Shown here: one piece after another, positions 1 through 64,000 of the stretch
Layout: every line of letters begins with the position of its first letter
How positions within the stretch are numbered: the stretch's first letter is position 1
Source of the DNA: an uncultured Phycisphaerales bacterium
GTDB lineage: Bacteria > Planctomycetota > Phycisphaerae > Phycisphaerales > UBA1924
Direction: 5' to 3'
Assembly (NCBI GenBank): GCA_963973795.1
Contig: CAXBAF010000007.1
Span: 27,200-91,199 of the forward strand
DNA length: 64,000 nt
The notes under the pieces: model-generated
The model's database searches: none
Told to the model about the DNA's origin: nothing
The model's input: only the letters and a program-made list of their open reading frames with translations
Program-made: the position numbers and the translations under genes

Positions 1-753
1 CTGCGGAGCGTTGCGGGGACGGTGGAGAACCGGTTTGTGCGCGAGGCGTTGCTCGAGGTCGACGGGGGGGAGAGTGCCCCGTCGGTCCATGTCTTCTTCG
101 CGACGGGGTTTTGCCCGATCCGGGATGAGTTCCGGCTCGATCTTCCGTTGTTTTTTTTCAACGACACCGTTGATTACGTGGGCATCGCGTTCCCCCGGCT
201 CGCGTTTGACGACGACGCGGTGGGGTATCTGGATCTCGAGTCGCCGGACGCATTGGTGCGCACGGAGATGCTCGCGGATATGGACCGTTTGATGGCGATC
301 GAGTTCCGCGAAGAACTGCCGACGCTGATGCGGCGGGCGATCATCGCGACGGTGGCAAAGACGGCGGCGGCCTATGGGATCAACGAGGCAACCCGCGACG
401 ACGAGACGGCGAACGCGCTCGCCCGCATCGCGGCGGGGCTGTATCTGTATTCTCAGAACCGGGCGGACACCCGGGCGTGGGCAACGCTCCCGAAGTCGTA
501 TCAGTATGCACGGCTCGCGGCGCCCTCAGACGGTCGTGTGCTTGTAAGCACACCGGACGGGCAGAGTGTGTTCGTGGATGTCGCTCCGGATTCGGACACG
601 ATTGTGTTTGTTCGGAGCCTGCGTCCGGGGGTAGGCTTGCGGGTACGCTCGGTCCGGTTCGGCTCTGGGGCCGGGGGGGCCAACGTCGAGGAAGGGCCGG
701 AGAAATCGGCTGCGACGCTCTACGAATCACCGACGAACGGAGGCGTGAATTGA
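1..753 (+). CDS. Hypothetical envelope-associated protein, C-terminal part (the gene starts upstream of the window); first gene of a trio with YcfL-like and LpoB-like lipoprotein genes
   Basis: Frame 1 is open from base 1 to TGA 751-753; track ORF 22..753 is the same frame. The stop lies 2 nt before the next ATG. No catalytic motif was recognised. The COG3014-like assignment is only my recollection of what precedes ycfL/lpoB-like genes. Confidence 0.5.
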   Translation: MRSVAGTVENRFVREALLEVDGGESAPSVHVFFATGFCPIRDEFRLDLPLFFFNDTVDYVGIAFPRLAFDDDAVGYLDLESPDALVRTEMLADMDRLMAIEFREELPTLMRRAIIATVAKTAAAYGINEATRDDETANALARIAAGLYLYSQNRADTRAWATLPKSYQYARLAAPSDGRVLVSTPDGQSVFVDVAPDSDTIVFVRSLRPGVGLRVRSVRFGSGAGGANVEEGPEKSAATLYESPTNGGVN

Positions 754-755
754 CC

Positions 756-1187
756 ATGCGAATCAGTGGAATCGCGATTTTGGGCACGCTCGCTCTGGGC
801 TGGCTCGCGGGGTGCCACAGCGGCCCGCCGGCCTCGGTCAACACCGTCGGCCCAGCGCAGCGGCGGGCGGTCCCGACCCCGGTCGCGGATGAGCGGCTGA
901 TTACCGACGAGTTGTTCGCGAACTCGGCGGTGGTGACGGGGCTGATCGAGGGCACGACCCCGGACGGGCTCCGTGTGATCGAGGCGGAGGTGCAGAATGC
1001 GACGAATCGGCACGTGCCGTTCCGCTGGCGGACGTCGTGGTACGACGACCGGGGGCTCGAGGTGCGCGGGCCGACGGTGGTGTGGCGGCACGAGGTGCTG
1101 CCCCCCGGGGCGTTCCGGCGCGTGACGGCGGTGGCGGTGTCGCCTGCGGCGTATGACTTCCGGATGGAATTTTTGTCGGACCGGTAA
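756..1187 (+). CDS. YcfL-like (DUF1425) lipoprotein
   Basis: Internal ATG 756 of track ORF 477..1187 gives MRISGIAILGTLALGWLAGC, a signal peptide plus lipobox. FRWRTSWYDDRGLEV parallels the E. coli YcfL core YRFYWYDARGLEM. Confidence 0.7.
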   Translation: MRISGIAILGTLALGWLAGCHSGPPASVNTVGPAQRRAVPTPVADERLITDELFANSAVVTGLIEGTTPDGLRVIEAEVQNATNRHVPFRWRTSWYDDRGLEVRGPTVVWRHEVLPPGAFRRVTAVAVSPAAYDFRMEFLSDR

Positions 1188-1260
1188 TGATTCAATGACT
1201 GGTTGTCGGCCGGCGGCGTGCGCGCGCGGGCATGCGGCGGCGGGACACGAAAGGGATGCG

Positions 1261-1878
1261 ATGCGGCGGATGCTCGTGAGATCGGCGGTTTGTGGAGTGG
1301 TGCTCGCGGGGCTCGGACTCGCGGGCTGCGAGACATCACCGGTCTCGAACCGGACGCCTTCGCCGACGCGGCGGGTGGGCGAGACGCAGACGCTGGAGAC
1401 GCGCCGGCTGAACCAGCGGGACCTCGAAGATTTCGCGGCCGAGCTCGCGGACGGGTTGATCCGGTCGGGCCGACTCGTCGCGTTCGATGATCAGGGTCCT
1501 CCTTTGGTGCTCATCTCGCGCTTTGTCAACGAGGGTGGGCGGGGCACGATGCACATCGATCGCAACCGGGTGTTCGCCCGGGTGCTCGATGCGATGAACA
1601 GAGCCGGGGTCGCGACGGCGTATGTGGATGATGATCCGACGGTGGAGGCGATCCGCCGCGAGGCGCGAGCCGCGGGGCGTGCGGTGCCCGAGCCTGACTA
1701 TTCGGTGGTGCTTCGGGTGTATGAGGACGTGGCGAGCGTCGGGAACATCAGCGAATTTCAGTACATCCTGCAGATGCAGGTCGCGGCGCTCGATGGGCCT
1801 CGGGTGGGGACGATGGTCTGGAGCGAGGAGCGGGTGATCGCCAAGCAATCGCCTCGGGGCGGGGTGATCGGGCCCTGA
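1261..1878 (+). CDS. LpoB-like (COG3417) lipoprotein
   Basis: ATG 1261 inside track ORF 1153..1878 gives MRRMLVRSAVCGVVLAGLGLAGC (lipobox). LVLISRFVNEGG...RVLDAMNRAG and the C-terminal YILQMQVAAL...MVWSEERVIAKQ parallel E. coli LpoB VLLVDSVNNRTNG...ALANNG and TLQMQLMLVQTGEIIWSGKGAVSQQ. Confidence 0.65.
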   Translation: MRRMLVRSAVCGVVLAGLGLAGCETSPVSNRTPSPTRRVGETQTLETRRLNQRDLEDFAAELADGLIRSGRLVAFDDQGPPLVLISRFVNEGGRGTMHIDRNRVFARVLDAMNRAGVATAYVDDDPTVEAIRREARAAGRAVPEPDYSVVLRVYEDVASVGNISEFQYILQMQVAALDGPRVGTMVWSEERVIAKQSPRGGVIGP

Positions 1879-2071
1879 GTTGCGGCTCCCGTCTGTGGCC
1901 CCGATCGGATCCTCGGGGTGGGCATGACGGGTATGCCCCCGGGTCGGGGCGGTTCGTTGTCGGTCCCCGGCGGTGATGGCCGATATCCGGGGTATGACAG
2001 ACGGATCGAACGAATTTCTGGCGGACGGGTTCGGGACGGACGGGCACGGGGGAGTGATTGGGACGGTGTGC

Positions 2072-3577
2072 ATGTCGATCGGGCTGACGAGGCCGTTTCT
2101 GGTTGGCATCGGTGGGTGCGGGATGTCTGCGCTCGCGCGGGTGCTGTCCGAGGATGGCGCGACGGTGCGCGGCTCGGACATGACCCCGAGCGATGTGACC
2201 CGGGGCCTCGACGAGGCCGGGATCGCGGTCGACTTTGACCAATCGGGCGTTGCTTTGCCTGTCGACATCGATGGGGTGATTGTCTCGGCGGCGATCCGCC
2301 CGGATCACCCGCAGCATGTTGCCGCGGTGGAACGCGGGCTCGCGGTCTTTACCTACGCAGAGGCGCTGGGACGCTGTATGGGCGGTCGGACGGGGGTCTC
2401 GATCGCGGGGACGCACGGGAAGAGCACGACAACGGCGATGCTCGGTTGCGTGCTTGCGGACGCGGGGCTCGACCCTGGCGTGATCGTTGGTGCGTCGTGC
2501 GGGCAGCTCGCCGGCGGGGCGCTCGCGACGGGTGCGCGTCGGGGCATGCCCGGCGGCGCGGGGTTCCGGCTTGGTGCGAAGGCGGTCCCAGCGGGACCTC
2601 TGACGGGCAAGCCCGGGTTCCTGCTCGCGGAAGCCTGCGAGTTCAATCGGTCGTTCCATCACCACAGGCCCGTGATCGGTGCGGTGATGAATGTCGAGGC
2701 GGACCACCTAGATATCTACGGCTCGCTCGACGCGGTCGTGGAGGCGTTCGCGGGATTCGCGGCGTTGCTCCCGGCTGAGGAAGAGGGCGGGCGGCTGCTG
2801 ATCGGGCACGACGGTGCGCATCGCCGTGAGATCACCGCCGGCCTGGGCTGCGCGATCGAGACGATCGGTTTCAGCCCCGCAGCGGACTGGGTCGTGTCGC
2901 ACGATGCGGGTTCTGGCGGCGTCTCGATCGAGGGCCCCGGCGGGGTGCGCACGGGTTGGACGAATACGATGCCGGGTGACCACAACGCGATGAATTCTGC
3001 GACGGCGGCGGCCTTGGCGATCGGGATGGGTGCGGACCCCGAGGTCGTTGGTCGTTCGCTCTCGGCCTTCCGGGGGCTCGATCGGCGGATGCAGGACCTG
3101 GGCGAGCGAACGCTGCCCGGGGGCGGCGCGGTGCGGGTCTTCGACGACTACGGGCACCACCCGACCGAGATCGACGCGACGCTGCGGGCGTTGCGGCATT
3201 CGGCGGTGAGCGAAGGGGGGCGGCTGGTGTGCGTGTTCCAGCCGCACCAGCACAGCCGGACGCGGTTCCTGCTCGATGAGTTCGCGACGAGTTTCGAGCA
3301 GGCGGACGTGGTGATCGTTCCGCACATCTACTTTGTGCGCGACAGCGAGGCCGAGAAGCAGAAGGTGTCCGCGGCCGACCTGGTGGATCGGCTCCGGACG
3401 CGCGGTGTGCGTGCGATGCACCTGTATCCGTTCGGGGCGATCGTCGAGGCGCTCGAGCACGTGTGCCGGGACGGTGATGTGCTGGTCGTCATGGGCGCGG
3501 GCCCGGTGTGGGAGGTTGCCCACGGCTTTGTTGCCCAGGGCGAAGCCGAATCGCCCGGCGCGGCGGTGGCGGGGTGA
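2072..3577 (+). CDS. murC: UDP-N-acetylmuramate--L-alanine ligase
   Basis: Motifs VGIGGCGMSALARVL, GTHGKSTTTAM (P-loop) and FDDYGHHPTEI are present. ATG 2072 gives a canonical N-terminus; the track ORF allows an earlier start at 1973. Confidence 0.93.
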   Translation: MSIGLTRPFLVGIGGCGMSALARVLSEDGATVRGSDMTPSDVTRGLDEAGIAVDFDQSGVALPVDIDGVIVSAAIRPDHPQHVAAVERGLAVFTYAEALGRCMGGRTGVSIAGTHGKSTTTAMLGCVLADAGLDPGVIVGASCGQLAGGALATGARRGMPGGAGFRLGAKAVPAGPLTGKPGFLLAEACEFNRSFHHHRPVIGAVMNVEADHLDIYGSLDAVVEAFAGFAALLPAEEEGGRLLIGHDGAHRREITAGLGCAIETIGFSPAADWVVSHDAGSGGVSIEGPGGVRTGWTNTMPGDHNAMNSATAAALAIGMGADPEVVGRSLSAFRGLDRRMQDLGERTLPGGGAVRVFDDYGHHPTEIDATLRALRHSAVSEGGRLVCVFQPHQHSRTRFLLDEFATSFEQADVVIVPHIYFVRDSEAEKQKVSAADLVDRLRTRGVRAMHLYPFGAIVEALEHVCRDGDVLVVMGAGPVWEVAHGFVAQGEAESPGAAVAG

Positions 3578-4503
3578 GCGTCGTGTCTGCCGGGTTGCAG
3601 ATCGCTGAGCGTGCGCCGATCCCGACCTGGCTCGGGGTGGGTGGCGTGGCGGATCGGCTCTGCCGGCCTCGGGATGTGGCGAAGGTCTCGGCGTGTGTGC
3701 GGGCGCACGGAGACATCCGCGTGCTGGGTGACGGGGCGAATCTGCTGGTCGATGATGACGGCGTGGGCGGGTTGGTGATCGATACGGCGGGCCTTGATGA
3801 GGTCGAGATCGACGACCGGACAGGGTTGGTCCGTGTAGGCGCGGGGGTGAACCTCCCGAAACTGATCACGCGGTGCGCTCGGGTGGGTCTGCGCGGTCTG
3901 GAAGTCCTCGCGGGGATCCCGGCGTCGGTCGGGGGGGCTGCCGTGATGAACGCGGGTGGGCGGTTCGGGGCGATCGCCGACACGATCCACGCGGTCGAGA
4001 TCGTGCGTGAGGATGGGGCGGTGGAGCGGGTCGAACGCGGTGCGATCGCGTACGGGTACCGGGCGAGCGGGCTGGCGGGTGTGGTCGTCGGGGTGGAGTT
4101 TGGGCTCGAGCCGGGTGATCCGGTGGCGATCCGCGATCGGCTGAAATCGTGCATGGCGTATAAAAAGAATTCGCAGCCGATGGCGGCGGATTCGGCGGGG
4201 TGCTGTTTCAAGAACCCGCTGTTGGCCGAACCGATTGACGGGATCGGAGAAGAGGGGGCACGGGTGAGCGCAGGGATGCTGATTGACCGTGCGGGGTGCA
4301 AGGGGTTGCGATCGGGCGGCGCGGTGGTGAGCGGCGAGCATGCGAATTTTCTGGTGACCGAGCGAGGCGCGTGCGCGGGGGATGTGATCCGTCTGATGGA
4401 CGAGGTGGCGGCCCGGGTGCGCGACACGTTCGGCGTTGAACTGGAACGCGAGGTCGTGGTCTGGCGACGTGGTTGTAAAGAGCAGCTGGAGGGCTCGCGA
4501 TGA
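3574..4503 (+). CDS. murB: UDP-N-acetylenolpyruvoylglucosamine reductase
   Basis: Motifs TWLGVGGVA, GDGANLLV, YKKNSQP, AGCCFKNP and HANFLV are present. GTG 3574 overlaps the murC stop (GTGA) and gives a typical length of about 309 aa; the track ORF starts at 3508. Confidence 0.9.
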   Translation: MSVVSAGLQIAERAPIPTWLGVGGVADRLCRPRDVAKVSACVRAHGDIRVLGDGANLLVDDDGVGGLVIDTAGLDEVEIDDRTGLVRVGAGVNLPKLITRCARVGLRGLEVLAGIPASVGGAAVMNAGGRFGAIADTIHAVEIVREDGAVERVERGAIAYGYRASGLAGVVVGVEFGLEPGDPVAIRDRLKSCMAYKKNSQPMAADSAGCCFKNPLLAEPIDGIGEEGARVSAGMLIDRAGCKGLRSGGAVVSGEHANFLVTERGACAGDVIRLMDEVAARVRDTFGVELEREVVVWRRGCKEQLEGSR

Positions 4504-5468
4504 GTTTGCCTTCGGTGCTCGTGCTGGCAGGCGGGCCTGACGCGGAGCGGGCGATCAGTCTCGAGAGTGGGGCGGCGGTTGCTCGCGCCCTGCGGGAGGC
4601 TGGGCACGCGGTCGAGTTTTGCGAGATAGACGGTTTGGACGGGTCGGCACTGGACGCAATGCCGGGCGATGTCGTGTTTCCTGTGCTCCACGGACTGTGG
4701 GGCGAGGGCGGCCCGTTGCAATCGGTGCTCGAGGCTGCTCGTGAGCGGACGGGGCGGGGGTATGTCGGGTGTGGGCCTTCGGCGTCCCGGCTGGCGATGG
4801 ACAAACTCGCGACGAAGATCGCGGCCGGGCGAGCGGGCGTGCGGACACCGCTTGCGGGGGTCGTGGACCCACGTGACGTGTCGTGCTGCGTGCCGCTGCC
4901 GGTGGTGGTGAAGCCGGTTCACGAGGGGTCGAGCGTCGGGCTGATGATCTGCCGGGATCTCGAGGCGTGGGCGACCGCTCGCGAACTGGTCGCGGCGGAT
5001 TCACAGACGGCTCGGGTGTACATGGCCGAGATGATGATCTCGGGGCGCGAGGTGACGGTGTCGCTCGTCGAGGACGGCGATGGCGGGTTTCTGGATCTCC
5101 CGCTTGTGGAGATTATCGCGAGCGGTGGGGTGTATGACTATGACGCGAAGTACACGCGCGGGGATACGCGGTATGTGGTCGAACCCGGGTTGCCCGATGG
5201 CCTGGCGGATGAGATCCGCGAGGCGGCGATCCGGCTCGCGCTGGTGATCGGTGCCCGGGATCTTTCGCGGGTTGATTTTCTGATCGATGGCGAAGGCGTC
5301 GCGTGGTTGCTCGAGCTGAACACGATGCCGGGTTTCACGGCTTCGAGCCTGCTTCCCAAGGCCGCGGCGGCGCGGGGGATCGGGCTTCCGGCACTCGTGT
5401 CGCGGTTGGTCTCGTTGGCGGCTGCGCGTTCGTCGGACGGCGCGGCGTGCGAGAAGATGTCTCGCTGA
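4500..5468 (+). CDS. ddl: D-alanine--D-alanine ligase
   Basis: Motifs VLHGLWGEGG, VVVKPVHEGSSVGL and LLELNTMPGFT are present. The start overlaps the murB stop (ATGA). Confidence 0.93.
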   Translation: MSLPSVLVLAGGPDAERAISLESGAAVARALREAGHAVEFCEIDGLDGSALDAMPGDVVFPVLHGLWGEGGPLQSVLEAARERTGRGYVGCGPSASRLAMDKLATKIAAGRAGVRTPLAGVVDPRDVSCCVPLPVVVKPVHEGSSVGLMICRDLEAWATARELVAADSQTARVYMAEMMISGREVTVSLVEDGDGGFLDLPLVEIIASGGVYDYDAKYTRGDTRYVVEPGLPDGLADEIREAAIRLALVIGARDLSRVDFLIDGEGVAWLLELNTMPGFTASSLLPKAAAARGIGLPALVSRLVSLAAARSSDGAACEKMSR

Positions 5469-5474
5469 CTCTTT

Positions 5475-6431
5475 GTGAACGGAATCATGATGGCGAAGCA
5501 AACGAGACGGTCCAAGAAGAAGACACCGCGCAACTGGAAGGGGTACGGGCGCATCGCGTTGCGTTGCGTTTCGGTTCTGCTGCTGATCGTGTTGGCGTTC
5601 TCGCTCGTGTTCGGCGTGGGGCGATTACGCACGCATGCGGAGGGGCGATTACTTCTGGCGGGACAGAACGCCGCGCCGGATCGGGTGGGCGCGTTCACGG
5701 TGTCGTTCGCGTGGCCCGCGCTGCGGAACACGCCTGGCGAGACCTGGATGCGGCCCGAGGACATGGCGTCGCTGACGCGGGTTGCTGAGTCGGTTGTGCG
5801 GCGGGACGCGCCGCTGAGTGTCGTGCCGCTTCGGGCGGTGTCCGAAACGCTGGGCGATACGGGGTGGTTCGATGGCGATCCGGTCGTCCGTCGCGTGGGG
5901 CCCGGGCGGATCGACGTGGATGGCGACTGGCGGATTCCCGCGGCGGTCGTGCGTTGGGAAGGGATCGATCATCTGGTTTCGGACGCGGCGATGCCGATGC
6001 CGGTCGAGGTCCCGGCGGGTGGGCTGAATCTTCCGTTTATCGAGGGTGTTTACAGCGGTGCGGTCGTCCGCGGCGCCGCGCGATACGCGAACCCCTGGCC
6101 TGGGCCCGGGGTGCGTGTCGGGCTCGATCTTCTCGGGGTGATCCGGAGTAGGGGGTTGGGTGCGGAGGTGTCGGGAATCGACGTCGCGGGGTATCTTAAC
6201 GGGGGGCCTATCGAGATCGTTTCTGCGGACGGGAATCGGGTTGTGTGGGGCTCGCCTGTTGATGAGTGGATCCCCGGGGAGCCGACGGTGAACGAGAAGA
6301 TCGCGCGACTCGAGCAGTTGATCGAACGCACCGGCGCGATCGATGCGGGGCAGCGGCGTGTGGAGATCCATCGGGCCCGGGTCGAGATCGATCGCACGGG
6401 ATCGCTCGGCGGCGGGACTGGTTCGGACTGA
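5475..6431 (+). CDS. FtsQ-like cell-division/envelope protein (bitopic)
   Basis: The gene sits immediately after ddl, as in dcw clusters. It has a basic N-terminal tail (KQTRRSKKKTPRNWK), one TM helix (IALRCVSVLLLIVLAFSLVFGVG) and a periplasmic domain of about 260 aa. The POTRA fold is not verifiable by eye. Confidence 0.5.
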   Translation: MNGIMMAKQTRRSKKKTPRNWKGYGRIALRCVSVLLLIVLAFSLVFGVGRLRTHAEGRLLLAGQNAAPDRVGAFTVSFAWPALRNTPGETWMRPEDMASLTRVAESVVRRDAPLSVVPLRAVSETLGDTGWFDGDPVVRRVGPGRIDVDGDWRIPAAVVRWEGIDHLVSDAAMPMPVEVPAGGLNLPFIEGVYSGAVVRGAARYANPWPGPGVRVGLDLLGVIRSRGLGAEVSGIDVAGYLNGGPIEIVSADGNRVVWGSPVDEWIPGEPTVNEKIARLEQLIERTGAIDAGQRRVEIHRARVEIDRTGSLGGGTGSD

Positions 6432-7237
6432 TGGCGGACGAGACGCGGGAGTCGGCGCCCTCGGCGGAGGCCGATCTCGACATCTTCGGGAAGCCTCCCG
6501 CGAAGCATCGCGATTGGTCGCATCGGCGTCGCGAGCCGCGAGGGCTTGCGCTTGCGTGGACCGTGTATCTCATGCTTGCGACGATCGTCGCGCTCGTGCC
6601 GATGGTTCTCTCGGGTCAGTTGAGCGGTGATGTCTACCGGCCTTCGGCGCGGGTGATGGTCGTGCTCGTCACGGTCGGACTGACGGTGCTGTGGCCGGTG
6701 TTGCGGGTTTCGCAGGCACCGCAAGGCGCGCGGCCCGTGCTGGACGTCGTGCGAGATCTGGGCGTGTTGTGGCTGCCCGCGATGGTGCTGCTGTGGCCAC
6801 AGTCGGTGCTCGCGGGGTGGCCGGTGCGTGTTGTCGGTGCGGCGTCGGTCGTTCTGATTGTCTGGGGCCTGGTGAGCGGCGCTGGATTGATGATCTGGCA
6901 CCGGCATTCGCGGGGTGGCTTCGCCGGGCGGCTTGTGTTGACGACTTTCTGCGTTGGCATCGCGGGAGTGATCCCGCTGGTGCTCGCGACGGCGGGCGTG
7001 CTGTCGTTGGATGCGCCCGCATCGCTGCCGTCGGCGGGTTGGGTGTGGTCGCCTGTGACGGGCGTCTGGGAGATGCTGCGGGAACGGCCCTGGAGCGGGA
7101 TGCCGGCGGCGGTGTCCGGGGCTCACTGGTCGGTGCTGCGGTTGCAGTTGTTGATTTCGGGCGGTGTTTTTTTCGTCTCGGCGATCGTCTGCCGCGGCAA
7201 GCCGCGCGGGGTCGATTCTCCCGCGGATCGTCGCTGA
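6431..7237 (+). CDS. Multi-pass integral membrane protein, unknown function
   Basis: ATG 6431 overlaps the upstream stop (TGATG) inside track ORF 6266..7237. There are several long hydrophobic segments, for example [62 protein letters not shown] and [24 protein letters not shown]. Confidence 0.6.
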
Positions 7238-7338
7238 TTCTCGCGGCGGCGGCTATGCTGGTTTATCTCGACCCCAGACGGCACGGTCCCCGAATGCGAC
7301 CGGCCAGGGCGGTGGATTTTTCTACGGATTGGACGGCT

Positions 7339-7803
7339 ATGGAATTCATCACCGAAGACGAGCGGGCTCAGTTGAAAGCGAAGTTGGACGGGCTGCACGC
7401 CAATCGTCCCAAGATCTCGGAACGCATCGCTGAGGCCCGGGCGTTGGGCGATCTCAAGGAGAACGCGGAGTATCACTCGGCGCGCGAGCAGCAGGGGCTC
7501 GAGGAAGCAGAGATCCGCCGTCTCGAGGAAAGGCTCGCAACCGCGCAGGTGATCGATAAGTCCAGCGGTGCCGCTGGCGTGGTGTTCATCGGGTCGATGG
7601 TGAAGCTCAAGGACAAGAAGACCGGCGATGAAGATGTGTACCGGCTCGTGGGCGAATCGTCCGGTGAGATGAGTGACGAGTTCATCGAGGTGACGACCAG
7701 CAGCCCGATGGGCGAGGCACTGATGAAGTCCCGCGTCGGCGAGGTCGTCAATGTCCGGGCGCCGCGCGGCGTCAAGTCGTTCGAGATTCTCGAGATTCTC
7801 TGA
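7339..7803 (+). CDS. greA: Transcription elongation factor GreA
   Basis: ATG 7339 inside track ORF 6691..7803 gives [16 protein letters not shown]... with [17 protein letters not shown] and a C-terminal FKBP-like part. Length is 154 aa. Confidence 0.93.
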
Positions 7804-7873
7804 GTCGTGTTCTCTGACATCTGATGGTGCGGATGTTTCTTCTCCTTTGTTCCAGACGCTTCGGGGTGCTCCG

Positions 7874-8263
7874 ATGATCCGCCCGGTTCTGTACAGCAAG
7901 ATTCACATGGCGACGGTGACCGCGGCGAAGCCTGACTACGTCGGCTCGATCACGATCGACGCGGACCTGCTCGCGGCGACGGGGATCCGGGTCAACGACC
8001 GGGTGCTGATCGCCAACTGCCGGAACGGTGCCCGGTTCGAGACCTATGTGTTCCTGGGTGAGGCGGGGAGCGGGGCGATCGAACTCAACGGAGCGGCGGC
8101 GCACCTCGTCGAATCGGGGGACCGCGTGATCATCATGCACTTCGCGATGATGGACGACGCTGAGTATGCGTCGCACCGCCCCCGGGTGGCGATCATTGGC
8201 GAGGGGAACCGGATCGTGGACCGGCTCCGGTATGAGCCGAGCGATCTGCCGATCCGCGACTGA
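7874..8263 (+). CDS. panD: Aspartate 1-decarboxylase (pyruvoyl-dependent)
   Basis: ATG 7874 inside track ORF 7751..8263 gives MIRPVLYSKIHMATVTAAKPDYVGSITID. The self-processing Gly-Ser site is present. Confidence 0.92.
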   Translation: MIRPVLYSKIHMATVTAAKPDYVGSITIDADLLAATGIRVNDRVLIANCRNGARFETYVFLGEAGSGAIELNGAAAHLVESGDRVIIMHFAMMDDAEYASHRPRVAIIGEGNRIVDRLRYEPSDLPIRD

Positions 8264-8548
8264 AATGGCCGTTTGATTTTGAGTGGGCCGGCATGCGCGG
8301 GATCTGCGCGTCTTTGGCTGGTGCTGCGATGGTGAGATCCGTAGGTCTACGCGAATTCTTTGTTCGGTGACGATTTGTCGAGCGCGTCGCGAATGGGCGC
8401 GGTGATTCCGGGCTTGTGACTCTGGAGCGGGTGCACGAGCCACGGATGGCGGGACCGCTGGGCCGGCGGATAGCGCTCGCTTCTTGTTTCTCCTCGGTGC
8501 CGCCTGGGCATGACTGCGCGGGCGGCATTTTCACGGTCGGTGTGCGCG

Positions 8549-8935
8549 TCAGCCGCACGCGGCGCACACGCCGTAGAGCGTGATCTCGTGCCCGGTGAGC
8601 CTGAATCCCTTGGGGAGGAGCGGCTTGAGGTTGCCCGGGCATCCCTCGATATCGAACGTCTTGCCGCACACTTCGCAGTGGAAGTGGTGGTGGTGCTTGA
8701 GGCCCGCGGACTCGTAAAGCGCGGGCTGGCCTGGCAGTTCGACCTTGATGATCTCGCCCTCTTCGAGCAGGGCGTTGATGTTGCGATAGACCGTCGCGAG
8801 GGAGATCGAGGGGACGTCGGTACGGCTGATCTCGAGGAGTTCCTGAGGCCCGAGGGGCCTGTCGGATCGTTCGATCGCATCGCGGATCGCGGTCCGCTGC
8901 CGGGTGTTGCGTGGTTGCTGGTTCTGCTCGCTCAC
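8549..8935 (-). CDS. Fur-family metalloregulator (Fur, Zur or PerR type not resolved)
   Basis: The C-terminal 128 codons of track ORF 8549..9703 read RNTRQRTAIRDAIE...LATVYRNINALLEEG...HHHHFHCEVCG...GVCAAC, a winged helix plus two CxxC pairs. GTG 8935 is an in-frame start. The upstream part of the track ORF is Pro/Arg-rich and antisense to the next gene. Confidence 0.8.
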   Translation of the reverse strand: MSEQNQQPRNTRQRTAIRDAIERSDRPLGPQELLEISRTDVPSISLATVYRNINALLEEGEIIKVELPGQPALYESAGLKHHHHFHCEVCGKTFDIEGCPGNLKPLLPKGFRLTGHEITLYGVCAACG

Positions 8936-9075
8936 GGGGGATCTTGGGGGGCGGACGCTGGAAGTCAACCTCGGTCGGACTTGAGGGGGGAGACCGAGCG
9001 GGGCGGTGGGCTCGGCGAATCGGTAGACTCGGGGGCGTGCGACGCGGCTAAACGAGACGGCCGCGGGCCTTCGGC

Positions 9076-11103
9076 ATGGCTTTGTTCGTGCATCGAGACT
9101 CGGCGTGCGGATGGGGAGGCGTTGCGGTGGACGGACTGACGAGACGCGTGCCCTCTGGGTATACGGCGGTGGATCTCTTCCCGGCGGCACCGGCGGGGGG
9201 AGGGGTTCAGCCGTTGCGGGTGTGTGTGCTGGTGCGCAACGAGCCGCAGCCTGTGGGAGGGCGGCTGGTCGTGGTGCGGGATGTATTCGATGCGTCCGTC
9301 TACCTCGGCTGTGTATTGGACGCCTCGGGTGCGGTGGATTCGTGGGTCGAGGTCTGGGTTCAGCGGGTGGACACGCTGGACGCCTCGGCGGGGGGCGGAC
9401 ACGGGACGCTGAGCAACGCCTCGCTCGAGGCCCGCTGGGCGCGGACCGTCGATGGCCTTGCGGCGACGGCGCCGGACATGCTGATCCGAACCGGGTACGA
9501 GACACAGAACCCGACCCCGATCGCTTTGGACGCGGTGAAGGGCGGGGCGCGGACGCCCATGCACGAGGCGACGGGCGCGGACTGGTCGGTGTGCAGGGAC
9601 GAGGATGTGCTCGCGTCGAAAGGGCTGGCGTCGTACCGGTCGTCGCTGGCGCGGCACCTCTGGATCGAGCAGTTGGGAGAGGGGTCGCCGTTCGTTGACG
9701 CATCGGATGTGTCGGCGGTCGGTTCGGCGTTGTTAACCGGCGTGAACCGAGATCTGGTCCCGTTCAACCTGGGCGGGGGCTTGATGATGGTCCGGCGGCT
9801 GGCGCCGATCGGGTATGCCGAGCAGGTGGGCGTGGTCGGCGGGCTGTCGTGGAGCGGCGTACGGCACGGCATCGAGGCGATCGATCTCCGGGCGGGGCAC
9901 GAGATGGTGACCCGGGTGAGCGGGTTCGCGGGTGATCCGGAGCCGATCGATCCGGACCGTCTGTTCCTGGGGCGTCACGGGCGATGGGGGCGGCTCGTTG
10001 AGTCGCTGCATCTGAAATTGAAGATGGTCGCCGAGGCGGTGGGGGCTGTGCGTTCTTCCTCAGAGCGCACGGGGCGACCTCTGCTCAACCTGACGGATGA
10101 GAGTTTTCGTGTCGAGTTATGGGAGGGCGGGATCGGCCTGCCCCGGTTGTGGACGAGCCGGGTCCGTCTTGTTGATCCGGGTTCCGCGTTCGAGATGTCG
10201 ATCGAGGGGCTGCGGGCACGCGGGTTTGTGAGCCCCGACGGCATCGGGCGCGGCGTCTATCGACCCGAACTCGGCGGCGAGGCGACCGGCGGACGGTGTG
10301 ACTTCCGGATTCGGTCCATCGATGAGAGTGATCCGAGCGGTGCGGTGGTCGAAGCTACGTTCCGGACTGACGCGCGGGTGTCCGGCGGCGGGAGCGAGTT
10401 GCTCGAGTTGCGGGTGCCGGCGGAGGGCGAGCGGCTGTTGTTGTATGGGCGGGTGCGGGCCGAGGAGGCGCTGGGGCCCGGGGAGCTGCGGTTCCGCGGC
10501 TTGCCGGTGCCCCTGGATGGGCGGATGGGTGAACTGATTCGCGCGGCCGAGGGTGTTCCGTTGCGAGATGTTTCGTTTGAGGTCGTGCCGCTCGCGTCGA
10601 CGCCCTGCGACCTGCACGCGCTTGGGGTTCTGGGTGTGCGCACGCTGCTGGTCGATGGGGGTAACACGCTGCCGGTCGCGTTGGACGAGCTCGTCAGTCT
10701 TGCTCGGGTCGCGTCTGAGGGGCTGAAGGACGGGCTCGCGCTCGAGGATGCCTTTGAGCGGGCGTTCTTCTCCGATGTGAGGTGGGGAGATTCGCTCGGA
10801 CCGCAGCGGCTGGTGAACGAGGCGATCGTTCCGGCTCAGGCGGCGGACCTGATCCCTCCGGAGATCTGGATGCGGGTGCTGGCGCTTCTGAGCCGGATGC
10901 TGCTGGGGATCGAAGGTGTTTCGATGTGCCGAGACGCCGGGGACACGCGTGGATTGCACCCGCATCTGGTGTTCGACGGAGCTGCGGAGGGTCTGGCGTC
11001 GCTGCTGGTGCGGACGCGGAGCCTGATGGTGGTGGACTGGCGGCACAACCGTGAGGTTCACTCGGTGCTGCGGCGGTATCGCGAGGGGATGGCGTCGGCG
11101 TGA
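9076..11103 (+). CDS. Hypothetical 675-aa protein with no signal peptide; first gene of the plus-strand T6SS-containing block
   Basis: A long ORF with an ATG start and coding-like composition, divergent from the Fur-family gene. No family was recognised by eye. Confidence 0.7.
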   Translation: MALFVHRDSACGWGGVAVDGLTRRVPSGYTAVDLFPAAPAGGGVQPLRVCVLVRNEPQPVGGRLVVVRDVFDASVYLGCVLDASGAVDSWVEVWVQRVDTLDASAGGGHGTLSNASLEARWARTVDGLAATAPDMLIRTGYETQNPTPIALDAVKGGARTPMHEATGADWSVCRDEDVLASKGLASYRSSLARHLWIEQLGEGSPFVDASDVSAVGSALLTGVNRDLVPFNLGGGLMMVRRLAPIGYAEQVGVVGGLSWSGVRHGIEAIDLRAGHEMVTRVSGFAGDPEPIDPDRLFLGRHGRWGRLVESLHLKLKMVAEAVGAVRSSSERTGRPLLNLTDESFRVELWEGGIGLPRLWTSRVRLVDPGSAFEMSIEGLRARGFVSPDGIGRGVYRPELGGEATGGRCDFRIRSIDESDPSGAVVEATFRTDARVSGGGSELLELRVPAEGERLLLYGRVRAEEALGPGELRFRGLPVPLDGRMGELIRAAEGVPLRDVSFEVVPLASTPCDLHALGVLGVRTLLVDGGNTLPVALDELVSLARVASEGLKDGLALEDAFERAFFSDVRWGDSLGPQRLVNEAIVPAQAADLIPPEIWMRVLALLSRMLLGIEGVSMCRDAGDTRGLHPHLVFDGAAEGLASLLVRTRSLMVVDWRHNREVHSVLRRYREGMASA

Positions 11104-11231
11104 CGCGTCCGGATTGGATCAGGTAGTATCGTTGCGTTGGCGGGGCGGTACGGCGCGGCCGTGCGGTGTCCTTGCCTTGCTGTTTCGTATCATCGCGCCG
11201 CGTCTGGCGGCTGATTCGAGGGGAACGGAAG

Positions 11232-11759
11232 ATGGCTCGCACAAAGGTTTCGACGCGTATCGGTATGGTCCTGCTCGCGGTGTTCGGTGTTGTCGCGGTC
11301 GGCTGCGGCGGGACGTCGTTCAAGAAGTTTGACGTTAATGTGTCGCTCGACGGGTCGATGCCGGCTGGCGAGTCCGTGACGGTGGACCTCATTGCGCTCG
11401 GCGGCGATCGGGCCGAAGAACTCGACGGGATGCCGATGCGGAAGTATTGGACGCTCAATGACCCGTACCGCTCGAGTCTTCTTGCGGAAGGCGTGCTGTG
11501 GACGGCGGAACTCGACGCGTCGAACCCCGAGGCGACGCTCAAGTCAACCAACAAGATCTGGAACTCGCCGATCTGGAAGTCGGGCGGGAAACTGTTCGTT
11601 CTCGCGAAACTCCGGGGCGTCGGGCCTGGTCCGAACGGTGACCCGAGGCGGCGGACCATCAATCGCGACGCATCGCTCTGGACGCAGAAGCGGATTGATG
11701 TCACGGTGCGGCAGGACGGGATCTCGTACTCGCCGACCGAGAAATCCGTCGGTCAGTGA
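11232..11759 (+). CDS. Lipoprotein (175 aa); candidate divergent TssJ
   Basis: ATG 11232, preceded by GGAACGGAAG, gives MARTKVSTRIGMVLLAVFGVVAVGCGG (lipobox). Size and a beta-rich pattern (VTVDLIAL, KLFVLAKL) are compatible with TssJ. The TssJ assignment rests on context only. Confidence 0.65.
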   Translation: MARTKVSTRIGMVLLAVFGVVAVGCGGTSFKKFDVNVSLDGSMPAGESVTVDLIALGGDRAEELDGMPMRKYWTLNDPYRSSLLAEGVLWTAELDASNPEATLKSTNKIWNSPIWKSGGKLFVLAKLRGVGPGPNGDPRRRTINRDASLWTQKRIDVTVRQDGISYSPTEKSVGQ

Positions 11760-11779
11760 TCGATGCGAACAGCCGGTGA

Positions 11780-14700
11780 TTGTTTGATGTGTCGGATCGA
11801 TCGCGAGAGACCCGCGTCGGCCTGCGTGGCTCGCGTGGGTTGTGTGGAAGGGGTGCGTGCGTGCCGTTGATTGCGGGCAAGCGTGCGGATTCGATCGGCG
11901 GGCACGCGATTGAGCGTCCTGTCGCGGTCGGGGTGCGCGAGAGCACTTGGCTCGCCTACGACCGGACCGGTGATCCCTGTGTCATCGAGGTCTGGGAGCG
12001 GTTCGACGACGGGCCGGTCGCGGGAGCGGATCTCGACGCGTTTGTTGAGCGTGCGGCGCTTCAGCGGCGGGTCGCGGCTGCAGGCGGCAACGCGGAGCGG
12101 ATACTCGGTGGCGGACACGTCGTTGGCGTACGCACGCTCGAAGCGACGGACTTTGGAGCGTTCTACACGCGCGATCGGTACGGGGTTTCGGCGGCGGAGT
12201 TGGCGGCCGGCAAGGTCCGGCTGCGTGGGGATGCGCTGCACGAGATCATGTCGGGCGTGGTCGGCGGGCTGCAGATTTTCCGTGAGCGGGCGGGTCGGCC
12301 GCACGGGGGGCTTGACGCATCCGCGGTTTTGATCTCCGATGGCGCGCCGGGAAAGCGTCGCGTCGGGCTCCGGGCGCCGGCAACCGCTGGCGAGTTGGCG
12401 GAAATCGGTGATCCCGACGGCGACGAGTTGCGGCGGATCGGTCTGCTGATCTTCGAGTTGGTGCAGCATCGCCCGTTTCGCGCGATGGGTGGGTACCCGG
12501 TCCGTGATGGGTCGGAATGGCAGGGGCTTGGGAAGTCCGGTGGGTTCTGGCTCGGGCTCGTCAATGAATTGCTTGCGCCCTCGGGCTGCAGGCTGACGCT
12601 TGGCGAGGTCGCGTCACGGATCGCGGGGCTGCGGTTCCGGGTGGACAAGCCGGGCGCAGGGGTCTGGCTCGGGCGGGCGGGGATCGCGGCGGCGGTGCTC
12701 GGGCTGGTTGGCGGCGGTGTGTGGTTCGGGCTGCGTCCGAGCGAAGAAGCACCCAGGGCGGATTACCGGGACTCGGAGTTCGAACAGTGGCTCCGCACGG
12801 TGCCTGTTGTGGTGTCGCTACGTGAGCGGGTTGGGGCGATGCCCGACGCGCCGGCGGTTCTGCGCGAGGCGGTCGGGCGGCTTGATCCTGAGTCGACGCC
12901 GCGGGGTGGTGTGGACGATTACTTTGATATCCCGAGTCTGTTTGAGGAAGCGGAGCTGTATCGGGTGTTTCGAGCGAGGCTCGACGGCCCGTTGCCTCAA
13001 CTCGTGGAGAGTGTTCAACAGTTTGCACAGAAAGATTTCGAGGCGAGGGCGGAGACGCAGGAAGAATCCGAGGATCAGAAGCGGCTCGAGCGGCTGGCGT
13101 TCCTGTTCCGGAAGGGGCTTGCCCGCTTCGGCGTCGAGACAGAATCGGAGCAGGTCGCGGACGCCGGGGGTGTCCAGGACGAGACCGGCGAGACGGCCGG
13201 GGGCGGTTCGTCTGATCCTGTCGACGAGGCGACCCTGAGCCTGCTTGACTCGTTCTCTCACGACAATTGGGCGTCGCATGGGATGATCGCGGGGTTGGTT
13301 GAGGGGGACGGGGTTGCCTGGTTCCGGCCTTCCGCAGCGAGTCTCTTTTCTTCACAGCTGGATGAGATCCGCGACGGACTTTCGGTGCTCGCCGACGGCG
13401 CGACGGACTTCGATGGGGCGACGGCGCACAGGCCTGTTGTCGGTGCGGTCGAGGAGACGGTTGGGCGCTTTGTCGGGGCGGTCGAATCTGTCGAGCGCAC
13501 CGCGGGCGTGATCGGTGTGTGGCGTGACGGGCTGTATCCGCGGATTGAATCCGGGAGTTCGGTCATCGCGGCGGCGTCGGCATGGCCTGATGTCCCCGCG
13601 TCGGTTGCGGATGATCTTCCGGATGGCGGCGATCCGTACCTCGCGTCGTTTGAGTCATTCGCGGAGCGGGTCGGCGTCGTTGGCGATGGCGAGACGGATG
13701 AAGACCTCGGTCGGCGTCTGGAGGCTGCGGCGGCCGCGGTGGACGCGGTACGGGCGGTTATCGAGCGAGGGTGGGATGCGGGGTCCGTGGATCTTCTGGC
13801 TCACGCGGCGTGGGTGGAATCGGCTCGGGATCGGATCGCGGAGAGGCCTGCTGCGAGCGACGGTGACGAGTTGGCGGTGTGGATCGATGCCCGGATCGCA
13901 TTGAGCGAGGAATGGCTGGAAAGCGTGGCGTCGGCGACGCCGGTTGCAGCGGACAGCGATTGGCCGGCTGCCGATTTTGCGAGTGAACTCGCGGCGACGC
14001 GTGATTTGTGGCGAGAGGCGATGCGTGACGCGCGGCAGGACACCCTGGAGGCGGAGGCAGAGATCGCGGGCGGGGTCGGGGTGATCGCGCCGGCGCTCGA
14101 TGCGGTCGAGGAGCGGCTGCGTGAGGTCCGGCGGCAGCCGCGGTGGCGGAGTCTTCGCGATGAGGTCGATTCCGAGTCGCGTGGGTTGGAGCGAGACTTT
14201 GCATCGCTGGCGACGATGATCGAGCGGATTCACGCGCAGGTGCTGCAGCCTCCGCGGGATCTGATCGCGTTTTGGCGGGAGAACCCGATCCGCGTGGAGG
14301 GGTTCGACGGCGCGGAGGAGCTGGCGCTTGCGGGCGGGGCGATTGTTGAGCGGTACGCCGTTGAATGGGAACGCTGGGCGGCGGGTGAGGGTCTTGATGA
14401 TGAGGCGTTGAAGCGGGCTCCGCAGACGGACCGTCTTCGGACGGCGCTGCGAGGTGTCGATGAGGTCGTGAGGGCGGCGGCCGAGGATGTCCTGGGTGTG
14501 CTGGGCGAGGCACGGGCGTACGGCCGGTTCGACGGGGACGCGGTGGAGGGTGCGGTCGGGCGTTGGCTTGCCGGGCGATTCGCCGAGGCGGTGTTGTCGT
14601 TCGAGGGGTGGAGTGACAAGTCTCGACTCGGTGACGACGGTGTGTTCGCGACGCGGCTCGGTTCTCTCGCAGACGAAGCGGGGAGCACGCTCGACGCGCT

Positions 14701-16693
14701 CGCGGCGGATCTTGGGACGCTTTCAGAATCGTCGGGGCTTGTGGCGCGCGGGTACGGCGTCGGTGACCGCGTCGATGGATTCGCGGTGGGTGATCGCGTT
14801 GAACTCGCGTCGTTGGCGGATCGGCTTCGATCGCCCGATGTTCCGTCGGTCGCGGATATCGATGAGATAGATCAGGCGGTTCTGGCGGTTGAGGGGTTGG
14901 TTGAGATTTCACGGGTCGATGACCCCAGCTTGCTGATGGATGCGTTTGTCGCCGAGTGCGGTTCGGCGGGGCGGGCCGGGATCGGTGTTCAGGCGATCCG
15001 ACGGCTCGATTCGATCGGCCGGGACGCGGGCGCGTGGCCGAGTTCGATCGATGTGATGTTGCGAGACCGCGACGGCCTCGCGGACGGGATCTCGGCGCTG
15101 CGGGGCACGGTCCCGGCGGGTGACTTTGAGAAGATTGGTGAGGCGCTCCGCGGGATCGTCCGGGCCTGGTGGCTGCGCGGGGTGGCCGAGGCAGACGATC
15201 GCGGTGACTTTGCGCGGGGTGTGAGCGGCGCGTCGTCGTGGTTCGACGGGGTTGGCGACGGCTGGGTCGGGGTGCTTGGTTCGGAATTGCTGACGGGGCG
15301 GGCTCGGTACAACGCGGCGCTCGTGGGGCTGCGGGCCGAGATCGACGAGTTGGGTAGAAAGGCGATGGTGCAGGCGTCGTCATCGGATTCGAGTGCGATC
15401 CCGGGGATCGATGCTCGGCTGCTGTCTGATGTGCGTGCCAAACTCGGTGAGATCAACCGGCTTGCGCAGCAGACGCTCGACGACGGGGAGCGGGCTCGGG
15501 CGTTGATGTGGGTGCGGGGGTTTGAGCGTGAGCTCAACGACGCACAGGGCGGGCGGCGCGGCTGGGATGAGGCCGGTGTTGGCCCAGTCGGCGCAGGGCT
15601 GGCGAACTGGTCGGCGACGCTGGACGAAAACGTGGAGCCGCCGCGGGTGGTGTATTCGTATTCCCCACCGCAGGCGTCGGACGCGGTGTCGATTGAGTTC
15701 AGGCTGGTCTCTGATTTGCCCAGCGGTGGGCAGGTGTTTCTCGGTGCCGATGAGGTGTCGGTGGCTGTGTTCGGAGCCATGCTTCGCGGAACCGCTGAGA
15801 AGCTTGAGGACCGTTTGGCGGGTTCGATGTACGAGGATGTGGACGGCCGGCTCGAGGGGAACATGGTTGAGGGCCCCTCGACGCGAGAGTTGTTTGCTCG
15901 GCGTGGCGGTCGGTCGCGGTTCCGGGTCCGCTCGCGGGAGCTGTGGCTGGATTCCGAAGACGGGCGCTACGGCCCGCCGGAGCGGAAGGCTTCATTCCCG
16001 TCATACCCGGATGGGTTACGAGGTGCAGACCCGAAATCGATCGCGCCGTCTCAGGGCGAGCCGGACGAGGCCCACCCGGTGAACTACGTGAACTCCGCGG
16101 TGGCGTTCGACCTCGCGGAGGCGTTCGGCTGTCGGCTTCCGACGATCGAGGAGTTTCAGGCCGCGATGTCGGCTCCCGGCGTTCCCTCGGTCCGGAGCGG
16201 GCGATGGAACCTGCGCGATGCGACGTTCGGGCGGCAGGTCGAGCACTTCAAATCGGCGTTCGAGATGGAAGTAACGACGCATTATCAGCCGGGCAAGTGG
16301 TCGTACGACGGGACGAACGGCGCGAGTTCCGCGGACTGGGGTCTGGCGGGTGATGACGACCGACTCTGGTTCTATCGGACGGGCGCGGGCGTGGAGAATG
16401 GGTTTCAGAACGGTGTGCTGTTCCGGCACCTGATCGGGAACGTCGCGGAGTATGTGATCGTCGATGAGGGTGCGCGGGACAGCCGGGGCGTGCGCATTCT
16501 GGGCGCGTCGGCGCTGTCCGACCCGACCGTGTCCCCGGGTGATGTGCGGGAGGTCGATGGGGCGCGGAATGGCTACGTGGACGTGGGCTTCCGCCTCGCG
16601 ATCGACGCGGACGACTTCGGGAGCCTCGGCAAGCTGGTCCGTCGACAGATCGCGGAGTCCGACGATTCGTTCTTCGTTGCGGGGGGCGGCTGA
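11780..16693 (+). CDS. Giant bitopic protein: N-terminal degenerate Ser/Thr-kinase-like (pseudokinase) domain, one TM helix, a helical ectodomain of about 1000 aa and a C-terminal FGE-sulfatase (SUMF1)-fold domain; PpkA-position gene
   Basis: The kinase-like region spans about aa 40-285. It reads CVIEVW where VAIK is expected, PHGGLDASAVLI where HRDLKPxN is expected, and has no DFG (RRVGLRAPA), but keeps DELRRIGLLIFELVQHRPF. The TM helix is WLGRAGIAAAVLGLVGGGVWFGL (nt about 12659-12733). The C-terminus (nt about 15685-16620) reads IEFRLV...GCRLPTIEEFQAA...WNLRD...FRHLIGNVAEYV...GYVDVGFRLA. The TTG 11780 start is uncertain. Confidence 0.8.
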   Translation: MFDVSDRSRETRVGLRGSRGLCGRGACVPLIAGKRADSIGGHAIERPVAVGVRESTWLAYDRTGDPCVIEVWERFDDGPVAGADLDAFVERAALQRRVAAAGGNAERILGGGHVVGVRTLEATDFGAFYTRDRYGVSAAELAAGKVRLRGDALHEIMSGVVGGLQIFRERAGRPHGGLDASAVLISDGAPGKRRVGLRAPATAGELAEIGDPDGDELRRIGLLIFELVQHRPFRAMGGYPVRDGSEWQGLGKSGGFWLGLVNELLAPSGCRLTLGEVASRIAGLRFRVDKPGAGVWLGRAGIAAAVLGLVGGGVWFGLRPSEEAPRADYRDSEFEQWLRTVPVVVSLRERVGAMPDAPAVLREAVGRLDPESTPRGGVDDYFDIPSLFEEAELYRVFRARLDGPLPQLVESVQQFAQKDFEARAETQEESEDQKRLERLAFLFRKGLARFGVETESEQVADAGGVQDETGETAGGGSSDPVDEATLSLLDSFSHDNWASHGMIAGLVEGDGVAWFRPSAASLFSSQLDEIRDGLSVLADGATDFDGATAHRPVVGAVEETVGRFVGAVESVERTAGVIGVWRDGLYPRIESGSSVIAAASAWPDVPASVADDLPDGGDPYLASFESFAERVGVVGDGETDEDLGRRLEAAAAAVDAVRAVIERGWDAGSVDLLAHAAWVESARDRIAERPAASDGDELAVWIDARIALSEEWLESVASATPVAADSDWPAADFASELAATRDLWREAMRDARQDTLEAEAEIAGGVGVIAPALDAVEERLREVRRQPRWRSLRDEVDSESRGLERDFASLATMIERIHAQVLQPPRDLIAFWRENPIRVEGFDGAEELALAGGAIVERYAVEWERWAAGEGLDDEALKRAPQTDRLRTALRGVDEVVRAAAEDVLGVLGEARAYGRFDGDAVEGAVGRWLAGRFAEAVLSFEGWSDKSRLGDDGVFATRLGSLADEAGSTLDALAADLGTLSESSGLVARGYGVGDRVDGFAVGDRVELASLADRLRSPDVPSVADIDEIDQAVLAVEGLVEISRVDDPSLLMDAFVAECGSAGRAGIGVQAIRRLDSIGRDAGAWPSSIDVMLRDRDGLADGISALRGTVPAGDFEKIGEALRGIVRAWWLRGVAEADDRGDFARGVSGASSWFDGVGDGWVGVLGSELLTGRARYNAALVGLRAEIDELGRKAMVQASSSDSSAIPGIDARLLSDVRAKLGEINRLAQQTLDDGERARALMWVRGFERELNDAQGGRRGWDEAGVGPVGAGLANWSATLDENVEPPRVVYSYSPPQASDAVSIEFRLVSDLPSGGQVFLGADEVSVAVFGAMLRGTAEKLEDRLAGSMYEDVDGRLEGNMVEGPSTRELFARRGGRSRFRVRSRELWLDSEDGRYGPPERKASFPSYPDGLRGADPKSIAPSQGEPDEAHPVNYVNSAVAFDLAEAFGCRLPTIEEFQAAMSAPGVPSVRSGRWNLRDATFGRQVEHFKSAFEMEVTTHYQPGKWSYDGTNGASSADWGLAGDDDRLWFYRTGAGVENGFQNGVLFRHLIGNVAEYVIVDEGARDSRGVRILGASALSDPTVSPGDVREVDGARNGYVDVGFRLAIDADDFGSLGKLVRRQIAESDDSFFVAGGG

Positions 16694-16701
16694 TGGACCG
16701 G

Positions 16702-16986
16702 TCAGTCGGTGATCAGGGGCACCGTCGCGTAGGCGTCTCGCTCGAGTCGGCGGAAGTTGGCCTCGGCGTGCGCGAGCCTGATGTGGCTGGCGAACATCGC
16801 GGCGCCGATCGAGTCGGTGACGGCGTAGGAGTCCTGCACGACCGGGTTCGGACGGAACCCGAGCGAGGCTTTCGAGGACGTGTGGCACCCGGTGAGCGCG
16901 ACCATCGCGGCGATGGCGGTCGCGGCGATGCAGGCTTTGCGGGTCGCGTTGCGGGCGGCGTTGTCGTTGTTCATAGCAGTCGGCAT
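16702..16986 (-). CDS. Small lipoprotein (94 aa), unknown function; the only minus-strand gene inside the block
   Basis: ATG 16986, preceded by GGAGGGAAACCAGCC, gives MPTAMNNDNAARNATRKACIAATAIAAMVALTGC (lipobox LTGC). It converges on the stop of the 1637-aa gene. The track ORF 16702..17115 extends further upstream. Confidence 0.5.
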   Translation of the reverse strand: MPTAMNNDNAARNATRKACIAATAIAAMVALTGCHTSSKASLGFRPNPVVQDSYAVTDSIGAAMFASHIRLAHAEANFRRLERDAYATVPLITD

Positions 16987-17210
16987 GGCTGGTTTCCCTC
17001 CGGGCGGGTCCGTGTACTGAACCGTCGGATCCGTATCGGCGGCGTGAGGCCGAGCTTTGAGATTGCGGGGGAGATGCGAGGCCGGGTAGTCGGTTTGTCG
17101 GGGTGGGGTCGGCAAACGCCGCGTGATCGGACGGCGGCAACGGCATCGGGGTCGTGGTCTGCGCGGTTTCCGGACGGTCTGTATGATGCGCCGAGCATGA
17201 GATCGGGCGT

Positions 17211-18176
17211 GTGGCGTTGGACGCCGCGTGGGTCCGCAGGAGTCGTGGGATGAGTGGCATGGGCGGAGAAACCTGGCGATCGCTCGCGGAACTGACCGCG
17301 AACCGGCTTCGGCTGATCCAGGCGGATCTTGCCGATGAGTCCGCGGAGTCGCGGCGGGCTCATCTGGATGACGAGGTGCGGGCGGCTCTGGAGAAGGTGC
17401 CCAATGCTGAGCGGAACGATTTTCTGGAACTCATCGAGGATCGATTCCCGGCATGGGAGGGGGGGCGCGTTGTGAGCGGAGCGTCTGAGGGCACGCTGGT
17501 CTCGGCGACCGACATGGCGGAATTCAACGATCCGGCGTTTCTGCTTCGGCAGCTCATGAAGGCCGCTGAGCAGATGACCCCCGAGCAACGCCGGGAGGCC
17601 GGCGAGCGTCTTGCATCGGTGGGCATCGCGCCCTCGGGTGTGGGCGAGATCCCGGTCGAGTCGCTCGCGAAGGCAAAGGCTTCGATGCAGGCGCCAGCGG
17701 ATGCTGACGTGGATGCGGGCCGGGTGCTCGAGGCGTCGGCGCTGCTGGCGGATCAGGTTCTTCTGTTGGACACGCTTGTATGGAAGATCTGGCGACAGAT
17801 CGCGCCGGATTCGCAGCACCGGAGCCGGACGCAGCTCGGCGCAACGATGTCGTCGTACCTGACGGGGAGCGGTGAGACCGGGCGGGGCGAGGTTGCGGAG
17901 AGTCTCGAGCGGTTCCGCCAGCTGACCGCGGCGCTCGTGAGTTCGATCGGCAAGGTTGGGAGCACGGCGTTCACGCAGCTGAGCCAGCTGAACCCCAACA
18001 ACATCGAGACGATGGCGAAGGACGAGAAGAAGTGGAACGAGAGCCTGGAGCTCGCGGCGTGGCGGAAGTATCGCGAGCTCGCGGGCAAGATGGATCAGGC
18101 GACGGTTGAGAACGAGATGATGCGCGCGGTGTCGCGTACGGTTGAGGACATCATCCGCCCGCGCGGGCGTTCGTGA
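17211..18176 (+). CDS. Hypothetical cytoplasmic protein at the fha/tagH position upstream of tssK; no FHA domain visible
   Basis: The ORF lies directly upstream of tssK with a 52-nt gap and is helical and acidic. The C-terminal half (FTQLSQLNPNNIETMAK..KW..LAAWRKYRELAG) is reminiscent of the non-FHA C-terminal region of TagH/Fha-type proteins, recalled from memory only. The start codon is uncertain, with several in-frame Met codons. Confidence 0.6.
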   Translation: MALDAAWVRRSRGMSGMGGETWRSLAELTANRLRLIQADLADESAESRRAHLDDEVRAALEKVPNAERNDFLELIEDRFPAWEGGRVVSGASEGTLVSATDMAEFNDPAFLLRQLMKAAEQMTPEQRREAGERLASVGIAPSGVGEIPVESLAKAKASMQAPADADVDAGRVLEASALLADQVLLLDTLVWKIWRQIAPDSQHRSRTQLGATMSSYLTGSGETGRGEVAESLERFRQLTAALVSSIGKVGSTAFTQLSQLNPNNIETMAKDEKKWNESLELAAWRKYRELAGKMDQATVENEMMRAVSRTVEDIIRPRGRS

Positions 18177-18228
18177 TCGCTGATCGCGGGCGGCGCTGGG
18201 CATTGGTGAGAAAGGGTTCGGGTGATCG

Positions 18229-19593
18229 ATGTCGGTCGAGGTGCACTGGCATGAGGGCCTTTTTCTTCAGCCGCACCACCTGCAGGCGTTCGGCCGGCAG
18301 GTGTGGGATCGCTCAAGGCGAGACCGGCGGCTCGGCTGGGGCTATCCCTACGGCGTTGTCGAGAGCAGGCTGAGCACGGACGAACTCGCGAACATGCGGG
18401 TTCGTTTCGATCGGCTGCGTGCGGTGATGCCCAGCGGGATCGAGGTCGATTGTCCCGGCAACTGCGACCTGCCCTCCCTGGATATCTCGGAGCGGTTCGG
18501 CTCGAGCACGGCCTCGTTCACGGTGAGCCTGGGTGTGCCGCTCTGGCAGAAGGAGCGAGCGAACTCGCTCGAGATCGGTGAGAGCGACTGGCGCGTCAAG
18601 CGGCTGTACCGCGTCGAGGAGCGCGAGAGCCCCGACGAGAACACCGGCGAGAACCCTCAGGGCATGCTGGTGCGGAAGGTCAACGCTCGGCTTCTGATGG
18701 ATGGGGACGACACGACGGACATGGAGATCGTGCCCCTCGTGCGGATCGGGCACGCCGCGGGTGAGGACATCGGTTCGCCTCGGCTTGAGCGGACCTTCGT
18801 GCCGCCCTGCATGCTGCTGAGCGGGTCGAGCGTGCTCCGTGAGATGATGCGCGGTATCGCGAACGACGTGGAGGCCGCGCGGGGCGAGACGGTTGTGCAG
18901 ATGACGCGGGGCGGGTTCAACATCGAGCAGATGCGTGGAGTGCACGTTCAGCAGATGATCAGGCTTCAGACGCTGAACAACTACGCCGCTCGGCTCATGC
19001 ACATGGTGCGGGCCGAGGGTGGGGTGAGCCCGTTTGACATGTATCTCGAGCTTCGGGGGCTGCTGGGCGGGCTTGCGTCGCTCCAGCCAGATCGTGATGC
19101 GTGGGACGCGCCGGACTATGACCATGACGACCCGGGACGGGTCTTCGAGGTGGTCTGCGACCGGATCCGTGCACAGCTGCGGAGCGAGGGCACGGCGAGC
19201 TGGGCTCGGGTGCGGTTCGAGCTCAAGGACGGCCTGCTGGTTGCGGAGCTCTCGGGCGAGCAGTTGACGAATCCGAACGAGTACTTCTTGGGTGTCCAGA
19301 CCGGCCGCGACCCGCGTGAGGTGGCGAAGATGGTCGAGGATCAGGGCGAGTTCAAGCTGACGGCGCTGAGCAAAGCGACGACACGTGTGCGTGGCGTGCA
19401 CCTTGCTGAAGAGCGGCACCCGCCGCTCGAGCTCCCGGCCCAGATAGGGCTGCACTACTTCCGTGTGGATCGGAGCCAGAGCACGCGGGTTTGGGGTCTG
19501 ATCGAGGAAGAGAAGATGCTGGCGATTAATTTTCCGGGCGTCGAGCGTAACGAGTTCGATGATGTTTCGCTGTACATGACGATCCCCGACTGA
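18229..19593 (+). CDS. tssK: T6SS baseplate protein TssK (ImpJ/VasE)
   Basis: The N-terminus VHWHEGLFLQPHHLQ is the TssK signature. Length is 454 aa, and the gene precedes tssL and tssM. Confidence 0.9.
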   Translation: MSVEVHWHEGLFLQPHHLQAFGRQVWDRSRRDRRLGWGYPYGVVESRLSTDELANMRVRFDRLRAVMPSGIEVDCPGNCDLPSLDISERFGSSTASFTVSLGVPLWQKERANSLEIGESDWRVKRLYRVEERESPDENTGENPQGMLVRKVNARLLMDGDDTTDMEIVPLVRIGHAAGEDIGSPRLERTFVPPCMLLSGSSVLREMMRGIANDVEAARGETVVQMTRGGFNIEQMRGVHVQQMIRLQTLNNYAARLMHMVRAEGGVSPFDMYLELRGLLGGLASLQPDRDAWDAPDYDHDDPGRVFEVVCDRIRAQLRSEGTASWARVRFELKDGLLVAELSGEQLTNPNEYFLGVQTGRDPREVAKMVEDQGEFKLTALSKATTRVRGVHLAEERHPPLELPAQIGLHYFRVDRSQSTRVWGLIEEEKMLAINFPGVERNEFDDVSLYMTIPD

Positions 19594-19612
19594 ATCGGCG
19601 GTTCGGTGTCTC

Positions 19613-20356
19613 GTGCGCGGGGCGTGCCCCGGACGCGGGCTGGAGCGATGGATGAAGCTTCTAGCGGTCTGTGAAGAGATTTTTCAGTATGCGTGCCGGC
19701 TGAATCGGTCGGCACGGAAGGGGGCTCCTTTGGAGCCCGCGATGGTGCGCTCGGACATCAAGACCGTTCTGTCGCGGGTGCGGTCGAAAGCGGGTGGTGA
19801 TCCGCTGCTCGCCCAGCAGTACGACCGGGTTGAGCGCCCGCTGATCTACTTCATTGACTTCATGATCGAGGAGAGCGAACTCCCGTTTGCGAGCGAGTGG
19901 AAGGCGAACCGCCTGCAGAACGAGTACTACAGCGTCAACGACGGCGACGAGCACTTCTTCGACATGCTCGACGAGACGCTGCGGGACAACAGCCGGGAGG
20001 CGACGGATCGGCTGAGCGTGTTCTACACGTGTCTCGGCCTGGGATTCACCGGTTTCTACGCGGGGCAGCCTGAGTATCTGCGTCGCAAGATGATGGAGAT
20101 GAACGCTCGTCTTCGGGATGTGATGGAGACCGAAGCGGGGGCGAGGATCGTTCCCGAGGCGTACGAGTACACGGACTCGACCGACCTGATCCAGCCTCCG
20201 ACGCGGAGCCTGGTGAGCCTGGTCATTGTGATGTTCGTTGTGCTGGTCTCGCTGATCGGCACCAGCGTCTATCTGTACTTGGAGCAGTCCGCGGAGATGC
20301 GGCGGGCGTTCGAGGCGATCGACGAGGTGGTCAAGAGCGATGTGTCCGATGGGTAA
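19613..20356 (+). CDS. tssL: T6SS membrane complex protein TssL (DotU family)
   Basis: Motifs RPLIYFIDFMIEES and DRLSVFYTCLGLGFTGFY are present, with a single C-terminal TM helix LVSLVIVMFVVLVSLIGTSVYLYL. The start may be ATG 19652 rather than GTG 19613. Confidence 0.88.
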   Translation: MRGACPGRGLERWMKLLAVCEEIFQYACRLNRSARKGAPLEPAMVRSDIKTVLSRVRSKAGGDPLLAQQYDRVERPLIYFIDFMIEESELPFASEWKANRLQNEYYSVNDGDEHFFDMLDETLRDNSREATDRLSVFYTCLGLGFTGFYAGQPEYLRRKMMEMNARLRDVMETEAGARIVPEAYEYTDSTDLIQPPTRSLVSLVIVMFVVLVSLIGTSVYLYLEQSAEMRRAFEAIDEVVKSDVSDG

Positions 20357-20419
20357 CGACCGGTGCGATCTCGCCGCCGCCGCTGAGGGCCGCGGGGTGA
20401 TCGCCGGAGGCGGAGTCTG

Positions 20420-23400
20420 ATGCAAGCATTGATCTCAAAGTTCATGGCGCTCCCGATCCCCGGCAAGGCCGTGATCGGAATGGTCATGGCGGGCGGCATC
20501 TTCGGTGTCTGCCATCTTCTCGGGATGAACGAGCTTGGGTACTTCCTCGGGATCGCGATGGCGGTCGTGACGGTGGTGCTTGCGCTCTTCGGTCTCGTGA
20601 TGGAGAAACGCGACAAGAAGAAGGCCGAGAACGTCGAGGCGAACATCGCGGACAGCGCCGCGGCGACGCCGTCGGGTGTCAGCAAGGTTGCGGACCGTGC
20701 GAAGCTCGACGATCTGCGTCGTCAGTTCGAGTCTGGAGTCCAGACTTTCCGTGACTACGGCAAGAACCTCTATGACATGCCCTGGTATGTCGTGGTGGGC
20801 GAGCCGGGATCGGGCAAGACCGAGGCGATCCGTCACAGCGGCATCGGCTTCCCGCCGGGGCTCCAGGACCAGCTCCAGGGCACGGGCGGCACCGTCAACA
20901 TGAACTGGTGGTTCACCGATCAGTCGGTGATCATCGACACGGCGGGCCGTCTGATGTTCGAGGACGTTGCACCCGGGGATAACAACGAGTGGAAGGAGTT
21001 CCTGAAACTCCTGCGGACGAGCCGGCCGAACTGCCCGATCAACGGGATGCTGCTGGTGATCCCTGCCGACACGCTGATTACTGATAAGCCGGACGAGATC
21101 GAGAAGAAGGCGGGCAAGATCGCCCAGCAGTTCGACCAGATCCAGCGTTCTCTTGGTGTGCGTTTCCCGGTGTTTGTGCTGATCACGAAGGCCGACCTCG
21201 TCAACGGGTTCCGCGAGTTCTTCGATGACATCACCGATCCGCGGTTGACGGCGCAGATGCTCGGGTGGTCGAACCCGGCGGACCTCGATGAGCCGTTCAA
21301 GCCTGATCGTGTAGAGGAGCACCTCGACAGCCTGCGGCAGCACCTGCTTCAGCGTCGGTTCGCGATGCTGCAGGACCCGATCCATAGCGAGGATCCGAAG
21401 GGACGTCGGATCGACCAGGTCGATGCGCTCTACAAGTTTCCCGAGGCGGTGACTGAGCTTGGCCCGCGGCTTCGGCGGTATCTCGAGATGATTTTCGTCG
21501 CCGGCGAATGGAGCCAGAAGCCTCTGTTCCTGCGCGGGATCTACTTCACGAGCTCGATGCGGGAAGGCGATGCGCTGGATGCGGATCTGGCGGAGGTTCT
21601 CGGCGTCGGGGTTTCGTCGCTGGCGGAGGGCAAGCTTTGGGAGCGGGAGCGGAGCTACTTCCTTCGGGACCTGTTCCTCGACAAGGTTTTCAAGGAGCGT
21701 GGGCTCGTCACGCGTGCGGCGAACGCGGGGCAGGTGAAGCGCAAGCGGGCCATGCTGATCTCGGGGGCGGCGGCGGTGGCTTCGCTTCTGCTCGGTGCGA
21801 TGATTTGGTACAGCTACTCGCAGACCAAGGCGCAGATCCAGAATCCTCGTGATTTCTGGGTCGAGGTGCGGGGCGCGGTCGAGGAGGTGGCGAGCACGGC
21901 GGAGGGGAACGATGATCTGTCGCAGGCCGAGGCGTTGCGGCAGTATCTCAGCCCGCTGACCGTTCGGTACTCCGATGCGAGTGTCCGGGATCTGATTATC
22001 GCGCAGCCGTTGGAGAGCGAGGACGCGGCGGTCCGCTTGGGCGGGGTGAAGCTGACGTACCTTGAGGTTTTTGAGCGGGCGAGAAAATACTACGAGGAGA
22101 ACAGTTCTTCGAGTGGTCTGTTCGCGCTGATCGCGGCGCTCCCCGGCGGCGGCAACGATATTTTCAAACGCCAGTTGCCGGCTCAGCGGGGACTGTTCGA
22201 GCAGCTCGTACTCGTCCGCGCCATCGAACTGGCGCGCGGAGACATCATCGACGGCGGCGCGAATCGCTCAACGCCGATCGGCTGGGGTGATGGTGCGCTG
22301 GGATCGAAGGCGCTCGCCGCGATGATCGCGCTCGAGGCCGATGGGACGATGGGGAACGGCGAGCCGCTCCCCGCGGAAACGATCGACGAGCTCGTGCGAT
22401 TCGCGGTGGCGGCGGAGGGTCCGGACGCCGTCGATGCCGACGCGATGACTCGGCTTCGGGAGTACGCCTCTTGGTTGTATTCAGGGGACTCTTCGTGGCC
22501 GCCGGAGACGCTCCCGGTTGGCACTGAATCCGCGAACGCAGCGGTGGAACGCGGTATCGAGGCGTTCAATCGGTTCTGGCGTAATCCATCCGGTGAAGGC
22601 ACGCTGTTTGGTGCGTTGAAGACACTCGAGGCCGCGGGCGGTTCGCTCACCGCTGCGGAAGAAACCCTGGCGGGTGCGTCGCGTGAGTTGGGTGCGGCGG
22701 CGACTGAGGCCGCGTTCGATGAGAAGAAGGGAGCCTGGCTATCTGCCTACGACCGGTATCGCGCGTCGTATGACGCGTTCTCGACCGCACTGGGCGAGAT
22801 CCCGGAGCAGTACGTGCGGAGCGATTTCGGCTCGGCGGCGTTGCCTGAGGAGGCTCGGCTCGCGGTGTGGGACAGCGCGAGCTCGGCGTACGACGAACTC
22901 ATCGGGCGATTCGGTGACGAGACCCGGCGCGAGAAGCTCGATCCGGAGAATGAGCGTGAGGCCTGGTTGATCGATCAGCGTGAGGCCTTGGTCGCGGCGC
23001 GGAACACCGCGGAGAATGCGTACCGGTCGACGGCTGAGCAGCTCGTTGGCTCGATCCGGGACCGGATCCTGCCTCGGCATCTCGCGCAGCGGGGTCTGGA
23101 CAGGGTCTTTACTGTTCGTTCCAACCTCTTCGCCCAGGCGCACGGGGCGCTGACCCAGGAACGAGTGAGGACAGGGGATTCGCTGCGGGCGGAGCTCGAT
23201 TCGATCAAGTCAGCGCCGGATTCGCAGGTCGTGCCTGCCACAGGCGAGGATCTGGCGTCTGCGGCCCAGTCGGCACGGCTGGTGCACGAGGCTGCGGCAA
23301 GGTCAGCTCGGTATGCGGCGATGCGTGACGACCTTGAAAGGTTGCGCGATTGGGAACAACTGCTGACACGGGAGTCGGCCGATCCGTTACCGATGATTCC

Positions 23401-24829
23401 GTTTACGGGGTTGTCGTCGCTCGAATACGAGCGTCGTTTCGCTCCCGAGAACAACAAACTTGTGCTTGGTTCATTCACCGAACTCAGGGCAGCGATCGAT
23501 CGTCCGGGTGAGGACGGGTCGGCGTATGTGCTGGACGCGGAGAGCCTGAGAACCTCGCTCAAGTCGATCGAGCGAGGACTCGAATCGCACCTCGACGAGT
23601 ACGAACGGTTCTGGACCGAGGACGTCCCGGCGGCGATCCAGGTTCAGCCGGGCCCCTCGGTGACCTGGCGTGATCTGCTCAATGAGCTCCCCAACTCCCG
23701 TCGGATCTTCGACGCGTTCGAGACGCTTCGTGAGATCATGGGCGAAGCATTGGGGGACCCCGCCACGGCGACAAACAATCGGGTCGCCGATCTCGCGAAG
23801 GCGGTCGCCGAGGAAGAAGACGACGATGATCTCCGAGGGATGATCCGGACCGATGTCGTCGCGAGATGGCGTCGGCTGTCCGACGACGCCGCGAGAGCCG
23901 GCGAGTCGCTTCGGCTCTCGGCGGAACAGAAGGAGGTTATGGACGCCTACTTCCCGCTCGAGCAAACGGCGGCGTTCAAGGACCCCTGGGAGCTCGGGCC
24001 TGAAGAAACGTATTGGCGGAGCTTCACGCTCGCGGCGATCGAGCGGATCGCTCGTGAATCGGCGGATGACAAGGAAGGGGCGATCGTCGCGGTCGAGCCC
24101 CTCTGCAGGCGGTTCCCGATCACCCTGAACGCGGACCCGGCAAACGGCCTCGATACCGAGGAGATCCGCCGGGTCGCGAGCACGCTCGGCGGGGTGGGGG
24201 TGCTCGCATCGAGCACGCCGATCACGGCTGTCGCGAGCCCGTTCGATTGGATCAGCAGCGACGAGATCCGTCAGGCCCTTGACAGGATCAGCGGTCGGAG
24301 CCTGCTGCAGGATGCGCCGCGCGTCGGCCGGTTGCGTCGGGCTCTGGGCACGGCGGAGTTCCTCTCCAAGAACGCGGGGAACCTGACGTTCACCCTCGCG
24401 GCGCAGGGGGCGAATTATCCGAAGAACGTCGAGCAGGGAACGCACACGATCTGTGAGCAGGTCGATGTGGCTGGGAAGCCGAACGTTCTCGGCGAGCCTG
24501 GTTTTACGCTGTTTGAATCCCGCGAGGTGTTCTGGGACAACTACTACTGGTCGCTGCCGATGGGCGACCGGATCGAGTTCCGGTTCCAGAATGCGAACCG
24601 CGACGCGCCGGTGACCGCGACGCTCGGGCGTTGGGCGGCGCTCTCGTCGCTCGCGAGCGTTGGCGGGGCGGTCGAGTTCAACGATGGGACCCGGCGGGCG
24701 CAGGTCTGGCCGATCGAGTTCAGGCTCAGCAATGGCCGGTCGTTCTGGATGGGGGCTGTGTTCAGCGGGGGGGACGCCGACGCGTTGTCGGAGATGCGGA
24801 ATTCGTGGCTCACGAAAGAAGAGTGGTGA
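20420..24829 (+). CDS. tssM: T6SS membrane complex protein TssM (IcmF family), 1469 aa
   Basis: Two N-terminal TM helices and a third at AMLISGAAAVASLLLGAMIWYSY. Walker A motif VVVGEPGSGKTEAI and IIDTAGR are present, followed by a long periplasmic C-terminal region. Confidence 0.9.
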   Translation: MQALISKFMALPIPGKAVIGMVMAGGIFGVCHLLGMNELGYFLGIAMAVVTVVLALFGLVMEKRDKKKAENVEANIADSAAATPSGVSKVADRAKLDDLRRQFESGVQTFRDYGKNLYDMPWYVVVGEPGSGKTEAIRHSGIGFPPGLQDQLQGTGGTVNMNWWFTDQSVIIDTAGRLMFEDVAPGDNNEWKEFLKLLRTSRPNCPINGMLLVIPADTLITDKPDEIEKKAGKIAQQFDQIQRSLGVRFPVFVLITKADLVNGFREFFDDITDPRLTAQMLGWSNPADLDEPFKPDRVEEHLDSLRQHLLQRRFAMLQDPIHSEDPKGRRIDQVDALYKFPEAVTELGPRLRRYLEMIFVAGEWSQKPLFLRGIYFTSSMREGDALDADLAEVLGVGVSSLAEGKLWERERSYFLRDLFLDKVFKERGLVTRAANAGQVKRKRAMLISGAAAVASLLLGAMIWYSYSQTKAQIQNPRDFWVEVRGAVEEVASTAEGNDDLSQAEALRQYLSPLTVRYSDASVRDLIIAQPLESEDAAVRLGGVKLTYLEVFERARKYYEENSSSSGLFALIAALPGGGNDIFKRQLPAQRGLFEQLVLVRAIELARGDIIDGGANRSTPIGWGDGALGSKALAAMIALEADGTMGNGEPLPAETIDELVRFAVAAEGPDAVDADAMTRLREYASWLYSGDSSWPPETLPVGTESANAAVERGIEAFNRFWRNPSGEGTLFGALKTLEAAGGSLTAAEETLAGASRELGAAATEAAFDEKKGAWLSAYDRYRASYDAFSTALGEIPEQYVRSDFGSAALPEEARLAVWDSASSAYDELIGRFGDETRREKLDPENEREAWLIDQREALVAARNTAENAYRSTAEQLVGSIRDRILPRHLAQRGLDRVFTVRSNLFAQAHGALTQERVRTGDSLRAELDSIKSAPDSQVVPATGEDLASAAQSARLVHEAAARSARYAAMRDDLERLRDWEQLLTRESADPLPMIPFTGLSSLEYERRFAPENNKLVLGSFTELRAAIDRPGEDGSAYVLDAESLRTSLKSIERGLESHLDEYERFWTEDVPAAIQVQPGPSVTWRDLLNELPNSRRIFDAFETLREIMGEALGDPATATNNRVADLAKAVAEEEDDDDLRGMIRTDVVARWRRLSDDAARAGESLRLSAEQKEVMDAYFPLEQTAAFKDPWELGPEETYWRSFTLAAIERIARESADDKEGAIVAVEPLCRRFPITLNADPANGLDTEEIRRVASTLGGVGVLASSTPITAVASPFDWISSDEIRQALDRISGRSLLQDAPRVGRLRRALGTAEFLSKNAGNLTFTLAAQGANYPKNVEQGTHTICEQVDVAGKPNVLGEPGFTLFESREVFWDNYYWSLPMGDRIEFRFQNANRDAPVTATLGRWAALSSLASVGGAVEFNDGTRRAQVWPIEFRLSNGRSFWMGAVFSGGDADALSEMRNSWLTKEEW

Positions 24830-24882
24830 GATCTCCCCGGCGGCCTCAGGCGAGGCCGGCCCCGAATCGGAAGCAGGACTGA

Positions 24883-27800
24883 ATGCCGAAATCCGAATCG
24901 CATCAGGTGTCGGCGTCCCAGCGCGTTTGGCTCGCGGTGCTCGGGAAGCACCCGGGCTGGAACGATCACCTCGACGACATCGGTCTCGACACCGAGCGGC
25001 TGGTCGCCGTCAAGCGGCATCTCTATGTCGAGGGTGTCGGCGGGGCGATCAACGCGGGGACGTGGGAGGCGTTGAGCGAGCAGGAGCGTGACGAAGGGTT
25101 CTCGCACACCTTCTTCTGGCGCCAAGCGGACGGCATGGTCATCGGGCGGATGTGGTCGTCGAGCGACGGCAAGGGGCGATCGAAGTACCCGATGATCGCG
25201 TGCGCGATGTGCAGGTCGCTCCCGTTTTCGTTCGTCGCGGGCCCGCTGCTTGAGCGGCTGCGCAGGCTCGAAGCGGTCTGCCGAGAGGTGACGACCGCGT
25301 CGGATGTGATCGGCGCGGTCGATCGGGTAAAGGCTGAGGTTGCCGAACTCGCCTCCTTCGCGCCGGAACTGAGCGACGCCCCGGTCGTGGGTGGTGAATC
25401 CGGGAAGGGCTCCGCCGCGGAATTGATCGAGAGCGGCCGGCTCGGCGAGGAAGGAGTCGGTCTTAAGCGTGTGCTGTATCAAATGGACCGCGAGATGGGC
25501 GCCTACGTCCGCCCCGAGGGAAGCGGGACCGCAAGCCGATCAAGATCGGTTGAGGTCCGCGGGCAGCACATCCGTGTCCCGACGTCGTCGGGGCCGATCT
25601 CGCCCGGGCAGGAACACCGGGATCTGAGCCTTTGGGCCCGTCTCCTGCTCAACAAGATCGATCCGTTGGTTCCGATCTTCCTTGCGACCAAGGACGGACG
25701 CGATTGGGTCGACATCATCGTCGGGGAGTTAGGGCCCACGCCGCTCGCGTGCCTGCAGTCTTCGCCCGAGGCGATGCCGTATGTCTCTGACATTCCCTTT
25801 ACGATCGATGGCGATATCGAGCAGTCGATCGAGCAGACCATCGAGGCGTCGCGTGCCGGGACAGTCGTCGAGCGAGATCCGTGTTTCGTTGACGTTCCGC
25901 AGGAACGGCTTGCACCGTTCCTGCGTCCACGCCGGGCAGAGACAAGCGCTGCGGAAACCGATCGGAAGCCGCTCTTTCTCGGGATCGGGGCGGCCGCGAT
26001 CGTCGTGGTGGTTGTTCTCGCTTTCCTGCTGATGCGGGGTGGCGGTGACGGCGTGGATCAACCAGAGACCCGCGAGCAGAGCCGCGCAGAGCCTGCGGAA
26101 AATCCTGCTGCCACCGAGATCAGCGACGGGCAGACACGTGCGGATCCGGTCAATCCGGCTGCGACTCGGGAGACTCCGCCGGGATCGGCTGTTGCAACGG
26201 ATGATCAGGCCACCGAGCCTGCTCCTGCTGATAGCCCGATAGATCGTCCGACCGAGGTGATCGCGTCCGATCCCGTGGGTCGGCTGGAGGCATTCGAGCG
26301 CTGGTGTGCTCGGTACGAGGTCTGGTATCTGCCGTTCACCGAAGCGATTGAGGACGGGGCAATCGCCGGCGACCCTGTGTTCGCAAAGGAGTTGAAGGCG
26401 GCGATCGCCTCCGCGAAGCGCGAGGGCGACCGGCTCGATCCGCTGATCAATACTCCCGGGCGATATCGGAGCCTCGACTCTCTGAGAGAGTCTCCACCCG
26501 ATGCGATCTACGAGCCCGGCTTCGGTGAGACGATCGCCGCGGGGCTCGGCCCGATCGAAACGATCCGGTCGGTGATGCATTCGAGCCGCTGGGAATCGAG
26601 GGAAGCCCTCTCTCGAATGGCGACGCTCACGGAGTCGTTCGGTGGGGTGATGCCGGATGACCTGTCGGCGTTGTCGTTGAGGCTCGATTCGGATGATGGA
26701 GCGGAAGCCGCGGGCGCGGTTCTCGGCCTTGCGGCGGTGTCTGGCAGCCTTGGTGCGAGCGTCTCCGCGATGGACCAACTGATCACGGTCCGAGGTGAAC
26801 TCGAATCGATCCCGGACAACTCTGTTGCGAGGGCGTTCGATCGGCTCAGCCCGATCGGGGAAGAAAGTTCTGGCAACACATGGCTCGCCGAGGCCCGGCG
26901 CAGGTCACTCGAACTCGTCGCGTTTGGCGAGGAATTGCTCGAAGCCGCGGAGTCTAACTATCCACGCGTGGATCCGGAGCTCTTTGCGGGGCGGATCGCG
27001 GCTTTGCCTGAAGCGACCGATTCGGCGACCGCGTTGGCGTACCTCCGGGGCTGGATCGAGACGACCCGGGACCGGTCGCTCTACCTGCTGGCTCCCGCGG
27101 ACGATCCCCGACGCGGGTTGTCTGAGCCGGAACGCGTCGCGGCGTTGCGGGAGGGATTGCAGAATCTGGCGGTGTCGGACGATAACGCCGAGACCCGCGA
27201 GCTCACGGGCCTTCTCGACGCGTACGACGAAGCCGCGAGCGAGTTGCGCGACCTTTCGTGGAACGAGGCGACCAAGGCCCGCGTCACCGAGGAAACAGTG
27301 GCGCTCACCGCGCTGCTGGATGGGATTGCGGACCGCATCGACGCGGAATCACGCAGCCGAGCGATCGAAGCAGAACGATACATCGCGACGCTGAACGCGA
27401 CGGGGACCGTCACGAATTCGGGATCTGACGCGATCGATCGCGCGTGGATCACAGCACGCGACGCCGCGGTCGATCGGTTTGAATCTGATGGTGATGTCGT
27501 CGCACTCTCAAGGGCGATCGACACCACGAAGGAAAGCCTCGCGTCGTTTGAATCGGCGATGCCGAGACCTGAGTTCGACGACGGTGCGTTGGGAACACTC
27601 TCGGCGATGTTTGTCTCGACGGCGGATGAAGAACGCGAACGGGTTCTTTCCGACTTGACCACAGCGGCTGATGCGGCGTCGGACGACGACGCCCTCGCTT
27701 TGTACAACGAGTGGCGTGAGAGAATCGTCGAGTCTTCTGGCTCGTTGGTGTCGCTGCGCGATGGTTTGGACACCTGGGACGATCGCGAGGCTCGCGAGGC

Positions 27801-29478
27801 GGCGGAGCAGTGGGGCGGCTCCTGGGCGGCCGCAAACATGGAATGGCGAGCAGAAGCGCCGGAACTTGGTCGGTATATCGAAGCGCTCGGCTCGCCGAAC
27901 CCTGTCCGTCTCGGGGAGATCGCGCAGTCGCCCGACTCCCAGCCGGGGATCGCGTTTGTGGCGTGGAGCCGCCTCGACGAGGCCGACCCGGAATGGGGCA
28001 CGTCGATCGAGCAACTCGAACTGGATCGGGTCGTGACGGGGCGTCTCGCGGAGTCTGTCGCAGCTCTCCCCGAAGCGAGGGCGGCGGAGGTGACTTCGAG
28101 CATGTCTCGATCGGCGACGGCGCGGTGGCTCCGAGGTGCATCTTCGTGCGACGCTGCACAGTTTTCGAGGATCGCAGCGATCGGTGGTGATCTTCCGCTC
28201 GCGGAAGACCAACTCCCGGCTGGCGTCCGATTCAACCTGTTTGTCGAAGGGCTCCGGCGCTCGCTGGGTCGGGGCGAACCGCTCGACCGGGAAGAACTCG
28301 TCGCTCAGGCAGAATCGGCGCGTGCTGGCCTCGATGAAGGCGGTGGAGCGAGCGCCTGGCTGGCGTCGTTCGTTGATGAGCTTACGGCCCGAGAGGGGCG
28401 TGAGGTTGACTACCGCGTCATCGGCCCGGCGAGAGCGGGGTGGGCTGTTGAGCCGTTCGATTCGGGGCGTGTGCTCCGATATTCATGGACCGGCGCGAAC
28501 CAACCCCGTGAACTGACATTCCGGCTCGTTGAATCGCCGGAGGCCGGCGTGTTTTATCTGGCGGAGACCGAGGCTCCGGCGTGGTTGATGATCGATTTCG
28601 TGCTCAATGGCGAGTACGCCGAGGCCGTGGCATCGAGCCTCCCCGAAGATTGGGACCCGATCCCCGACACCCGGCTCGGGCCGAGAGTCTGGGATTGGGG
28701 GCGGCAGCGAGGCGGCCGCGGGATCCGACTGGCCCGCACCTGGGTGATGAAGGATCGAGGGTCGGACCGGCCGTATTACGCGGACGGGTTCGAGGATCGT
28801 GTCGGCCGACCCGGTGATGACCACCCGATCCAACGAGTTTCAGCTCGGGCGGCGGCGAGCATCGCGGCAGCGGCCGGCTGCCGCTTGCCGACGCAGGCGG
28901 AATGGCGTGCCGCCTTCGGCACGATCGGGAGTCCTCCGCCGAGTGCGGATTGGAATCTCCGCGACCGGACATTCGACGAGCAGCGCTCGCACACGCTCTC
29001 GCTCGGCGCGGGGCTCGCGGTGACGTGGCCCGACCAGCAGTCGTTCGTCGATGGCATGGACGGGATCGGGCAGGGGCCGGACGCGGAGAGCCACGAATGG
29101 TCGGATGGCGTGCTGTGGTTCACCGAGGTCGCGGCGGGTCGTGAGCGTCCGTTCCGCCACCTTCTCGGGAACGTCGCGGAGTATGTGCTGCCGGAAACGA
29201 ACGACGCGGCATGGCTGTCGGATCGGGGCGGCGACGTGGGAAGCCGCGTTCGTGCGCTCGGTGCGGTCTCGCGGGTGCTTCCGGTCATCGGTGGTTCGTC
29301 GCTCTCGCCGCCGGGCGTTGGCGTTGATCGGGCGGTCGTCCCGGCGACCGACACCGGCGTGCTCGGCTACTCAGATGTCGGCTTCCGGCTCGCGTTTTCG
29401 CCAGGGGTTGAAGCGCCGCTGGTGGTTGTGGTCGGGGAGCTTCTGGGCGATGCGCCGTTCTTGCGCATGGCTGATTAG
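24883..29478 (+). CDS. tagF: TagF (DUF2094) domain fused to a TM helix, a giant ectodomain and a C-terminal FGE-sulfatase-fold domain (1531 aa)
   Basis: The N-terminus reads VWLAVLGKHPGWNDHL and IGRMWSSSDGKGRSKYPMIACA, matching the TagF patterns GKLPsrGDFv and pS.D.vGR.yPl. The TM helix PLFLGIGAAAIVVVVVLAFLLM lies at nt about 25969-26034 and is followed by a Pro/Thr/Ala-rich linker. The C-terminus (nt about 28507-29410) reads LTFRLV...GCRLPTQAEWRAAFG...WNLRD...FRHLLGNVAEYV...GYSDVGFRLA. Confidence 0.8.
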   Translation: MPKSESHQVSASQRVWLAVLGKHPGWNDHLDDIGLDTERLVAVKRHLYVEGVGGAINAGTWEALSEQERDEGFSHTFFWRQADGMVIGRMWSSSDGKGRSKYPMIACAMCRSLPFSFVAGPLLERLRRLEAVCREVTTASDVIGAVDRVKAEVAELASFAPELSDAPVVGGESGKGSAAELIESGRLGEEGVGLKRVLYQMDREMGAYVRPEGSGTASRSRSVEVRGQHIRVPTSSGPISPGQEHRDLSLWARLLLNKIDPLVPIFLATKDGRDWVDIIVGELGPTPLACLQSSPEAMPYVSDIPFTIDGDIEQSIEQTIEASRAGTVVERDPCFVDVPQERLAPFLRPRRAETSAAETDRKPLFLGIGAAAIVVVVVLAFLLMRGGGDGVDQPETREQSRAEPAENPAATEISDGQTRADPVNPAATRETPPGSAVATDDQATEPAPADSPIDRPTEVIASDPVGRLEAFERWCARYEVWYLPFTEAIEDGAIAGDPVFAKELKAAIASAKREGDRLDPLINTPGRYRSLDSLRESPPDAIYEPGFGETIAAGLGPIETIRSVMHSSRWESREALSRMATLTESFGGVMPDDLSALSLRLDSDDGAEAAGAVLGLAAVSGSLGASVSAMDQLITVRGELESIPDNSVARAFDRLSPIGEESSGNTWLAEARRRSLELVAFGEELLEAAESNYPRVDPELFAGRIAALPEATDSATALAYLRGWIETTRDRSLYLLAPADDPRRGLSEPERVAALREGLQNLAVSDDNAETRELTGLLDAYDEAASELRDLSWNEATKARVTEETVALTALLDGIADRIDAESRSRAIEAERYIATLNATGTVTNSGSDAIDRAWITARDAAVDRFESDGDVVALSRAIDTTKESLASFESAMPRPEFDDGALGTLSAMFVSTADEERERVLSDLTTAADAASDDDALALYNEWRERIVESSGSLVSLRDGLDTWDDREAREAAEQWGGSWAAANMEWRAEAPELGRYIEALGSPNPVRLGEIAQSPDSQPGIAFVAWSRLDEADPEWGTSIEQLELDRVVTGRLAESVAALPEARAAEVTSSMSRSATARWLRGASSCDAAQFSRIAAIGGDLPLAEDQLPAGVRFNLFVEGLRRSLGRGEPLDREELVAQAESARAGLDEGGGASAWLASFVDELTAREGREVDYRVIGPARAGWAVEPFDSGRVLRYSWTGANQPRELTFRLVESPEAGVFYLAETEAPAWLMIDFVLNGEYAEAVASSLPEDWDPIPDTRLGPRVWDWGRQRGGRGIRLARTWVMKDRGSDRPYYADGFEDRVGRPGDDHPIQRVSARAAASIAAAAGCRLPTQAEWRAAFGTIGSPPPSADWNLRDRTFDEQRSHTLSLGAGLAVTWPDQQSFVDGMDGIGQGPDAESHEWSDGVLWFTEVAAGRERPFRHLLGNVAEYVLPETNDAAWLSDRGGDVGSRVRALGAVSRVLPVIGGSSLSPPGVGVDRAVVPATDTGVLGYSDVGFRLAFSPGVEAPLVVVVGELLGDAPFLRMAD

Positions 29479-29567
29479 GTTGCTTTGTGTGCGGCTGTGA
29501 CGGCCGGTGCGGGTAGTTTGTGCTAACATATGCGTGGGTGATTTTCCACCACGAGCGGGGTTTTGTC

Positions 29568-32252
29568 ATGGGAAGAATCATGCAGCGGAGCGTGCGGGCG
29601 ATTGTGCTCGCCTCTGGGGCAGCGGGCGGTCTTGCTTCGACCGGCGCCTGTGCGTTTGCGGTCTCCGGCGGCGTGTTCGCCGGCGTGGGCGTCGCGGCTG
29701 AGGTCGCGGTGGAAGGCACAGAGTTTGTGGTTGGCGCGGTGGAGGTTGTCTACGCGCCCGGGACCTCGGGCGGGATCGCCCCGTCGGAGCTTGCCGGGGT
29801 GGACGTTGAGCTCGTCCGCCAATCGAGCGGGCTCCTGATTGCCCCGGGGAGCGGGGCCGGCACGCCCGTCACGATCTCACTCGGGAACCTGAGCAACGCG
29901 CGCACGGAGCGTTTCGATTCGAGCGGTCTGCGCTCGGTGCTCGAGGCGATTCACGAGCGGTACACGACGCGGACCGGGGGCAAGGCGTACGTCGTTCCCG
30001 ACGCGACGCAGGTGCTGCTCCGCGGCATTGGTGAGGATTATCGAACCGGGTCGAGTGGCCTTCGGTTCGTCGTCTACCCCAGCCGGGGCACGAATGAACG
30101 CCCGACTCGCGCGACGCCGGCGCCTTCCACGGCCGCGAGTTCGCAGCCTGCAACAACGCCCGAACCTCGGCCGCGTCCTGCGGCGCAGCCTCAACAGGTG
30201 ACACCCGCACCGGCGGCATCGGTTCAGCGTCCGGCCGAGCAGCCGGCAGGTTCGGCCTCGACTCCAGCGCCGACTCAGTCCGAAGCGCCGGCGATCGTCG
30301 AGACAACTGATCCCGATGACGGAGGCCGCGAGCCGCCGGCTCGGATGGACCGGTCAACAACGGTGCGTGTTGTCCCGCAGGATGGGACGGTTTATGACCC
30401 CGACGACCTTCCGGTCGAGCAATTTGAGTTCGATGCGGAGATCGACGGTGAGTCGCCCTTCGAGATGACGGGCTTCGAGTTTTCGTTCCCCAAGCCGCAC
30501 CCCGACCTGCCGGCACCCGAGGCGCTCGGTGATGTCACGGTCCGGCTGATCCGGACGCCGAGCGGCTTTGTCGCGCGCGAGGGCCAGGGCAAGCTTGTCC
30601 GCTTGGGCGACCTGGGCGTTGGCGGTTCCGATCGGCTGTACTTCTCCGCCTTCGAGGCGTCGCTGGCTGCGGTGCTCCAATCGTTCCGCGACGATTCGAT
30701 CGTCGGTGTGCTTGTCACCCCCGATCCCGACAAGGGGATCGGTCCTGACGAGGTCGAGCGGTATTACGACGAGCGTTCGGAATACGGCGTTACGACGCTC
30801 CCGATTCTTGTCTATGTCCCGCAGGTCACCCGGCTGAAGACAATCGCGTCGGGCGATCGGATCGACACCGAAGACCGGCTGAACAGCCCGAAGCACGCGA
30901 GGATCACGCGGGGGTCGCCCCTGCAGCCGGGCGAGGGCGAGATGCCTAACGCGCTGCTGCGGTTCGAGCCCCTGAACACGTACGCGTTCCAGCAGAGCCG
31001 GCACCCCGGCCGGCGCGTGGATGTCGCGATCGCTGATGGCAGCGTGCCGGGCGAGCCCGAGACGCAGGGCGACGCGGAGGTGCAGTACCTCGTGCAGGAG
31101 ATCAAGCCCTGGACGATCTACGCCCAGTTCTCGAACACGGGCACGGAGCAGACCGATCAGTTCCGCGAGCGTGTCGGCTTCGTCAACAACCAACTTCTCG
31201 GCTTCGACGACATCTTCTCGATCGACTACATCACCAGCAATCTCCGCGAGAGTCACGCGATCGTCACTTCATACGACGTGCCCCTTTCGGATGATGGCCG
31301 ACTCCGGGCGAAGGTCGAGGGCGAGTGGTCGGAGTACAAGGCCTCGGATGTCGGCGTCGCGAATGAGAGCTTCGAGGGCCGGACATACGGATTTGGCGGC
31401 GAGCTTCGGTACAACTTCCTGCAGGTCAACGATTTCTTCGTCGATGTTTACGGCGGGGGCAAGTACCGCGATATCGAGGTCGAGAACCTGGGGCTTGTCA
31501 ACGGACGTGGTCAGGAAGAAGTCTTCGTCTTCGACGTCGGACTGAGAGCCGAGCGGGTGCGAGCGAACTATTCGATCTTCGCGGAGGTCGGGCTTGAGAT
31601 CTCGGCGAACGGGATCACGGGTGCGAACGAGGCGGATCTTGAGCGGCTCGGCCGCCTGAACCCCGACGAGGAGTGGACGGCGCTCCATTGGGACGTTGAT
31701 CACAGCTTCTACCTCGACGGTATCGGTTCATGGAACTCCGGGAACCGTCAGTTGGTCCACGAGATCGCGTCGCGATTCAGCGGGCAATACGCGTTTAACA
31801 ACCGCCTCATCCCCAACTATCAGACGGTGGGCGGCGGTCTCTACACGGTCCGCGGGTATCGCGAATCGCTGGTCGCGGGTGATAACGGCGTCTTTGCAAG
31901 CGTCGAGTACCGCTTCCATCTCCCCAAGGCGCTGCCCGCGGGCGATCAGAGCGTTTCGGTGTTCGGCGAGTCGTATCGCGTGCGGACCGACAGCGAAGGT
32001 CTTGCACCCGATTGGGACTTCATTCTCAAGGCTTTCTTCGATGTCGGGTATGTGAACAACAGCCGGGCGCTCGGGTTCGAGAGCGACGAGTCGCTGATGG
32101 GCACCGGGTTGGGTGCCGAGCTGCGTCTGGCGGGGAATCTGAGTTTTCGGACCGACTGGGGCATCGTATTGGACGAGATTGGTTCCGATACCCCCTCCCC
32201 GACGACGGTTGGATCGCAGCGTTGGCACTTTGTCTTCACGCTGCTCTACTGA
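29568..32252 (+). CDS. Two-partner-secretion outer-membrane transporter (TpsB; ShlB/FhaC/HecB family) with an extended N-terminal region
   Basis: ATG 29568 gives MGRIMQRSVRAIVLASGAAGGLASTGACAFA (signal peptide). The C-terminal barrel carries QTVGGGLYTVRGYRESLVAGDNGVFASVEYRF and a terminal aromatic (FVFTLLY). It lies immediately upstream of a TPS-domain gene. Confidence 0.85.
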   Translation: MGRIMQRSVRAIVLASGAAGGLASTGACAFAVSGGVFAGVGVAAEVAVEGTEFVVGAVEVVYAPGTSGGIAPSELAGVDVELVRQSSGLLIAPGSGAGTPVTISLGNLSNARTERFDSSGLRSVLEAIHERYTTRTGGKAYVVPDATQVLLRGIGEDYRTGSSGLRFVVYPSRGTNERPTRATPAPSTAASSQPATTPEPRPRPAAQPQQVTPAPAASVQRPAEQPAGSASTPAPTQSEAPAIVETTDPDDGGREPPARMDRSTTVRVVPQDGTVYDPDDLPVEQFEFDAEIDGESPFEMTGFEFSFPKPHPDLPAPEALGDVTVRLIRTPSGFVAREGQGKLVRLGDLGVGGSDRLYFSAFEASLAAVLQSFRDDSIVGVLVTPDPDKGIGPDEVERYYDERSEYGVTTLPILVYVPQVTRLKTIASGDRIDTEDRLNSPKHARITRGSPLQPGEGEMPNALLRFEPLNTYAFQQSRHPGRRVDVAIADGSVPGEPETQGDAEVQYLVQEIKPWTIYAQFSNTGTEQTDQFRERVGFVNNQLLGFDDIFSIDYITSNLRESHAIVTSYDVPLSDDGRLRAKVEGEWSEYKASDVGVANESFEGRTYGFGGELRYNFLQVNDFFVDVYGGGKYRDIEVENLGLVNGRGQEEVFVFDVGLRAERVRANYSIFAEVGLEISANGITGANEADLERLGRLNPDEEWTALHWDVDHSFYLDGIGSWNSGNRQLVHEIASRFSGQYAFNNRLIPNYQTVGGGLYTVRGYRESLVAGDNGVFASVEYRFHLPKALPAGDQSVSVFGESYRVRTDSEGLAPDWDFILKAFFDVGYVNNSRALGFESDESLMGTGLGAELRLAGNLSFRTDWGIVLDEIGSDTPSPTTVGSQRWHFVFTLLY

Positions 32253-32350
32253 GTTGCTTGTTTCTGTTGTAGACTGGACTTACGAGCGCCCCGGGAAGGG
32301 AATCGCTCCTTTGCTTCGCGTCAACACCGATAAGAATTGAGGGCCTCGAG

Positions 32351-35300
32351 ATGTCGCAACGTCAGACCAAGAGCCGTATGCAGAATCGCCGTGATCGTTC
32401 GCGCACGAGCGGGCTGATCACCGCGGGTGTGATCGCGGGCGTGGTGAGCGTCCCGGCGCTGGCGGGTCCCAGTGGCGAGCAGGTCGTCCACGGGTCGGCC
32501 CGATTCGACCGCGCCGGCAACCACACGACGATCACGACGAGCGATCGCGCGATCATCAACTATGACTCGTTCAACCTGAACCAGTACGAATCCGTCCGGT
32601 TCATGCAGCCCGGTGCGTCGTCGCGGGTTCTGAACCGGATCCAGGGCGCGGCCCCGACGTTGATCGACGGTTCGGTATTCGCCAACGGTAATGTCTACTT
32701 CGTGAACCGGGCGGGTGTCTTCTTCGGGCAGAACGCCGTGATCAACGTGGGCGGGATCTACGCCGCCGCGGGCAACATCACCAACCAGGACTTCCTGAAC
32801 AATGTCAACCAGTTCACCGACCTGTCGGGATCGGTGATCAACGAGGGCACAATCAACGCGACCAGCGAGGCCCACCTGGTTGGTCGTCGGGTCGCGAACT
32901 TTGGACGGATCGTCGCGCCGAACGGCATGGTTTCGATGACCGCCGGGAACGACGTCCTGCTCGGCCAGCGCGGGGGGAGGGTCTTCGCGCGGATCAGTGG
33001 CGACGCGTCGAACGCGGGCGCGGTCGGCGTCGAGAACCACGGTGTCATCGACGCCGGCTCGGGCCAGGTACTCGCGGGTGTGGGTGATCACTTCGCGCTG
33101 GCGCTTTACGACACCTCGGTGATCCGGGGCGATTCGGTCCGCATCGCGGGCTCGGCCCGCAGCACGGTGACGGTGCGCGGCGACATCGACGCCAGCAACG
33201 CGACCGGCAGCGGTGGTGATATCGAGATCCTCGGCGGGCGGATCGGTGTCTACGGCGCCGATCTGGACGCGAGCGGCACGACCGGTGGCGGCAATATCAA
33301 TATCGGCGGCGATGAGCGCGGGCTCGGCGAACGGCTCCGCGCCGAGGTGACGCTTGTGGACAGCGGGACCTCGCTGTCGGTCGATGCGACCTCGAGCGGT
33401 GACGCCGGGCGTGTCGTCGCGTGGTCCGACGGCGCAACAGTGTTCCGCGGAAAGGTCAGCGGCAACGCGCCGGGCAAGGGCGGCTTCACCGAGGTGTCGT
33501 CGCTGGGCTATCTGGAATTCAACGGCTCGATCGATCTTCGGGGCGCCGCCCAGAACGGCACGCTTCTGCTCGATCCCAAGAACATCATCGTGACCGCGAC
33601 GAATCAGGGCGGCGCGACGGATATCAACGACGTCAACAGCTTCGCCGTCGACCCGAACGCGACCACACTCATCCATGACCAGGTCCTCGAAGGCTGGCTC
33701 AACGGCGGCATCCTCGCGGACATCGTCTTCCAGGCGAACAACGACTTTATCTTCAACCCGTTCGCGTCTGTGACACAGAACGCCGGAACCAACTCACTCC
33801 GCATCTTCGCGGGTCGTCGAGTCGTGTTCGGCCCGAACTCGAATCTGATCATGGGCGGCGGCAGTCTGTTCGCGGTCGCGAACGCGGTGAATGAAGCCGG
33901 TTTCGTCGCGGCGAGCCGCGACGCGGGTCTCGGCTCGATCATCCTCGCGAACGGCTCGAACATCGAGATCCAGGGTGCGGGCCAGGTCGCGGACTTCACC
34001 GTCGATACCGGTGCGATGTCCGGTTCCATCGTCATGGTGGGGGAGCTGCTTTCGCCGACGATCAACCTCACCACGATCGACGCCACGAGCCAAGTGCTCT
34101 TCGTCGAAGACGGCAACGGGCTCACCGACCAGATCGGGCTCGGGGGCAGCGTCATCGTGAACGCGGGCGGTCAGGTCCTGTTCACCGGCAACGCGGGCGA
34201 GTGGTCGTTCGGTGCGCTGGATGTCACATCGCCTGAGATCCTCTTTGATAATGCCGCGACGGGCGTCGCGGCGACGGCCGGCTCGCTCCGGTTCGCCTCG
34301 CCTGTGTTCAACTCGGCGACCAACGGTCTGTTCACCTTCAACGGCCCGGCTGCCATCGAGGGGACCTACACGTCGGCCGGCGCGGCGCTCTTCACGGGCA
34401 CGCTGGACCTTGAGGGCGGGATCGATAGCAACGGCGACCTGACTTTCCAGGACGCGGTGACCCTGACGGGCGACGCGGTCATCAATCAGCTCTCGGCGGG
34501 CAATATTGAGTTCGCGAGCACCCTCGGCGCAACGAACGCGCTCATGGATGACCTGACCGTCAACCTCAACGGCAACGGCGACCTCTCGTTCCGCGGGCAG
34601 ATCGGGACCTTCGCGTCCCAACTCGGAGATATCCGGGTAACCGGCCTCAACGACACGCTCACGTTTGATGACTTTGTCTTCGCCGATTCGCTGACCTCCT
34701 CGGGTATCGGCGGCACGGTCAACCTCGGCAACGGCGATGACCAGTTCACGCTGCAGGGCAACAACGGGGCGGGCGCGGCGCTCGCGATCACTGGCGCCGA
34801 TGTCAATCTGGGCGGCAACGTGCTCGCGGTGGCGAGCGGTGTCTCCATCGAGCAACTGCTCACCGTCGCCGGCGATTTCTCGATCGGTGCGCTCAACCCA
34901 GCCGGGACGATCTCGCTGGGGTCGGTGCTTCTCGATGCCTCGGGCGGCAACGCGAACCTGACGCTCAACACGTTCGGCGGGGCGGACATCTTCGTCGCCG
35001 ACGGCGCGGGCGAGACCATCCGGCGCGACGCGAGCGGCGCGAACAGCGCCGATCTGAACATCAACTCGTCAGGCGGCGACGTGACCCTCGGCAATGTTCT
35101 CGCGAACGGGGCCGCGGATAACTTCCTGAATCTCCTTGAGATCCAGGCGGGCGCAGGCGAGGTGAACTATGCGGGCACCCGCTACGCGGCCGAGACGCTG
35201 ACGCTCAACGCCGCCGCCCACAACCTCGCCGACGCGGACAGCGTCTTCGGGGACGACGCGGCGTCGACCGCCGTCACCCAGGACATCTCCTTCCTGGGCG

Positions 35301-38300
35301 GCAATGTCAATGTCGCCGCGGGGCGGATGCTCGAGCTGAACGCGCTCGGCGCGGGCGGCAACGCTTCGGTTTTCGGCGTGCGGACGAACGGCGCGGGCTC
35401 CTCGCTCGTCTTCCGCGCGACCGACACCGCGTCGCTCGGCACGGGCGACACGGTCGGCGACGCGGGCAACGCCCTCGCGTCGATCGACGTGATCTCCGAT
35501 GACGTCACGATCGGCAACGGGATCTTCGCGACCGATCTGCTCCTCGATCCCACACTCGATTTCCTGACCTTCGGCGCCGTCAATTTCCTCGGCATGATGG
35601 TCGACGCGGGCGAGATCGCGAACCTCAACCTCGGTGCGATCGGCACCCTCTCGCTCGGCAGCAACGACATCGCCAACTTCGGCGCGTACAACGGCATTAC
35701 GGTTCTCACCGGCGGCACCGCGCTCACTTCCGTCGGGCAGCTCAACGCCTTCGGGAATACCTCGGTCTCCGGCTCATTCGTGACGAACGCCGCGGGGGTG
35801 AACTTCTTCGGCCCCACGACGCTCAATGCGGGCTCGACTTTCCAGACCACCGATTCGCAGGTGCGGTTCTTCTCATCCCTGGCGGCGTTCAACAACGCCT
35901 CTCTGGTCGATACCGGCAACGGGCTGATCTCGTTCGTCAACATCCTGCCGGTCCCGGGCGGCGTCGAGGTCGGCGCGGCGATCGACGCGGCCTTCGGCGG
36001 CGGCTCGCTCGCCATCACCACCGGGGCGGGCGGCACGGTCACACTCTTCGACGTCGGCCCCGCATCGCAGCTCGCGACGCTCACCGTAGACGGCGGGACC
36101 ATCAACTTCCGCGGCCAGCGATACGACGCCGCGGCCCAGACTTACACCGCCGACGCGTTCAACCTGCTCGGGGACGGGCCCGGCGTCCCGGGCAACGCGA
36201 TCTCCTTCTCGGGTGTGACGCCCGGGATGAATGTCCAGTCGCTCTCGTTCCTCGATCTGGGCGGCGGCGCTGACGCGACCGTGCAGGTCGCGGCGGGCGT
36301 CGCGGTCGACGCGATGCTCGACGGGGCGTTCCTCTCCGAGGCCGAGATCCTCGGGACGGGCGGCGCCGAGTCGCTGACCGTCGACGCGGGCTCGATCCAA
36401 CTCGACCGCGATCTCGGCAACTTCGCACCGGGTTCGGAGCTTGGGTCGGTCTCGCTGACCGCCGCCAACATCACCGCCGCGAATGTGTTCACCTCCGGTG
36501 ACCAGACCTACACGCTCGATACGGGTGCCGGGCAGCTGACGCTGAACGGCGCGACCTATCTCAGCACGGGCGCGTCCACGATCTCGATCAACGGCACCGC
36601 CGCGGACAACGTCCTTCTCAACGCGGGCGGACCGACGCTGTTTAATGTCGCGAACGGCACCGTCAACCTGAATGTCCCCTCGATCGTCGGGGCGGGCAAC
36701 GACCTCGTGGTGAACGCGGGGACCGCGGGCACGATCACCTTCGCGCCGGGCATCCAGATCACCGACGCGGGCCAGTTCTACTCCGCGGGCACGATGAACT
36801 TCCTCGGCTCCGCGATGCTCTCGAGCATGAACCCGGGGGCGGCGATCTCGTTCATTGGGGGCACGGTCGGCACGGCAGGCGACCTGACGATCCAGACCAC
36901 GGGCGCGAATGCGGGTGTGAATTTCACGAGCGCACCGCTAACCGTGGGCGGCGCCCTGCTCGTGACGACCGCGGGTGACGCGTCCGCCGTTGGCTTCTCG
37001 GGCGGGTCCGTGAACGCGACGGCCCTGATCATCTCGACGACCGGTCCGAACTCCGGTATTTCCTTCTTCAACGCCCCGGTGACAGCCACTAGCTTGTTCG
37101 CGCGGACCACTGGCGATTCGTCGGCCGTGGACTTCACGGGCGGCTCGATCAGCACAACGGTGGGCGCGCTCATCACGACCGGGGGTGCGAACTCCGGCAT
37201 CTCTCTCACCAACGCCTCGCTCACCGGGGGGACCAGCGTGGTCTTCTCGACCGGTGGCGACGCCTCCGTGCTGAACTTCTCGGGCAGCGCGATCAACGCC
37301 GCCGATGACATAGTGTTCCAGACCTTCGGCATGAACTCCGGTATCGACCTCATCAACGCTCCGCTGACCGCGGGCGGCAACTTGCTCCTGCAGTCAACCG
37401 GCGACGGCTCCGCCCTGGACTTCTCGGGCAGCGCGATCAACGCCGCCAATGACCTGACACTCGACACCGCCGGTGCGAACTCCGGTATCACCCTCACCAC
37501 CGCCCCGCTGACCGCGGGCGGCACCCTGCTCGTCCGGTCCACCGGCGACAACTCTGCCCTGAGCCTCTCGGGCGGCGCGATCAACACGACGGGTGACCTG
37601 ACGATCTCGACGACCGGCGCGAATTCCGATGTTGCCCTTGCGAACGCCGCGGCGACCATCGGCGGGCTGACGACGATCACGACCACGGGTCTGAACGCGG
37701 GGATCGCGTTGACCAACGCCCCGCTGAGCCTGGGCGGCAACCTGCTGCTCCAGACCACCGGCGCGAACTCGGCGGTGAACGCCGCGGGCGGGGCGATCAC
37801 CCTCAACGGATTCGATGTCACGGTCGACGTGTCCGGCGTTGGCGGGGATGTAAGCCTCGCGAACCTGATCGCCGCGGGCGGCGAGACGGTGACGATCCGT
37901 GCCAACGGCCTGACGACCCTCGCGGGTGCGGGCGGCGCGGGCCTCGGCTTGCTCGATCTGCAGACCAACACGCTCGCGATCAACGGTCTGACGGCCGCCG
38001 ACAGTGTGCTGATCAACACCCTCGGGTTCAACCCGCAGGACATTTCTGTGGGCGATGACGCCGCGCTCACGCCCGGGACACTCAACATCTCGAACGCGTC
38101 GCTGGCGAACCTCACGCCGGTCGCCGGGGGGACCAACAGCCTCACGATCGGCAACGCGGCATACGCGGGGCAGATCCTGATCGGGGACGCGACGATCAAC
38201 CGTGATGTCGCGTTCACAACGGGAGGCAGCGGGATCATCAGTCTCGCTTCGACCGGCCTGCAGGGTACGGGCGGCCTGACGAGCATCGCGATGACCGCTC

Positions 38301-40594
38301 CCGAGATCCGCCTCGGCGGGGCGATCCAGTCGAACGCCGGGGCCTTCGCCCTCGCGTTGAACGGACCGGTGAACGTCTCGGGCACCGCCGATATCGACAC
38401 CAACGGCGGCGCGATCCTCTTCGCCGACGCGATCAACGGTCTGAACCCAGGTACCGGGTTCCTCGACGTCGACACCGCGGGCGGCACGATCACGATGCGT
38501 GAAGACCTCGGCGTCATCGGTGCCACCAACGCGCTCGGACAGCTTTCGCTGGCCGGGGCCCCGACGCTCCGCCTCGTCGGTGCGAACACCTCGGGCGACC
38601 AGTTCTTCCAGACAACGGGCGGCGCGATCACGCTGCTCGACGGGGCAGCCTTCACCGCCGGCGACAACGGTGGCATCGCGTTCGCGAGCAATGTCGCCGC
38701 GCTGGGCGATGCACAGGCGACCACTGGTGCCGCAGGTTCGATCACTTTCCAGGGTCTGCTCGACGGCGTCGGCTCGCCGGCCCAGACCGTCACCCTGCTG
38801 ACAGGGGCCGGCGGTTCGGTGAATCTCGCCCAGGTGGGCGGGCCCGCCGGTCTCGGATCGTTGGATGTCACGACGGGGACGGTGACCCTCTCGGGTAACC
38901 TGTCGCTGCTGCAGAATCTTTCGATCATGGCGGACCAGACGCTGCTCAGCGGCGACCAGTCCATATCGGCTCAGTCGATCACACTCGCGACCGACGTCGA
39001 TTCCAACGGGGCGGCCGCGAATCTCTCGCTCGAGAACGCGATCACCACGTTGATCAACGGCCGCTTGGGCGGCAACTCGCCGCTCGCCTCGTTCACCTCT
39101 TCGCAGAACGGGACAACGACCCTCACGGGTGGCGTGTTCAGCAACGGCCTCGCGCTGTTCCGCAACGGTGTGATCATCTCCGGTGACGCGATCGTCCAGT
39201 CGTTCGGGAACACGGCCGCTGACGGCGTCCGCTTCCTCTCGACCATCGACGGCACCACGGCCGGGGCCGACTCGCTCACGCTGCTCACCGACCTGACAGG
39301 CGGGGAGTTGGCCGGCATCTCGCCCAACGGCCTTGGCATCGTGGATGCCAACGTCCCGGTGATCTCGCTGTTCGGCGACGTGGGCTCGAACATCGCCCTC
39401 GGCACGTTGGGCCTCAACTTCGGTGTTGATGTCAACGGTAACGCCATCGATGGTCGTGCCTTCGTCCCGGCTAACGCGACGATCGTGCTCGGCGATTCGA
39501 ACGCGTTCTTCGCCAATGGGACGACCACCGACCTGACCATCAACGCCGACAGCCTGTTCATGGGCCTCCGCGAGAAAATGGTCGCCCTCGGCAGCCTCAC
39601 GGCCAGCGGGTCCAACGCCCGCCTGGGTGATATCGCGACGATCAACAACCTCGCGGTCAACTACGACGCGGTCACCGTGCTCCTCCGCGAGGCTGCGGAT
39701 ATCTTTGACCCGACGACCGGGCTGGTCGCCCAGGACAGCGGCACCGACTTCGTCGCGGGCGGCACGCTCCAGTTCGGCACGATCGTCGCCTTCGACGGCC
39801 CCGGCGGGGCCCCGGAGTTCTCGCTCCCCGGCGGTGACCCGTCGATCGACGCGAACGTCGGAGCGTTCCTGTTCAAGTCGCTCGACAGCGACGTGAACGC
39901 GCTCGTGAACGGCGGCGGCGTGGTCGTCGACGTCCGAGCGGACGGCCCGACGAACACCAACGTCGCCGAAGCCCTCGCGGGTGCGATCCCGCAGGAGCAG
40001 GCCGCCGAGCCGGTGGTGACCGATGTCCCGCTCAGCCAGGTCGCGTTGGACGCGTTGGTTGACCTGGGCATCATCATCAAGCAGCCGGGCGAGAACCTGT
40101 ACCTGATCGATCTCCCCGATGACATCGCGGGTGCGGCGGATTCGACCCGCGTCTCGCGTCGCCGTCTGGAACCCACCCTGGTGAACTCGCTGGTCTCTGA
40201 CTACGACGCCGCGGTGAAGACGACGGTGACGGCGACGCCCGCCGAGGCGGGTGAAGGCCAGGCCGAGACTGTCTCCGTCGTCCGCCGGGACACCGAGATC
40301 AAGTCGATCCTGGATGACGCCTGGGACGCGTTCGTCGAGGCCGAGGGTGACAATGGCACCGCGGCCGACTTCTACGCCTTCGTCCGCTCCAATGCGGGGC
40401 AGTTCAGCAAGGCCGTGGTCGAGATCGAGCGTCTTCAGGAGGTCGTCTCCGCGGCCCGCGTGCTGGGTCTCACGGAGCGTGAGATCAGCGCCGTGAAGAC
40501 CAAGATGTTCACGATGATGCAGCCCAACATGGGTGCCAGGGCCTTCCGCGACCTGATCGATGCGACCCCCGCGGCGTTGCTCGGCGTCCGCTGA
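32351..40594 (+). CDS. Filamentous-haemagglutinin-like TpsA exoprotein (2747 aa)
   Basis: After a signal region, the N-terminal TPS (haemagglutination activity) domain reads IINYDSFNLNQYESVRFMQPGASSRVLNRIQGAAPTLIDGSVFANGNVYFVNRAGVFFGQNAVINVGG. This is followed by about 2300 aa of Gly/Ala/Thr/Asn-rich beta-helix-type repeats and a non-repetitive helical C-terminus. Confidence 0.9.
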   Translation: MSQRQTKSRMQNRRDRSRTSGLITAGVIAGVVSVPALAGPSGEQVVHGSARFDRAGNHTTITTSDRAIINYDSFNLNQYESVRFMQPGASSRVLNRIQGAAPTLIDGSVFANGNVYFVNRAGVFFGQNAVINVGGIYAAAGNITNQDFLNNVNQFTDLSGSVINEGTINATSEAHLVGRRVANFGRIVAPNGMVSMTAGNDVLLGQRGGRVFARISGDASNAGAVGVENHGVIDAGSGQVLAGVGDHFALALYDTSVIRGDSVRIAGSARSTVTVRGDIDASNATGSGGDIEILGGRIGVYGADLDASGTTGGGNINIGGDERGLGERLRAEVTLVDSGTSLSVDATSSGDAGRVVAWSDGATVFRGKVSGNAPGKGGFTEVSSLGYLEFNGSIDLRGAAQNGTLLLDPKNIIVTATNQGGATDINDVNSFAVDPNATTLIHDQVLEGWLNGGILADIVFQANNDFIFNPFASVTQNAGTNSLRIFAGRRVVFGPNSNLIMGGGSLFAVANAVNEAGFVAASRDAGLGSIILANGSNIEIQGAGQVADFTVDTGAMSGSIVMVGELLSPTINLTTIDATSQVLFVEDGNGLTDQIGLGGSVIVNAGGQVLFTGNAGEWSFGALDVTSPEILFDNAATGVAATAGSLRFASPVFNSATNGLFTFNGPAAIEGTYTSAGAALFTGTLDLEGGIDSNGDLTFQDAVTLTGDAVINQLSAGNIEFASTLGATNALMDDLTVNLNGNGDLSFRGQIGTFASQLGDIRVTGLNDTLTFDDFVFADSLTSSGIGGTVNLGNGDDQFTLQGNNGAGAALAITGADVNLGGNVLAVASGVSIEQLLTVAGDFSIGALNPAGTISLGSVLLDASGGNANLTLNTFGGADIFVADGAGETIRRDASGANSADLNINSSGGDVTLGNVLANGAADNFLNLLEIQAGAGEVNYAGTRYAAETLTLNAAAHNLADADSVFGDDAASTAVTQDISFLGGNVNVAAGRMLELNALGAGGNASVFGVRTNGAGSSLVFRATDTASLGTGDTVGDAGNALASIDVISDDVTIGNGIFATDLLLDPTLDFLTFGAVNFLGMMVDAGEIANLNLGAIGTLSLGSNDIANFGAYNGITVLTGGTALTSVGQLNAFGNTSVSGSFVTNAAGVNFFGPTTLNAGSTFQTTDSQVRFFSSLAAFNNASLVDTGNGLISFVNILPVPGGVEVGAAIDAAFGGGSLAITTGAGGTVTLFDVGPASQLATLTVDGGTINFRGQRYDAAAQTYTADAFNLLGDGPGVPGNAISFSGVTPGMNVQSLSFLDLGGGADATVQVAAGVAVDAMLDGAFLSEAEILGTGGAESLTVDAGSIQLDRDLGNFAPGSELGSVSLTAANITAANVFTSGDQTYTLDTGAGQLTLNGATYLSTGASTISINGTAADNVLLNAGGPTLFNVANGTVNLNVPSIVGAGNDLVVNAGTAGTITFAPGIQITDAGQFYSAGTMNFLGSAMLSSMNPGAAISFIGGTVGTAGDLTIQTTGANAGVNFTSAPLTVGGALLVTTAGDASAVGFSGGSVNATALIISTTGPNSGISFFNAPVTATSLFARTTGDSSAVDFTGGSISTTVGALITTGGANSGISLTNASLTGGTSVVFSTGGDASVLNFSGSAINAADDIVFQTFGMNSGIDLINAPLTAGGNLLLQSTGDGSALDFSGSAINAANDLTLDTAGANSGITLTTAPLTAGGTLLVRSTGDNSALSLSGGAINTTGDLTISTTGANSDVALANAAATIGGLTTITTTGLNAGIALTNAPLSLGGNLLLQTTGANSAVNAAGGAITLNGFDVTVDVSGVGGDVSLANLIAAGGETVTIRANGLTTLAGAGGAGLGLLDLQTNTLAINGLTAADSVLINTLGFNPQDISVGDDAALTPGTLNISNASLANLTPVAGGTNSLTIGNAAYAGQILIGDATINRDVAFTTGGSGIISLASTGLQGTGGLTSIAMTAPEIRLGGAIQSNAGAFALALNGPVNVSGTADIDTNGGAILFADAINGLNPGTGFLDVDTAGGTITMREDLGVIGATNALGQLSLAGAPTLRLVGANTSGDQFFQTTGGAITLLDGAAFTAGDNGGIAFASNVAALGDAQATTGAAGSITFQGLLDGVGSPAQTVTLLTGAGGSVNLAQVGGPAGLGSLDVTTGTVTLSGNLSLLQNLSIMADQTLLSGDQSISAQSITLATDVDSNGAAANLSLENAITTLINGRLGGNSPLASFTSSQNGTTTLTGGVFSNGLALFRNGVIISGDAIVQSFGNTAADGVRFLSTIDGTTAGADSLTLLTDLTGGELAGISPNGLGIVDANVPVISLFGDVGSNIALGTLGLNFGVDVNGNAIDGRAFVPANATIVLGDSNAFFANGTTTDLTINADSLFMGLREKMVALGSLTASGSNARLGDIATINNLAVNYDAVTVLLREAADIFDPTTGLVAQDSGTDFVAGGTLQFGTIVAFDGPGGAPEFSLPGGDPSIDANVGAFLFKSLDSDVNALVNGGGVVVDVRADGPTNTNVAEALAGAIPQEQAAEPVVTDVPLSQVALDALVDLGIIIKQPGENLYLIDLPDDIAGAADSTRVSRRRLEPTLVNSLVSDYDAAVKTTVTATPAEAGEGQAETVSVVRRDTEIKSILDDAWDAFVEAEGDNGTAADFYAFVRSNAGQFSKAVVEIERLQEVVSAARVLGLTEREISAVKTKMFTMMQPNMGARAFRDLIDATPAALLGVR
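36899..37810 (+). repeat. In-frame tandem repeat inside the tpsA-like gene: about 6.5 copies of a 141-144 bp (47-48 aa) unit
   Basis: The repeated peptide pattern is TGANSGI.LT.APLT.GG.LL..T.GD.SA..FSGSAIN...DL....; an identical block of about 30 nt, ACTTCTCGGGCAGCGCGATCAACGCCGCC, recurs about 144 bp apart (near 37272 and 37416). Confidence 0.8.
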
Positions 40595-40607
40595 ACAGTC
40601 CGCTGAA

Positions 40608-40655
40608 CCGAGAACCAAACCGGGTTTCGTCGGGGCGTGCGTCGCACGCCCCGAC
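40608..40655 (+). terminator. Long GC-rich hairpin after the tpsA-like gene (candidate intrinsic terminator)
   Basis: AACCGGGTTTCGTCGGGGCGTGC-gtc-GCACGCCCCGACGAACCCGGTT forms a 22-bp stem with a one-base bulge, followed by ATTCTTTG. It starts 14 nt after the stop codon, and tssA starts 41 nt downstream. Confidence 0.65.
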
Positions 40656-40695
40656 GAACCCGGTTATTCTTTGACGGGACCCAGAGGAACGAGCC

Positions 40696-41925
40696 GTGGC
40701 ACTGATCGACATCGACAAGCTACTCAGCGAAATCTCGCCGGACGAGCCTTGCGGCCCGGACCTCGAGTACGACGCCGAATTCGTTGCGTTGCAGCAGGAC
40801 GCGGAAGGCACGCCGGCGAAGTACACGCCCGACGGGCAGCTCGTCGATGAAGGCGAGGACCCCAACTGGCGTGACATCCGAGATCGCTGTGTCGCGATGT
40901 TTGATCGGACGATCGATCTCCGGATCGCCGTGCTGCTGGCCGACGCCCTCATGTGCCAGCACGGCCTCGAGGGGCTCCGCGACGGGCTCGCGTTGCTCAA
41001 GGCGATGCACGAGCGGTGCTGGGATCATTTCCACCCGCAGCTCGATCCGGACGATGACAACGACCCGCTGATGCGGATGAACCTCGTCGCGGCATTCGCC
41101 GCGCCGATCGGCATGGACGGCGATCCGCTTCGGTTCCAGCAGCGTCTCAGGGATGTCCCGCTCGCCAAGTCGCGTCAGATCGGAAATTTCGCGCTTCGTG
41201 ATCTGATGGTCGCAACGGGTGATCTTCCTCCGAGCGCTTCGTCCGGCGAAACTCCGCCCAACGAGCAACTGATCGAGGCCGCCTTCCGTGATACGGAGGG
41301 CGACGAACTTAAGCGAGCGGGCGAGGCCGCCTCCGAAGCCGTGGTTCTTTCTCGAGAATTGGATCAGTGGGTCACGACGAAGGTCGGCTCGACCAACGCC
41401 GCGAACCTCGCGTCATGGCACGAGATCGTGGGTGATCTCAACAAACGCCTGACCGCTCGTATCGCGGCCCGCTTCCCGGGCGAAGCCGTCGGCGATGACG
41501 AGGAATCGGGTGCCGATGATGATGTTAGAACCACCGAAGGTGGTTCTCCCCGGCCGTCTTCGGCGGGCCTGAGCGGTGGGGTTCACTCACGCGACGACGT
41601 GCTCCGAGCGCTGAACAAAGTCCTTGAGTACTACGCCGCATACGAGCCATCGAGCCCGGTGCCCATGCTGATCCGGCGGGCTCAGCGGCTCGTCACGATG
41701 GACTTCATCGACATCATCCGGGACCTGAGCCCCACGGCGATCGAGCAACTCCGCGTGATCGGTGGCGAAGAGGCGGTCTCGGGTTCCGCCGGCCCCGTGA
41801 GCACGGCGCCACCCCCGACGCCCGCAAGCGCAGCGGCACCCGCGGCCCCGCCGCCCAGCAGGTCGTCCTCTGGTTCCGCTGAACCGGTAAAACTCAGCGC
41901 GTCGGATTTTGCGCCGAGATCCTGA
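40696..41925 (+). CDS. tssA: T6SS protein TssA (ImpA N-terminal domain; short TssA1-like type)
   Basis: The N-terminus reads LLSEISPDEPCGPDLEYDAEFVALQ (ImpA_N). The C-terminal region reads YEPSSPVPMLIRRAQRLVTMDFIDIIRDL and is followed by a Pro/Ala/Ser-rich tail. The start is GTG. Confidence 0.88.
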   Translation: MALIDIDKLLSEISPDEPCGPDLEYDAEFVALQQDAEGTPAKYTPDGQLVDEGEDPNWRDIRDRCVAMFDRTIDLRIAVLLADALMCQHGLEGLRDGLALLKAMHERCWDHFHPQLDPDDDNDPLMRMNLVAAFAAPIGMDGDPLRFQQRLRDVPLAKSRQIGNFALRDLMVATGDLPPSASSGETPPNEQLIEAAFRDTEGDELKRAGEAASEAVVLSRELDQWVTTKVGSTNAANLASWHEIVGDLNKRLTARIAARFPGEAVGDDEESGADDDVRTTEGGSPRPSSAGLSGGVHSRDDVLRALNKVLEYYAAYEPSSPVPMLIRRAQRLVTMDFIDIIRDLSPTAIEQLRVIGGEEAVSGSAGPVSTAPPPTPASAAAPAAPPPSRSSSGSAEPVKLSASDFAPRS

Positions 41926-42120
41926 TCGACGGAGCCGGAACCTGTACGGCGTGCCTGTTTCCGATCGCTCGGCTGCACACGACCGTATTTCTTCTGGTAT
42001 CTTGTACGCTTGGAATGTGCCGACCCCGTTGGGGGGCGGGAATTGGGATCGTTTGCCCGGGAGGGCGGCGGTTGACCGGCAGAAGACCGCGCCGGCGGTC
42101 GATCGGAAGGGAGCAGGCCG

Positions 42121-42636
42121 ATGGCCAAGCAGAGCAGTCAGAAATTCATCGCGCGGAACCGTGCCCCGCGCGTGCAGGTCGAGTACGACCTGGAGCTGTA
42201 TGGCGCAGAAAAGAAGGTCAACCTGCCGTTTGTCATGGGTGTGATGGCGGATCTCTCGGGAAAACCCGAGGAAGCGCTCGCGCCGGTCGGCGACCGGAAG
42301 TTCCAGGAAATCGATGTCGATAACTTCGACGACCGTCTCAAGAGTGCCAAACCGCGTGTCGCGTTCCAGGTGCCGAACACATTGACCGGAGAGGGCAACC
42401 TCTCGGTCGACCTGACCTTCGAGAGCATGGACGATTTTTCGCCCGCGGCCGTCGCCCGGAAGGTCGATTCGCTCAACAAACTGCTGACGGCACGCGAGCA
42501 ACTCAGCAATCTCCTCGCGTACATGGACGGCAAGTCCGACGCCGAGGAACTCATTCAGAAAGCGTTGAAAGACCCGAGCCTCCTGCAGGCGCTCTCGAGC
42601 GGCGGCGGCGATGGCGGCGGCGAAGGGGGTGAATGA
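42121..42636 (+). CDS. tssB: T6SS contractile sheath small subunit TssB (VipA)
   Basis: The motif PRVQVEYDLELYGAEKKVNLPFVMGVMADLSGK is present. Length is 171 aa. Confidence 0.95.
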   Translation: MAKQSSQKFIARNRAPRVQVEYDLELYGAEKKVNLPFVMGVMADLSGKPEEALAPVGDRKFQEIDVDNFDDRLKSAKPRVAFQVPNTLTGEGNLSVDLTFESMDDFSPAAVARKVDSLNKLLTAREQLSNLLAYMDGKSDAEELIQKALKDPSLLQALSSGGGDGGGEGGE

Positions 42637-44126
42637 TCATGGCAGAAGCAAACCCAGAAGCGCAGGGCGCATCGGAAACTCTGGAGGCCGGCGAGTTCGC
42701 ATCGCTCCTTGAGAAGAACTTCAAGCCCAAGAGCGACCGGCAGAAGGAAGCGATCGAGGACGGGGTCAAGACCCTGGCTGAGCAGGCGCTCGCCGACACC
42801 GCGCTCGTCAGCGATGACGCGGTGAAATCGATTGAGGCGATTATCGCCGAGATCGACCGCAAACTCACCGAGCAGGTCAACCAGATCATCCACAACGAGG
42901 ACTTCCAGGCGCTCGAGGGAACCTGGCGCGGATTGCACCACCTTGTCAATAACACCGAGACGGACGAGACGCTCAAGATCCGCGTCATGAACATCTCCAA
43001 GAAGGACCTGAGCAAGACACTCAAGAAATTCAAGGGGACTGCCTGGGACCAGAGCCCGCTGTTCAAGAAGATCTACGAGGAAGAGTTCGGAAGCCCCGGC
43101 GGAGAGCCCTACGGCTGCCTCATCGGCGACTACCACTTCGACCACACCGCGCCCGATGTCGAGATCCTTAGCGGGATGGCGCAGATCGCGGGCGCCGCAC
43201 ACGCGCCGTTCATCGCAGGGTCTGATCCCAAGGTGATGAACATGGACTCGTGGCAGGAGCTCTCCAACCCGCGCGACCTGACCAAGATCTTCCAGAGCCC
43301 CGAGTATGCCTCGTGGCGTTCGCTGCGTGACAGCGACGACTCGAAGTACCTCGGGCTCGCGATGCCGCGGTTCCTCAGCCGGATCCCTTACGGCTCAACG
43401 ACCAACCCCGTCGATGAGTTCGCGTTCGAAGAGGACACCGAGGGCTCGGACCACAACAAGTACACCTGGTCCAACTCGGCCTACGCCATGGGCGTCAATA
43501 TCACCCGGGCGTTCAAGACCTACGGCTGGTGCACCACCATCCGCGGCGTTGAGTCGGGTGGCATGGTCGAGGGCCTCCCGGTCCACACCTTCCCGACCGA
43601 CGACGGCGGCGTGGACATGAAGTGCCCGACGGAGATCGCGATCACCGATCGCCGCGAGGCCGAACTCGCCAAGAACGGGTTCATGCCGCTGAGCCACTGG
43701 AAGAACACCGACTACGCGGTGTTCGTCGGTGCCCAGAGCCTTCACAAACCGGCGGAGTACGAGGACCCGGACGCGACCGCGAACGCGAACCTCGGTGCCC
43801 GGTTGCCCTACCTGTTCGCGACAACCCGGTTCGCCCACTACCTCAAGTGCATCGTGCGTGACAAGGTCGGCTCCTTTAAGGAGCGGGCCGACATGGAGAA
43901 ATGGCTCAACAACTGGATCATGCAGTATGTCGAGCCCGATCCCTCGAACGCGACCGAGGACGCGAAGGCCCGCCGCCCGCTCGCAGCCGCCGAGGTCGTC
44001 GTCGAAGAGGTCGAGGGGAATCCGGGCTATTACAGCTCGAAGTTCTTCCTGCGGCCGCACTACCAGCTCGAGGGGCTCTCGGTTTCGTTGCGTCTGGTCA
44101 GCAAGCTTCCGAGCCAGAAAAGCTGA
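42633..44126 (+). CDS. tssC: T6SS contractile sheath large subunit TssC (VipB)
   Basis: Motifs SPLFKKIYEEEFGSPGGEPYGCLIGDYHF, GLAMPRFLSRIPYG and FLRPHYQLEGLS are present. The start overlaps the tssB stop by 4 nt. Confidence 0.95.
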   Translation: MIMAEANPEAQGASETLEAGEFASLLEKNFKPKSDRQKEAIEDGVKTLAEQALADTALVSDDAVKSIEAIIAEIDRKLTEQVNQIIHNEDFQALEGTWRGLHHLVNNTETDETLKIRVMNISKKDLSKTLKKFKGTAWDQSPLFKKIYEEEFGSPGGEPYGCLIGDYHFDHTAPDVEILSGMAQIAGAAHAPFIAGSDPKVMNMDSWQELSNPRDLTKIFQSPEYASWRSLRDSDDSKYLGLAMPRFLSRIPYGSTTNPVDEFAFEEDTEGSDHNKYTWSNSAYAMGVNITRAFKTYGWCTTIRGVESGGMVEGLPVHTFPTDDGGVDMKCPTEIAITDRREAELAKNGFMPLSHWKNTDYAVFVGAQSLHKPAEYEDPDATANANLGARLPYLFATTRFAHYLKCIVRDKVGSFKERADMEKWLNNWIMQYVEPDPSNATEDAKARRPLAAAEVVVEEVEGNPGYYSSKFFLRPHYQLEGLSVSLRLVSKLPSQKS

Positions 44127-44354
44127 TCCGGGCCGGTGGATTCGAGTCCTTCGTCAGAGTCGGTTCAAGGCCGGGAGGGGGGCTCCCCGGCCCAGGGAAC
44201 GGGTTTTTCTCCCCCCAGCACGAGATTCTGTGCCAGGATGCGTTGCGCCTTTTCAGAGATTCCGCTTGACAAGGTGTAGCGATGATCACGGGGACAATCG
44301 AAACCCCGGCAGCACATTCGAAACCGGCCCGCTCGGGCCTCAGGGAGCACCACA

Positions 44355-44855
44355 ATGAGCTTTGACGGATTTATCAAGGTCCAGGGCATCAAGGGCGACA
44401 GCACCGACAGTGCACACGCCGAATGGATCGAGATCCAGGCGTTCAGCCACTCGATCGTCCAGTCCACCGGCGGCGCCGCTTCCGCCCAGGGCACCCACGC
44501 CGGCGGCCGGGCCGACCACGGCGATTTCTCGATCGTCAAGCGGCTCGACAGCGCCAGTCCCGCCCTGTTCATGCACGTCTGCTCGGCCAAGCCGATCCCC
44601 GAGATCGTCGTCGAGCTCTGCCGTGCGATGGGCGACAAGACCGTGTTTATGAAGTACACCCTCAAGGACGCGATCGTGTCGTCGGTCCGCCCCAGTGGCT
44701 CGACCGACGGTGAGGATCTGATCCCGCTGGAGGAAGTCACGTTCCGGTACGGCGAGGTCCACCTCGAGTACACCCCGACCGATCCTCGCAGCGGCGGCAA
44801 GACCGGCGCCGCGATCATGGCCGCCTGGAGCACGCTGGAAAACCAGCCGCTCTGA
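44355..44855 (+). CDS. hcp: T6SS inner tube protein Hcp (TssD)
   Basis: The motif FIKVQGIKGDSTDSAHAEWIEIQAFSHSI is present. Length is 166 aa. Confidence 0.93.
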   Translation: MSFDGFIKVQGIKGDSTDSAHAEWIEIQAFSHSIVQSTGGAASAQGTHAGGRADHGDFSIVKRLDSASPALFMHVCSAKPIPEIVVELCRAMGDKTVFMKYTLKDAIVSSVRPSGSTDGEDLIPLEEVTFRYGEVHLEYTPTDPRSGGKTGAAIMAAWSTLENQPL

Positions 44856-44990
44856 TCCGCGACGCGGAGGACATTGGGAAGAGCCCGCTCGGCCTCGCCG
44901 GTTGATCGGATGCTCCCTCCCGGGCCGCCCATCGCTCATCGCAATGGGTTCGCCCGCGATCGGACGGCCGACGAATCTGTTACAGTGCAA

Positions 44991-45020
44991 GGGCGGGGCC
45001 TCGAGGCCCCGCCCTTGTTC
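44991..45020 (+). terminator. GC hairpin with a T-rich tail downstream of hcp (candidate intrinsic terminator)
   Basis: GGGCGGGGCC-tcga-GGCCCCGCCC forms a perfect 10-bp stem, followed by TTGTTC. It lies in the 237-nt hcp-tagJ spacer. Confidence 0.65.
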
Positions 45021-45092
45021 ATCGAGGCACTTTGGCAGCAGTGAATTCTTGAGTCCGGGCGATCCGCGACCGAGCGTTGGGGGGGACGGCAG

Positions 45093-45932
45093 ATGAACGC
45101 CGAGCAGTTGCTCAAGGAAGGCAAGCCGACCGAGGCGCTCGCGGCTCTTCGCGACGAGGTCCGGTCGGACCCATCCAACGCGGAACTCCGCGCATTCCTC
45201 TATCAGTTGCTCTGCGTGCTGGGAGATTGGGACCGGGCGCTCACGCAGATCAATGTCCTGGGCGATCTCAAGCCCAAGGACCTCATCATGGTCGAGTTCT
45301 ACCGCAACGCGATCCGCTGCGAGGCGCTCCGAGACCAGGTCTTCGCCGGCAACCGCACGCCGCTCATGCTCGGCGAACCGGCGGAGTGGATGGGCTGGAT
45401 GGTCCAGGCTGTCGGCCATCACGCACGCGGTGAAATCGCCGCCGCCGCTAGGCTCCGCGATCGTGCATTCGAGGCCGCGCCCGCGATCGATGGCACGATC
45501 AACGGTCAGCCGTTCGACTGGCTCGCCGATACCGACCACCGCCTCGGCCCGATCCTTGAGGTCATTATCCAGGGCAAGTATTACTGGGTGCCCTTCGACC
45601 ACATCAGCGCGATGAAAATCGATCCCCCCGGGAGCCTGCGTGACATGGTCTGGGCCCAGGCTCAGTTCATCTGGAGCAACAAAGGCAAGGCGGTGGGGCT
45701 CATCCCCGTCCGCTATCCCGGGACGATCTCGGGTGGAACCGACGCCGAACGGCTGAGCCGGGCGACTTCATTCGCTGATCTCGAAGACGGCTATTGCGTC
45801 GGCTCGGGGCAGCGCATCTTTGCGAGTGACGCGGGTGAGACCCCGCTGCTTGAAGCACAGCTCATCACGCTCGGCCCTCAAGACGATGATGAAGACGGAT
45901 CGCCGGACCCCGCGGAGACGGGAAATGGCTGA
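45093..45932 (+). CDS. tagJ: T6SS accessory protein TagJ (ImpE family)
   Basis: The TPR-like N-terminus reads LLKEGKPTEALAALRDEVRSDPSNAELRAFLYQLLCVLGDWDRAL, and the C-terminal part contains YYWVPFDHISAMKIDPP. The gene lies between hcp and tssE, as in P. aeruginosa HSI-I. Confidence 0.85.
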   Translation: MNAEQLLKEGKPTEALAALRDEVRSDPSNAELRAFLYQLLCVLGDWDRALTQINVLGDLKPKDLIMVEFYRNAIRCEALRDQVFAGNRTPLMLGEPAEWMGWMVQAVGHHARGEIAAAARLRDRAFEAAPAIDGTINGQPFDWLADTDHRLGPILEVIIQGKYYWVPFDHISAMKIDPPGSLRDMVWAQAQFIWSNKGKAVGLIPVRYPGTISGGTDAERLSRATSFADLEDGYCVGSGQRIFASDAGETPLLEAQLITLGPQDDDEDGSPDPAETGNG

Positions 45933-46431
45933 GCTCACCCCGACCGAGCGCCTCCAGCCCTGTCTGCTGGACCGCCTGACCGACGACGAGCCCACCAAAT
46001 CGGCAGAGAGCCGTGACCGGCGTGTCTTCACCACCAGGCAGCTCCGCGAGGCCGTGCTCCGCGACCTGAGCTGGCTGCTCAATACCGCCCAGCGGCTGGG
46101 CCCCGATGAGAGAGACGAGGCGCCCGAGGTCTACGGCAGCGTGCTCAACTACGGCGTGCCCGATCTCACGGGTGTCACGACCGGCGGGCTCGACATAGGC
46201 GGGCTCGAGAAGGCCCTGATCCGCGCGATCCGAGCGTTCGAACCCCGGATCATGCCGGGAACGCTGCGCATCGTCGCCTCGGTGAACGAGGGCGAGATGT
46301 CGGGCAACGCGCTGGTCTTCGAGGTCCGCGGAGATCTCTGGGCCCAGCCGATCCCTGAGCCGCTCTACATGAAGACCGAGGTCGATCTCGAGACCGGGCA
46401 GTACGTGGTGGAGGAAGCGGCCGGGCGCTGA
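45925..46431 (+). CDS. tssE: T6SS baseplate protein TssE (gp25-like)
   Basis: ATG 45925 inside track ORF 45820..46431 gives MAELTPTERLQPCLLDRLTDDEP..., with LRDLSWLLNT and FEPRI. It overlaps tagJ by 8 nt. Confidence 0.88.
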   Translation: MAELTPTERLQPCLLDRLTDDEPTKSAESRDRRVFTTRQLREAVLRDLSWLLNTAQRLGPDERDEAPEVYGSVLNYGVPDLTGVTTGGLDIGGLEKALIRAIRAFEPRIMPGTLRIVASVNEGEMSGNALVFEVRGDLWAQPIPEPLYMKTEVDLETGQYVVEEAAGR

Positions 46432-46468
46432 CGCGGCCGGCAAAGATCCCGCATCCGGAAGAGGCACG

Positions 46469-48376
46469 ATGGACCAGAAGCTCGTCCGCTATTACGAACG
46501 CGAGCTCCGGCACGTCCGCGAGACGGCCGCCGAGTTCGCCCGCGACTTTCCGAAGATCGCCGGACGTCTCGCGCTCGACGAGTTCGAGTGCGCAGACCCG
46601 TACGTCGAGCGATTACTCGAGGGGTTCGCTTTCCTCGCGGCCCGCGTGCAGCTCAAACTCGACGCCGAGTTTCCCAGGTTCAGCCAGCACCTGCTCGAGT
46701 CCGTCTACCCACACTATCTGTGTCCGACGCCCTCGATGTGCGTGGTTCAGATCCGCCCGGATCTGGAAGACTCGGGCCTCGCCGCCGGCTTCACCGTACC
46801 CCGAGACACCGCCCTGCGGAGCACGATCGGGAGGAGCGACCAGAGCGCCTGCGAGTACCGCACGGCCCACGACGTCACGCTCACGCCCATCGAACTCGTC
46901 GAGGCCCAGTACCACGACCGGGATCTCCTCTCTCTCGATCTCCCGCGCGATGCCCGGCCTGCCGCCGTGGTCCGGCTCCGCCTCCGCGCGTCCGCCGGCC
47001 TGCTCTTTGAGGAGATCGAGACCGACAAACTCGCGATCCACCTGCGCGGAGCCGGGAACCTCCCGACCCGCCTTTACGAGCGACTCATTGCGCACACATC
47101 CGCCGTCCTCGTTCGTCCCACGCAGCGGCCTCCCGCGTGGACGGTGCGGCTCGATCCCAAGGCGAGCGTTCGTCAGATGGGGTTCGCCGACAATGAGGCG
47201 TTGCTCCCGGTCGTCCCGCGGACCTTCCAGGGCTACCGGCACCTCCAGGAGTACTTTGCCTTCCCCGAGCGGTTCCGATTTATCGAGATCTCGGGTCTCC
47301 GCCGAGCATTCGAGCGTTGCGACGCTCCCTCGATCGAGATCGATTTTCTGCTCAATGACGGCGACCCCGAGCTCGAGCAGGCGGTCGATGCGTCGGCGTT
47401 CGCGCTGCACTGTACGCCCGCGATCAACCTGTTCCCCAAACGGTGCGACCGGATCCATGTTTCTGACCGATTCCATGAGTTCCACGTCGTTCCCGACAAA
47501 ACCCGCCCGCTCGATTACGAGATCTACGACATCACCGACGTCGTGGGCGTGGGGGGGCAGATCGACGACGAACGCTCGTTCCGACCGTTCTACAAAGCCA
47601 GCGACATGGACGAGGACACGGGGGACGGCGGGGCGTTCTTCGAGACCGCCCGCAAGCCGCGCCAACTGACCGACCGCGAGCGTCGGTCGGGCCGCCGATC
47701 GAGCTACCCGGGGAGCGAGGTCTATCTCCAGCTCGTCGACGCGTCGAGCGCACCCTACCGATCGGACCTCCGCCAGCTCGCGATCAGCACCCGGTGCACC
47801 AACCGCGACCTGCCGCTCCGGATGCCCGTCGGCCAGGGCCGGACAGACTTCTCGATGGACATCGGCGGGTCCGTCGAGTCGATCCGCTGCCTGACCGGGC
47901 CCACGCCTCCCCGCCCCAGCTTTGTCGAGGGTGAGATTCTCTGGCGCCTGATCAGCCACCTCTCGCTCAACTATCTTTCGCTCTCGGATTCGGATCTTGC
48001 GCTGGGGTCTGACTACACCGATCCCAACTCAAGCGGCGCCGCCGCGATGCGCGATCTGCTCAAGATCTACGGGCACCTCTCCGAAGCACCGACGCGTAAG
48101 CAGATCGAGGGTCTGCGGAGCATCCGCAGCCGACCGATCACCAGACGCGTGCCGCGGGACGGGCCGATCAGCTTCGCCCGAGGCCTCGCGATCGACGTGA
48201 GTTTCGAGGAGGGGTACTTCGAAGGTTCCGGCTGCTTCGTCCTCGGCGCTGTCCTCGAGCGGTTCTTCGCGAAGTATGTCTCGATCAACAGTTTCACAGA
48301 AACCCGAGTCCACACCCGCGAGCGGGGGGAGATCATGCGATGGCCAACCAGGATCGGAACGCGGCACACGCTCTGA
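46469..48376 (+). CDS. tssF: T6SS baseplate protein TssF (ImpG)
   Basis: The N-terminus reads LVRYYERELRHVRETAAEFARDFPKIAGRL. Length is 635 aa. Confidence 0.93.
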   Translation: MDQKLVRYYERELRHVRETAAEFARDFPKIAGRLALDEFECADPYVERLLEGFAFLAARVQLKLDAEFPRFSQHLLESVYPHYLCPTPSMCVVQIRPDLEDSGLAAGFTVPRDTALRSTIGRSDQSACEYRTAHDVTLTPIELVEAQYHDRDLLSLDLPRDARPAAVVRLRLRASAGLLFEEIETDKLAIHLRGAGNLPTRLYERLIAHTSAVLVRPTQRPPAWTVRLDPKASVRQMGFADNEALLPVVPRTFQGYRHLQEYFAFPERFRFIEISGLRRAFERCDAPSIEIDFLLNDGDPELEQAVDASAFALHCTPAINLFPKRCDRIHVSDRFHEFHVVPDKTRPLDYEIYDITDVVGVGGQIDDERSFRPFYKASDMDEDTGDGGAFFETARKPRQLTDRERRSGRRSSYPGSEVYLQLVDASSAPYRSDLRQLAISTRCTNRDLPLRMPVGQGRTDFSMDIGGSVESIRCLTGPTPPRPSFVEGEILWRLISHLSLNYLSLSDSDLALGSDYTDPNSSGAAAMRDLLKIYGHLSEAPTRKQIEGLRSIRSRPITRRVPRDGPISFARGLAIDVSFEEGYFEGSGCFVLGAVLERFFAKYVSINSFTETRVHTRERGEIMRWPTRIGTRHTL

Positions 48377-49398
48377 TCCTCCGGCTGATGGAGAAGCCGT
48401 ACGCGTACGACTTCTTCGCCGCAGTCCGCAGGGTCGAGGCAAGCAAGAACACGCCCGCTCGCACGGGGGCGTCCCAACGCCTGCGCGATGATCCCATCCG
48501 GTTCGCCCAGGAACCCTCCCTGGCGTTCGCCCCGTCCACGCTGCACGGATACACGCCGGGCGCGCGTGGTCAACCCGACCGGATGACCGTCAACTTCATG
48601 GGACTGTTCGGCCCCAACGGTCCCCTCCCGCTCCATCTCACCGAGTACGCCCGCGATCGCGACCGCAACGCACGCGACAAGTCGTTCGTTCGCTTCGCCG
48701 ACATCTTCCACCACCGGATGATCGCGCTGTTCTACCGGGCCTGGGCGGTCAACCAGGCCGCGGTCTCGTTCGATCGCATCGCCGACGACCCGGATTCGGA
48801 CCGGTTCGGCTTCTACGTCGCCAGCGTGATCGGCCTCGCCGACAAGACGCTCCGCCGGCGCGACGGCGTGCCCGATATCGCCAAGCAGCACTTCGCCGGG
48901 CGTCTCGTCCAGCAGTCCAAGCCTCCCGAGGGGTTGGCGGCGATCCTGTCGGATTACTTCGGAATGCCCTGCCAGATCGAAGAGTTCGTCGGGCAATGGA
49001 TCGATATCCCCGAGGCCGACCGGCTCCGCATGGGCGCGCACCCCGCGATCGGTCGGCTCGGCGAGTCCGCGGTCGTCGGCGCGCGCACGTGGGATTGCAG
49101 CCAGAAGTTCCGCATCGTCATCGGCCCGATCTCTCTGGATCAGTTCCACCGCCTGCTCCCGACGGGGCGGTCCTTCGCTCGCCTCGTCGGCTGGGTCCGC
49201 AACTACATCGGATACGAATTCGATTGGGACGCGAAGATCATTCTCAAGAAAGAGGAAGTCCCCGTCGCGAGGCTGGGTGGCGACGGTCGGTCGCCCCCCT
49301 CGATGCTCGGCTGGACGACGTGGACAAGCACGAAGCCGTTCGAGGACGACGCGGACGACCTCGTTCTGCGAGCGCCCGACGAGGGGCACATGGTGTAG
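48340..49398 (+). CDS. tssG: T6SS baseplate protein TssG (ImpH)
   Basis: Motifs YAYDFFAAVRRVE and NFMGLFGPNGPLPLHLTEY are present. It overlaps the end of tssF. Confidence 0.92.
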   Translation: MANQDRNAAHALILRLMEKPYAYDFFAAVRRVEASKNTPARTGASQRLRDDPIRFAQEPSLAFAPSTLHGYTPGARGQPDRMTVNFMGLFGPNGPLPLHLTEYARDRDRNARDKSFVRFADIFHHRMIALFYRAWAVNQAAVSFDRIADDPDSDRFGFYVASVIGLADKTLRRRDGVPDIAKQHFAGRLVQQSKPPEGLAAILSDYFGMPCQIEEFVGQWIDIPEADRLRMGAHPAIGRLGESAVVGARTWDCSQKFRIVIGPISLDQFHRLLPTGRSFARLVGWVRNYIGYEFDWDAKIILKKEEVPVARLGGDGRSPPSMLGWTTWTSTKPFEDDADDLVLRAPDEGHMV

Positions 49399-49484
49399 AT
49401 TGCGTCGCCCGGGATGATCCCGAGCGGCACCGGATGAGATTATTGGGAAGGGGACGCCGGCGCGTCCCGTCGGAGGATTCGACG

Positions 49485-52280
49485 ATGGCCGAGATCAGTC
49501 TCAAAGCACTCTTCGGGAAGTTCAACAGCCTGTGCTACAAATCGAGCGAGGCCGCGACGGTCTACTGCAAGATGCGTGGCAACCCCCATGTCGAGGTGCT
49601 GCACTTCTTCCACCAGGTGCTGCAACTGCAGGACTCGGATCTGCACCGCATCATCCGCCACTACAACCTCAACCCGTCCGTTCTCGCGTCGGATCTCACC
49701 GAATCGCTCGACAAGCTCCCCCGCGGGGCGTCCAGCCTTTCCGGGTTCTCCGCCGACTTCGAAGAGGCCGTCGAGCGTGCTTGGACATACGCGACGCTGC
49801 TCCTCAACGAGTCTTCGATCCGTTCCGGGCACATCATTGTCGGGCTGCTCAAGACCAAGGGCCTGCTCCGCTCGCTCACGGCGATCAGCGGCGAGTTCGA
49901 GAAGATCAAGGTCGAGGACCTGACCGACAAGTGGGAGAAGATCCTGGGCGATTCGGTCGAGGCGGGGCTCGCTGCGAAGGACGGCTCCAAGGTGGGCGGC
50001 GGGGCCGTCCCGGGTGAAGCTTCGGGCGCGATGTCGCCCGCCCAGATGGGCAAGGAAGAGGCCCTCAAGCGATTCTGCAAGGACCTGACCGAGGAGGCCC
50101 GCACCGGGAAGATCGACCCGATCGTGGGCCGCGACGACGAGACCCGTCAGGTTGTCGACATTCTGATGCGCCGTCGGCAGAACAACCCTGTCCTCGTCGG
50201 CGAGGCCGGCGTGGGCAAAACCGCCGTCGCGGAGGGGTTCGCGCACAAGATCGTCGAGAACGACGTCCCTCCCCCGCTCCAGGGCGTGCGTCTGCTCGAA
50301 CTCGACGTCAGCGCGCTCCAGGCGGGCGCGAGCATGAAGGGCGAGTTCGAGGAGCGCCTCAAGCAGGTCATCGAGGAAGTCCAGGCATCGAGCCAGCCCA
50401 CGATTCTGTTCATCGACGAGGTCCACAGGCTCATCGGCGCTGGCGGCGCCGCGGGCACGGGCGACGCCGCCCAGCTCCTCAAGCCGGCGCTCGCCCGCGG
50501 TCTCCTACGCACCGTCGCCGCGACCACCTGGGCCGAGTACAAGAAGCACATCGAGAAGGACCCGGCGCTCACCCGCCGCTTCCAGACCGTGCAGGTGGAT
50601 GAGCCCGACGAGGCCCGCGCGATCAGGATGATGCGGAAGGTCGCGGGCATCTTCGAGCAGCACCATCAGGTCCAGATCCTCGACGAGGCGATCGAGTCGG
50701 CCGTCAAGCTGGGGCACCGCTACATCCCGGGTCGTCAGCTCCCCGACAAGGCGGTGAGCCTTCTTGACACCGCGTGTGCGCGCGTCGCGATCGGGCAGCA
50801 CGCCGTCCCCGCCGCGGTCGACGACTGCCGCAAGCGAATCCAGGCGTACGAGACCGAGATCGAGATCCTCGGTCGTGAGAAGGATGTCGGGCGAGACCAC
50901 GAGAAGCGCGTCGCGGGGCTCGAAGCCGCGATCGCTGAGCAGAACGAGATTCTCTCCGGCCTCGAGGAGTCGTGGAAAAAGGAGAAGGATCTGGTCGACA
51001 AGATCCTCGCCTGCCGGATGAAGCTCCGCGGCGGGACGGTCGTCCACGCAAAATCGTCCGCCACTTCCCCATCCGACGTAGGGGGCGACCTCGACGACGA
51101 CGAGGGCAATACGGGCGATGATCCCGGCAGCGTCGACACGATGGGCGGGAGCGTCACCGAAGCGTCCGCGACGGCGCTGTCCGACACGGAGCGGGAGGAA
51201 GTCGCCGCGGAACTCGAATCGCTCCAGGGGCAGCTCTTGGCGCTCCAGGGCGAGAACCCGCTGATCCTCCCCGAGTGCGACGCGAACGCGGTCGCCGCCG
51301 TCGTCGCCGACTGGACCGGCATCCCCGTTGGCAAGATGGTCAAAAACGAGATCCAGGCGATTCTGAGCCTTGCCGAGACGCTCAACCACCGCGTCATCGG
51401 TCAGAAGCACGGGCTCGACGCGATCGCCAAGCGAGTCCAGACCAGCCGGGCGAGCCTCGACAATCCCAACAAGCCCATCGGCGTCTTCATGCTCGCGGGT
51501 CCCTCGGGTGTCGGCAAGACCGAGACCGCGCTGGCGCTGGCCGAATCCCTCTATGGCGGTGAGCAGAACATTGTCACCATCAATATGAGCGAGTTCCAGG
51601 AAGCGCACACCGTCTCGACGCTCAAGGGGGCGCCTCCCGGCTATGTCGGGTATGGCGAGGGCGGGATCCTCACGGAGGCCGTCCGGCGCAAGCCCTATTC
51701 CGTGGTGCTGCTCGACGAGGTCGAGAAGGCGCACAGCGATGTCCACGAGATCTTTTTCCAGGTCTTCGACAAGGGGACGATGGAGGACGGCGAAGGCCGG
51801 GTGATCGATTTCAAGAACACGATCATCCTGCTCACGACCAACGTCGGGTCCGACCTCATCATGAACATGTGCGCCGACCCCGACCTGATGCCGAGCGTCG
51901 AGGGGCTCCAGAAGTCGCTCCGCGAGCCCATGCTCAAGGTCTTCCCCGCGGCCCTGCTCGGGCGGATGACGGTGATCCCGTACTTCCCGCTCAGCGACGA
52001 CATGATCCGCGAGATCAGCAAGCTGCAACTCGGGCGGATCCAGTCCCGGATCGCCGGCAACCACGGCGCCGAGTTCGTCTACGGCGACGACGTGCTCGAC
52101 CTGATCGTCAGCCGGTGCACCGAACTCGAGTCGGGCGGCCGGATGATCGACGCGATCCTGACGCAGACCATGCTGCCCGAGATCTCCAGCGCGTTCCTGA
52201 ACCGGATGATGGAGGGCGGGGAGATCAACAAGGTTTCCGTCGGTGTTGACGATGGCGAGTTCACGTACAGATTCGAGTGA
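49485..52280 (+). CDS. clpV: T6SS AAA+ ATPase ClpV (TssH)
   Basis: ATG 49485 inside track ORF 48996..52280 gives a ClpV-type N-domain (LFGKFNSLCYKSSEAAT...). Two Walker A motifs are present, GEAGVGKTAVAEG and GPSGVGKTETA. Length is 931 aa. Confidence 0.93.
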   Translation: MAEISLKALFGKFNSLCYKSSEAATVYCKMRGNPHVEVLHFFHQVLQLQDSDLHRIIRHYNLNPSVLASDLTESLDKLPRGASSLSGFSADFEEAVERAWTYATLLLNESSIRSGHIIVGLLKTKGLLRSLTAISGEFEKIKVEDLTDKWEKILGDSVEAGLAAKDGSKVGGGAVPGEASGAMSPAQMGKEEALKRFCKDLTEEARTGKIDPIVGRDDETRQVVDILMRRRQNNPVLVGEAGVGKTAVAEGFAHKIVENDVPPPLQGVRLLELDVSALQAGASMKGEFEERLKQVIEEVQASSQPTILFIDEVHRLIGAGGAAGTGDAAQLLKPALARGLLRTVAATTWAEYKKHIEKDPALTRRFQTVQVDEPDEARAIRMMRKVAGIFEQHHQVQILDEAIESAVKLGHRYIPGRQLPDKAVSLLDTACARVAIGQHAVPAAVDDCRKRIQAYETEIEILGREKDVGRDHEKRVAGLEAAIAEQNEILSGLEESWKKEKDLVDKILACRMKLRGGTVVHAKSSATSPSDVGGDLDDDEGNTGDDPGSVDTMGGSVTEASATALSDTEREEVAAELESLQGQLLALQGENPLILPECDANAVAAVVADWTGIPVGKMVKNEIQAILSLAETLNHRVIGQKHGLDAIAKRVQTSRASLDNPNKPIGVFMLAGPSGVGKTETALALAESLYGGEQNIVTINMSEFQEAHTVSTLKGAPPGYVGYGEGGILTEAVRRKPYSVVLLDEVEKAHSDVHEIFFQVFDKGTMEDGEGRVIDFKNTIILLTTNVGSDLIMNMCADPDLMPSVEGLQKSLREPMLKVFPAALLGRMTVIPYFPLSDDMIREISKLQLGRIQSRIAGNHGAEFVYGDDVLDLIVSRCTELESGGRMIDAILTQTMLPEISSAFLNRMMEGGEINKVSVGVDDGEFTYRFE

Positions 52281-52484
52281 TCAAAGCGGCGGAGCGCCCC
52301 GAGATCTGGAGGTCGCCTGCGCGTCTGTGCGCGCCAGATATCCTCGTTTTTCTGGTAGTTAGAGCACCTGTGAGTGGTCCGAAGCCGCGCCGCTCAGTAG
52401 GCTCTCGTCGTAGCCTCGGCGACGGTGATCCGGGGAGCGAATCGGCCGATTCCGGCCTGCTGATGAAAACAGGAGACTCCGGGG

Positions 52485-54683
52485 ATGCGAACCAAACACG
52501 CCCTCGCCGCCGCGACCGACGCCGCCACCGACTGGCTGCGGGCAACTCCCTCAGCCGCGGGCCAGCAGCCCGTCGAGGAGATCTTCGGGAGCGATGTCTT
52601 CGACCAGCGGGCGATGCGCGAGCGTCTCCCCAAGCAGACCTACAAGGAATTGATGAGGACCATCGACGACGGCGAGCGGCTCGCACCGCAGGTCGCCGAC
52701 GTCGTGGCCTCGATCATGAAGGACTGGGCGATGGAGCGGGGCGCGACCCACTTCACCCACTGGTTCCAGCCCCTCACCGGGTCCACCGCCGAGAAGCACG
52801 ACGCGATGATCATCCCCGCGGGCGACGGGAACATCGTCACCCAATTCAGCGGGGTCGAGCTCGTCCAAGGGGAGCCCGACGCGTCGAGTTTCCCCTCAGG
52901 GGGCCTGCGCGCCACGTTCGAGGCCCGCGGCTACACAGCCTGGGACCCGACCAGCCCCGCGTTCATCATCCGCGGCCGAAACCACGGCACGCTCTGCGTC
53001 CCGACCGCCTTCGTCTCCTGGACGGGCGAAGCTCTCGACAAGAAGACGCCGCTCCTCCGCTCGATCGACGCCCTGAGCACGCAGGCGCTCCGCATCCTGA
53101 AGCTCTTCGGGACCGACGTGGGTGTCAGCAAGGTCAGGCCCTCTGTCGGGACCGAGCAGGAGTACTTCCTCGTCGATCGGCACCTGTACTACGCCCGCCC
53201 CGATCTGGTTACCTGCGAGCGCACGCTCTTCGGTGCCAAACCCCCGAAGGGACAGGAACTCGACGACCACTACTTCGGCGCCATCCCCCAGCGGGTGATT
53301 GCGTTCATGGCCGAGGTTGAGCACGAGCTCTACCGCCTCGGCGTCCCGATCAAGACCCGCCACAACGAGGTCGCCCCTGGCCAGTACGAGATCGCACCGA
53401 TCTTCGAGGACTGCAACGTCGCCTGCGACCACCAGATGCTGGTGATGGAGACCCTCCGCCGGGTCGCGCCTCGCTTTGGTCTGCAGGCGCTTCTGCACGA
53501 GAAACCGTTCGCCGAGGTCAACGGGTCGGGTAAGCACAACAACTGGTCGATGTCCACCGACACCGGCACCAACCTGCTCGACCCCCGTGACGACACACAC
53601 ACGAACATGCAGTTTCTGGTCTTCCTGACCGCCGTGATCCGGGCCGTGGATGTCCACGCCGATTTGTTGCGTGCCTCGATCGCGAGCGCTGCCAACGACC
53701 ACCGCCTGGGCGCCAACGAGGCCCCGCCCGCGATCATTTCGATCTTCCTGGGCGACATGCTCACCGACATCGTCGAGCAGCTCGAGAAGGGCACCCCGAA
53801 GCGCACGCTCAAGGGCGGGGCGATCGACCTTGGCGCGATGACGCTGCCCCAGATCCCGCGTCACTCGGGCGACCGGAACCGGACGAGCCCTTTCGCGTTC
53901 ACCGGCAACAAGTTCGAATTCCGCGCCGTCGGCTCGACCGCGTCGGTCTCCTGGCCCAACACAATTATGAACACGATCGTCGCCGAGTCGCTCGACGAGA
54001 TCGCCTCGCAGCTCGAGACCGCGACCCAAGGCAAGGGCAAGGGCAAGAAAGAATCGCTCGAGACGGCGTGCAAAAGGCTGCTCAAGACGCTCCTCAAGCA
54101 GCACAAGCGTGTCATTTTCAACGGAGACGGCTATAGCCAGGAATGGCACGACGAGGCCGCGAAGCGGGGGCTCCCGAACCTCGTCAATTCCGAGGAGGCG
54201 TACAAGGTCTACGGCTCCAAGAAGGCCAAGGACCTGTTCAAGAAGTACAAGGTCCTCGCCCCCGCCGAGCTCGAAAGCCGCAAGCACATCTTCTACGAGA
54301 AGTACACCAAGCAGCTCCAGATCGAAAGCGAGCAAATGGTCCTTCTGGGCCGGCAGTACATCCTTCACGCGGCCCTCGAGCAGCAGGCCGCTCTGGCGGA
54401 GACGGTGACCAAGACGGAAGCAGCCGGCGTGGACGCGTCCGGACTGAAATCGGCGCTCACTGATTTCGCCGATACCGTCAACGCGTTCCGTATGAGCATC
54501 GACAGGCTCGATAACGCCGACGACAAGCAGGACGAAGACCCCGTGAAGCAGGCGAAGTACATCGTCTCGACCATTCTCCCGATCATGGCAGAGTGCCGTG
54601 AGCTGGGCGATCGCCTGGAAACGATGGTGTCCGCCGATCTCTGGCCGCTCCCGTCCTACAGGGAGATGCTCTTCATCCGGTAG
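52485..54683 (+). CDS. glnN: Glutamine synthetase type III
   Basis: Length is 732 aa. Motifs [26 protein letters not shown] and [10 protein letters not shown] are present. Confidence 0.88.
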
Positions 54684-54686
54684 CGG

Positions 54687-54712
54687 GCCGGCGTCGGAGA
54701 ACGCCGGCTTCT
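54687..54712. terminator. Hairpin between convergent glnN and thyA (possible terminator)
   Basis: GCCGGCG-tcggagaa-CGCCGGC is followed by TTCT and starts 4 nt after the glnN stop. The stem is short (7 bp). Confidence 0.4.
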
Positions 54713-54794
54713 CGCAGCGTCGCCCGGCTTCGAGCCGAACAGACAGGATGTCGTGAACCGCTGGCGGGCAAGTGTCCCCGGTAGGCGGGCGCGC

Positions 54795-55643
54795 TCAGAC
54801 CGCGACCGCCGCCGCGATGTGCGGGTGCGGCTCATACCCCTCGATGACGACATCGTCGAACCGGAACGCGAAGAGATCACGCACCTCGGGGTTGAGCCGA
54901 ACGGTCGGCCGGGCGAGCGGCGTCCGCCCGAGCTGCAGCCGAGCCTGATCGAGATGGTTCAGGTAGAGGTGCGCATCGCCCAGCGTGTGGATGAACGCCC
55001 CGGGGCGGTACCCGCACACTTGGGCGAGCATCATCGTCAGCAACGCATAGCTCGCGATGTTGAATGGGACCCCGAGGAAGACGTCCGCCGATCGCTGGTA
55101 GAGCTGGCAGCTGAGGCGGTCCGGGCCGCCGTCCTGCACGGTCTCGACCGCGAACTGGAACAGGCAGTGGCACGGGGGCAGCGCCATCTCGTCGATCTGC
55201 CCGACGTTCCACGCACACACCAGATGCCGCCGGCTGCTGGGATTGTCGGTCAGCCCGTCGAGCAGCAACCTGATCTGATCGATCTCCCGCCCGTCCGGCG
55301 TGGGCCAGGCCCGCCACTGCTTGCCATAGACAGGCCCCAGTTCGCCGTCCTCGCCCGCCCATTCGTCCCAGATCCGCACACCCACTTCGTTGAGCGACCG
55401 GGCGTTCGTGTCCCCTCTCAGGAACCACAGAAGCTCGTGGATGATCGAGCGCAAATGGAGCTTCTTGGTCGTTACGAGCGGGAATCCCGATTCCGCAGAG
55501 GCGGGTCCAAGCGACCCGTCCGCGTTCGTCAGGTCGTACCGTGTCTGGTGACCGAAGACGCTGAGCGTCCCGGTCCCGGTCCGGTCCTCCTTGCGGGCAC
55601 CCTCGTCGAGAATCCTTCTCAGCAGGTCGTGGTATTCACGCAT
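54795..55643 (-). CDS. thyA: Thymidylate synthase (ThyA type)
   Basis: ATG 55643 inside track ORF 54795..55724 gives [27 protein letters not shown]. Motifs [10 protein letters not shown] and [21 protein letters not shown] are present. Confidence 0.93.
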
Positions 55644-55666
55644 AATCGGAGTGTATCGCGGCCGGA

Positions 55667-57208
55667 TCAGTCCGCGGCGTCGCCGTCGGCACCGGGCTGG
55701 GCTTCTTTCCCAAGAAACACCCAATCTCCGTCAAACGCGGCGGGATCCTCCGCAACCCGGCTCTCGACCAGGTCAGACGGCACCCAATTCATCGCGCGTT
55801 CTGCCGACCGCCCCCCGTCGTCGTCACGGTCCATGCCGACCGAATAGAGCACCGGGCCGTGTGCCAGCACTCGGTACCGAAGCGGTTCGCCTGAGAACCG
55901 ATCGACCGGCACGGCATCGAGAAACTCGGGGACCAATTCATCGAGCGAGCCGGGCCACTCGCCGTATTTCGCCCGGTAGCGGGCAACCCCCAGCGATGCC
56001 GCAGTGGCATCCCGCTGCTGGTTGAGGTTCTCCGCGGTCGTGAACGCCCTGGAGTACGCCGGGACGATGAGCGACACCATCATCATCCCAGGATCAGGCG
56101 GGAACGAACGACTCGCCGCGTCGATAGTCTCCATCGCCGCCTCATCCGATGCACCCCGATCCCAGAGCGGCTCGTCACTCCATCGCGACGCGCCGTCGAG
56201 CACGTTTTCGTACGCAGCCGTGACCGTTCGACGATCGGACGCGTACAGGCGAACGGCCCCGTTCATGATCCTCGCCCCGGGCGACGGATCACCCGACCCG
56301 CTGCCGCCGCTCGACGCGCCGTAACCATCGAGATCGCTGAGCATGGCGAGTCCGTTGGCAGTGAACCGTCCGTTTCCGTTGCCGTCATCGGTATAGATCC
56401 GCTGCAGGAAGTCGTAAAAGAAGCACTGCTCGCCGGACATATCGAGCCGGTAGTCGCCCCCGCCATGAAGCCCAGAAAGGCGTGCCTGAACGCGTGCAAG
56501 CAGGGCCTCATCAAGCAAATCGGGATGGCTGATCAGCGTTTCACTGATCCGATCGAACGCCATCACTCGGATCGCAATCGCGACGAGCTGGTTAATGAGT
56601 GTTCTGTGCTCTTCTGATTGATCCGCGATCGAGAGAATCGCGTCGATGTCAGAGACGTACCGTGCCCCGTCGCCCTGCCGTGCCGCGAGTGAAGCATCCG
56701 CTTCCAGCAGCTTCGCGAATGACCGGAACTGGCCGAGATGAGGGAGGAAGAACATATCCAACAGAACCGGTGGTGCCGACGCGTCGTCTCGATCGAGCGG
56801 CGGCTCCTGCCCGGCCGCCTCCCAGAACGCTTCGGGCTGCTTCTCGGAGGTCACGAACCCCAAGCCCGGCTTCGACGCCGCGAGCCGGATTTGAGCCAAC
56901 TCGTCGCTCAGTGATTCGATCCGCTCCTTAAACTCTGAAGGCTCCGCGGTGCGCCACGCCGGGTCCGACAGTTCGGCCAACTCGTCGCTCGACCTTGCTG
57001 CCAACGCGATCACCAGATCGCGATAGATCGGCCACGCCCGATCCGCCTCGGGGACCGCCGCTGCACGCTCGTTGAGCTTTGCCTCGTAGTCAACCGCGAC
57101 ATTCGGGCTGCCGCCTCCCAGACTCCACAGCAGCGTCGGCACGCCCGCGCACATCAGCACCATCACGCCGAAACACCCGATCGCGACTTTCTTTCCCTTC
57201 GACGCCAT
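55667..57208 (-). CDS. Hypothetical N-terminally membrane-anchored protein (513 aa)
   Basis: The N-terminal anchor is [23 protein letters not shown]. The C-terminal [28 protein letters not shown] loosely resembles the tail motif of GspG-like pseudopilins. There is no firm family call. Confidence 0.6.
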
Positions 57209-57274
57209 CCGTCACCTCCATGAACGCTGGCGATCGGTCTCGCCGGGAACCGGTGTCAATCACGATCCCGCGAT

Positions 57275-59044
57275 TCACTGTCTCCGGACCAACTCCACCT
57301 CGTTCGATCCACGCAGTTTTACACGGCGGTATTCGACACGCACCGTCTCCCCCGGCTCGTACGCCGAGAGCACCCGGATCATTTCTTTCATGTCCCGCAC
57401 GGGTCGGCCGTCGATCGCGGTGATCACGTCCAGCCGGCGCAGCCCGGTCCGCCGGCGTGCCTCCCGGGGCACCTTCGTCACCGTCGGCCCATCCCCCTCG
57501 CCCTGCTCGATATCGACCCCGAGCACCGCGTTCAGGTCTGTCCCCGTCTCGGCGACCATCGGCAGCTCGTCGGCCACCCACGCCCGGTAGGCCGACTCGA
57601 TTGACGGGAGTTCCATACCGAGCACGGCTTCCATCGCCGCGATCCCGGAACGATCCGCCTCGAATCCGACCTCGGGGTCGCTCGTGTACCGCGCGTACCA
57701 GTCGGCGAGCACGCCTCGGTCCTGGAGAAACATAAAGATGGTGCGCGCGTGGGCGTACGCCGCGAGCGGACGACGGGTAGAAAAGTCCGCGTGCCCCCGG
57801 CCCATGAACACGGCAAAGTCCGGGAGCGGCCCGGCACGGGCCAGCCGCTTCACGATATTGGTCCGCCAGGACGGAACGGGGATCCACGCGTCCGCAGTGT
57901 CCGCAGCCCGAACCGGCTCGAGATGCTCCTTCGATTCTTGCTGGCCATCGGCGGGGATGAGGTTCGGGTCAACACCCTCGGGAACATCTCTCGCAACCGA
58001 ACGCCGGGGCTCTTTGTTGACGATCCGAGTCGGGTCCATGTCCTCCACAAGGCTCGCGAGCCCTTCTTGGACCCAGATTGGGTGGGTCTGCCCCAGGCGG
58101 TCCATGTCGCGCCAGTGCAGCACATGGAAGAACTCATGTCTGAGCGTCGGGCCGAGGTCCTGCGCAACAAGCCGTTTCTCATCGTGCTCGTAGGAGCCGC
58201 CGATGCCGGCGAATGCCCGCCGGGCGCGCTCGCCGTAAGTCCAGAACGCCCACTTCAGGAAGTCGCGTTGGTCTGGGAGTGCGAGCACGACAAACGACGC
58301 CCCATCGACGGGTTCGTCCGATCCGACCGGGAGAACCCCGCAGGCCCAGCCGGCGACCTTTGCGATCTCGGTCATCGCCTGGTCGGTCTCTCGCGCGTCA
58401 TGGGACGAGATCACGTCGATGCGGAGCGTGTCGTCGGCGCGGATCTCTTTCTTCCCGCGGACCCACGCTTCGGTCTGCTCGAATCGAACGCGCCGCTGCG
58501 CGTCGATGATCCGGCCCCAGTGCTCGATCAGTTCCTGAAACTGTTGGGTCTCTCGAATCGGTGCGAGGTAGGGATCCCGCTCCAGATGGCCCCGGTTCGC
58601 GAATCCGAGCTCGATCGCGCGGCGCAGGTCCGCGTTTGCCTCGTCGAGCTTCCCCCGGGCCGCCCGGGCGCACGCCAGGTTGTAGTGGACGACGAAGTTC
58701 TCGGGATCGATCTCCAATTGCGCACGCAGCACTCGCTCGGCCTCGGCGAAGTCCCCTGCACCGAATGCCTCGACCGCCTGGGATGTCAGCTCAGAGGACG
58801 CCGCCCGGCGTTCGTTGACCGCTCGCATCGCGTCGGCAGCCGCATCGATTTCCTCGTCGAGAACCGACAACGGATCGGGCTCTCGATCGGCCTGAGCGGA
58901 AGCCAGTCCCGCCGAGATCAACAGCACCGCGGCGCAGGTGATGGCCGAGCTGACCACAACACCAAGGCTTCCCCTTTTCGCGATGCTCGTTTCTGCCAAT
59001 CCGGATCCCCGATCGGTACCGCGTCCGGCGGGCCTGATCCCCAT
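57275..59044 (-). CDS. Secreted putative zinc metalloprotease (DUF1570-like HExxH) with an N-terminal TPR-like region and a C-terminal PDZ domain
   Basis: HEFFHVLHW provides the HExxH motif. The TPR-like region reads AERVLRAQLEIDPENFVVHYNLACARAARGKLDEA, and the PDZ-like C-terminus reads LRRLDVITAIDGRPVRDMKEMIRVL. The signal-like segment is VVVSSAITCAAVLLISAGLASAQ. ATG 59044 was chosen because the track start 59080 would overlap purN. Confidence 0.65.
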   Translation of the reverse strand: MGIRPAGRGTDRGSGLAETSIAKRGSLGVVVSSAITCAAVLLISAGLASAQADREPDPLSVLDEEIDAAADAMRAVNERRAASSELTSQAVEAFGAGDFAEAERVLRAQLEIDPENFVVHYNLACARAARGKLDEANADLRRAIELGFANRGHLERDPYLAPIRETQQFQELIEHWGRIIDAQRRVRFEQTEAWVRGKKEIRADDTLRIDVISSHDARETDQAMTEIAKVAGWACGVLPVGSDEPVDGASFVVLALPDQRDFLKWAFWTYGERARRAFAGIGGSYEHDEKRLVAQDLGPTLRHEFFHVLHWRDMDRLGQTHPIWVQEGLASLVEDMDPTRIVNKEPRRSVARDVPEGVDPNLIPADGQQESKEHLEPVRAADTADAWIPVPSWRTNIVKRLARAGPLPDFAVFMGRGHADFSTRRPLAAYAHARTIFMFLQDRGVLADWYARYTSDPEVGFEADRSGIAAMEAVLGMELPSIESAYRAWVADELPMVAETGTDLNAVLGVDIEQGEGDGPTVTKVPREARRRTGLRRLDVITAIDGRPVRDMKEMIRVLSAYEPGETVRVEYRRVKLRGSNEVELVRRQ

Positions 59045-59057
59045 ACGCCGCCGGCGA

Positions 59058-59669
59058 CTACACGGTTCTACGGTCATCATCGATCGCGAGTTGCAGCGCG
59101 TCGGGGAGGGTCTCGAGTTCGAGCTCGAAGACCCGCGCCCCGAGATCCTCGGGGGTGTCGCCCGGATGTACCGGGCACGCCCGCTGCAGGATCACCGGAC
59201 CCGCGTCGTAGGCGTTGTCGCAGTAATGCACAGTGCATCCGCTCTGCGATTCACCTGCCTCGATGACGGCTCGGTGAACTCTGGTCCCGAAGAGCCCCTT
59301 GCCGCCGAACCGTCCGCCCGTTCCATCTCCCGGGAGCAGGGCCGGGTGAATATTAACGATCCGCCGTTCGAGTTCAGGCGGCACCGGGACCCGTCGGAGG
59401 TAGCCGGCGAGGACGACCAGCCCCGCACCGGTCCGGCAGACCCGCTCGAGCAGTTCATCGGACGTGAACTCGCCGGGAACGATCTCGGGGCGGTACCCCA
59501 ACGCCTCGGCGCGTTCGACCCCGACACACTGACGGGAGGCGACGACATCGACAATCCGGGCTTCGAGCCGCCCGGATGCGATCCGGTCATGCAGATTCAC
59601 CAGCGTCCGACCGGACCCCGACAGGAACACCGCGAGCCGAGATCGGTCAATACCTGAAGACTCGTTCAT
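59058..59669 (-). CDS. purN: Phosphoribosylglycinamide formyltransferase
   Basis: Motifs LAVFLSGSGRTL, VVLAGYLRRV, NIHPALLP and GCTVHY are present. Confidence 0.88.
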   Translation of the reverse strand: MNESSGIDRSRLAVFLSGSGRTLVNLHDRIASGRLEARIVDVVASRQCVGVERAEALGYRPEIVPGEFTSDELLERVCRTGAGLVVLAGYLRRVPVPPELERRIVNIHPALLPGDGTGGRFGGKGLFGTRVHRAVIEAGESQSGCTVHYCDNAYDAGPVILQRACPVHPGDTPEDLGARVFELELETLPDALQLAIDDDRRTV

Positions 59670-60082
59670 GACGACAGCGCCGCGATCGCCGCGTCCCGAT
59701 CCGGCTTCACCATCAGCAGGCGGTCCATCCGGGTCAGCTTGAACAACTCGGTGAGTTCAGTCGAGAGGCCGCACACCGCGAGCGTTCCCTTGCGTTCACC
59801 CATGCGTTTATGAAGCTTGACAACGGCACCGATACCCGCGGACGCGAGCATCCCGACCGAGGCAAGATCGAGCACGATCGCCGTGCATCGCTCGTCGATC
59901 AGGGCTTCGGTCTCGTCGTAAAGGATGCCCGACTCTCGTTCGGTAATGTGCTCGTCGACGACACAGACACAGAGCACGGGTCCCACCCGCTCCGCAACGA
60001 TGTGGACGCTATTGAAGACTTCTACTGCCTTTGCCGTAGGTGTCTTGCTGGATCTGTCCTTGCCGGATTTCCTGGAAAACAA
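59666..60082 (-). CDS. STAS-domain protein (anti-sigma-factor antagonist family)
   Basis: Motifs IVLDLASVGMLASAGIGAVVKL and LAVCGLSTELTELFKLTRMDRLL are present. There is a 4-nt overlap with the purN start. Confidence 0.75.
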   Translation of the reverse strand: MFSRKSGKDRSSKTPTAKAVEVFNSVHIVAERVGPVLCVCVVDEHITERESGILYDETEALIDERCTAIVLDLASVGMLASAGIGAVVKLHKRMGERKGTLAVCGLSTELTELFKLTRMDRLLMVKPDRDAAIAALSS

Positions 60083-60097
60083 AGCGGTCCCCTGCGG

Positions 60098-60541
60098 TCA
60101 ACAGTCCTTGGTATCGAATCGGGTGGGATACGTCGATGGCGCGGGCGCTTCTCGAAACGGGACGGAGCGTCCTGCGCGATCAAGCGACACCATCGTGACT
60201 GTCGCGGTCGTCACTCGGATGGGTTCGCCGGTGTTGTGCCGGCGCGCGTCCACCTGGACACAGATCGTCACGCTCTTTGTCCCGACGCGCGACGTGTGAG
60301 CGTACAGTTCGATGATGTCCCCGAGGAACACGGGCGCGATGAAATCGACTCGTTCCATCGACGCGGTGACCCACACGCAGTGGGCGTGCCTGAGGGCCGC
60401 GACCATCGCCGCTTGATCTACGTAACTCATGATAACGCCGCCGAAGATCGTCCCGTTGGGGTTCGTGTCCCGCGGCATCGAGACCACCCGCAACGCGAGC
60501 GTTCGGTCTTCCGGGGGATGATTCTCGGGCGGGGTGCTCAT
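60098..60541 (-). CDS. Acyl-CoA thioesterase (hotdog fold, YciA/4HBT-like)
   Basis: ATG 60541 inside track ORF 60098..60640. Motifs MPRDTNPNGTIFGGVIMSYVDQAA and VDFIAPVFLGDIIELYA are present. Confidence 0.8.
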   Translation of the reverse strand: MSTPPENHPPEDRTLALRVVSMPRDTNPNGTIFGGVIMSYVDQAAMVAALRHAHCVWVTASMERVDFIAPVFLGDIIELYAHTSRVGTKSVTICVQVDARRHNTGEPIRVTTATVTMVSLDRAGRSVPFREAPAPSTYPTRFDTKDC

Positions 60542-60597
60542 CGCCGCCAGCGTAGCGTCACCGCCGCGTGCGCGTCGCGCGACGCGTACTGTTCGGG

Positions 60598-61242
60598 ATG
60601 ACCACAAACGACACGAACGCAGCCGGCGTCGCGGCCCCATGCCTCGAGGTCTTCTCGGCCCTCACACCCCACGCGATCGTAGAACGGTACCGGAACGGCC
60701 TCGTCGCCCTGGACCCGCGCGTCCTTGAGATGGACGACGATGTCGCGGACCGTTGGTTCGAACCCCAAGACCACGTCGGCCTCTGGTCGGCCCGGGCACT
60801 CCTGACCCACCTGATGGATGTCGAGATCCTCAACGCGATGCGGATCCGCCGGGTGCTCGCCGAGGAGAACCCGGTGTTCGAGAACTGGGACGAGCACGCC
60901 TTCCTCGATTCTAGGCTTTCCCGCCCAGGGCCCGATGCCCTTCTCATGCCCAGCGGGGCATGCGTCGCGACCGTCCACACGCTGCGGCAGACGCTCGCGT
61001 CGATGCTCGTGCAACTCAGCCCAGAAGACTGGGAACGCAAGGCGATGACGCCGTACCAGGGCGAAGTGACGCTTCTCGACATCGTCCGCTACGTCACCTG
61101 GCACCTCGAGCACCACGCCGCGTTCCTGAACGCGAAGGTCAACCTCGTGCTCGGCCCCGCCGCAGAGGGCGACACGTCCTTCGAAGGTTGCGGCGAGGGC
61201 TGCGCCTGTGCGAGCCAGAGCAACGAACAGACCGCAGGGTAA
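60598..61242 (+). CDS. DinB-family (four-helix bundle) protein
   Basis: LLTHLMDVEI and the C-terminal YVTWHLEHHAAFL provide His-containing DinB-type motifs. The start is uncertain, at 60568 or 60598. Confidence 0.6.
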   Translation: MTTNDTNAAGVAAPCLEVFSALTPHAIVERYRNGLVALDPRVLEMDDDVADRWFEPQDHVGLWSARALLTHLMDVEILNAMRIRRVLAEENPVFENWDEHAFLDSRLSRPGPDALLMPSGACVATVHTLRQTLASMLVQLSPEDWERKAMTPYQGEVTLLDIVRYVTWHLEHHAAFLNAKVNLVLGPAAEGDTSFEGCGEGCACASQSNEQTAG

Positions 61243-61294
61243 TTCCCAGCCAGATTATCTCTCGCAGCCCGAGGCCCATTAGGAAAGCGCCGCG

Positions 61295-62983
61295 TTGAAC
61301 CCACTCTTCGAACAACGTCGGTACCTGATCCCGTTCAGATCGACTCTGCTCCCGCAGATATTCACCGACACGCTCGTGATCGGGGGAGGCGTCGCCGGTC
61401 TCCGCGCGGCGATCGAAGCCGCTCGCCCGGACGCCGAGGATGAGCACCCCCCGAGCGATGTCATCCTGCTGAGCAAGTCCGACTTCGGGGCCACCAACAC
61501 GGCTTGGGCGCAGGGCGGTGTTGCCGCCGTGCTCCGCGAAGGGGACTCCTTCGATCAGCACGCGCGTGACACGATCTCAGCCGGTGCCGGGCTCTGCGAT
61601 GAAAAAGCAGTGCAGGATTTCGTTCAGCGCGGCGCGACCCGCATCCGCGAGCTCATCGATTGGGAGATCCGATTCGACCGGGACGAGGACACCAACGAAC
61701 TGCTGGCCGGTCGCGAGGGCGGGCACACGGCGAGCCGGATCTACCACGCCGACGGTGACGCGACAGGCCGTGAGTTCCAACGCGTGCTCGTTGAGCGTGT
61801 CCGAGCCGCCGAGAACGTCCGGATCTTCGATGGCTGTTTCGCGCTCGATCTCATTACCGCGAGCGACGAGCCCGGGTCACCTGTCCGAGGCGCGATCACC
61901 CACCACCCCAGATACGGCCTCCAGATGATCTGGGCAAAGACGACAATCCTCGCGTGCGGCGGCGCGGGCCAGCTGTACCGCGAAACCACAAACCCACGCG
62001 GCGCGACCGCCGACGGCCTCGCCCTCGCCTTCCGCGCCGGGGCGTCGGTCGCTGACATGGCATTCGTCCAGTTCCACCCAACGACTCTCTATCTCCCGGG
62101 TGCAAACAGGGCCCTGATCAGCGAGGCGGTCCGGGGCGAGGGAGCCCACCTCGTCGACGCGAGCGGCCATCGTTTCATGACCGACATCCATGAAATGGCC
62201 GAGCTCGCCCCGCGCGACATTGTCAGTCGGGCAATCGTGAGTCGCATCGCCGACCAGGGCGGCACCAACGTCTGGCTCGACTGCAAGCCGATCGACGGGT
62301 TCGCCGCGCGTTTCCCTGGCATCGACGCTGTCCTCAAGCGGTTCGGCATCGACGCGAGCACCGACCTCGTCCCGGTCCATCCCGCGGCTCACTACTTCGT
62401 GGGCGGTGTGCGCGCCGACGCGAACGGTCGAACCGACGTCCCCGGCCTGCTCGCCGCGGGAGAGGTCGCCTGCACAGGGTTCCACGGTGCAAATCGACTC
62501 GCGAGCAATTCCCTGCTGGAGGGCCTTGTCGCCGGAGCGGCGTGCGGCCTCACCGCCAGGGAGCGGGCCGCGGATCTCTCCAACGCCGGCGGCCCGACCC
62601 AGGTCGTCAGCGACATCCGGCCCAGTGAGCAAGGCGAGATCGATCTCATCGACATCCGATCCAGCCTCCGCAGCGCGATGTGGCGGAATGTCGGTATCCA
62701 ACGGACTGGCGCGAAAGTCCGCGACACCGTCGACATGTTCGATTTCTGGGCCCGCTACACGCTCGATAAAATCTTCGACGAGCCGGAAGCGTGGGAAACC
62801 CAGAACCTGCTGATGGTTGGTGCTCTCGTGAGCCGGTCCGCGTTCTGGCGCGGAGAGAGCCGAGGCTGTCACGCTCGGAGCGACGAACCAAGCTCCAAGG
62901 AGGCGTTCGCGGTCCACGATGTCTGGCGTCGGGGCCGGTCGTCACCAGTCACCGTGGCGCGAGACGAGATCTATTCAAGCTGA
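61295..62983 (+). CDS. nadB: L-aspartate oxidase
   Basis: The FAD-binding motif DTLVIGGGVAGLRAA is present, with HPTTL, FHGANRLASNSLLEGLV and GCHAR. A TTG start is implied by the track. Confidence 0.9.
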   Translation: MNPLFEQRRYLIPFRSTLLPQIFTDTLVIGGGVAGLRAAIEAARPDAEDEHPPSDVILLSKSDFGATNTAWAQGGVAAVLREGDSFDQHARDTISAGAGLCDEKAVQDFVQRGATRIRELIDWEIRFDRDEDTNELLAGREGGHTASRIYHADGDATGREFQRVLVERVRAAENVRIFDGCFALDLITASDEPGSPVRGAITHHPRYGLQMIWAKTTILACGGAGQLYRETTNPRGATADGLALAFRAGASVADMAFVQFHPTTLYLPGANRALISEAVRGEGAHLVDASGHRFMTDIHEMAELAPRDIVSRAIVSRIADQGGTNVWLDCKPIDGFAARFPGIDAVLKRFGIDASTDLVPVHPAAHYFVGGVRADANGRTDVPGLLAAGEVACTGFHGANRLASNSLLEGLVAGAACGLTARERAADLSNAGGPTQVVSDIRPSEQGEIDLIDIRSSLRSAMWRNVGIQRTGAKVRDTVDMFDFWARYTLDKIFDEPEAWETQNLLMVGALVSRSAFWRGESRGCHARSDEPSSKEAFAVHDVWRRGRSSPVTVARDEIYSS

Positions 62984-62997
62984 ATGATCGGTGCGGC

Positions 62998-63660
62998 ATG
63001 AATCAACGGAACGGGCGATCCGGATCGACAACCACGCTCCAACACTTGCCAATCAACCCCAAGGGCCGAGTCACGTCGCGCACCATGATCGGAGCATCAG
63101 CCGCCGCCGCGGTGATGGTGGGAAGTCTCACCGCCTGTGTCGAGGTCAACCGCGAGCCTGTCGGCAAGCCGCTCCTCTCGGGTCTCCAGAGCGGCGGGGG
63201 TTTCACCAGCCTCCGCCAGCTCGACGAGAACGGCCAGCCCGCCAGCCCCGCAGGCCTCGGCACGGGAGCCGACAAACGCACCGTCGCCGAGGACGGCACC
63301 GTAATCCTCAGATCGCCGACCATTAGCGACCTGATGCGACACATCCTCGAAACCGTCGTGAACGACGAAGAAGAACCCTTCACCGAGCATCTGCTCTCAT
63401 CGGTCACAAAGCGCGAATTTATCGAACGCGGCTACGACCCCGCCGAGGCATTCCGCGAGCTCAAACGCCGCGAAGACGACGTCCGCGCGCTCTTCCGCGC
63501 GATCCCGATCGGCGAGTTCACGCCGGGGGTCATGCTCCGGAACGTCGGGCCCAACATGTTCCGCCTCGGCATCAAGGGCGACCCCGACCTCCGATGGTCG
63601 TTCATCGACGTCGTCCTCGAAAAAGGGCATTACAAACTCCGATGGCTCGGCCGGGATTGA
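62998..63660 (+). CDS. Hypothetical lipoprotein
   Basis: An internal ATG (62998, or alternatively 63085) of track ORF 62791..63660 leads to MIGASAAAAVMVGSLTAC, a lipobox-like sequence. No family was recognised. Confidence 0.55.
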   Translation: MNQRNGRSGSTTTLQHLPINPKGRVTSRTMIGASAAAAVMVGSLTACVEVNREPVGKPLLSGLQSGGGFTSLRQLDENGQPASPAGLGTGADKRTVAEDGTVILRSPTISDLMRHILETVVNDEEEPFTEHLLSSVTKREFIERGYDPAEAFRELKRREDDVRALFRAIPIGEFTPGVMLRNVGPNMFRLGIKGDPDLRWSFIDVVLEKGHYKLRWLGRD

Positions 63661-63690
63661 CCCGCGGGCGATCGACGCTTTGCTCTCGCC

Positions 63691-64000
63691 TCATCCCCCG
63701 GTCGTCTGCCGGGCTTTCAGCGTCATCGGGACGATGATCTCTTCGCCGTTGCGGATCACCGTCAACTCGATCTCGTCACCCGGGTTGTGCGTCGTGAGCA
63801 TCGGCATCCAATCCTGCACCGTCGCGACAGCCTCGCCGTTCCAGACCGTGATCCGGTCACCCTCTTTCAGGCCGGCGTCGGCGGCGCTCGTCCCGTCGAA
63901 GACCCGCGCGACGACGATACCACCCGCTTCGCCCGAATAGTCACCCGGCGCGATGCCGACACGGACCTTCACCCCGCCCGGCCCGCCCATCCGCTGGCGC
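63691..64000 (-). CDS. C-terminal PDZ domain of a larger protein (HtrA/DegP-like protease or another PDZ protein); the 5' end lies beyond the window
   Basis: The sequence GIVVARVFDGTSAADAGLKEGDRITVWNGEAV...GDEIELTVIRNGEEI is a typical PDZ domain. The frame stays open to base 64000. Confidence 0.6.
   Translation of the reverse strand, partial: RQRMGGPGGVKVRVGIAPGDYSGEAGGIVVARVFDGTSAADAGLKEGDRITVWNGEAVATVQDWMPMLTTHNPGDEIELTVIRNGEEIIVPMTLKARQTTGG

What the first reader, a model, noticed from the sequence alone, without database searches (positions are those of the whole stretch)
24883..29478. TagF, normally a soluble cytoplasmic T6SS repressor, is fused to a TM helix and a ~1150-aa extracytoplasmic module
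The first ~330 aa carry TagF/DUF2094 signatures (LGKHPGWNDHL and SSSDGKGRSKYPMIACA). They are followed by one strong TM helix (nt 25969-26034), a Pro/Thr/Ala-rich linker, a long helical region and a C-terminal FGE-sulfatase-fold domain. The known TagF architectures I am aware of are stand-alone proteins (Pseudomonas) or TagF-PppA fusions (Agrobacterium), both cytoplasmic. A membrane-tethered TagF with a periplasmic sensor-like domain implies that the post-translational brake on firing is itself controlled from outside the cytoplasm. I do not recall this design having been described.
Basis: partly seen in the sequence, partly recalled or inferred. Interest (0 to 1): 0.85.

Follow-up and report, generated by a model that had tools for sequence, protein, structure and literature searches.

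The report
Membrane-anchored TagF with periplasmic FGE-like domain
In a marine planctomycete type VI secretion gene cluster, the usually soluble firing brake TagF is fused to a membrane anchor and a large extracytoplasmic module of the kind that activates firing in Pseudomonas; dozens of related species share this design, which I found described in none of the papers I could search.

Summary
ORF 24883-29478 (+) is one uninterrupted 1531-aa gene directly downstream of tssK-tssL-tssM.

**N-terminus (about 345 aa).** It fails the Pfam and NCBIfam TagF models, but three other tests identify it as a divergent TagF:
- The AlphaFold model (pLDDT 89) has A. baylyi TagF as its only significant PDB match (E 1.5e-7), followed by P. 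aeruginosa TagF.
- Seven of the eight experimentally critical TagF loop residues are kept, with canonical spacing.
- tssM lies immediately upstream in 64 of 67 related loci.

**Rest of the protein.**
- One strong TM helix (aa 364-382, N-in).
- An acidic Pro/Thr/Ala linker.
- About 700 aa of helices.
- A C-terminal FGE-sulfatase-fold domain (family profile vs human FGE, E 1.8e-9) that lacks the catalytic cysteines.

**Not an artefact, not rare.** Four full-length homologues (38-94% identity) exist, and 42 of the 80 best reference-genome loci carry the fused form.

**Context.**
- P. aeruginosa TagR is also an FGE-sulfatase-domain periplasmic protein.
- A. baylyi TagF needs the bitopic membrane protein TagZ.
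- The same cluster encodes a paralogue with a pseudokinase head (11780-16693).

**Verdict.** This is a new variant of a known kind. The architecture is solid; the signalling mechanism is inferred.

The parts
24883..29478 (+). Whole gene: TagF-like domain, TM helix, linker, helical region, FGE-like domain (1531 aa)
   Evidence: Single ORF. Four full-length homologues at 38-94% identity, with the same neighbours where contexts were recovered. 42 of 80 reference-genome loci carry the fused form.
24883..25917 (+). Cytoplasmic TagF-like domain (aa 1-345), two-lobed like A. baylyi TagF
   Evidence: AF2 pLDDT 89, pTM 0.89. Foldseek top hits are 9t0n TagF (E 1.5e-7), then 6iz8 and 2qnu TagF. No Pfam or NCBIfam hit. 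hhalign against 6 annotated TagFs aligns motif to motif, E 0.0036, probability 9%.
24943..24969 (+). TagF alpha-loop motif G21-K22-H-P-G-W-N-D28-H29 (canonical GKxPxxGDF)
   Evidence: G21, K22, H23, P24, W26 and D28 are invariant in 44 family members. They correspond to Pa TagF G8, K9, D15, F16, which are needed for repression.
25159..25191 (+). TagF beta-loop motif S93-S-D95-G-K-G-R99-S-K-Y-P103 (canonical SxDxxGRxFP)
   Evidence: S93, D95, G96, K97, R99, Y102 and P103 are invariant. They correspond to Pa TagF S79, D81, R85, P88. Spacing from the alpha-loop is 74 residues in the window protein (71-87 across the family), against 72-73 in five of six canonical TagFs.
25972..26028 (+). Single transmembrane helix (aa 364-382), predicted N-in / C-out
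   Evidence: Mean hydropathy 3.01. There are 5 K/R in the N-flank and net -1 in the C-flank. A TM helix sits at the equivalent position in all fused relatives.
26029..26247 (+). Low-complexity acidic Pro/Thr/Ala-rich linker (aa 383-455)
   Evidence: Composition. This is the most variable and indel-rich segment among the 5 full-length homologues. AF2 pLDDT is below 50.
26248..28392 (+). Long all-helical extracytoplasmic region (aa 456-1170)
   Evidence: AF2 predicts helices at pLDDT about 70-90. No significant structural relative. Sequence similarity is detectable in only about 9 of the fused relatives.
28393..29475 (+). C-terminal FGE-sulfatase-fold domain without catalytic cysteines (aa 1171-1531; HMM envelope from aa 1144)
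   Evidence: PF03781 at 26.8-30.1 bits. Profile A5 vs human FGE 2aft gives E 1.8e-9 over FGE residues 37-150 and 177-281. 33 of 34 relatives hit PF03781. Only one Cys in the domain (0.3% of 361 residues), visible in the sequence as C1333 in AGCRLPT; GGSxLSPP replaces the Cys-bearing FGE motif.
11780..16693 (+). Paralogous bitopic protein: kinase-like (pseudokinase) N-domain, TM (aa 300-318), helical region, same FGE-like C-terminal domain
   Evidence: The C-terminal-domain HMM scores E 2.5e-49 at aa 1237-1612, and blastp gives 29% identity over 587 aa to the target. TM helix. The family profile hits an unnamed Ser/Thr kinase (7naa), PknI, StkP, PknA and PknE at E 4e-4 to 7e-3. Catalytic K, D and D are replaced by E70, G177 and A199.
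18229..24829 (+). tssK (18229-19593), tssL/dotU (19613-20356) and tssM (20420-24829), directly upstream
   Evidence: TIGR03353 E 4e-64, and TIGR03348 E 1e-92 over the N-terminal part only. DotU E 1.7e-26. This is the same tssK-tssL-tssM-tagF order as in six annotated proteobacterial clusters.
29520..40594 (+). Two-partner secretion pair directly downstream: TpsB/ShlB (29520-32252) and TpsA (32351-40594, 2747 aa)
   Evidence: PF03865 E 2.7e-15. PF05860 E 1.1e-18. ShlB is the next gene in 27 of 32 fused-form loci but only 6 of 19 short-form loci.

Best explanation
The gene encodes a bitopic inner-membrane T6SS accessory protein of a marine Phycisphaerales (Planctomycetota) bacterium.

Shown:
- The cytoplasmic N-terminal 345 aa are a divergent, two-lobed TagF that keeps the two surface loops through which TagF acts in Pseudomonas, Agrobacterium and Acinetobacter.
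- The gene sits where tagF sits, right after tssM.
- A single TM helix follows, then a disordered acidic linker, about 700 aa of helices, and a catalytically dead FGE-sulfatase-fold head. That head is the domain class of the periplasmic T6SS activator TagR and of the effector-binding immunity protein Tsi3.
- The whole architecture is conserved across deep planctomycete lineages.

Inferred:
- The TagF domain acts as the post-translational brake or checkpoint on T6SS assembly. The cluster has no recognisable Fha, PpkA or PppA, so it more likely acts on a core component (as A. baylyi TagF acts on Hcp) than on Fha.
- The TM helix does in cis what TagZ does in trans in Acinetobacter: it concentrates TagF at the membrane where assembly starts.
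- The helical stalk and FGE-like head bind a periplasmic or outer-envelope ligand. Occupancy or mechanical state would be relayed through the single helix, by oligomerisation or repositioning, to engage or release the brake. Firing would then be gated from outside the cytoplasm without phosphorylation.
- The paralogous pseudokinase-TM-stalk-FGE-like protein in the same cluster is the likely partner or antagonist. It reads the same periplasmic cue through the same kind of head.
For: TagF identity:
- Fold match to 9t0n (E 1.5e-7), then 6iz8 and 2qnu, from a confident model.
- 7 of 8 experimentally critical residues are kept and invariant.
- hhalign pairs the two loops in register.
- tssM is immediately upstream in 64 of 67 loci, the same order as annotated tagF.

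Topology: one strong TM helix with positive-inside flanks.

FGE-like, non-catalytic head.

Real and conserved:
- 5 full-length proteins at 38-94% identity; neighbours recovered for three of them (the window, P0121, P0124) are the same.
- 42 of 80 reference-genome loci are fused, with the head always at the extreme C-terminus.
- Fused forms fill deep clades of the N-domain tree.

Precedents:
- TagR is periplasmic, COG1262, and an FGE-sulfatase-domain protein.
- TagZ recruits TagF to the membrane and is required for TagF function.
- The FGE domain serves as a non-enzymatic binding scaffold in Tsi3.

No Fha, PpkA or PppA in the cluster ORFs scanned.

Paralogous pseudokinase sensor.
Against: - No Pfam or NCBIfam TagF hit, and the family profile finds no TagF in PDB sequences. 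hhalign probability is only 9%. Foldseek TM-scores are modest (0.45-0.48).
- No functional data exist for any planctomycete T6SS.
- In A. baylyi the periplasmic domain of TagZ was dispensable for the TagF overexpression phenotype. A periplasmic domain next to TagF therefore need not carry a signal.
- 27 of 80 relatives are soluble short forms and 8 keep only the TM helix, so the ectodomain is not essential for the family's core role.
- The FGE head could not be modelled (pLDDT below 50).
- Direct similarity to TagR could not be tested.
- The ligand is unknown.
Confidence: 0.5

Rival explanations
1. Tether or scaffold only. The TM helix and ectodomain place the TagF-like domain at the T6SS membrane complex, or fasten the complex to peptidoglycan or the outer membrane in a system with no recognisable TssJ and a divergent TssM periplasmic part. 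They carry no regulatory signal.
For: TagZ's periplasmic domain is dispensable for TagF function in A. baylyi, while membrane recruitment matters. No TssJ was found, and TssM matches TIGR03348 only over its first 500 or so residues. FGE-fold domains occur in structural secretion-system lipoproteins: PorK/GldK appear as weak hits. TM-only forms exist.
Against: A 1150-aa conserved ectodomain with an invariant-residue-rich terminal head is expensive for a tether. TM-only relatives show that a helix is enough for tethering. The same head is duplicated on a kinase-like signalling-type protein in the same cluster. Short soluble forms sit in the same position after tssM.
Confidence: 0.3
2. Effector-binding or immunity-type head. 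Like Tsi3, the FGE-like domain binds a T6SS or TpsA-delivered toxin in the periplasm. It serves as immunity, or as a detector of incoming attack that releases the brake (retaliation).
For: FGE-like proteins are periplasmic T6SS immunity proteins that work by protein-protein binding. The gene is followed by a TpsB/TpsA pair in 27 of 32 fused loci.
Against: Immunity proteins are normally small, sit next to their effector and diverge fast. Here the head is conserved over deep divergence and fused to regulator-type cytoplasmic domains. No effector gene was identified next to it.
Confidence: 0.08
3. The N-domain is a generic longin/DENN-like module unrelated in function to TagF, and the protein is a T6SS-independent envelope receptor that happens to lie in the cluster.
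For: The family HMMs fail. FLCN/FNIP and C9orf72/SMCR8 appear just below TagF in the fold search.
Against: The top hits are all TagF and the only significant one is TagF. The TagF-specific loop residues are invariant. Position after tssM holds in 64 of 67 loci across all architecture classes.
Confidence: 0.05
4. Artefact: two genes joined by a frameshift or misassembly near 25.9-26.1 kb.
For: The closest short relative with context (P0002, 395 aa) ends just after the TM helix.
Against: Five independent assemblies (ENA, TARA, Logan, JGI and the window) keep one frame through the junction at 38-94% identity. About 40 species-level genomes also have the fused ORF.
Confidence: 0.01

Closest known systems
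TagF of Acinetobacter baylyi (ACIAD2683, PDB 9T0N) with its membrane partner TagZ
   Same: Best structural match to the N-domain, of similar size (324 aa vs about 345 aa) and also two-lobed. The T6SS context lacks Fha, PpkA and PppA. TagF function depends on being brought to the inner membrane by a single-pass protein with a variable periplasmic domain.
   Different: Here tethering is covalent: TagF, then the TM helix, then the ectodomain, in one chain. TagZ has the opposite layout (a 26-aa cytoplasmic peptide that docks in a TagF groove) and a small unrelated periplasmic domain. Sequence identity to 9T0N is 13%. No TagZ, TagN, TagX, TslA or TsmK set was identified here.
TagF of Pseudomonas aeruginosa H1-T6SS (PA0076; PDB 2QNU, 6IZ8) and TagF-PppA of Agrobacterium tumefaciens
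   Same: Same fold core. The same functionally critical loop residues, 7 of 8. The same gene position after tssM.
   Different: Those proteins are soluble and cytoplasmic, bind Fha, and work beside a PpkA/PppA phosphorylation relay. This protein is membrane-anchored, fails the DUF2094 HMM, and its cluster has no recognisable FHA, kinase-active or PP2C protein.
TagR (PA0071) of the P. aeruginosa TagQRST-PpkA pathway
   Same: An FGE-sulfatase-domain (COG1262) protein located outside the cytoplasm that controls post-translational T6SS activation.
   Different: TagR is a free periplasmic protein acting on the kinase PpkA (activating arm). Here the domain is the distal end of a 1150-aa ectodomain covalently linked to the repressing arm (TagF), and a second copy is linked to a pseudokinase. 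Direct sequence relatedness to TagR beyond the shared Pfam family was not tested.
Tsi3 FGE-like T6SS immunity proteins (A. baumannii)
   Same: A non-enzymatic FGE domain used as a binding scaffold in a T6SS context.
   Different: Tsi3 is a stand-alone immunity protein paired with the effector Tse3. There is no evidence of an effector-immunity pairing here.
Hanks-type receptor kinases with C-terminal FGE-sulfatase sensor domains, and PpkA
   Same: The cluster paralogue (11780-16693) has a kinase-like domain, a TM helix and an extracytoplasmic FGE-like domain. This is the layout of a receptor Ser/Thr kinase and is positionally analogous to PpkA.
   Different: The window copy lacks the catalytic Lys and both Asp residues, and no FHA substrate or PP2C phosphatase was found. 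Any signalling would be phosphorylation-independent.

Membership tests
TagF (Pfam PF09867/DUF2094; NCBIfam TagF model) | Significant match to the curated family HMM | tested here: not met
   No TagF hit on the full-length protein or on the isolated N-domain, even at E<=10. None of the 120 listed homologues carries a Pfam label.
TagF (Pfam PF09867/DUF2094; NCBIfam TagF model) | TagF three-dimensional fold | tested here: met
   AF2 model at pLDDT 89. Foldseek against the PDB gives 9t0n TagF at E 1.5e-7 (probability 1.00), then 6iz8 and 2qnu TagF. No other hit has E<=1e-3.
TagF (Pfam PF09867/DUF2094; NCBIfam TagF model) | Conserved alpha- and beta-loop residues needed for repression (Pa G8, K9, D15, F16, S79, D81, R85, P88) | tested here: met
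   The equivalents are G21, K22, D28, (H29), S93, D95, R99, P103. Seven of eight are kept and invariant in 44 sequences. Loop spacing is 74 vs 72-73 residues.
TagF (Pfam PF09867/DUF2094; NCBIfam TagF model) | Encoded in a T6SS cluster, typically directly after tssM | tested here: met
   The window order is tssK-tssL-tssM-X. tssM is immediately upstream in 64 of 67 family loci. Six annotated clusters show the same order.
TagF (Pfam PF09867/DUF2094; NCBIfam TagF model) | Soluble cytoplasmic protein | tested here: not met
   Strong TM helix at aa 364-382 followed by 1149 further residues.
TagF (Pfam PF09867/DUF2094; NCBIfam TagF model) | Represses or checkpoints T6SS assembly by binding Fha or Hcp | not testable with these tools
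   Needs genetics or biochemistry. No FHA protein was found in the cluster. Hcp is present at 44355-44855.
FGE-sulfatase domain family (PF03781) | HMM match above the gathering threshold covering the fold | tested here: met
   The single sequence scores 26.8-30.1 bits against a cutoff of 23.3, but only over profile positions 87-136. Family profile A5 vs human FGE gives E 1.8e-9 over FGE residues 37-150 and 177-281 of 286. 33 of 34 relatives hit PF03781.
Formylglycine-generating enzyme (catalytically active FGE) | Active-site cysteine pair (human C336/C341; residue numbers from my own knowledge) | tested here: not met
   Only one Cys in aa 1171-1531 (0.3% of 361 residues), and it lies elsewhere: C1333 in AGCRLPT, read from the sequence. 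The aligned segment reads GGSxLSPP, with an invariant Ser where FGE has the first Cys.
TagR-type periplasmic T6SS regulator | FGE-sulfatase/COG1262 domain located outside the cytoplasm | tested here: met
   Domain identity. The extracytoplasmic location is a prediction from one TM helix and the charge bias.
TagR-type periplasmic T6SS regulator | Closer sequence relationship to PA0071 than to other FGE-domain proteins | not tested
   No PA0071 sequence was available in the accessible collections.
TagR-type periplasmic T6SS regulator | Works with TagQ/S/T and an active PpkA kinase, Fha and PppA | tested here: not met
   No Pfam FHA, Pkinase, PP2C or ABC-transporter hit in the cluster ORFs scanned. 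The only kinase-like protein lacks its catalytic residues.
TagZ (bitopic TagF recruiter) | Short cytoplasmic N-terminus with the SLRIL**KKK motif, one TM helix, and a variable periplasmic domain, encoded as a separate protein | tested here: not met
   Here the cytoplasmic part is TagF itself, fused N-terminal to the TM helix. This is a functional analogy only.

The most novel reading that the evidence does not exclude
Planctomycete T6SSs are gated by a phosphorylation-independent trans-envelope switch built from two paralogous bitopic receptors. One carries the TagF brake and the other a pseudokinase in the cytoplasm. Both carry the same helical stalk plus TagR-class FGE-like head in the periplasm. 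The two heads read one envelope or contact cue, possibly generated by the co-encoded TpsA adhesin or toxin or by an incoming attack. Their cytoplasmic domains act antagonistically on assembly. This would merge the two separate regulatory arms known from Pseudomonas (TagQRST-PpkA and TagF) into one receptor pair.
Probability: 0.2. Interest if true: 0.85.

Novelty: new variant of a known kind. Interest (0 to 1): 0.66.

Why it matters
- TagF is the most widespread post-translational T6SS inhibitor, but what relieves it is a long-standing open question. In Pseudomonas the signal for the TagF-dependent, phosphorylation-independent route is unknown.
- A lineage in which TagF is physically wired to an extracytoplasmic ligand-binding head points to where that input comes from. 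It offers a natural system in which brake and sensor are one molecule.
- It shows that the current TagF family models miss a whole phylum-level branch: 379 species-level genomes carry this family.
- It links three separately discovered facts into one architecture: TagR is FGE-like, TagZ brings TagF to the membrane, and FGE domains serve as binding scaffolds.
- It also exposes a large unannotated family of pseudokinase-FGE-like receptors encoded in T6SS clusters.

Tried and rejected
- Pfam and NCBIfam on the whole protein and on the isolated N-domain at E<=10 gave no TagF.
- Family profile A1 against PDB sequences gave nothing. Fold comparison was needed.
- hhalign of A1 against six annotated TagFs gave the right register but only 9% probability. 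I treat it as supportive, not decisive.
- The word-indexed protein search misled at first. It listed almost only 320-aa short forms for the N-domain and missed a 94%-identical long homologue. It found only 4 homologues for the ectodomain. This suggested a near-unique fusion, which the reference-genome scan overturned.
- AF2 of the 1081-aa ectodomain from a 5-sequence alignment modelled the helical part but not the FGE head. Foldseek on that model gave only generic alpha-solenoid/TPR noise at E>0.1, so nothing is claimed for the stalk.
- The kinase-like idea for ORF 11780-16693 failed with the single sequence. It gained modest support only from a 31-sequence profile.
- I looked for a separately encoded ectodomain next to short-form genes. 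None lay within the 8-kb flanks, apart from the upstream pseudokinase paralogue in 5 loci.
- The primary TagR paper (PMC3402362) is not held. TagR's domain class is cited.
- Frameshift or misassembly is rejected.
Full report

Yes. Window 24883..29478 (+) is one uninterrupted 1531-aa ORF. Third-position GC is coding-like in all folded parts: 0.80, 0.73 and 0.77. It drops to 0.61 in the low-complexity linker.

As a pair they occur once in the six-frame translation of the window.
- A Kyte-Doolittle scan finds one strong TM helix at aa 364-382 (nt 25972-26028, mean 3.01). There are five K/R in the 20 residues before it and a net-negative flank after it, which means N-in/C-out.
- The following 70 residues are A/P/T/D/E-rich and lack aromatics.
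- AlphaFold2 predicts almost exclusively helices for about aa 464-1170, at pLDDT 70-90.
- The C-terminus hits PF03781 FGE-sulfatase above the gathering score, though only over a 48-residue core.

**2. Gene context**

The window carries a T6SS cluster:

| Gene | Coordinates |
|---|---|
| tssK | 18229-19593 |
| tssL/dotU | 19613-20356 |
| tssM | 20420-24829 |
| the target | 24883-29478 |
| TpsB/ShlB | 29520-32252 |
| TpsA (2747 aa) | 32351-40594 |
| tssA | 40696-41925 |
| tssB | 42121-42636 |
| tssC | 42633-44126 |
| hcp | 44355-44855 |
| tagJ | 45093-45932 |
| tssE | 45820-46431 |
| tssF | 46469-48376 |
| tssG | 48340-49398 |
| clpV | 48996-52280 |

No FHA, active kinase, PP2C, TssJ, VgrG or PAAR domain was detected in the ORFs scanned. 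Six annotated proteobacterial clusters show the order tssK-tssL-tssM-tagF, so the target occupies the tagF slot.

**3. Is the N-terminus TagF?**

The curated HMMs say no. There is no Pfam or NCBIfam TagF hit even at E<=10 on the isolated domain. A 44-sequence family profile finds nothing in PDB sequences. Three independent lines say yes.

1. *Fold.* A confident AF2 model (pLDDT 89, pTM 0.89) has A. baylyi TagF 9T0N as its only significant PDB match (E 1.5e-7, probability 1.00). P. aeruginosa TagF 6IZ8 and 2QNU follow, and only then longin/DENN-type proteins.
2. *Functional residues.* Lin et al. 2018 showed that P. aeruginosa TagF residues G8, K9, D15, F16, S79, D81, R85 and P88 form the functional loops. 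The equivalents here are G21, K22, D28, H29, S93, D95, R99 and P103. Seven of eight are kept and are invariant in the family. The inter-loop spacing is the same: 74 residues here against 72-73 in five of six canonical TagFs. hhalign pairs the loops in register, although at low probability (E 0.0036, probability 9%).
3. *Synteny.* tssM lies immediately upstream of the family gene in 64 of 67 loci with enough flank, whatever the architecture.

I conclude that this is a divergent TagF branch that current models miss. None of the 120 listed homologues carries a Pfam label.

**4. Artefact or real fusion?**

It is real. Four full-length homologues (1498-1547 aa; 94, 59, 52 and 38% identity) from ENA, TARA, Logan and JGI assemblies keep one frame through TagF, TM, linker, stalk and head. 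The two whose contexts were fetched (P0121, P0124) show the same neighbours.

The word-indexed protein search under-reports long proteins badly. A pattern scan of one genome per GTDB species found 379 genomes with the family. The 80 best loci break down as follows:

| Class | Loci |
|---|---|
| Fused: 1050-1920 aa, TM at about residue 340-370, FGE-like domain at the extreme C-terminus | 42 by ORF-level HMM (39 in the motif-anchored count of 77 loci) |
| Short soluble (about 312-360 aa, no TM in most) | 27 |
| Short plus a TM helix only | 8 |
| Long, but no head detected (two run off their contig) | 3 |

In a rough NJ tree of the N-domains, fused forms fill several deep clades. TM-only forms (for example L018, the closest short relative) are nested among them, which suggests secondary loss of the ectodomain.

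Hosts are overwhelmingly Phycisphaerae and other Planctomycetota MAGs. The nearest are marine Phycisphaerales (L012 at 70%; P0121 at 94%, found in an ENA assembly and a TARA Oceans scaffold).

**5. The ectodomain**

- The head (aa about 1144-1531) is an FGE-sulfatase fold. A 34-sequence profile matches human FGE at E 1.8e-9 over FGE residues 37-150 and 177-281 of 286. It also matches bacterial FGEs, EgtB/OvsA and, weakly, PorK/GldK. 33 of 34 members hit PF03781.
- The head cannot be a formylglycine-generating enzyme. The domain contains a single Cys, in the AGCRLPT motif. The segment aligned to the Cys-bearing active-site motif reads GGSxLSPP.
- The 700-aa helical region has no significant structural relative. 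It diverges faster than either end.

**6. A paralogue in the same cluster**

ORF 11780-16693 (1637 aa) has the same layout.

- It has a cytoplasmic domain of about 300 aa, a TM helix (aa 300-318), a long acidic helical region, and the same FGE-like head. The head scores E 2.5e-49 against the head HMM, and the protein is 29% identical to the target over 587 aa.
- Its N-domain defines a large family: 610 representatives in a 1.84-billion-protein library, mostly 1400-1900 aa.
- The family profile hits bacterial Hanks-type kinases in register (an unnamed kinase 7naa, PknI, StkP, PknA, PknE; E 4e-4 to 7e-3), and it hits FGE at the other end.
- The window copy has lost the beta3 Lys (E70), the HRD Asp (G177) and the DFG Asp (A199), so it is a predicted pseudokinase.

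The cluster therefore encodes two bitopic proteins with paralogous periplasmic modules. One is headed by TagF and the other by a kinase-like domain.

**7. What is known**

- TagF is described as a soluble inhibitor that sequesters Fha/TagH in Pseudomonas and Agrobacterium.
- A 2025 preprint (Engelin et al.) solved A. baylyi TagF. It found that 22% of 741 TagF contexts lack Fha, PpkA and PppA. It showed that TagF binds Hcp and acts as a spike-loading checkpoint. [quoted passage not shown] TagZ's periplasmic domain was dispensable for the overexpression phenotype.
- TagR, the periplasmic activator of the TagQRST-PpkA pathway, is a COG1262 / FGE-sulfatase-domain protein.
- FGE-like proteins also act as non-enzymatic T6SS immunity proteins.
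- I found no paper describing a membrane-anchored TagF, a TagF-FGE fusion, or T6SS regulation in Phycisphaerae. The library lacks most subscription-journal papers, so this is absence in what I could search.

**8. Most likely mechanism**

*Shown:* the domain identities, the predicted topology, the conservation and the synteny.

*Inferred:*
- The TagF domain brakes or checkpoints assembly at the inner face of the membrane. Given the Fha-less context and the best fold match, it probably acts on a core component, as in A. baylyi.
- The TM helix replaces TagZ-type recruitment in cis.
- The stalk and FGE-like head bind an envelope ligand and modulate the brake.
- The pseudokinase paralogue reads the same kind of cue and acts as partner or antagonist.
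- A TpsB gene is the next gene far more often in fused loci (27 of 32) than in short-form loci (6 of 19). This hints at a functional link. It may also simply reflect shared ancestry.

The main rival is that the ectodomain is only a tether or structural anchor. The ectodomain is large and strongly conserved at its tip, the same head is duplicated on a signalling-type protein, and TM-only relatives show a helix is enough for tethering. For these reasons I favour sensing, but nothing here demonstrates it.

**9. Verdict**

TagF identity holds by fold, residues and synteny, though not by HMM. The fusion is real and I found no description of it. It is common in Planctomycetota and is best seen as a cis version of the TagF-TagZ arrangement, carrying a TagR-class head.
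- Novelty: a new variant of a known kind.
- Interest: 0.66.

Noticed in passing
window 11780-16693 (+): A 1637-aa protein with a kinase-like N-domain that lacks the catalytic Lys and both Asp (predicted pseudokinase), a TM helix at aa 300-318, a long acidic helical region, and the same FGE-like C-terminal domain as the target. Its N-domain family has 610 representatives in a 1.84-billion-protein library, mostly 1400-1900 aa. Pfam gives no hit on the window copy.
   Followed up: partly
window 29520-40594 (+): A two-partner secretion pair (TpsB/ShlB 910 aa and TpsA 2747 aa) lies inside the T6SS cluster, between the TagF-like gene and tssA. The same arrangement occurs in L001, L009 and L010. ShlB is the next gene in 27 of 32 fused-form loci, against 6 of 19 short-form loci.
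   Followed up: partly
window 20420-24829 (+): TssM (1469 aa) matches the TssM model TIGR03348 only over its first 500 or so residues. The periplasmic two-thirds are unrecognisable. No TssJ, VgrG, PAAR or FHA protein was detected in the window ORFs scanned.
   Followed up: no
window 9076-11103, 11166-11759, 16702-17115 (-), 17211-18176: Four cluster-adjacent ORFs with coding-like GC3 have no family hit: 675 aa, 197 aa (lipoprotein-like N-terminus), 137 aa and 321 aa. A 306-308-aa gene sits at the position of the 321-aa ORF, just upstream of tssK, in L009 and L010; I did not compare the sequences.
   Followed up: no
L018 1-1218; L028 2-355; L029 1-327; L030 3-512; L087 2-394: In five related loci, an ORF about 7 kb upstream of the TagF-like gene ends in the same FGE-like domain. 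It sits at the position of the pseudokinase paralogue, so that paralogue also accompanies TM-only TagF forms that have lost their own ectodomain.
   Followed up: partly
L003 12390-13901; L004 12425-13792: The annotated proteobacterial TagFs of Paraburkholderia (503 aa) and Rhizobium etli (455 aa) have C-terminal extensions of roughly 250 aa. These extensions align with each other but are absent from the 160-240-aa TagFs. I suspect a degenerate PP2C-like domain, as in Agrobacterium TagF-PppA, but did not test this.
   Followed up: no
window 1-64000: GC skew is strongly positive (+0.10 to +0.28) over the first 30 kb or so. It falls to about zero or slightly negative after about 34 kb, so cumulative skew peaks near 32-34 kb inside the TpsA gene, although genes stay on the + strand.
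   Followed up: no
tool behaviour (vs 36, 39): The word-indexed protein search omitted a 94%-identical 1527-aa homologue from the N-domain hit list and found only 4 ectodomain homologues. A genome pattern scan revealed about 40 species with the fused form. Architecture frequencies taken from that index alone would have been badly misleading.
   Followed up: yes

Follow-up and report, generated by a model that had tools for sequence, protein, structure and literature searches.

T6SSs act only on contact, and little is known about how free-living planktonic bacteria come close enough to their targets. In Vibrio fischeri, the giant surface protein TasL is encoded in the island of T6SS2, is co-expressed with this T6SS, and was needed in genetic experiments for cell-cell contact and killing in liquid or hydrogel (PMC9040878). 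In Aureispira (Bacteroidota), the grappling hooks formed by GhpA, a T9SS substrate not described as part of a T6SS operon, capture prey for the T6SS during ixotrophy (PMC12428579). No description of a two-partner secretion (TPS) pair inside a T6SS cluster, or of TPS-T6SS coupling, was found in literature searches. The original remark that no such coupling was known agreed with these searches for TPS itself, while coupling of an adhesin or fibre to a T6SS was already known in principle from TasL and GhpA.

The window analysed here is a stretch of 64,000 nucleotides from an uncultured marine Phycisphaerales bacterium. It encodes a TPS pair, tpsB and tpsA, between the tssK-tssL-tssM-[1531-aa TagF-like gene] and tssA-tssB-tssC-hcp arms of a T6SS cluster. 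The features were as follows:

24883-29478, forward strand: upstream neighbour, a 1531-aa TagF-like gene (resemblance to TagF in the first ~330 aa, followed by a large C-terminal region)
29479-29567, forward strand: 89 nt separating the TagF-like gene from tpsB (fold z +0.73, no significant structure, no terminator-like site)
29568-32252, forward strand: tpsB-like outer-membrane transporter gene, 894 aa (Pfam ShlB PF03865, 57 bits, cut-off 22.7)
29715-30083, forward strand: extra N-terminal POTRA-like domain of TpsB (domain 1), residues 50-172 (pLDDT about 90-97)
30090-30377, forward strand: Pro/Ala/Thr/Gln-rich disordered linker of TpsB, residues 175-270 (pLDDT below 50)
30378-31100, forward strand: domain 2 and barrel-proximal POTRA of TpsB, residues 271-511 (AF2 secondary structure and confidence)
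31110-32249, forward strand: Omp85-type beta-barrel of TpsB, residues 515-894 (AF2 model, Foldseek)
32253-32350, forward strand: gap between tpsB and tpsA, 98 nt (fold z +0.98, no significant structure)
32351-40594, forward strand: tpsA-like exoprotein gene, 2747 aa (Gly/Ala/Thr/Asn-rich, no Cys)
32468-33148, forward strand: TPS secretion domain of TpsA, residues 40-266 (PF05860, 68.6-71 bits, cut-off 33.5; NCBIfam TIGR01901, 59 bits, above cut-off)
37175-37616, forward strand: tandem repeats of the TpsA shaft, 144 nt or 48 aa (Tandem Repeats Finder, score 387-415)
39932-40591, forward strand: conserved, largely helical C-terminal end-domain of TpsA, last ~220 aa (alignments A3 and A5)
40620-40672, forward strand: terminator-like hairpin (40620-40663, MFE -55.9 kcal/mol, z -6.6) and T-rich tail between tpsA and tssA
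40696-41925, forward strand: tssA, right neighbour (Pfam ImpA_N, 104 bits)

The presence of a TPS pair between the two T6SS arms, as had been predicted, was confirmed by the open reading frames, the Pfam ShlB and TPS matches and the flanking T6SS genes. Upstream lay tssK (18229), tssL (19613) and tssM (20420), and tssA (40696) was followed by tssB, tssC, hcp, tagJ, tssE, tssF, tssG and clpV downstream. All these genes and the pair were on the forward strand in collinear arms, and the predicted shared strand and tight upstream spacing (89 and 98 nt) were recovered; 101 nt (40595-40695) separated tpsA from tssA. Like TasL, TpsA would be a giant surface protein whose gene lies inside a T6SS cluster, with a similar contact role. 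By description, TasL is predicted to be a lipoprotein and contains FN3-like repeats, whereas TpsA is a TPS substrate without a lipobox. GhpA shares with the proposed role of TpsA a secreted appendage that captures cells in liquid before the T6SS kills them, the two roles being complementary, but leaves the cell as a T9SS substrate and not as a TPS protein.

The cluster resembled the H1-T6SS locus (HSI-I) of Pseudomonas aeruginosa, a T6SS-i, in its tssA-tssB-tssC-hcp-tagJ-tssE-tssF-tssG-clpV and tssK-tssL-tssM-tagF blocks. HSI-I also provides a parallel for outer-membrane and periplasmic accessory proteins that sense the envelope (the TagQRST-PpkA-PppA-Fha1/TagF module). The HSI-I blocks are divergent and hold no TPS genes, whereas here the blocks were collinear and the TPS pair came after the tagF end. 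The proposed correspondence of this junction to the divergent promoter region of HSI-I was thus incorrect, and a relative with HSI-I-like divergent arms (G293) was without any TPS pair. The naming of the upstream gene as tagF stood only in part: its N-terminus was TagF-like and Pfam TagF_N matched weakly in 5 of 23 relatives (best E 0.012), but not in the window's own copy. Sequence and profile searches with the N-domain gave no match in the PDB, and Pfam reported a weak FGE-sulfatase match at residues 1310-1356 (E 5e-6). A TagF-like gene lay directly 5' of tpsB in most T6SS-linked loci, as a conserved left neighbour.

The product of 29568-32252 is a TpsB transporter of the FhaC/CdiB type. The reading frame encoded 894 aa from the ATG at 29568, while the public protein record begins 4 codons downstream (890 aa). 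The AF2 model (pLDDT 81.8) had its best Foldseek matches in FhaC (4ql0, E 3e-24) and CdiB (6wim, E 1e-23, TM 0.70). The transporter shared with those of FhaC/FhaB (Bordetella), CdiB/CdiA, HMW1B/HMW1 and EtpB/EtpA the Omp85-type 16-strand barrel, the POTRA domains and the VRGY loop. R762, G763 and Y764 of this loop (761-764) were invariant in alignments of 12 and 48 homologues, as were F823, D825 and G827 of the F-x-D-x-G motif. Three POTRA-type modules of the beta-alpha-alpha-beta-beta type were modelled (50-172, 271-430 and about 419-511), compared to two in canonical TpsB. Domain 2 and the barrel-proximal POTRA were conserved in all family members. The departure from the classical systems was the additional POTRA-like domain on its ~95-residue disordered, Pro-rich linker: this domain was paralogous to domain 2 (the HMM of each matched the other), well folded and conserved, while the linker differed in sequence and length between homologues. 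Residues 1-48 were modelled at a pLDDT of about 30, with no predicted helix where the plug helix H1 of FhaC sits. No domain was matched in the N-terminal 421 aa by Pfam (at E up to 1) or NCBIfam, nor did the TpsB family profile match any PDB sequence.

The product of 32351-40594 is a TpsA exoprotein with a TPS domain. It shared with the classical systems the position directly downstream of its partner gene (same strand, a pairing kept in nearly all TpsB loci examined) and the layout of a giant exoprotein that starts with a Sec-type signal and a TPS domain; its repetitive shaft may be beta-helical, as in those systems. Hydrophobicity over 19-residue windows peaked at residues 19-41, placing the TPS domain after a Sec-type signal. 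The last 418 aa displayed beta-helix-like strands in the model (pLDDT 69), ending in a helical bundle (pLDDT 80-90 in the end-domain part). It differed in the second canonical TPS motif, which read NRAG in place of NPNG, and in having no Fil_haemagg repeats matched by Pfam, no CDI toxin-immunity end and a conserved helical terminal domain without known relative, as well as in the embedding of the pair in a T6SS cluster. Beyond the TPS domain, TpsA matched nothing in Pfam (E threshold 1) or in NCBIfam, and neither database recognised adhesin-type domains (lectin, Ig, FN3). The C-terminal model, of medium confidence, matched no PDB fold in Foldseek (best E 1.3), and PDB sequences gave chance-level matches alone (E at least 0.036). 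The end-domain was located at the extreme C-terminus of 1070 cluster representatives; a homologue search restricted to this region found Phycisphaerae-type relatives alone, and stand-alone TpsAs carried the same domain as T6SS-linked ones.

The prediction of a strong hairpin only after tpsA was borne out, with a z of -6.6 for the tpsA-tssA interval against +0.7 and +1.0 for the two upstream gaps. The hairpin was formed by about 21 pairs, followed by UUAUUCUUU (U-tract), and was kept with compensatory changes in three related loci (L002, L003, L010). That it could be a dispersed repeat element was rejected, given its single occurrence in the genome. In the window's genus, tpsA transcription may be separated from that of tssA-clpV by this conserved hairpin. 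Elsewhere, the tpsA-tssA gap was down to 42 nt (L026) and to at most 11 nt (L035), and the TagF-like gene overlapped tpsB by 4 nt in L005.

According to comparative counts, the T6SS placement of the pair is far from chance. The class sample comprised 401 Phycisphaerae genomes; genome searches used the C-terminal 474 aa of TpsB. The window's T6SS type was defined by a TssC at least 70% identical, and counts of linkage were restricted to judgeable genomes. The TpsB family was present in 37 of the 41 genomes with this kind of T6SS and in 69 of the 360 others (Fisher p 8e-20, genomes counted without phylogenetic correction). The pair was linked to T6SS genes in 26 of the 31 judgeable genomes with the window's T6SS type (18 genera). 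Among the 20 nearest relatives, tpsB was 9-13 kb 5' of tssA in all 6 judgeable T6SS-bearing genomes, and further genomes of the class sample comprised 20 with the pair linked, 4 with it unlinked (one genus) and 1 without it. Gene order was identical in relatives at 81, 68, 49 and 35% TpsB identity, and a MAG assigned to Tepidisphaera (L081) also had the arrangement. Such conserved, co-oriented packing points to a functional association and speaks against a recent insertion by chance. Linkage was also found in rearranged clusters, where the pair accompanied either the tagF arm (G133, G110) or the tssA arm (G248), and in a genome of family f100 (G645) that the search placed outside the window's class.

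The pair was inside the T6SS locus in most relatives but not in all, so that the outcome named beforehand as speaking against the idea, a homologous locus lacking the pair or a pair located elsewhere, was observed in part. Two genomes with a T6SS locus without the pair, G293 (TssC 80% identical) and G330, had no TpsB in the genome, and G491 likewise had the homologous locus without the pair and no TpsB-family gene in its genome. G491 and other planctomycetes outside Phycisphaerae, whose TssC was 68-77% identical, were without the pair, and in genus g72 the pair was on a different contig, apart from the T6SS genes. Because of these relatives, the coupling is considered facultative and the pair is not a core T6SS component; within this Phycisphaerae lineage it has long been an accessory module of the T6SS cluster, though one that can be dispensed with. 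Trees of TssM and TpsB from 23 linked loci had 15 of 20 splits in common (random mean 0.26), and the two were therefore inherited together. In the TpsB tree, the window's protein grouped with full support in a clade of 16 members, each of them linked to a T6SS. A single origin of T6SS linkage on that tree was unsupported, at least 8 changes being forced by well-supported branches; despite these changes, TssM and TpsB co-diverged among linked loci. A dependence of the linkage on the large TagF ectodomain was rejected, as loci with a short (~395 aa) TagF-like gene had the pair too (L005, L016, L030, L032, L085).

A surface fibre that would catch or hold neighbouring cells for T6SS attack appeared to be the most likely role of the pair, with a probability of about 0.5. 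TpsA would be Sec-exported, cross the outer membrane through the FhaC/CdiB-type TpsB and probably form a beta-helical fibre tens of nanometres long. With its two genes at the end of the tssK-tssL-tssM-tagF-like block, the pair would be produced together with the T6SS membrane complex. By catching or holding neighbours, the fibre could make a contact-dependent weapon usable by a planktonic marine cell. The two genes lay in the T6SS cluster and kept this place in relatives, as would be expected of TasL-like contact and adhesion factors. Against this reading spoke the T6SS loci of this type that do without the pair, its separate location in genus g72, the many genomes with the TpsB family and no T6SS, the end-domain shared with stand-alone TpsAs, the lack of a recognised adhesin-type domain in TpsA, and the hairpin that may separate tpsA from tssA-clpV in transcription. 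Because it was found inside the T6SS cluster of most related species with this weapon, the fibre is probably an optional helper of the T6SS, most likely a tether keeping target cells within reach.

It is conceivable, if unlikely, that the pair acts instead by sensing contact or triggering the weapon: TpsB and the TpsA fibre would report outer-membrane contact to the control of T6SS firing. On a linker that could span the periplasm, the extra POTRA-like domain would touch large periplasmic modules of either the TagF-like protein or the protein of 1637 aa encoded nearby, thereby releasing a firing brake. Consistent with this, tpsB adjoined the TagF-like gene in most linked loci, the two staying together after rearrangement (G133, G110), and domain 1 of TpsB was folded and conserved on a disordered linker. 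The duplicated N-domain with linker was enriched in T6SS-linked TpsBs (16 of 35, versus 2 of 32 stand-alone ones; Fisher p 3e-4), although the sequences counted are related and fall into about three clades, and the duplication also occurred in two stand-alone proteins (L039, L073). Linked TpsBs were longer as well (median of 807 aa, versus 686 aa for stand-alone ones; p 1e-6). The occurrence of the pair with the short TagF-like gene spoke against such signalling, as did loci with a large TagF-like gene and a short TpsB (L014, L017-L019). The full chain, with the TPS fibre as the missing outside sensor passing contact at the TpsA tip through the tethered POTRA-like domain of TpsB to the TagF-like brake and the 1637-aa protein, seemed rather improbable. 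If true, the T6SS would fire only with a target held, which would amount to phosphorylation-independent aiming and a new signalling use of TPS.

The absence of any functional coupling was also given a low probability: a TPS operon common in Phycisphaerae would have landed between the T6SS arms in an ancestor and been carried along, with an independent role such as aggregation, surface attachment or particle colonisation. About two thirds of the genomes with the TpsB family (about 67 of 106) were without a T6SS, so the fibre would work without one. Homologous T6SS loci without the pair and the terminator-like hairpin between tpsA and tssA in the window's genus would fit this account, and plain vertical inheritance of neighbours gives the same tree congruence. 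However, the linkage outlasted cluster rearrangement in three different ways and was held from 81% to 35% TpsB identity, as well as in f100, with gaps minimal or genes overlapping in several lineages. The co-occurrence was strong with this T6SS lineage in particular, whereas in genomes carrying the class's other kind of T6SS (about 27 genomes, TssC 34-42% identical) the TpsB family was found in 1 of 27, unlinked there.

It is very improbable that TpsA is itself a weapon complementing the T6SS, whether by carrying a CDI-type toxin or by acting as a cytolysin of the ShlA type. CdiA and ShlA are TPS substrates, and the TpsB model was as close to CdiB as to FhaC. Nevertheless, TpsA contained neither VENN nor any related pre-toxin motif, Pfam and NCBIfam recognised no toxin domain in it, and its C-terminal 220-350 aa were conserved family-wide rather than polymorphic. 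No small immunity-like gene was found 3' of tpsA, tssA starting 101 nt after the stop with the hairpin filling the gap. A CDI-type toxin was rejected on the missing VENN motif, the conserved C-terminus and the missing immunity gene. That TpsB is a structural part, serving as outer-membrane anchor or exit for a T6SS without canonical TssJ, is hardly credible: Pfam recognised no TssJ in the cluster and the TpsB barrel gene came right after tssM and the TagF-like gene, but homologous T6SS loci did without TpsB (G293, G330, G491), and TpsB had all the hallmarks of a dedicated transporter for TpsA, which adjoined it in nearly all loci.

A tethering fibre remained the preferred reading of a giant secreted protein co-inherited with a T6SS across marine and freshwater Phycisphaerae, where at least 18 genera have it. 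Such a fibre would represent a second, independent solution to the contact problem addressed by TasL in Vibrio and by grappling hooks in Aureispira, and two-partner secretion would join the accessory modules of the T6SS. Concrete targets for structural and genetic studies are the TpsB variant, whose additional POTRA-like domain is tethered, and the large end-domain family of TpsA (about 1000 sequence clusters).

The two-partner secretion (TPS) pair was found embedded in the T6SS cluster of the window's genome, a Phycisphaerae-type planctomycete (3.83 Mb, 53 contigs), and the closest public records to the window were MAGs of Phycisphaerales and Phycisphaeraceae. Gene order and Pfam matches confirmed that the pair sits between the two T6SS arms, in a long + strand block spanning both. 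The coordinates, protein sizes and gaps (89, 98 and 101 nt) of the original prediction were correct, while its comparison with the divergent promoter of HSI-I was imprecise. The block comprised:

8510-18176, + strand: six genes without assignment in the Pfam scan, at the start of the block
18229, + strand: tssK (Pfam)
19613, + strand: tssL (Pfam)
20420-24829, + strand: tssM (Pfam)
24883-29478, + strand: 1531-aa tagF-like gene, between tssM and the tpsB-like gene
29568-32252, + strand: tpsB-like gene (894 aa; Pfam ShlB)
32351-40594, + strand: tpsA-like gene (TPS domain)
40696, + strand: tssA (Pfam), next after the tpsA-like gene
3' of tssA, + strand: tssB, tssC, hcp, tagJ/impE, tssE, tssF, tssG and clpV, in that order (Pfam)

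The T6SS gene set was otherwise complete, since two VgrG genes were located elsewhere in the genome. A second sheath-like gene outside the window (G000:C27:44735-45706, window's own genome), about 30% identical to TssC, may be part of another contractile injection system. The 1531-aa gene belongs to a very divergent TagF-like family: its N-terminal ~330 aa (24883-25902) were strongly conserved (motifs FGKHPGWNDHI and SSDGKGRxKYPM), Pfam TagF_N did not match the window's protein, and just 5 of 23 relatives gave a weak match (best E 0.012). GC skew on the + strand fell from +0.2 to +0.28 in 1-20000 to about -0.05 in 33000-64000 despite genes still on that strand, which may reflect protein composition or replication strand.

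The pair is a bona fide TPS system. Although the Pfam ShlB match was restricted to the final third of the 894-aa TpsB, its AlphaFold model (48 homologues) was confident (pLDDT 81.8) and had FhaC (E 3e-24) and CdiB (E 1e-23) as top structural matches. The VRGY loop motif was found at 761-764, with R762, G763 and Y764 invariant across homologues, and the F823-x-D825-x-G827 motif was kept in all of them. The extra length of TpsB results from duplication of a POTRA-like domain: residues 50-172 form a ~125-residue copy of residues 271-430 (each domain's HMM retrieves the other), joined to the remainder by a disordered, Pro/Ala/Thr/Gln-rich linker of ~95 residues. Among TpsB relatives, two copies occurred in 16 of 35 T6SS-linked proteins vs 2 of 32 clearly stand-alone ones, and median length was 807 vs 686 aa, counts that are non-independent because the duplications fall in about three clades.

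TpsA displayed a signal-like N-terminus, a TPS domain exceeding Pfam and NCBIfam cut-offs (with NRAG in place of NPNG in the second canonical motif), a Gly/Ala/Thr/Asn-rich composition with 48-aa tandem repeats, and zero cysteines. Its C-terminal part was modelled with medium confidence as a beta-helix end followed by a helical bundle, and matched nothing in Pfam or PDB by sequence or fold (Foldseek). The final 220-350 residues were conserved in both T6SS-linked and stand-alone family members. Searching with a profile of the conserved, largely helical last ~220 aa (39932-40591) gave 1070 cluster representatives, 830 of them at E<=1e-10. In every case the domain formed the very end of the protein, the longest such protein measuring 6151 aa; it seems to represent an extensive, uncharacterised family found in giant secreted proteins. 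In another genome (G270:C23; loci L135/L136), tpsA was apparently ~19 kb (roughly 6300 aa), with a partial second TpsB-like stretch immediately 5' of tpsB.

Placement of the pair was conserved in most judgeable genomes with the window's T6SS type. TpsB homologues at 81, 68, 49 and 35% identity all showed the order tssL-tssM-[tagF-like]-tpsB-tpsA(-tssA-tssB-tssC); shorter homologues, of 643-674 aa, occurred as stand-alone pairs. Across species-representative genomes, 80 loci were retrieved, about 28 of them with T6SS genes in their flanks. TssA was present in 7 of the 20 nearest relatives, and in all six judgeable by contiguity tpsB and tssA were co-oriented, tpsB lying 9-13 kb upstream. A class sample of 401 genomes was then searched for TssC and the C-terminal half of TpsB, and 40 regions were fetched and scanned with the window's proteins. 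Among genomes sharing the window's kind of T6SS (TssC identity of 70% or more), the pair was linked to the T6SS in 20 further ones; four, all from genus g72, carried it on a different contig, where the pair had no T6SS neighbours; G293 alone had no TpsB; and 10 were unjudgeable owing to contig breaks, often within tpsA. In total, 26 genomes (18 genera) were linked vs 5 (2 genera) that were not. Of five loci with intermediate TssC (50-60%), three were linked and two lacked the pair, including G330, where tssK-tssL-tssM-tagF-tssA-tssB-tssC had nothing intervening. A TpsB-family gene occurred in 37 of 41 genomes with TssC of at least 50% vs 69 of 360 others (counts that ignore phylogeny). The other T6SS type found in the class, with TssC at 34-42% in about 27 genomes, hardly ever occurred together with the family. 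Outside the class, the majority of genomes with TssC 68-77% identical had no TpsB-family gene (G491, tssK-tssL-tssM-...-tssA, TPS absent); family f100 had one, and its genome G645 showed tpsB-tpsA-tssA-tssB-tssC on a single contig. One contig labelled 'Cyanobacteria bacterium CYA' (L017, RHKP01000012.1), probably mis-binned, bore a T6SS-TPS locus near-identical to one in a Phycisphaerales MAG (L019).

Relatives without the pair or with it elsewhere exist (G293, G330, g72), which is part of what the original prediction named, along with independent regulation in transcription data, as refuting it; the coupling is therefore facultative. Comparative genomics supports the idea of a functional association.

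Where the cluster was broken, the pair stayed with one or other T6SS arm. The closed genome G133 displayed tssA-tssB-tssC-hcp...tssK-tssL-tssM-tagF-tpsB-tpsA, G110 had tssM-tagF-tpsB-tpsA apart from tssB, and G248 kept tpsB-tpsA-tssA together, tssM and tagF being absent within 9.6 kb upstream. In a genome of the same family (G084:C1:880500-912400, L133/L134), ~10 kb were inserted between tssA and tssB, tssK-tssL-tssM-tagF-tpsB-tpsA-tssA being still contiguous. The tree of 104 TpsBs placed the window's protein in a clade of 16 with full support, every member T6SS-linked; elsewhere, linked and stand-alone copies were interleaved, with at least 8 changes forced by well-supported branches, and the stand-alone ones seem to be escapes, duplicates or remnants. 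TssM and TpsB trees of 23 linked loci had 15 of 20 splits in common (random mean 0.26, maximum 3), which implies that pair and machine were long inherited together. The pair is a long-standing, often retained, dispensable companion of one T6SS lineage, accessory rather than structural because the fibre family is common without T6SS and homologous T6SSs occur without the fibre.

Gaps before tpsB and tpsA held no significant RNA structure (z +0.7 and +1.0), whereas the tpsA-tssA gap contained a ~21-pair hairpin (40620-40663, -55.9 kcal/mol, z -6.6) followed by UUAUUCUUU, bearing out the predicted contrast. The hairpin occurs once in the genome. Three relatives (L002, L003, L010) retained it with the tail unchanged and compensatory substitutions in the stem; another locus (L013) had a different hairpin at this position, and more distant loci had none, with tpsA-tssA gaps that can shrink to 42 nt or even to 11 nt or less. 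Only about 30 nt (40664-40695) separate the hairpin from the tssA start codon, leaving no room for a tssA promoter downstream of it, and only about 20 nt separate the T-tract from the ribosome-binding site, so that tssA would have to rely on read-through or else be served by a promoter within the tpsA end; read-through or attenuation control is possible. The simplest reading would be that tpsBA forms the tail of a tssK-tssM-tagF-like transcription unit, divided in this genus from tssA onward by a putative terminator or attenuator. In a distant relative (L005, GCA_038746265.1), a 395-aa tagF-like gene overlapped tpsB by 4 nt (L005:10001-10004), which suggests translational coupling.

The best-supported mechanism, with a probability of about one half, is that TpsA would be a long surface fibre whose production accompanies that of the T6SS membrane complex; by catching or holding neighbouring cells it may allow a contact-dependent weapon to work in the water column. 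Precedents exist for such a role. TasL, a surface protein of >380 kDa whose gene lies in the T6SS2 island of V. fischeri, is co-expressed with T6SS proteins, and both contact and killing in hydrogel require it (PMC9040878); Aureispira captures prey for its T6SS with the GhpA grappling hooks (PMC12428579). A sensor or trigger role of the pair for the T6SS, made attractive by the tethered extra TpsB domain and the fixed position of tpsB beside the tagF-like gene, is a less likely alternative, the linkage being independent of a large TagF ectodomain. Hitch-hiking of the pair, functional coupling being absent, is an alternative of similar, lower probability. A toxin reading of TpsA and a structural-anchor reading of TpsB are both highly improbable. 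A CDI-type reading of TpsA was rejected because no VENN motif, toxin domain or space for an immunity gene was found. The literature search found no paper on a TPS pair belonging to a T6SS cluster. Coupling of an adhesin to a T6SS, in itself, is known; what would be new under the surface-fibre reading is a T6SS-associated contact factor delivered by two-partner secretion.
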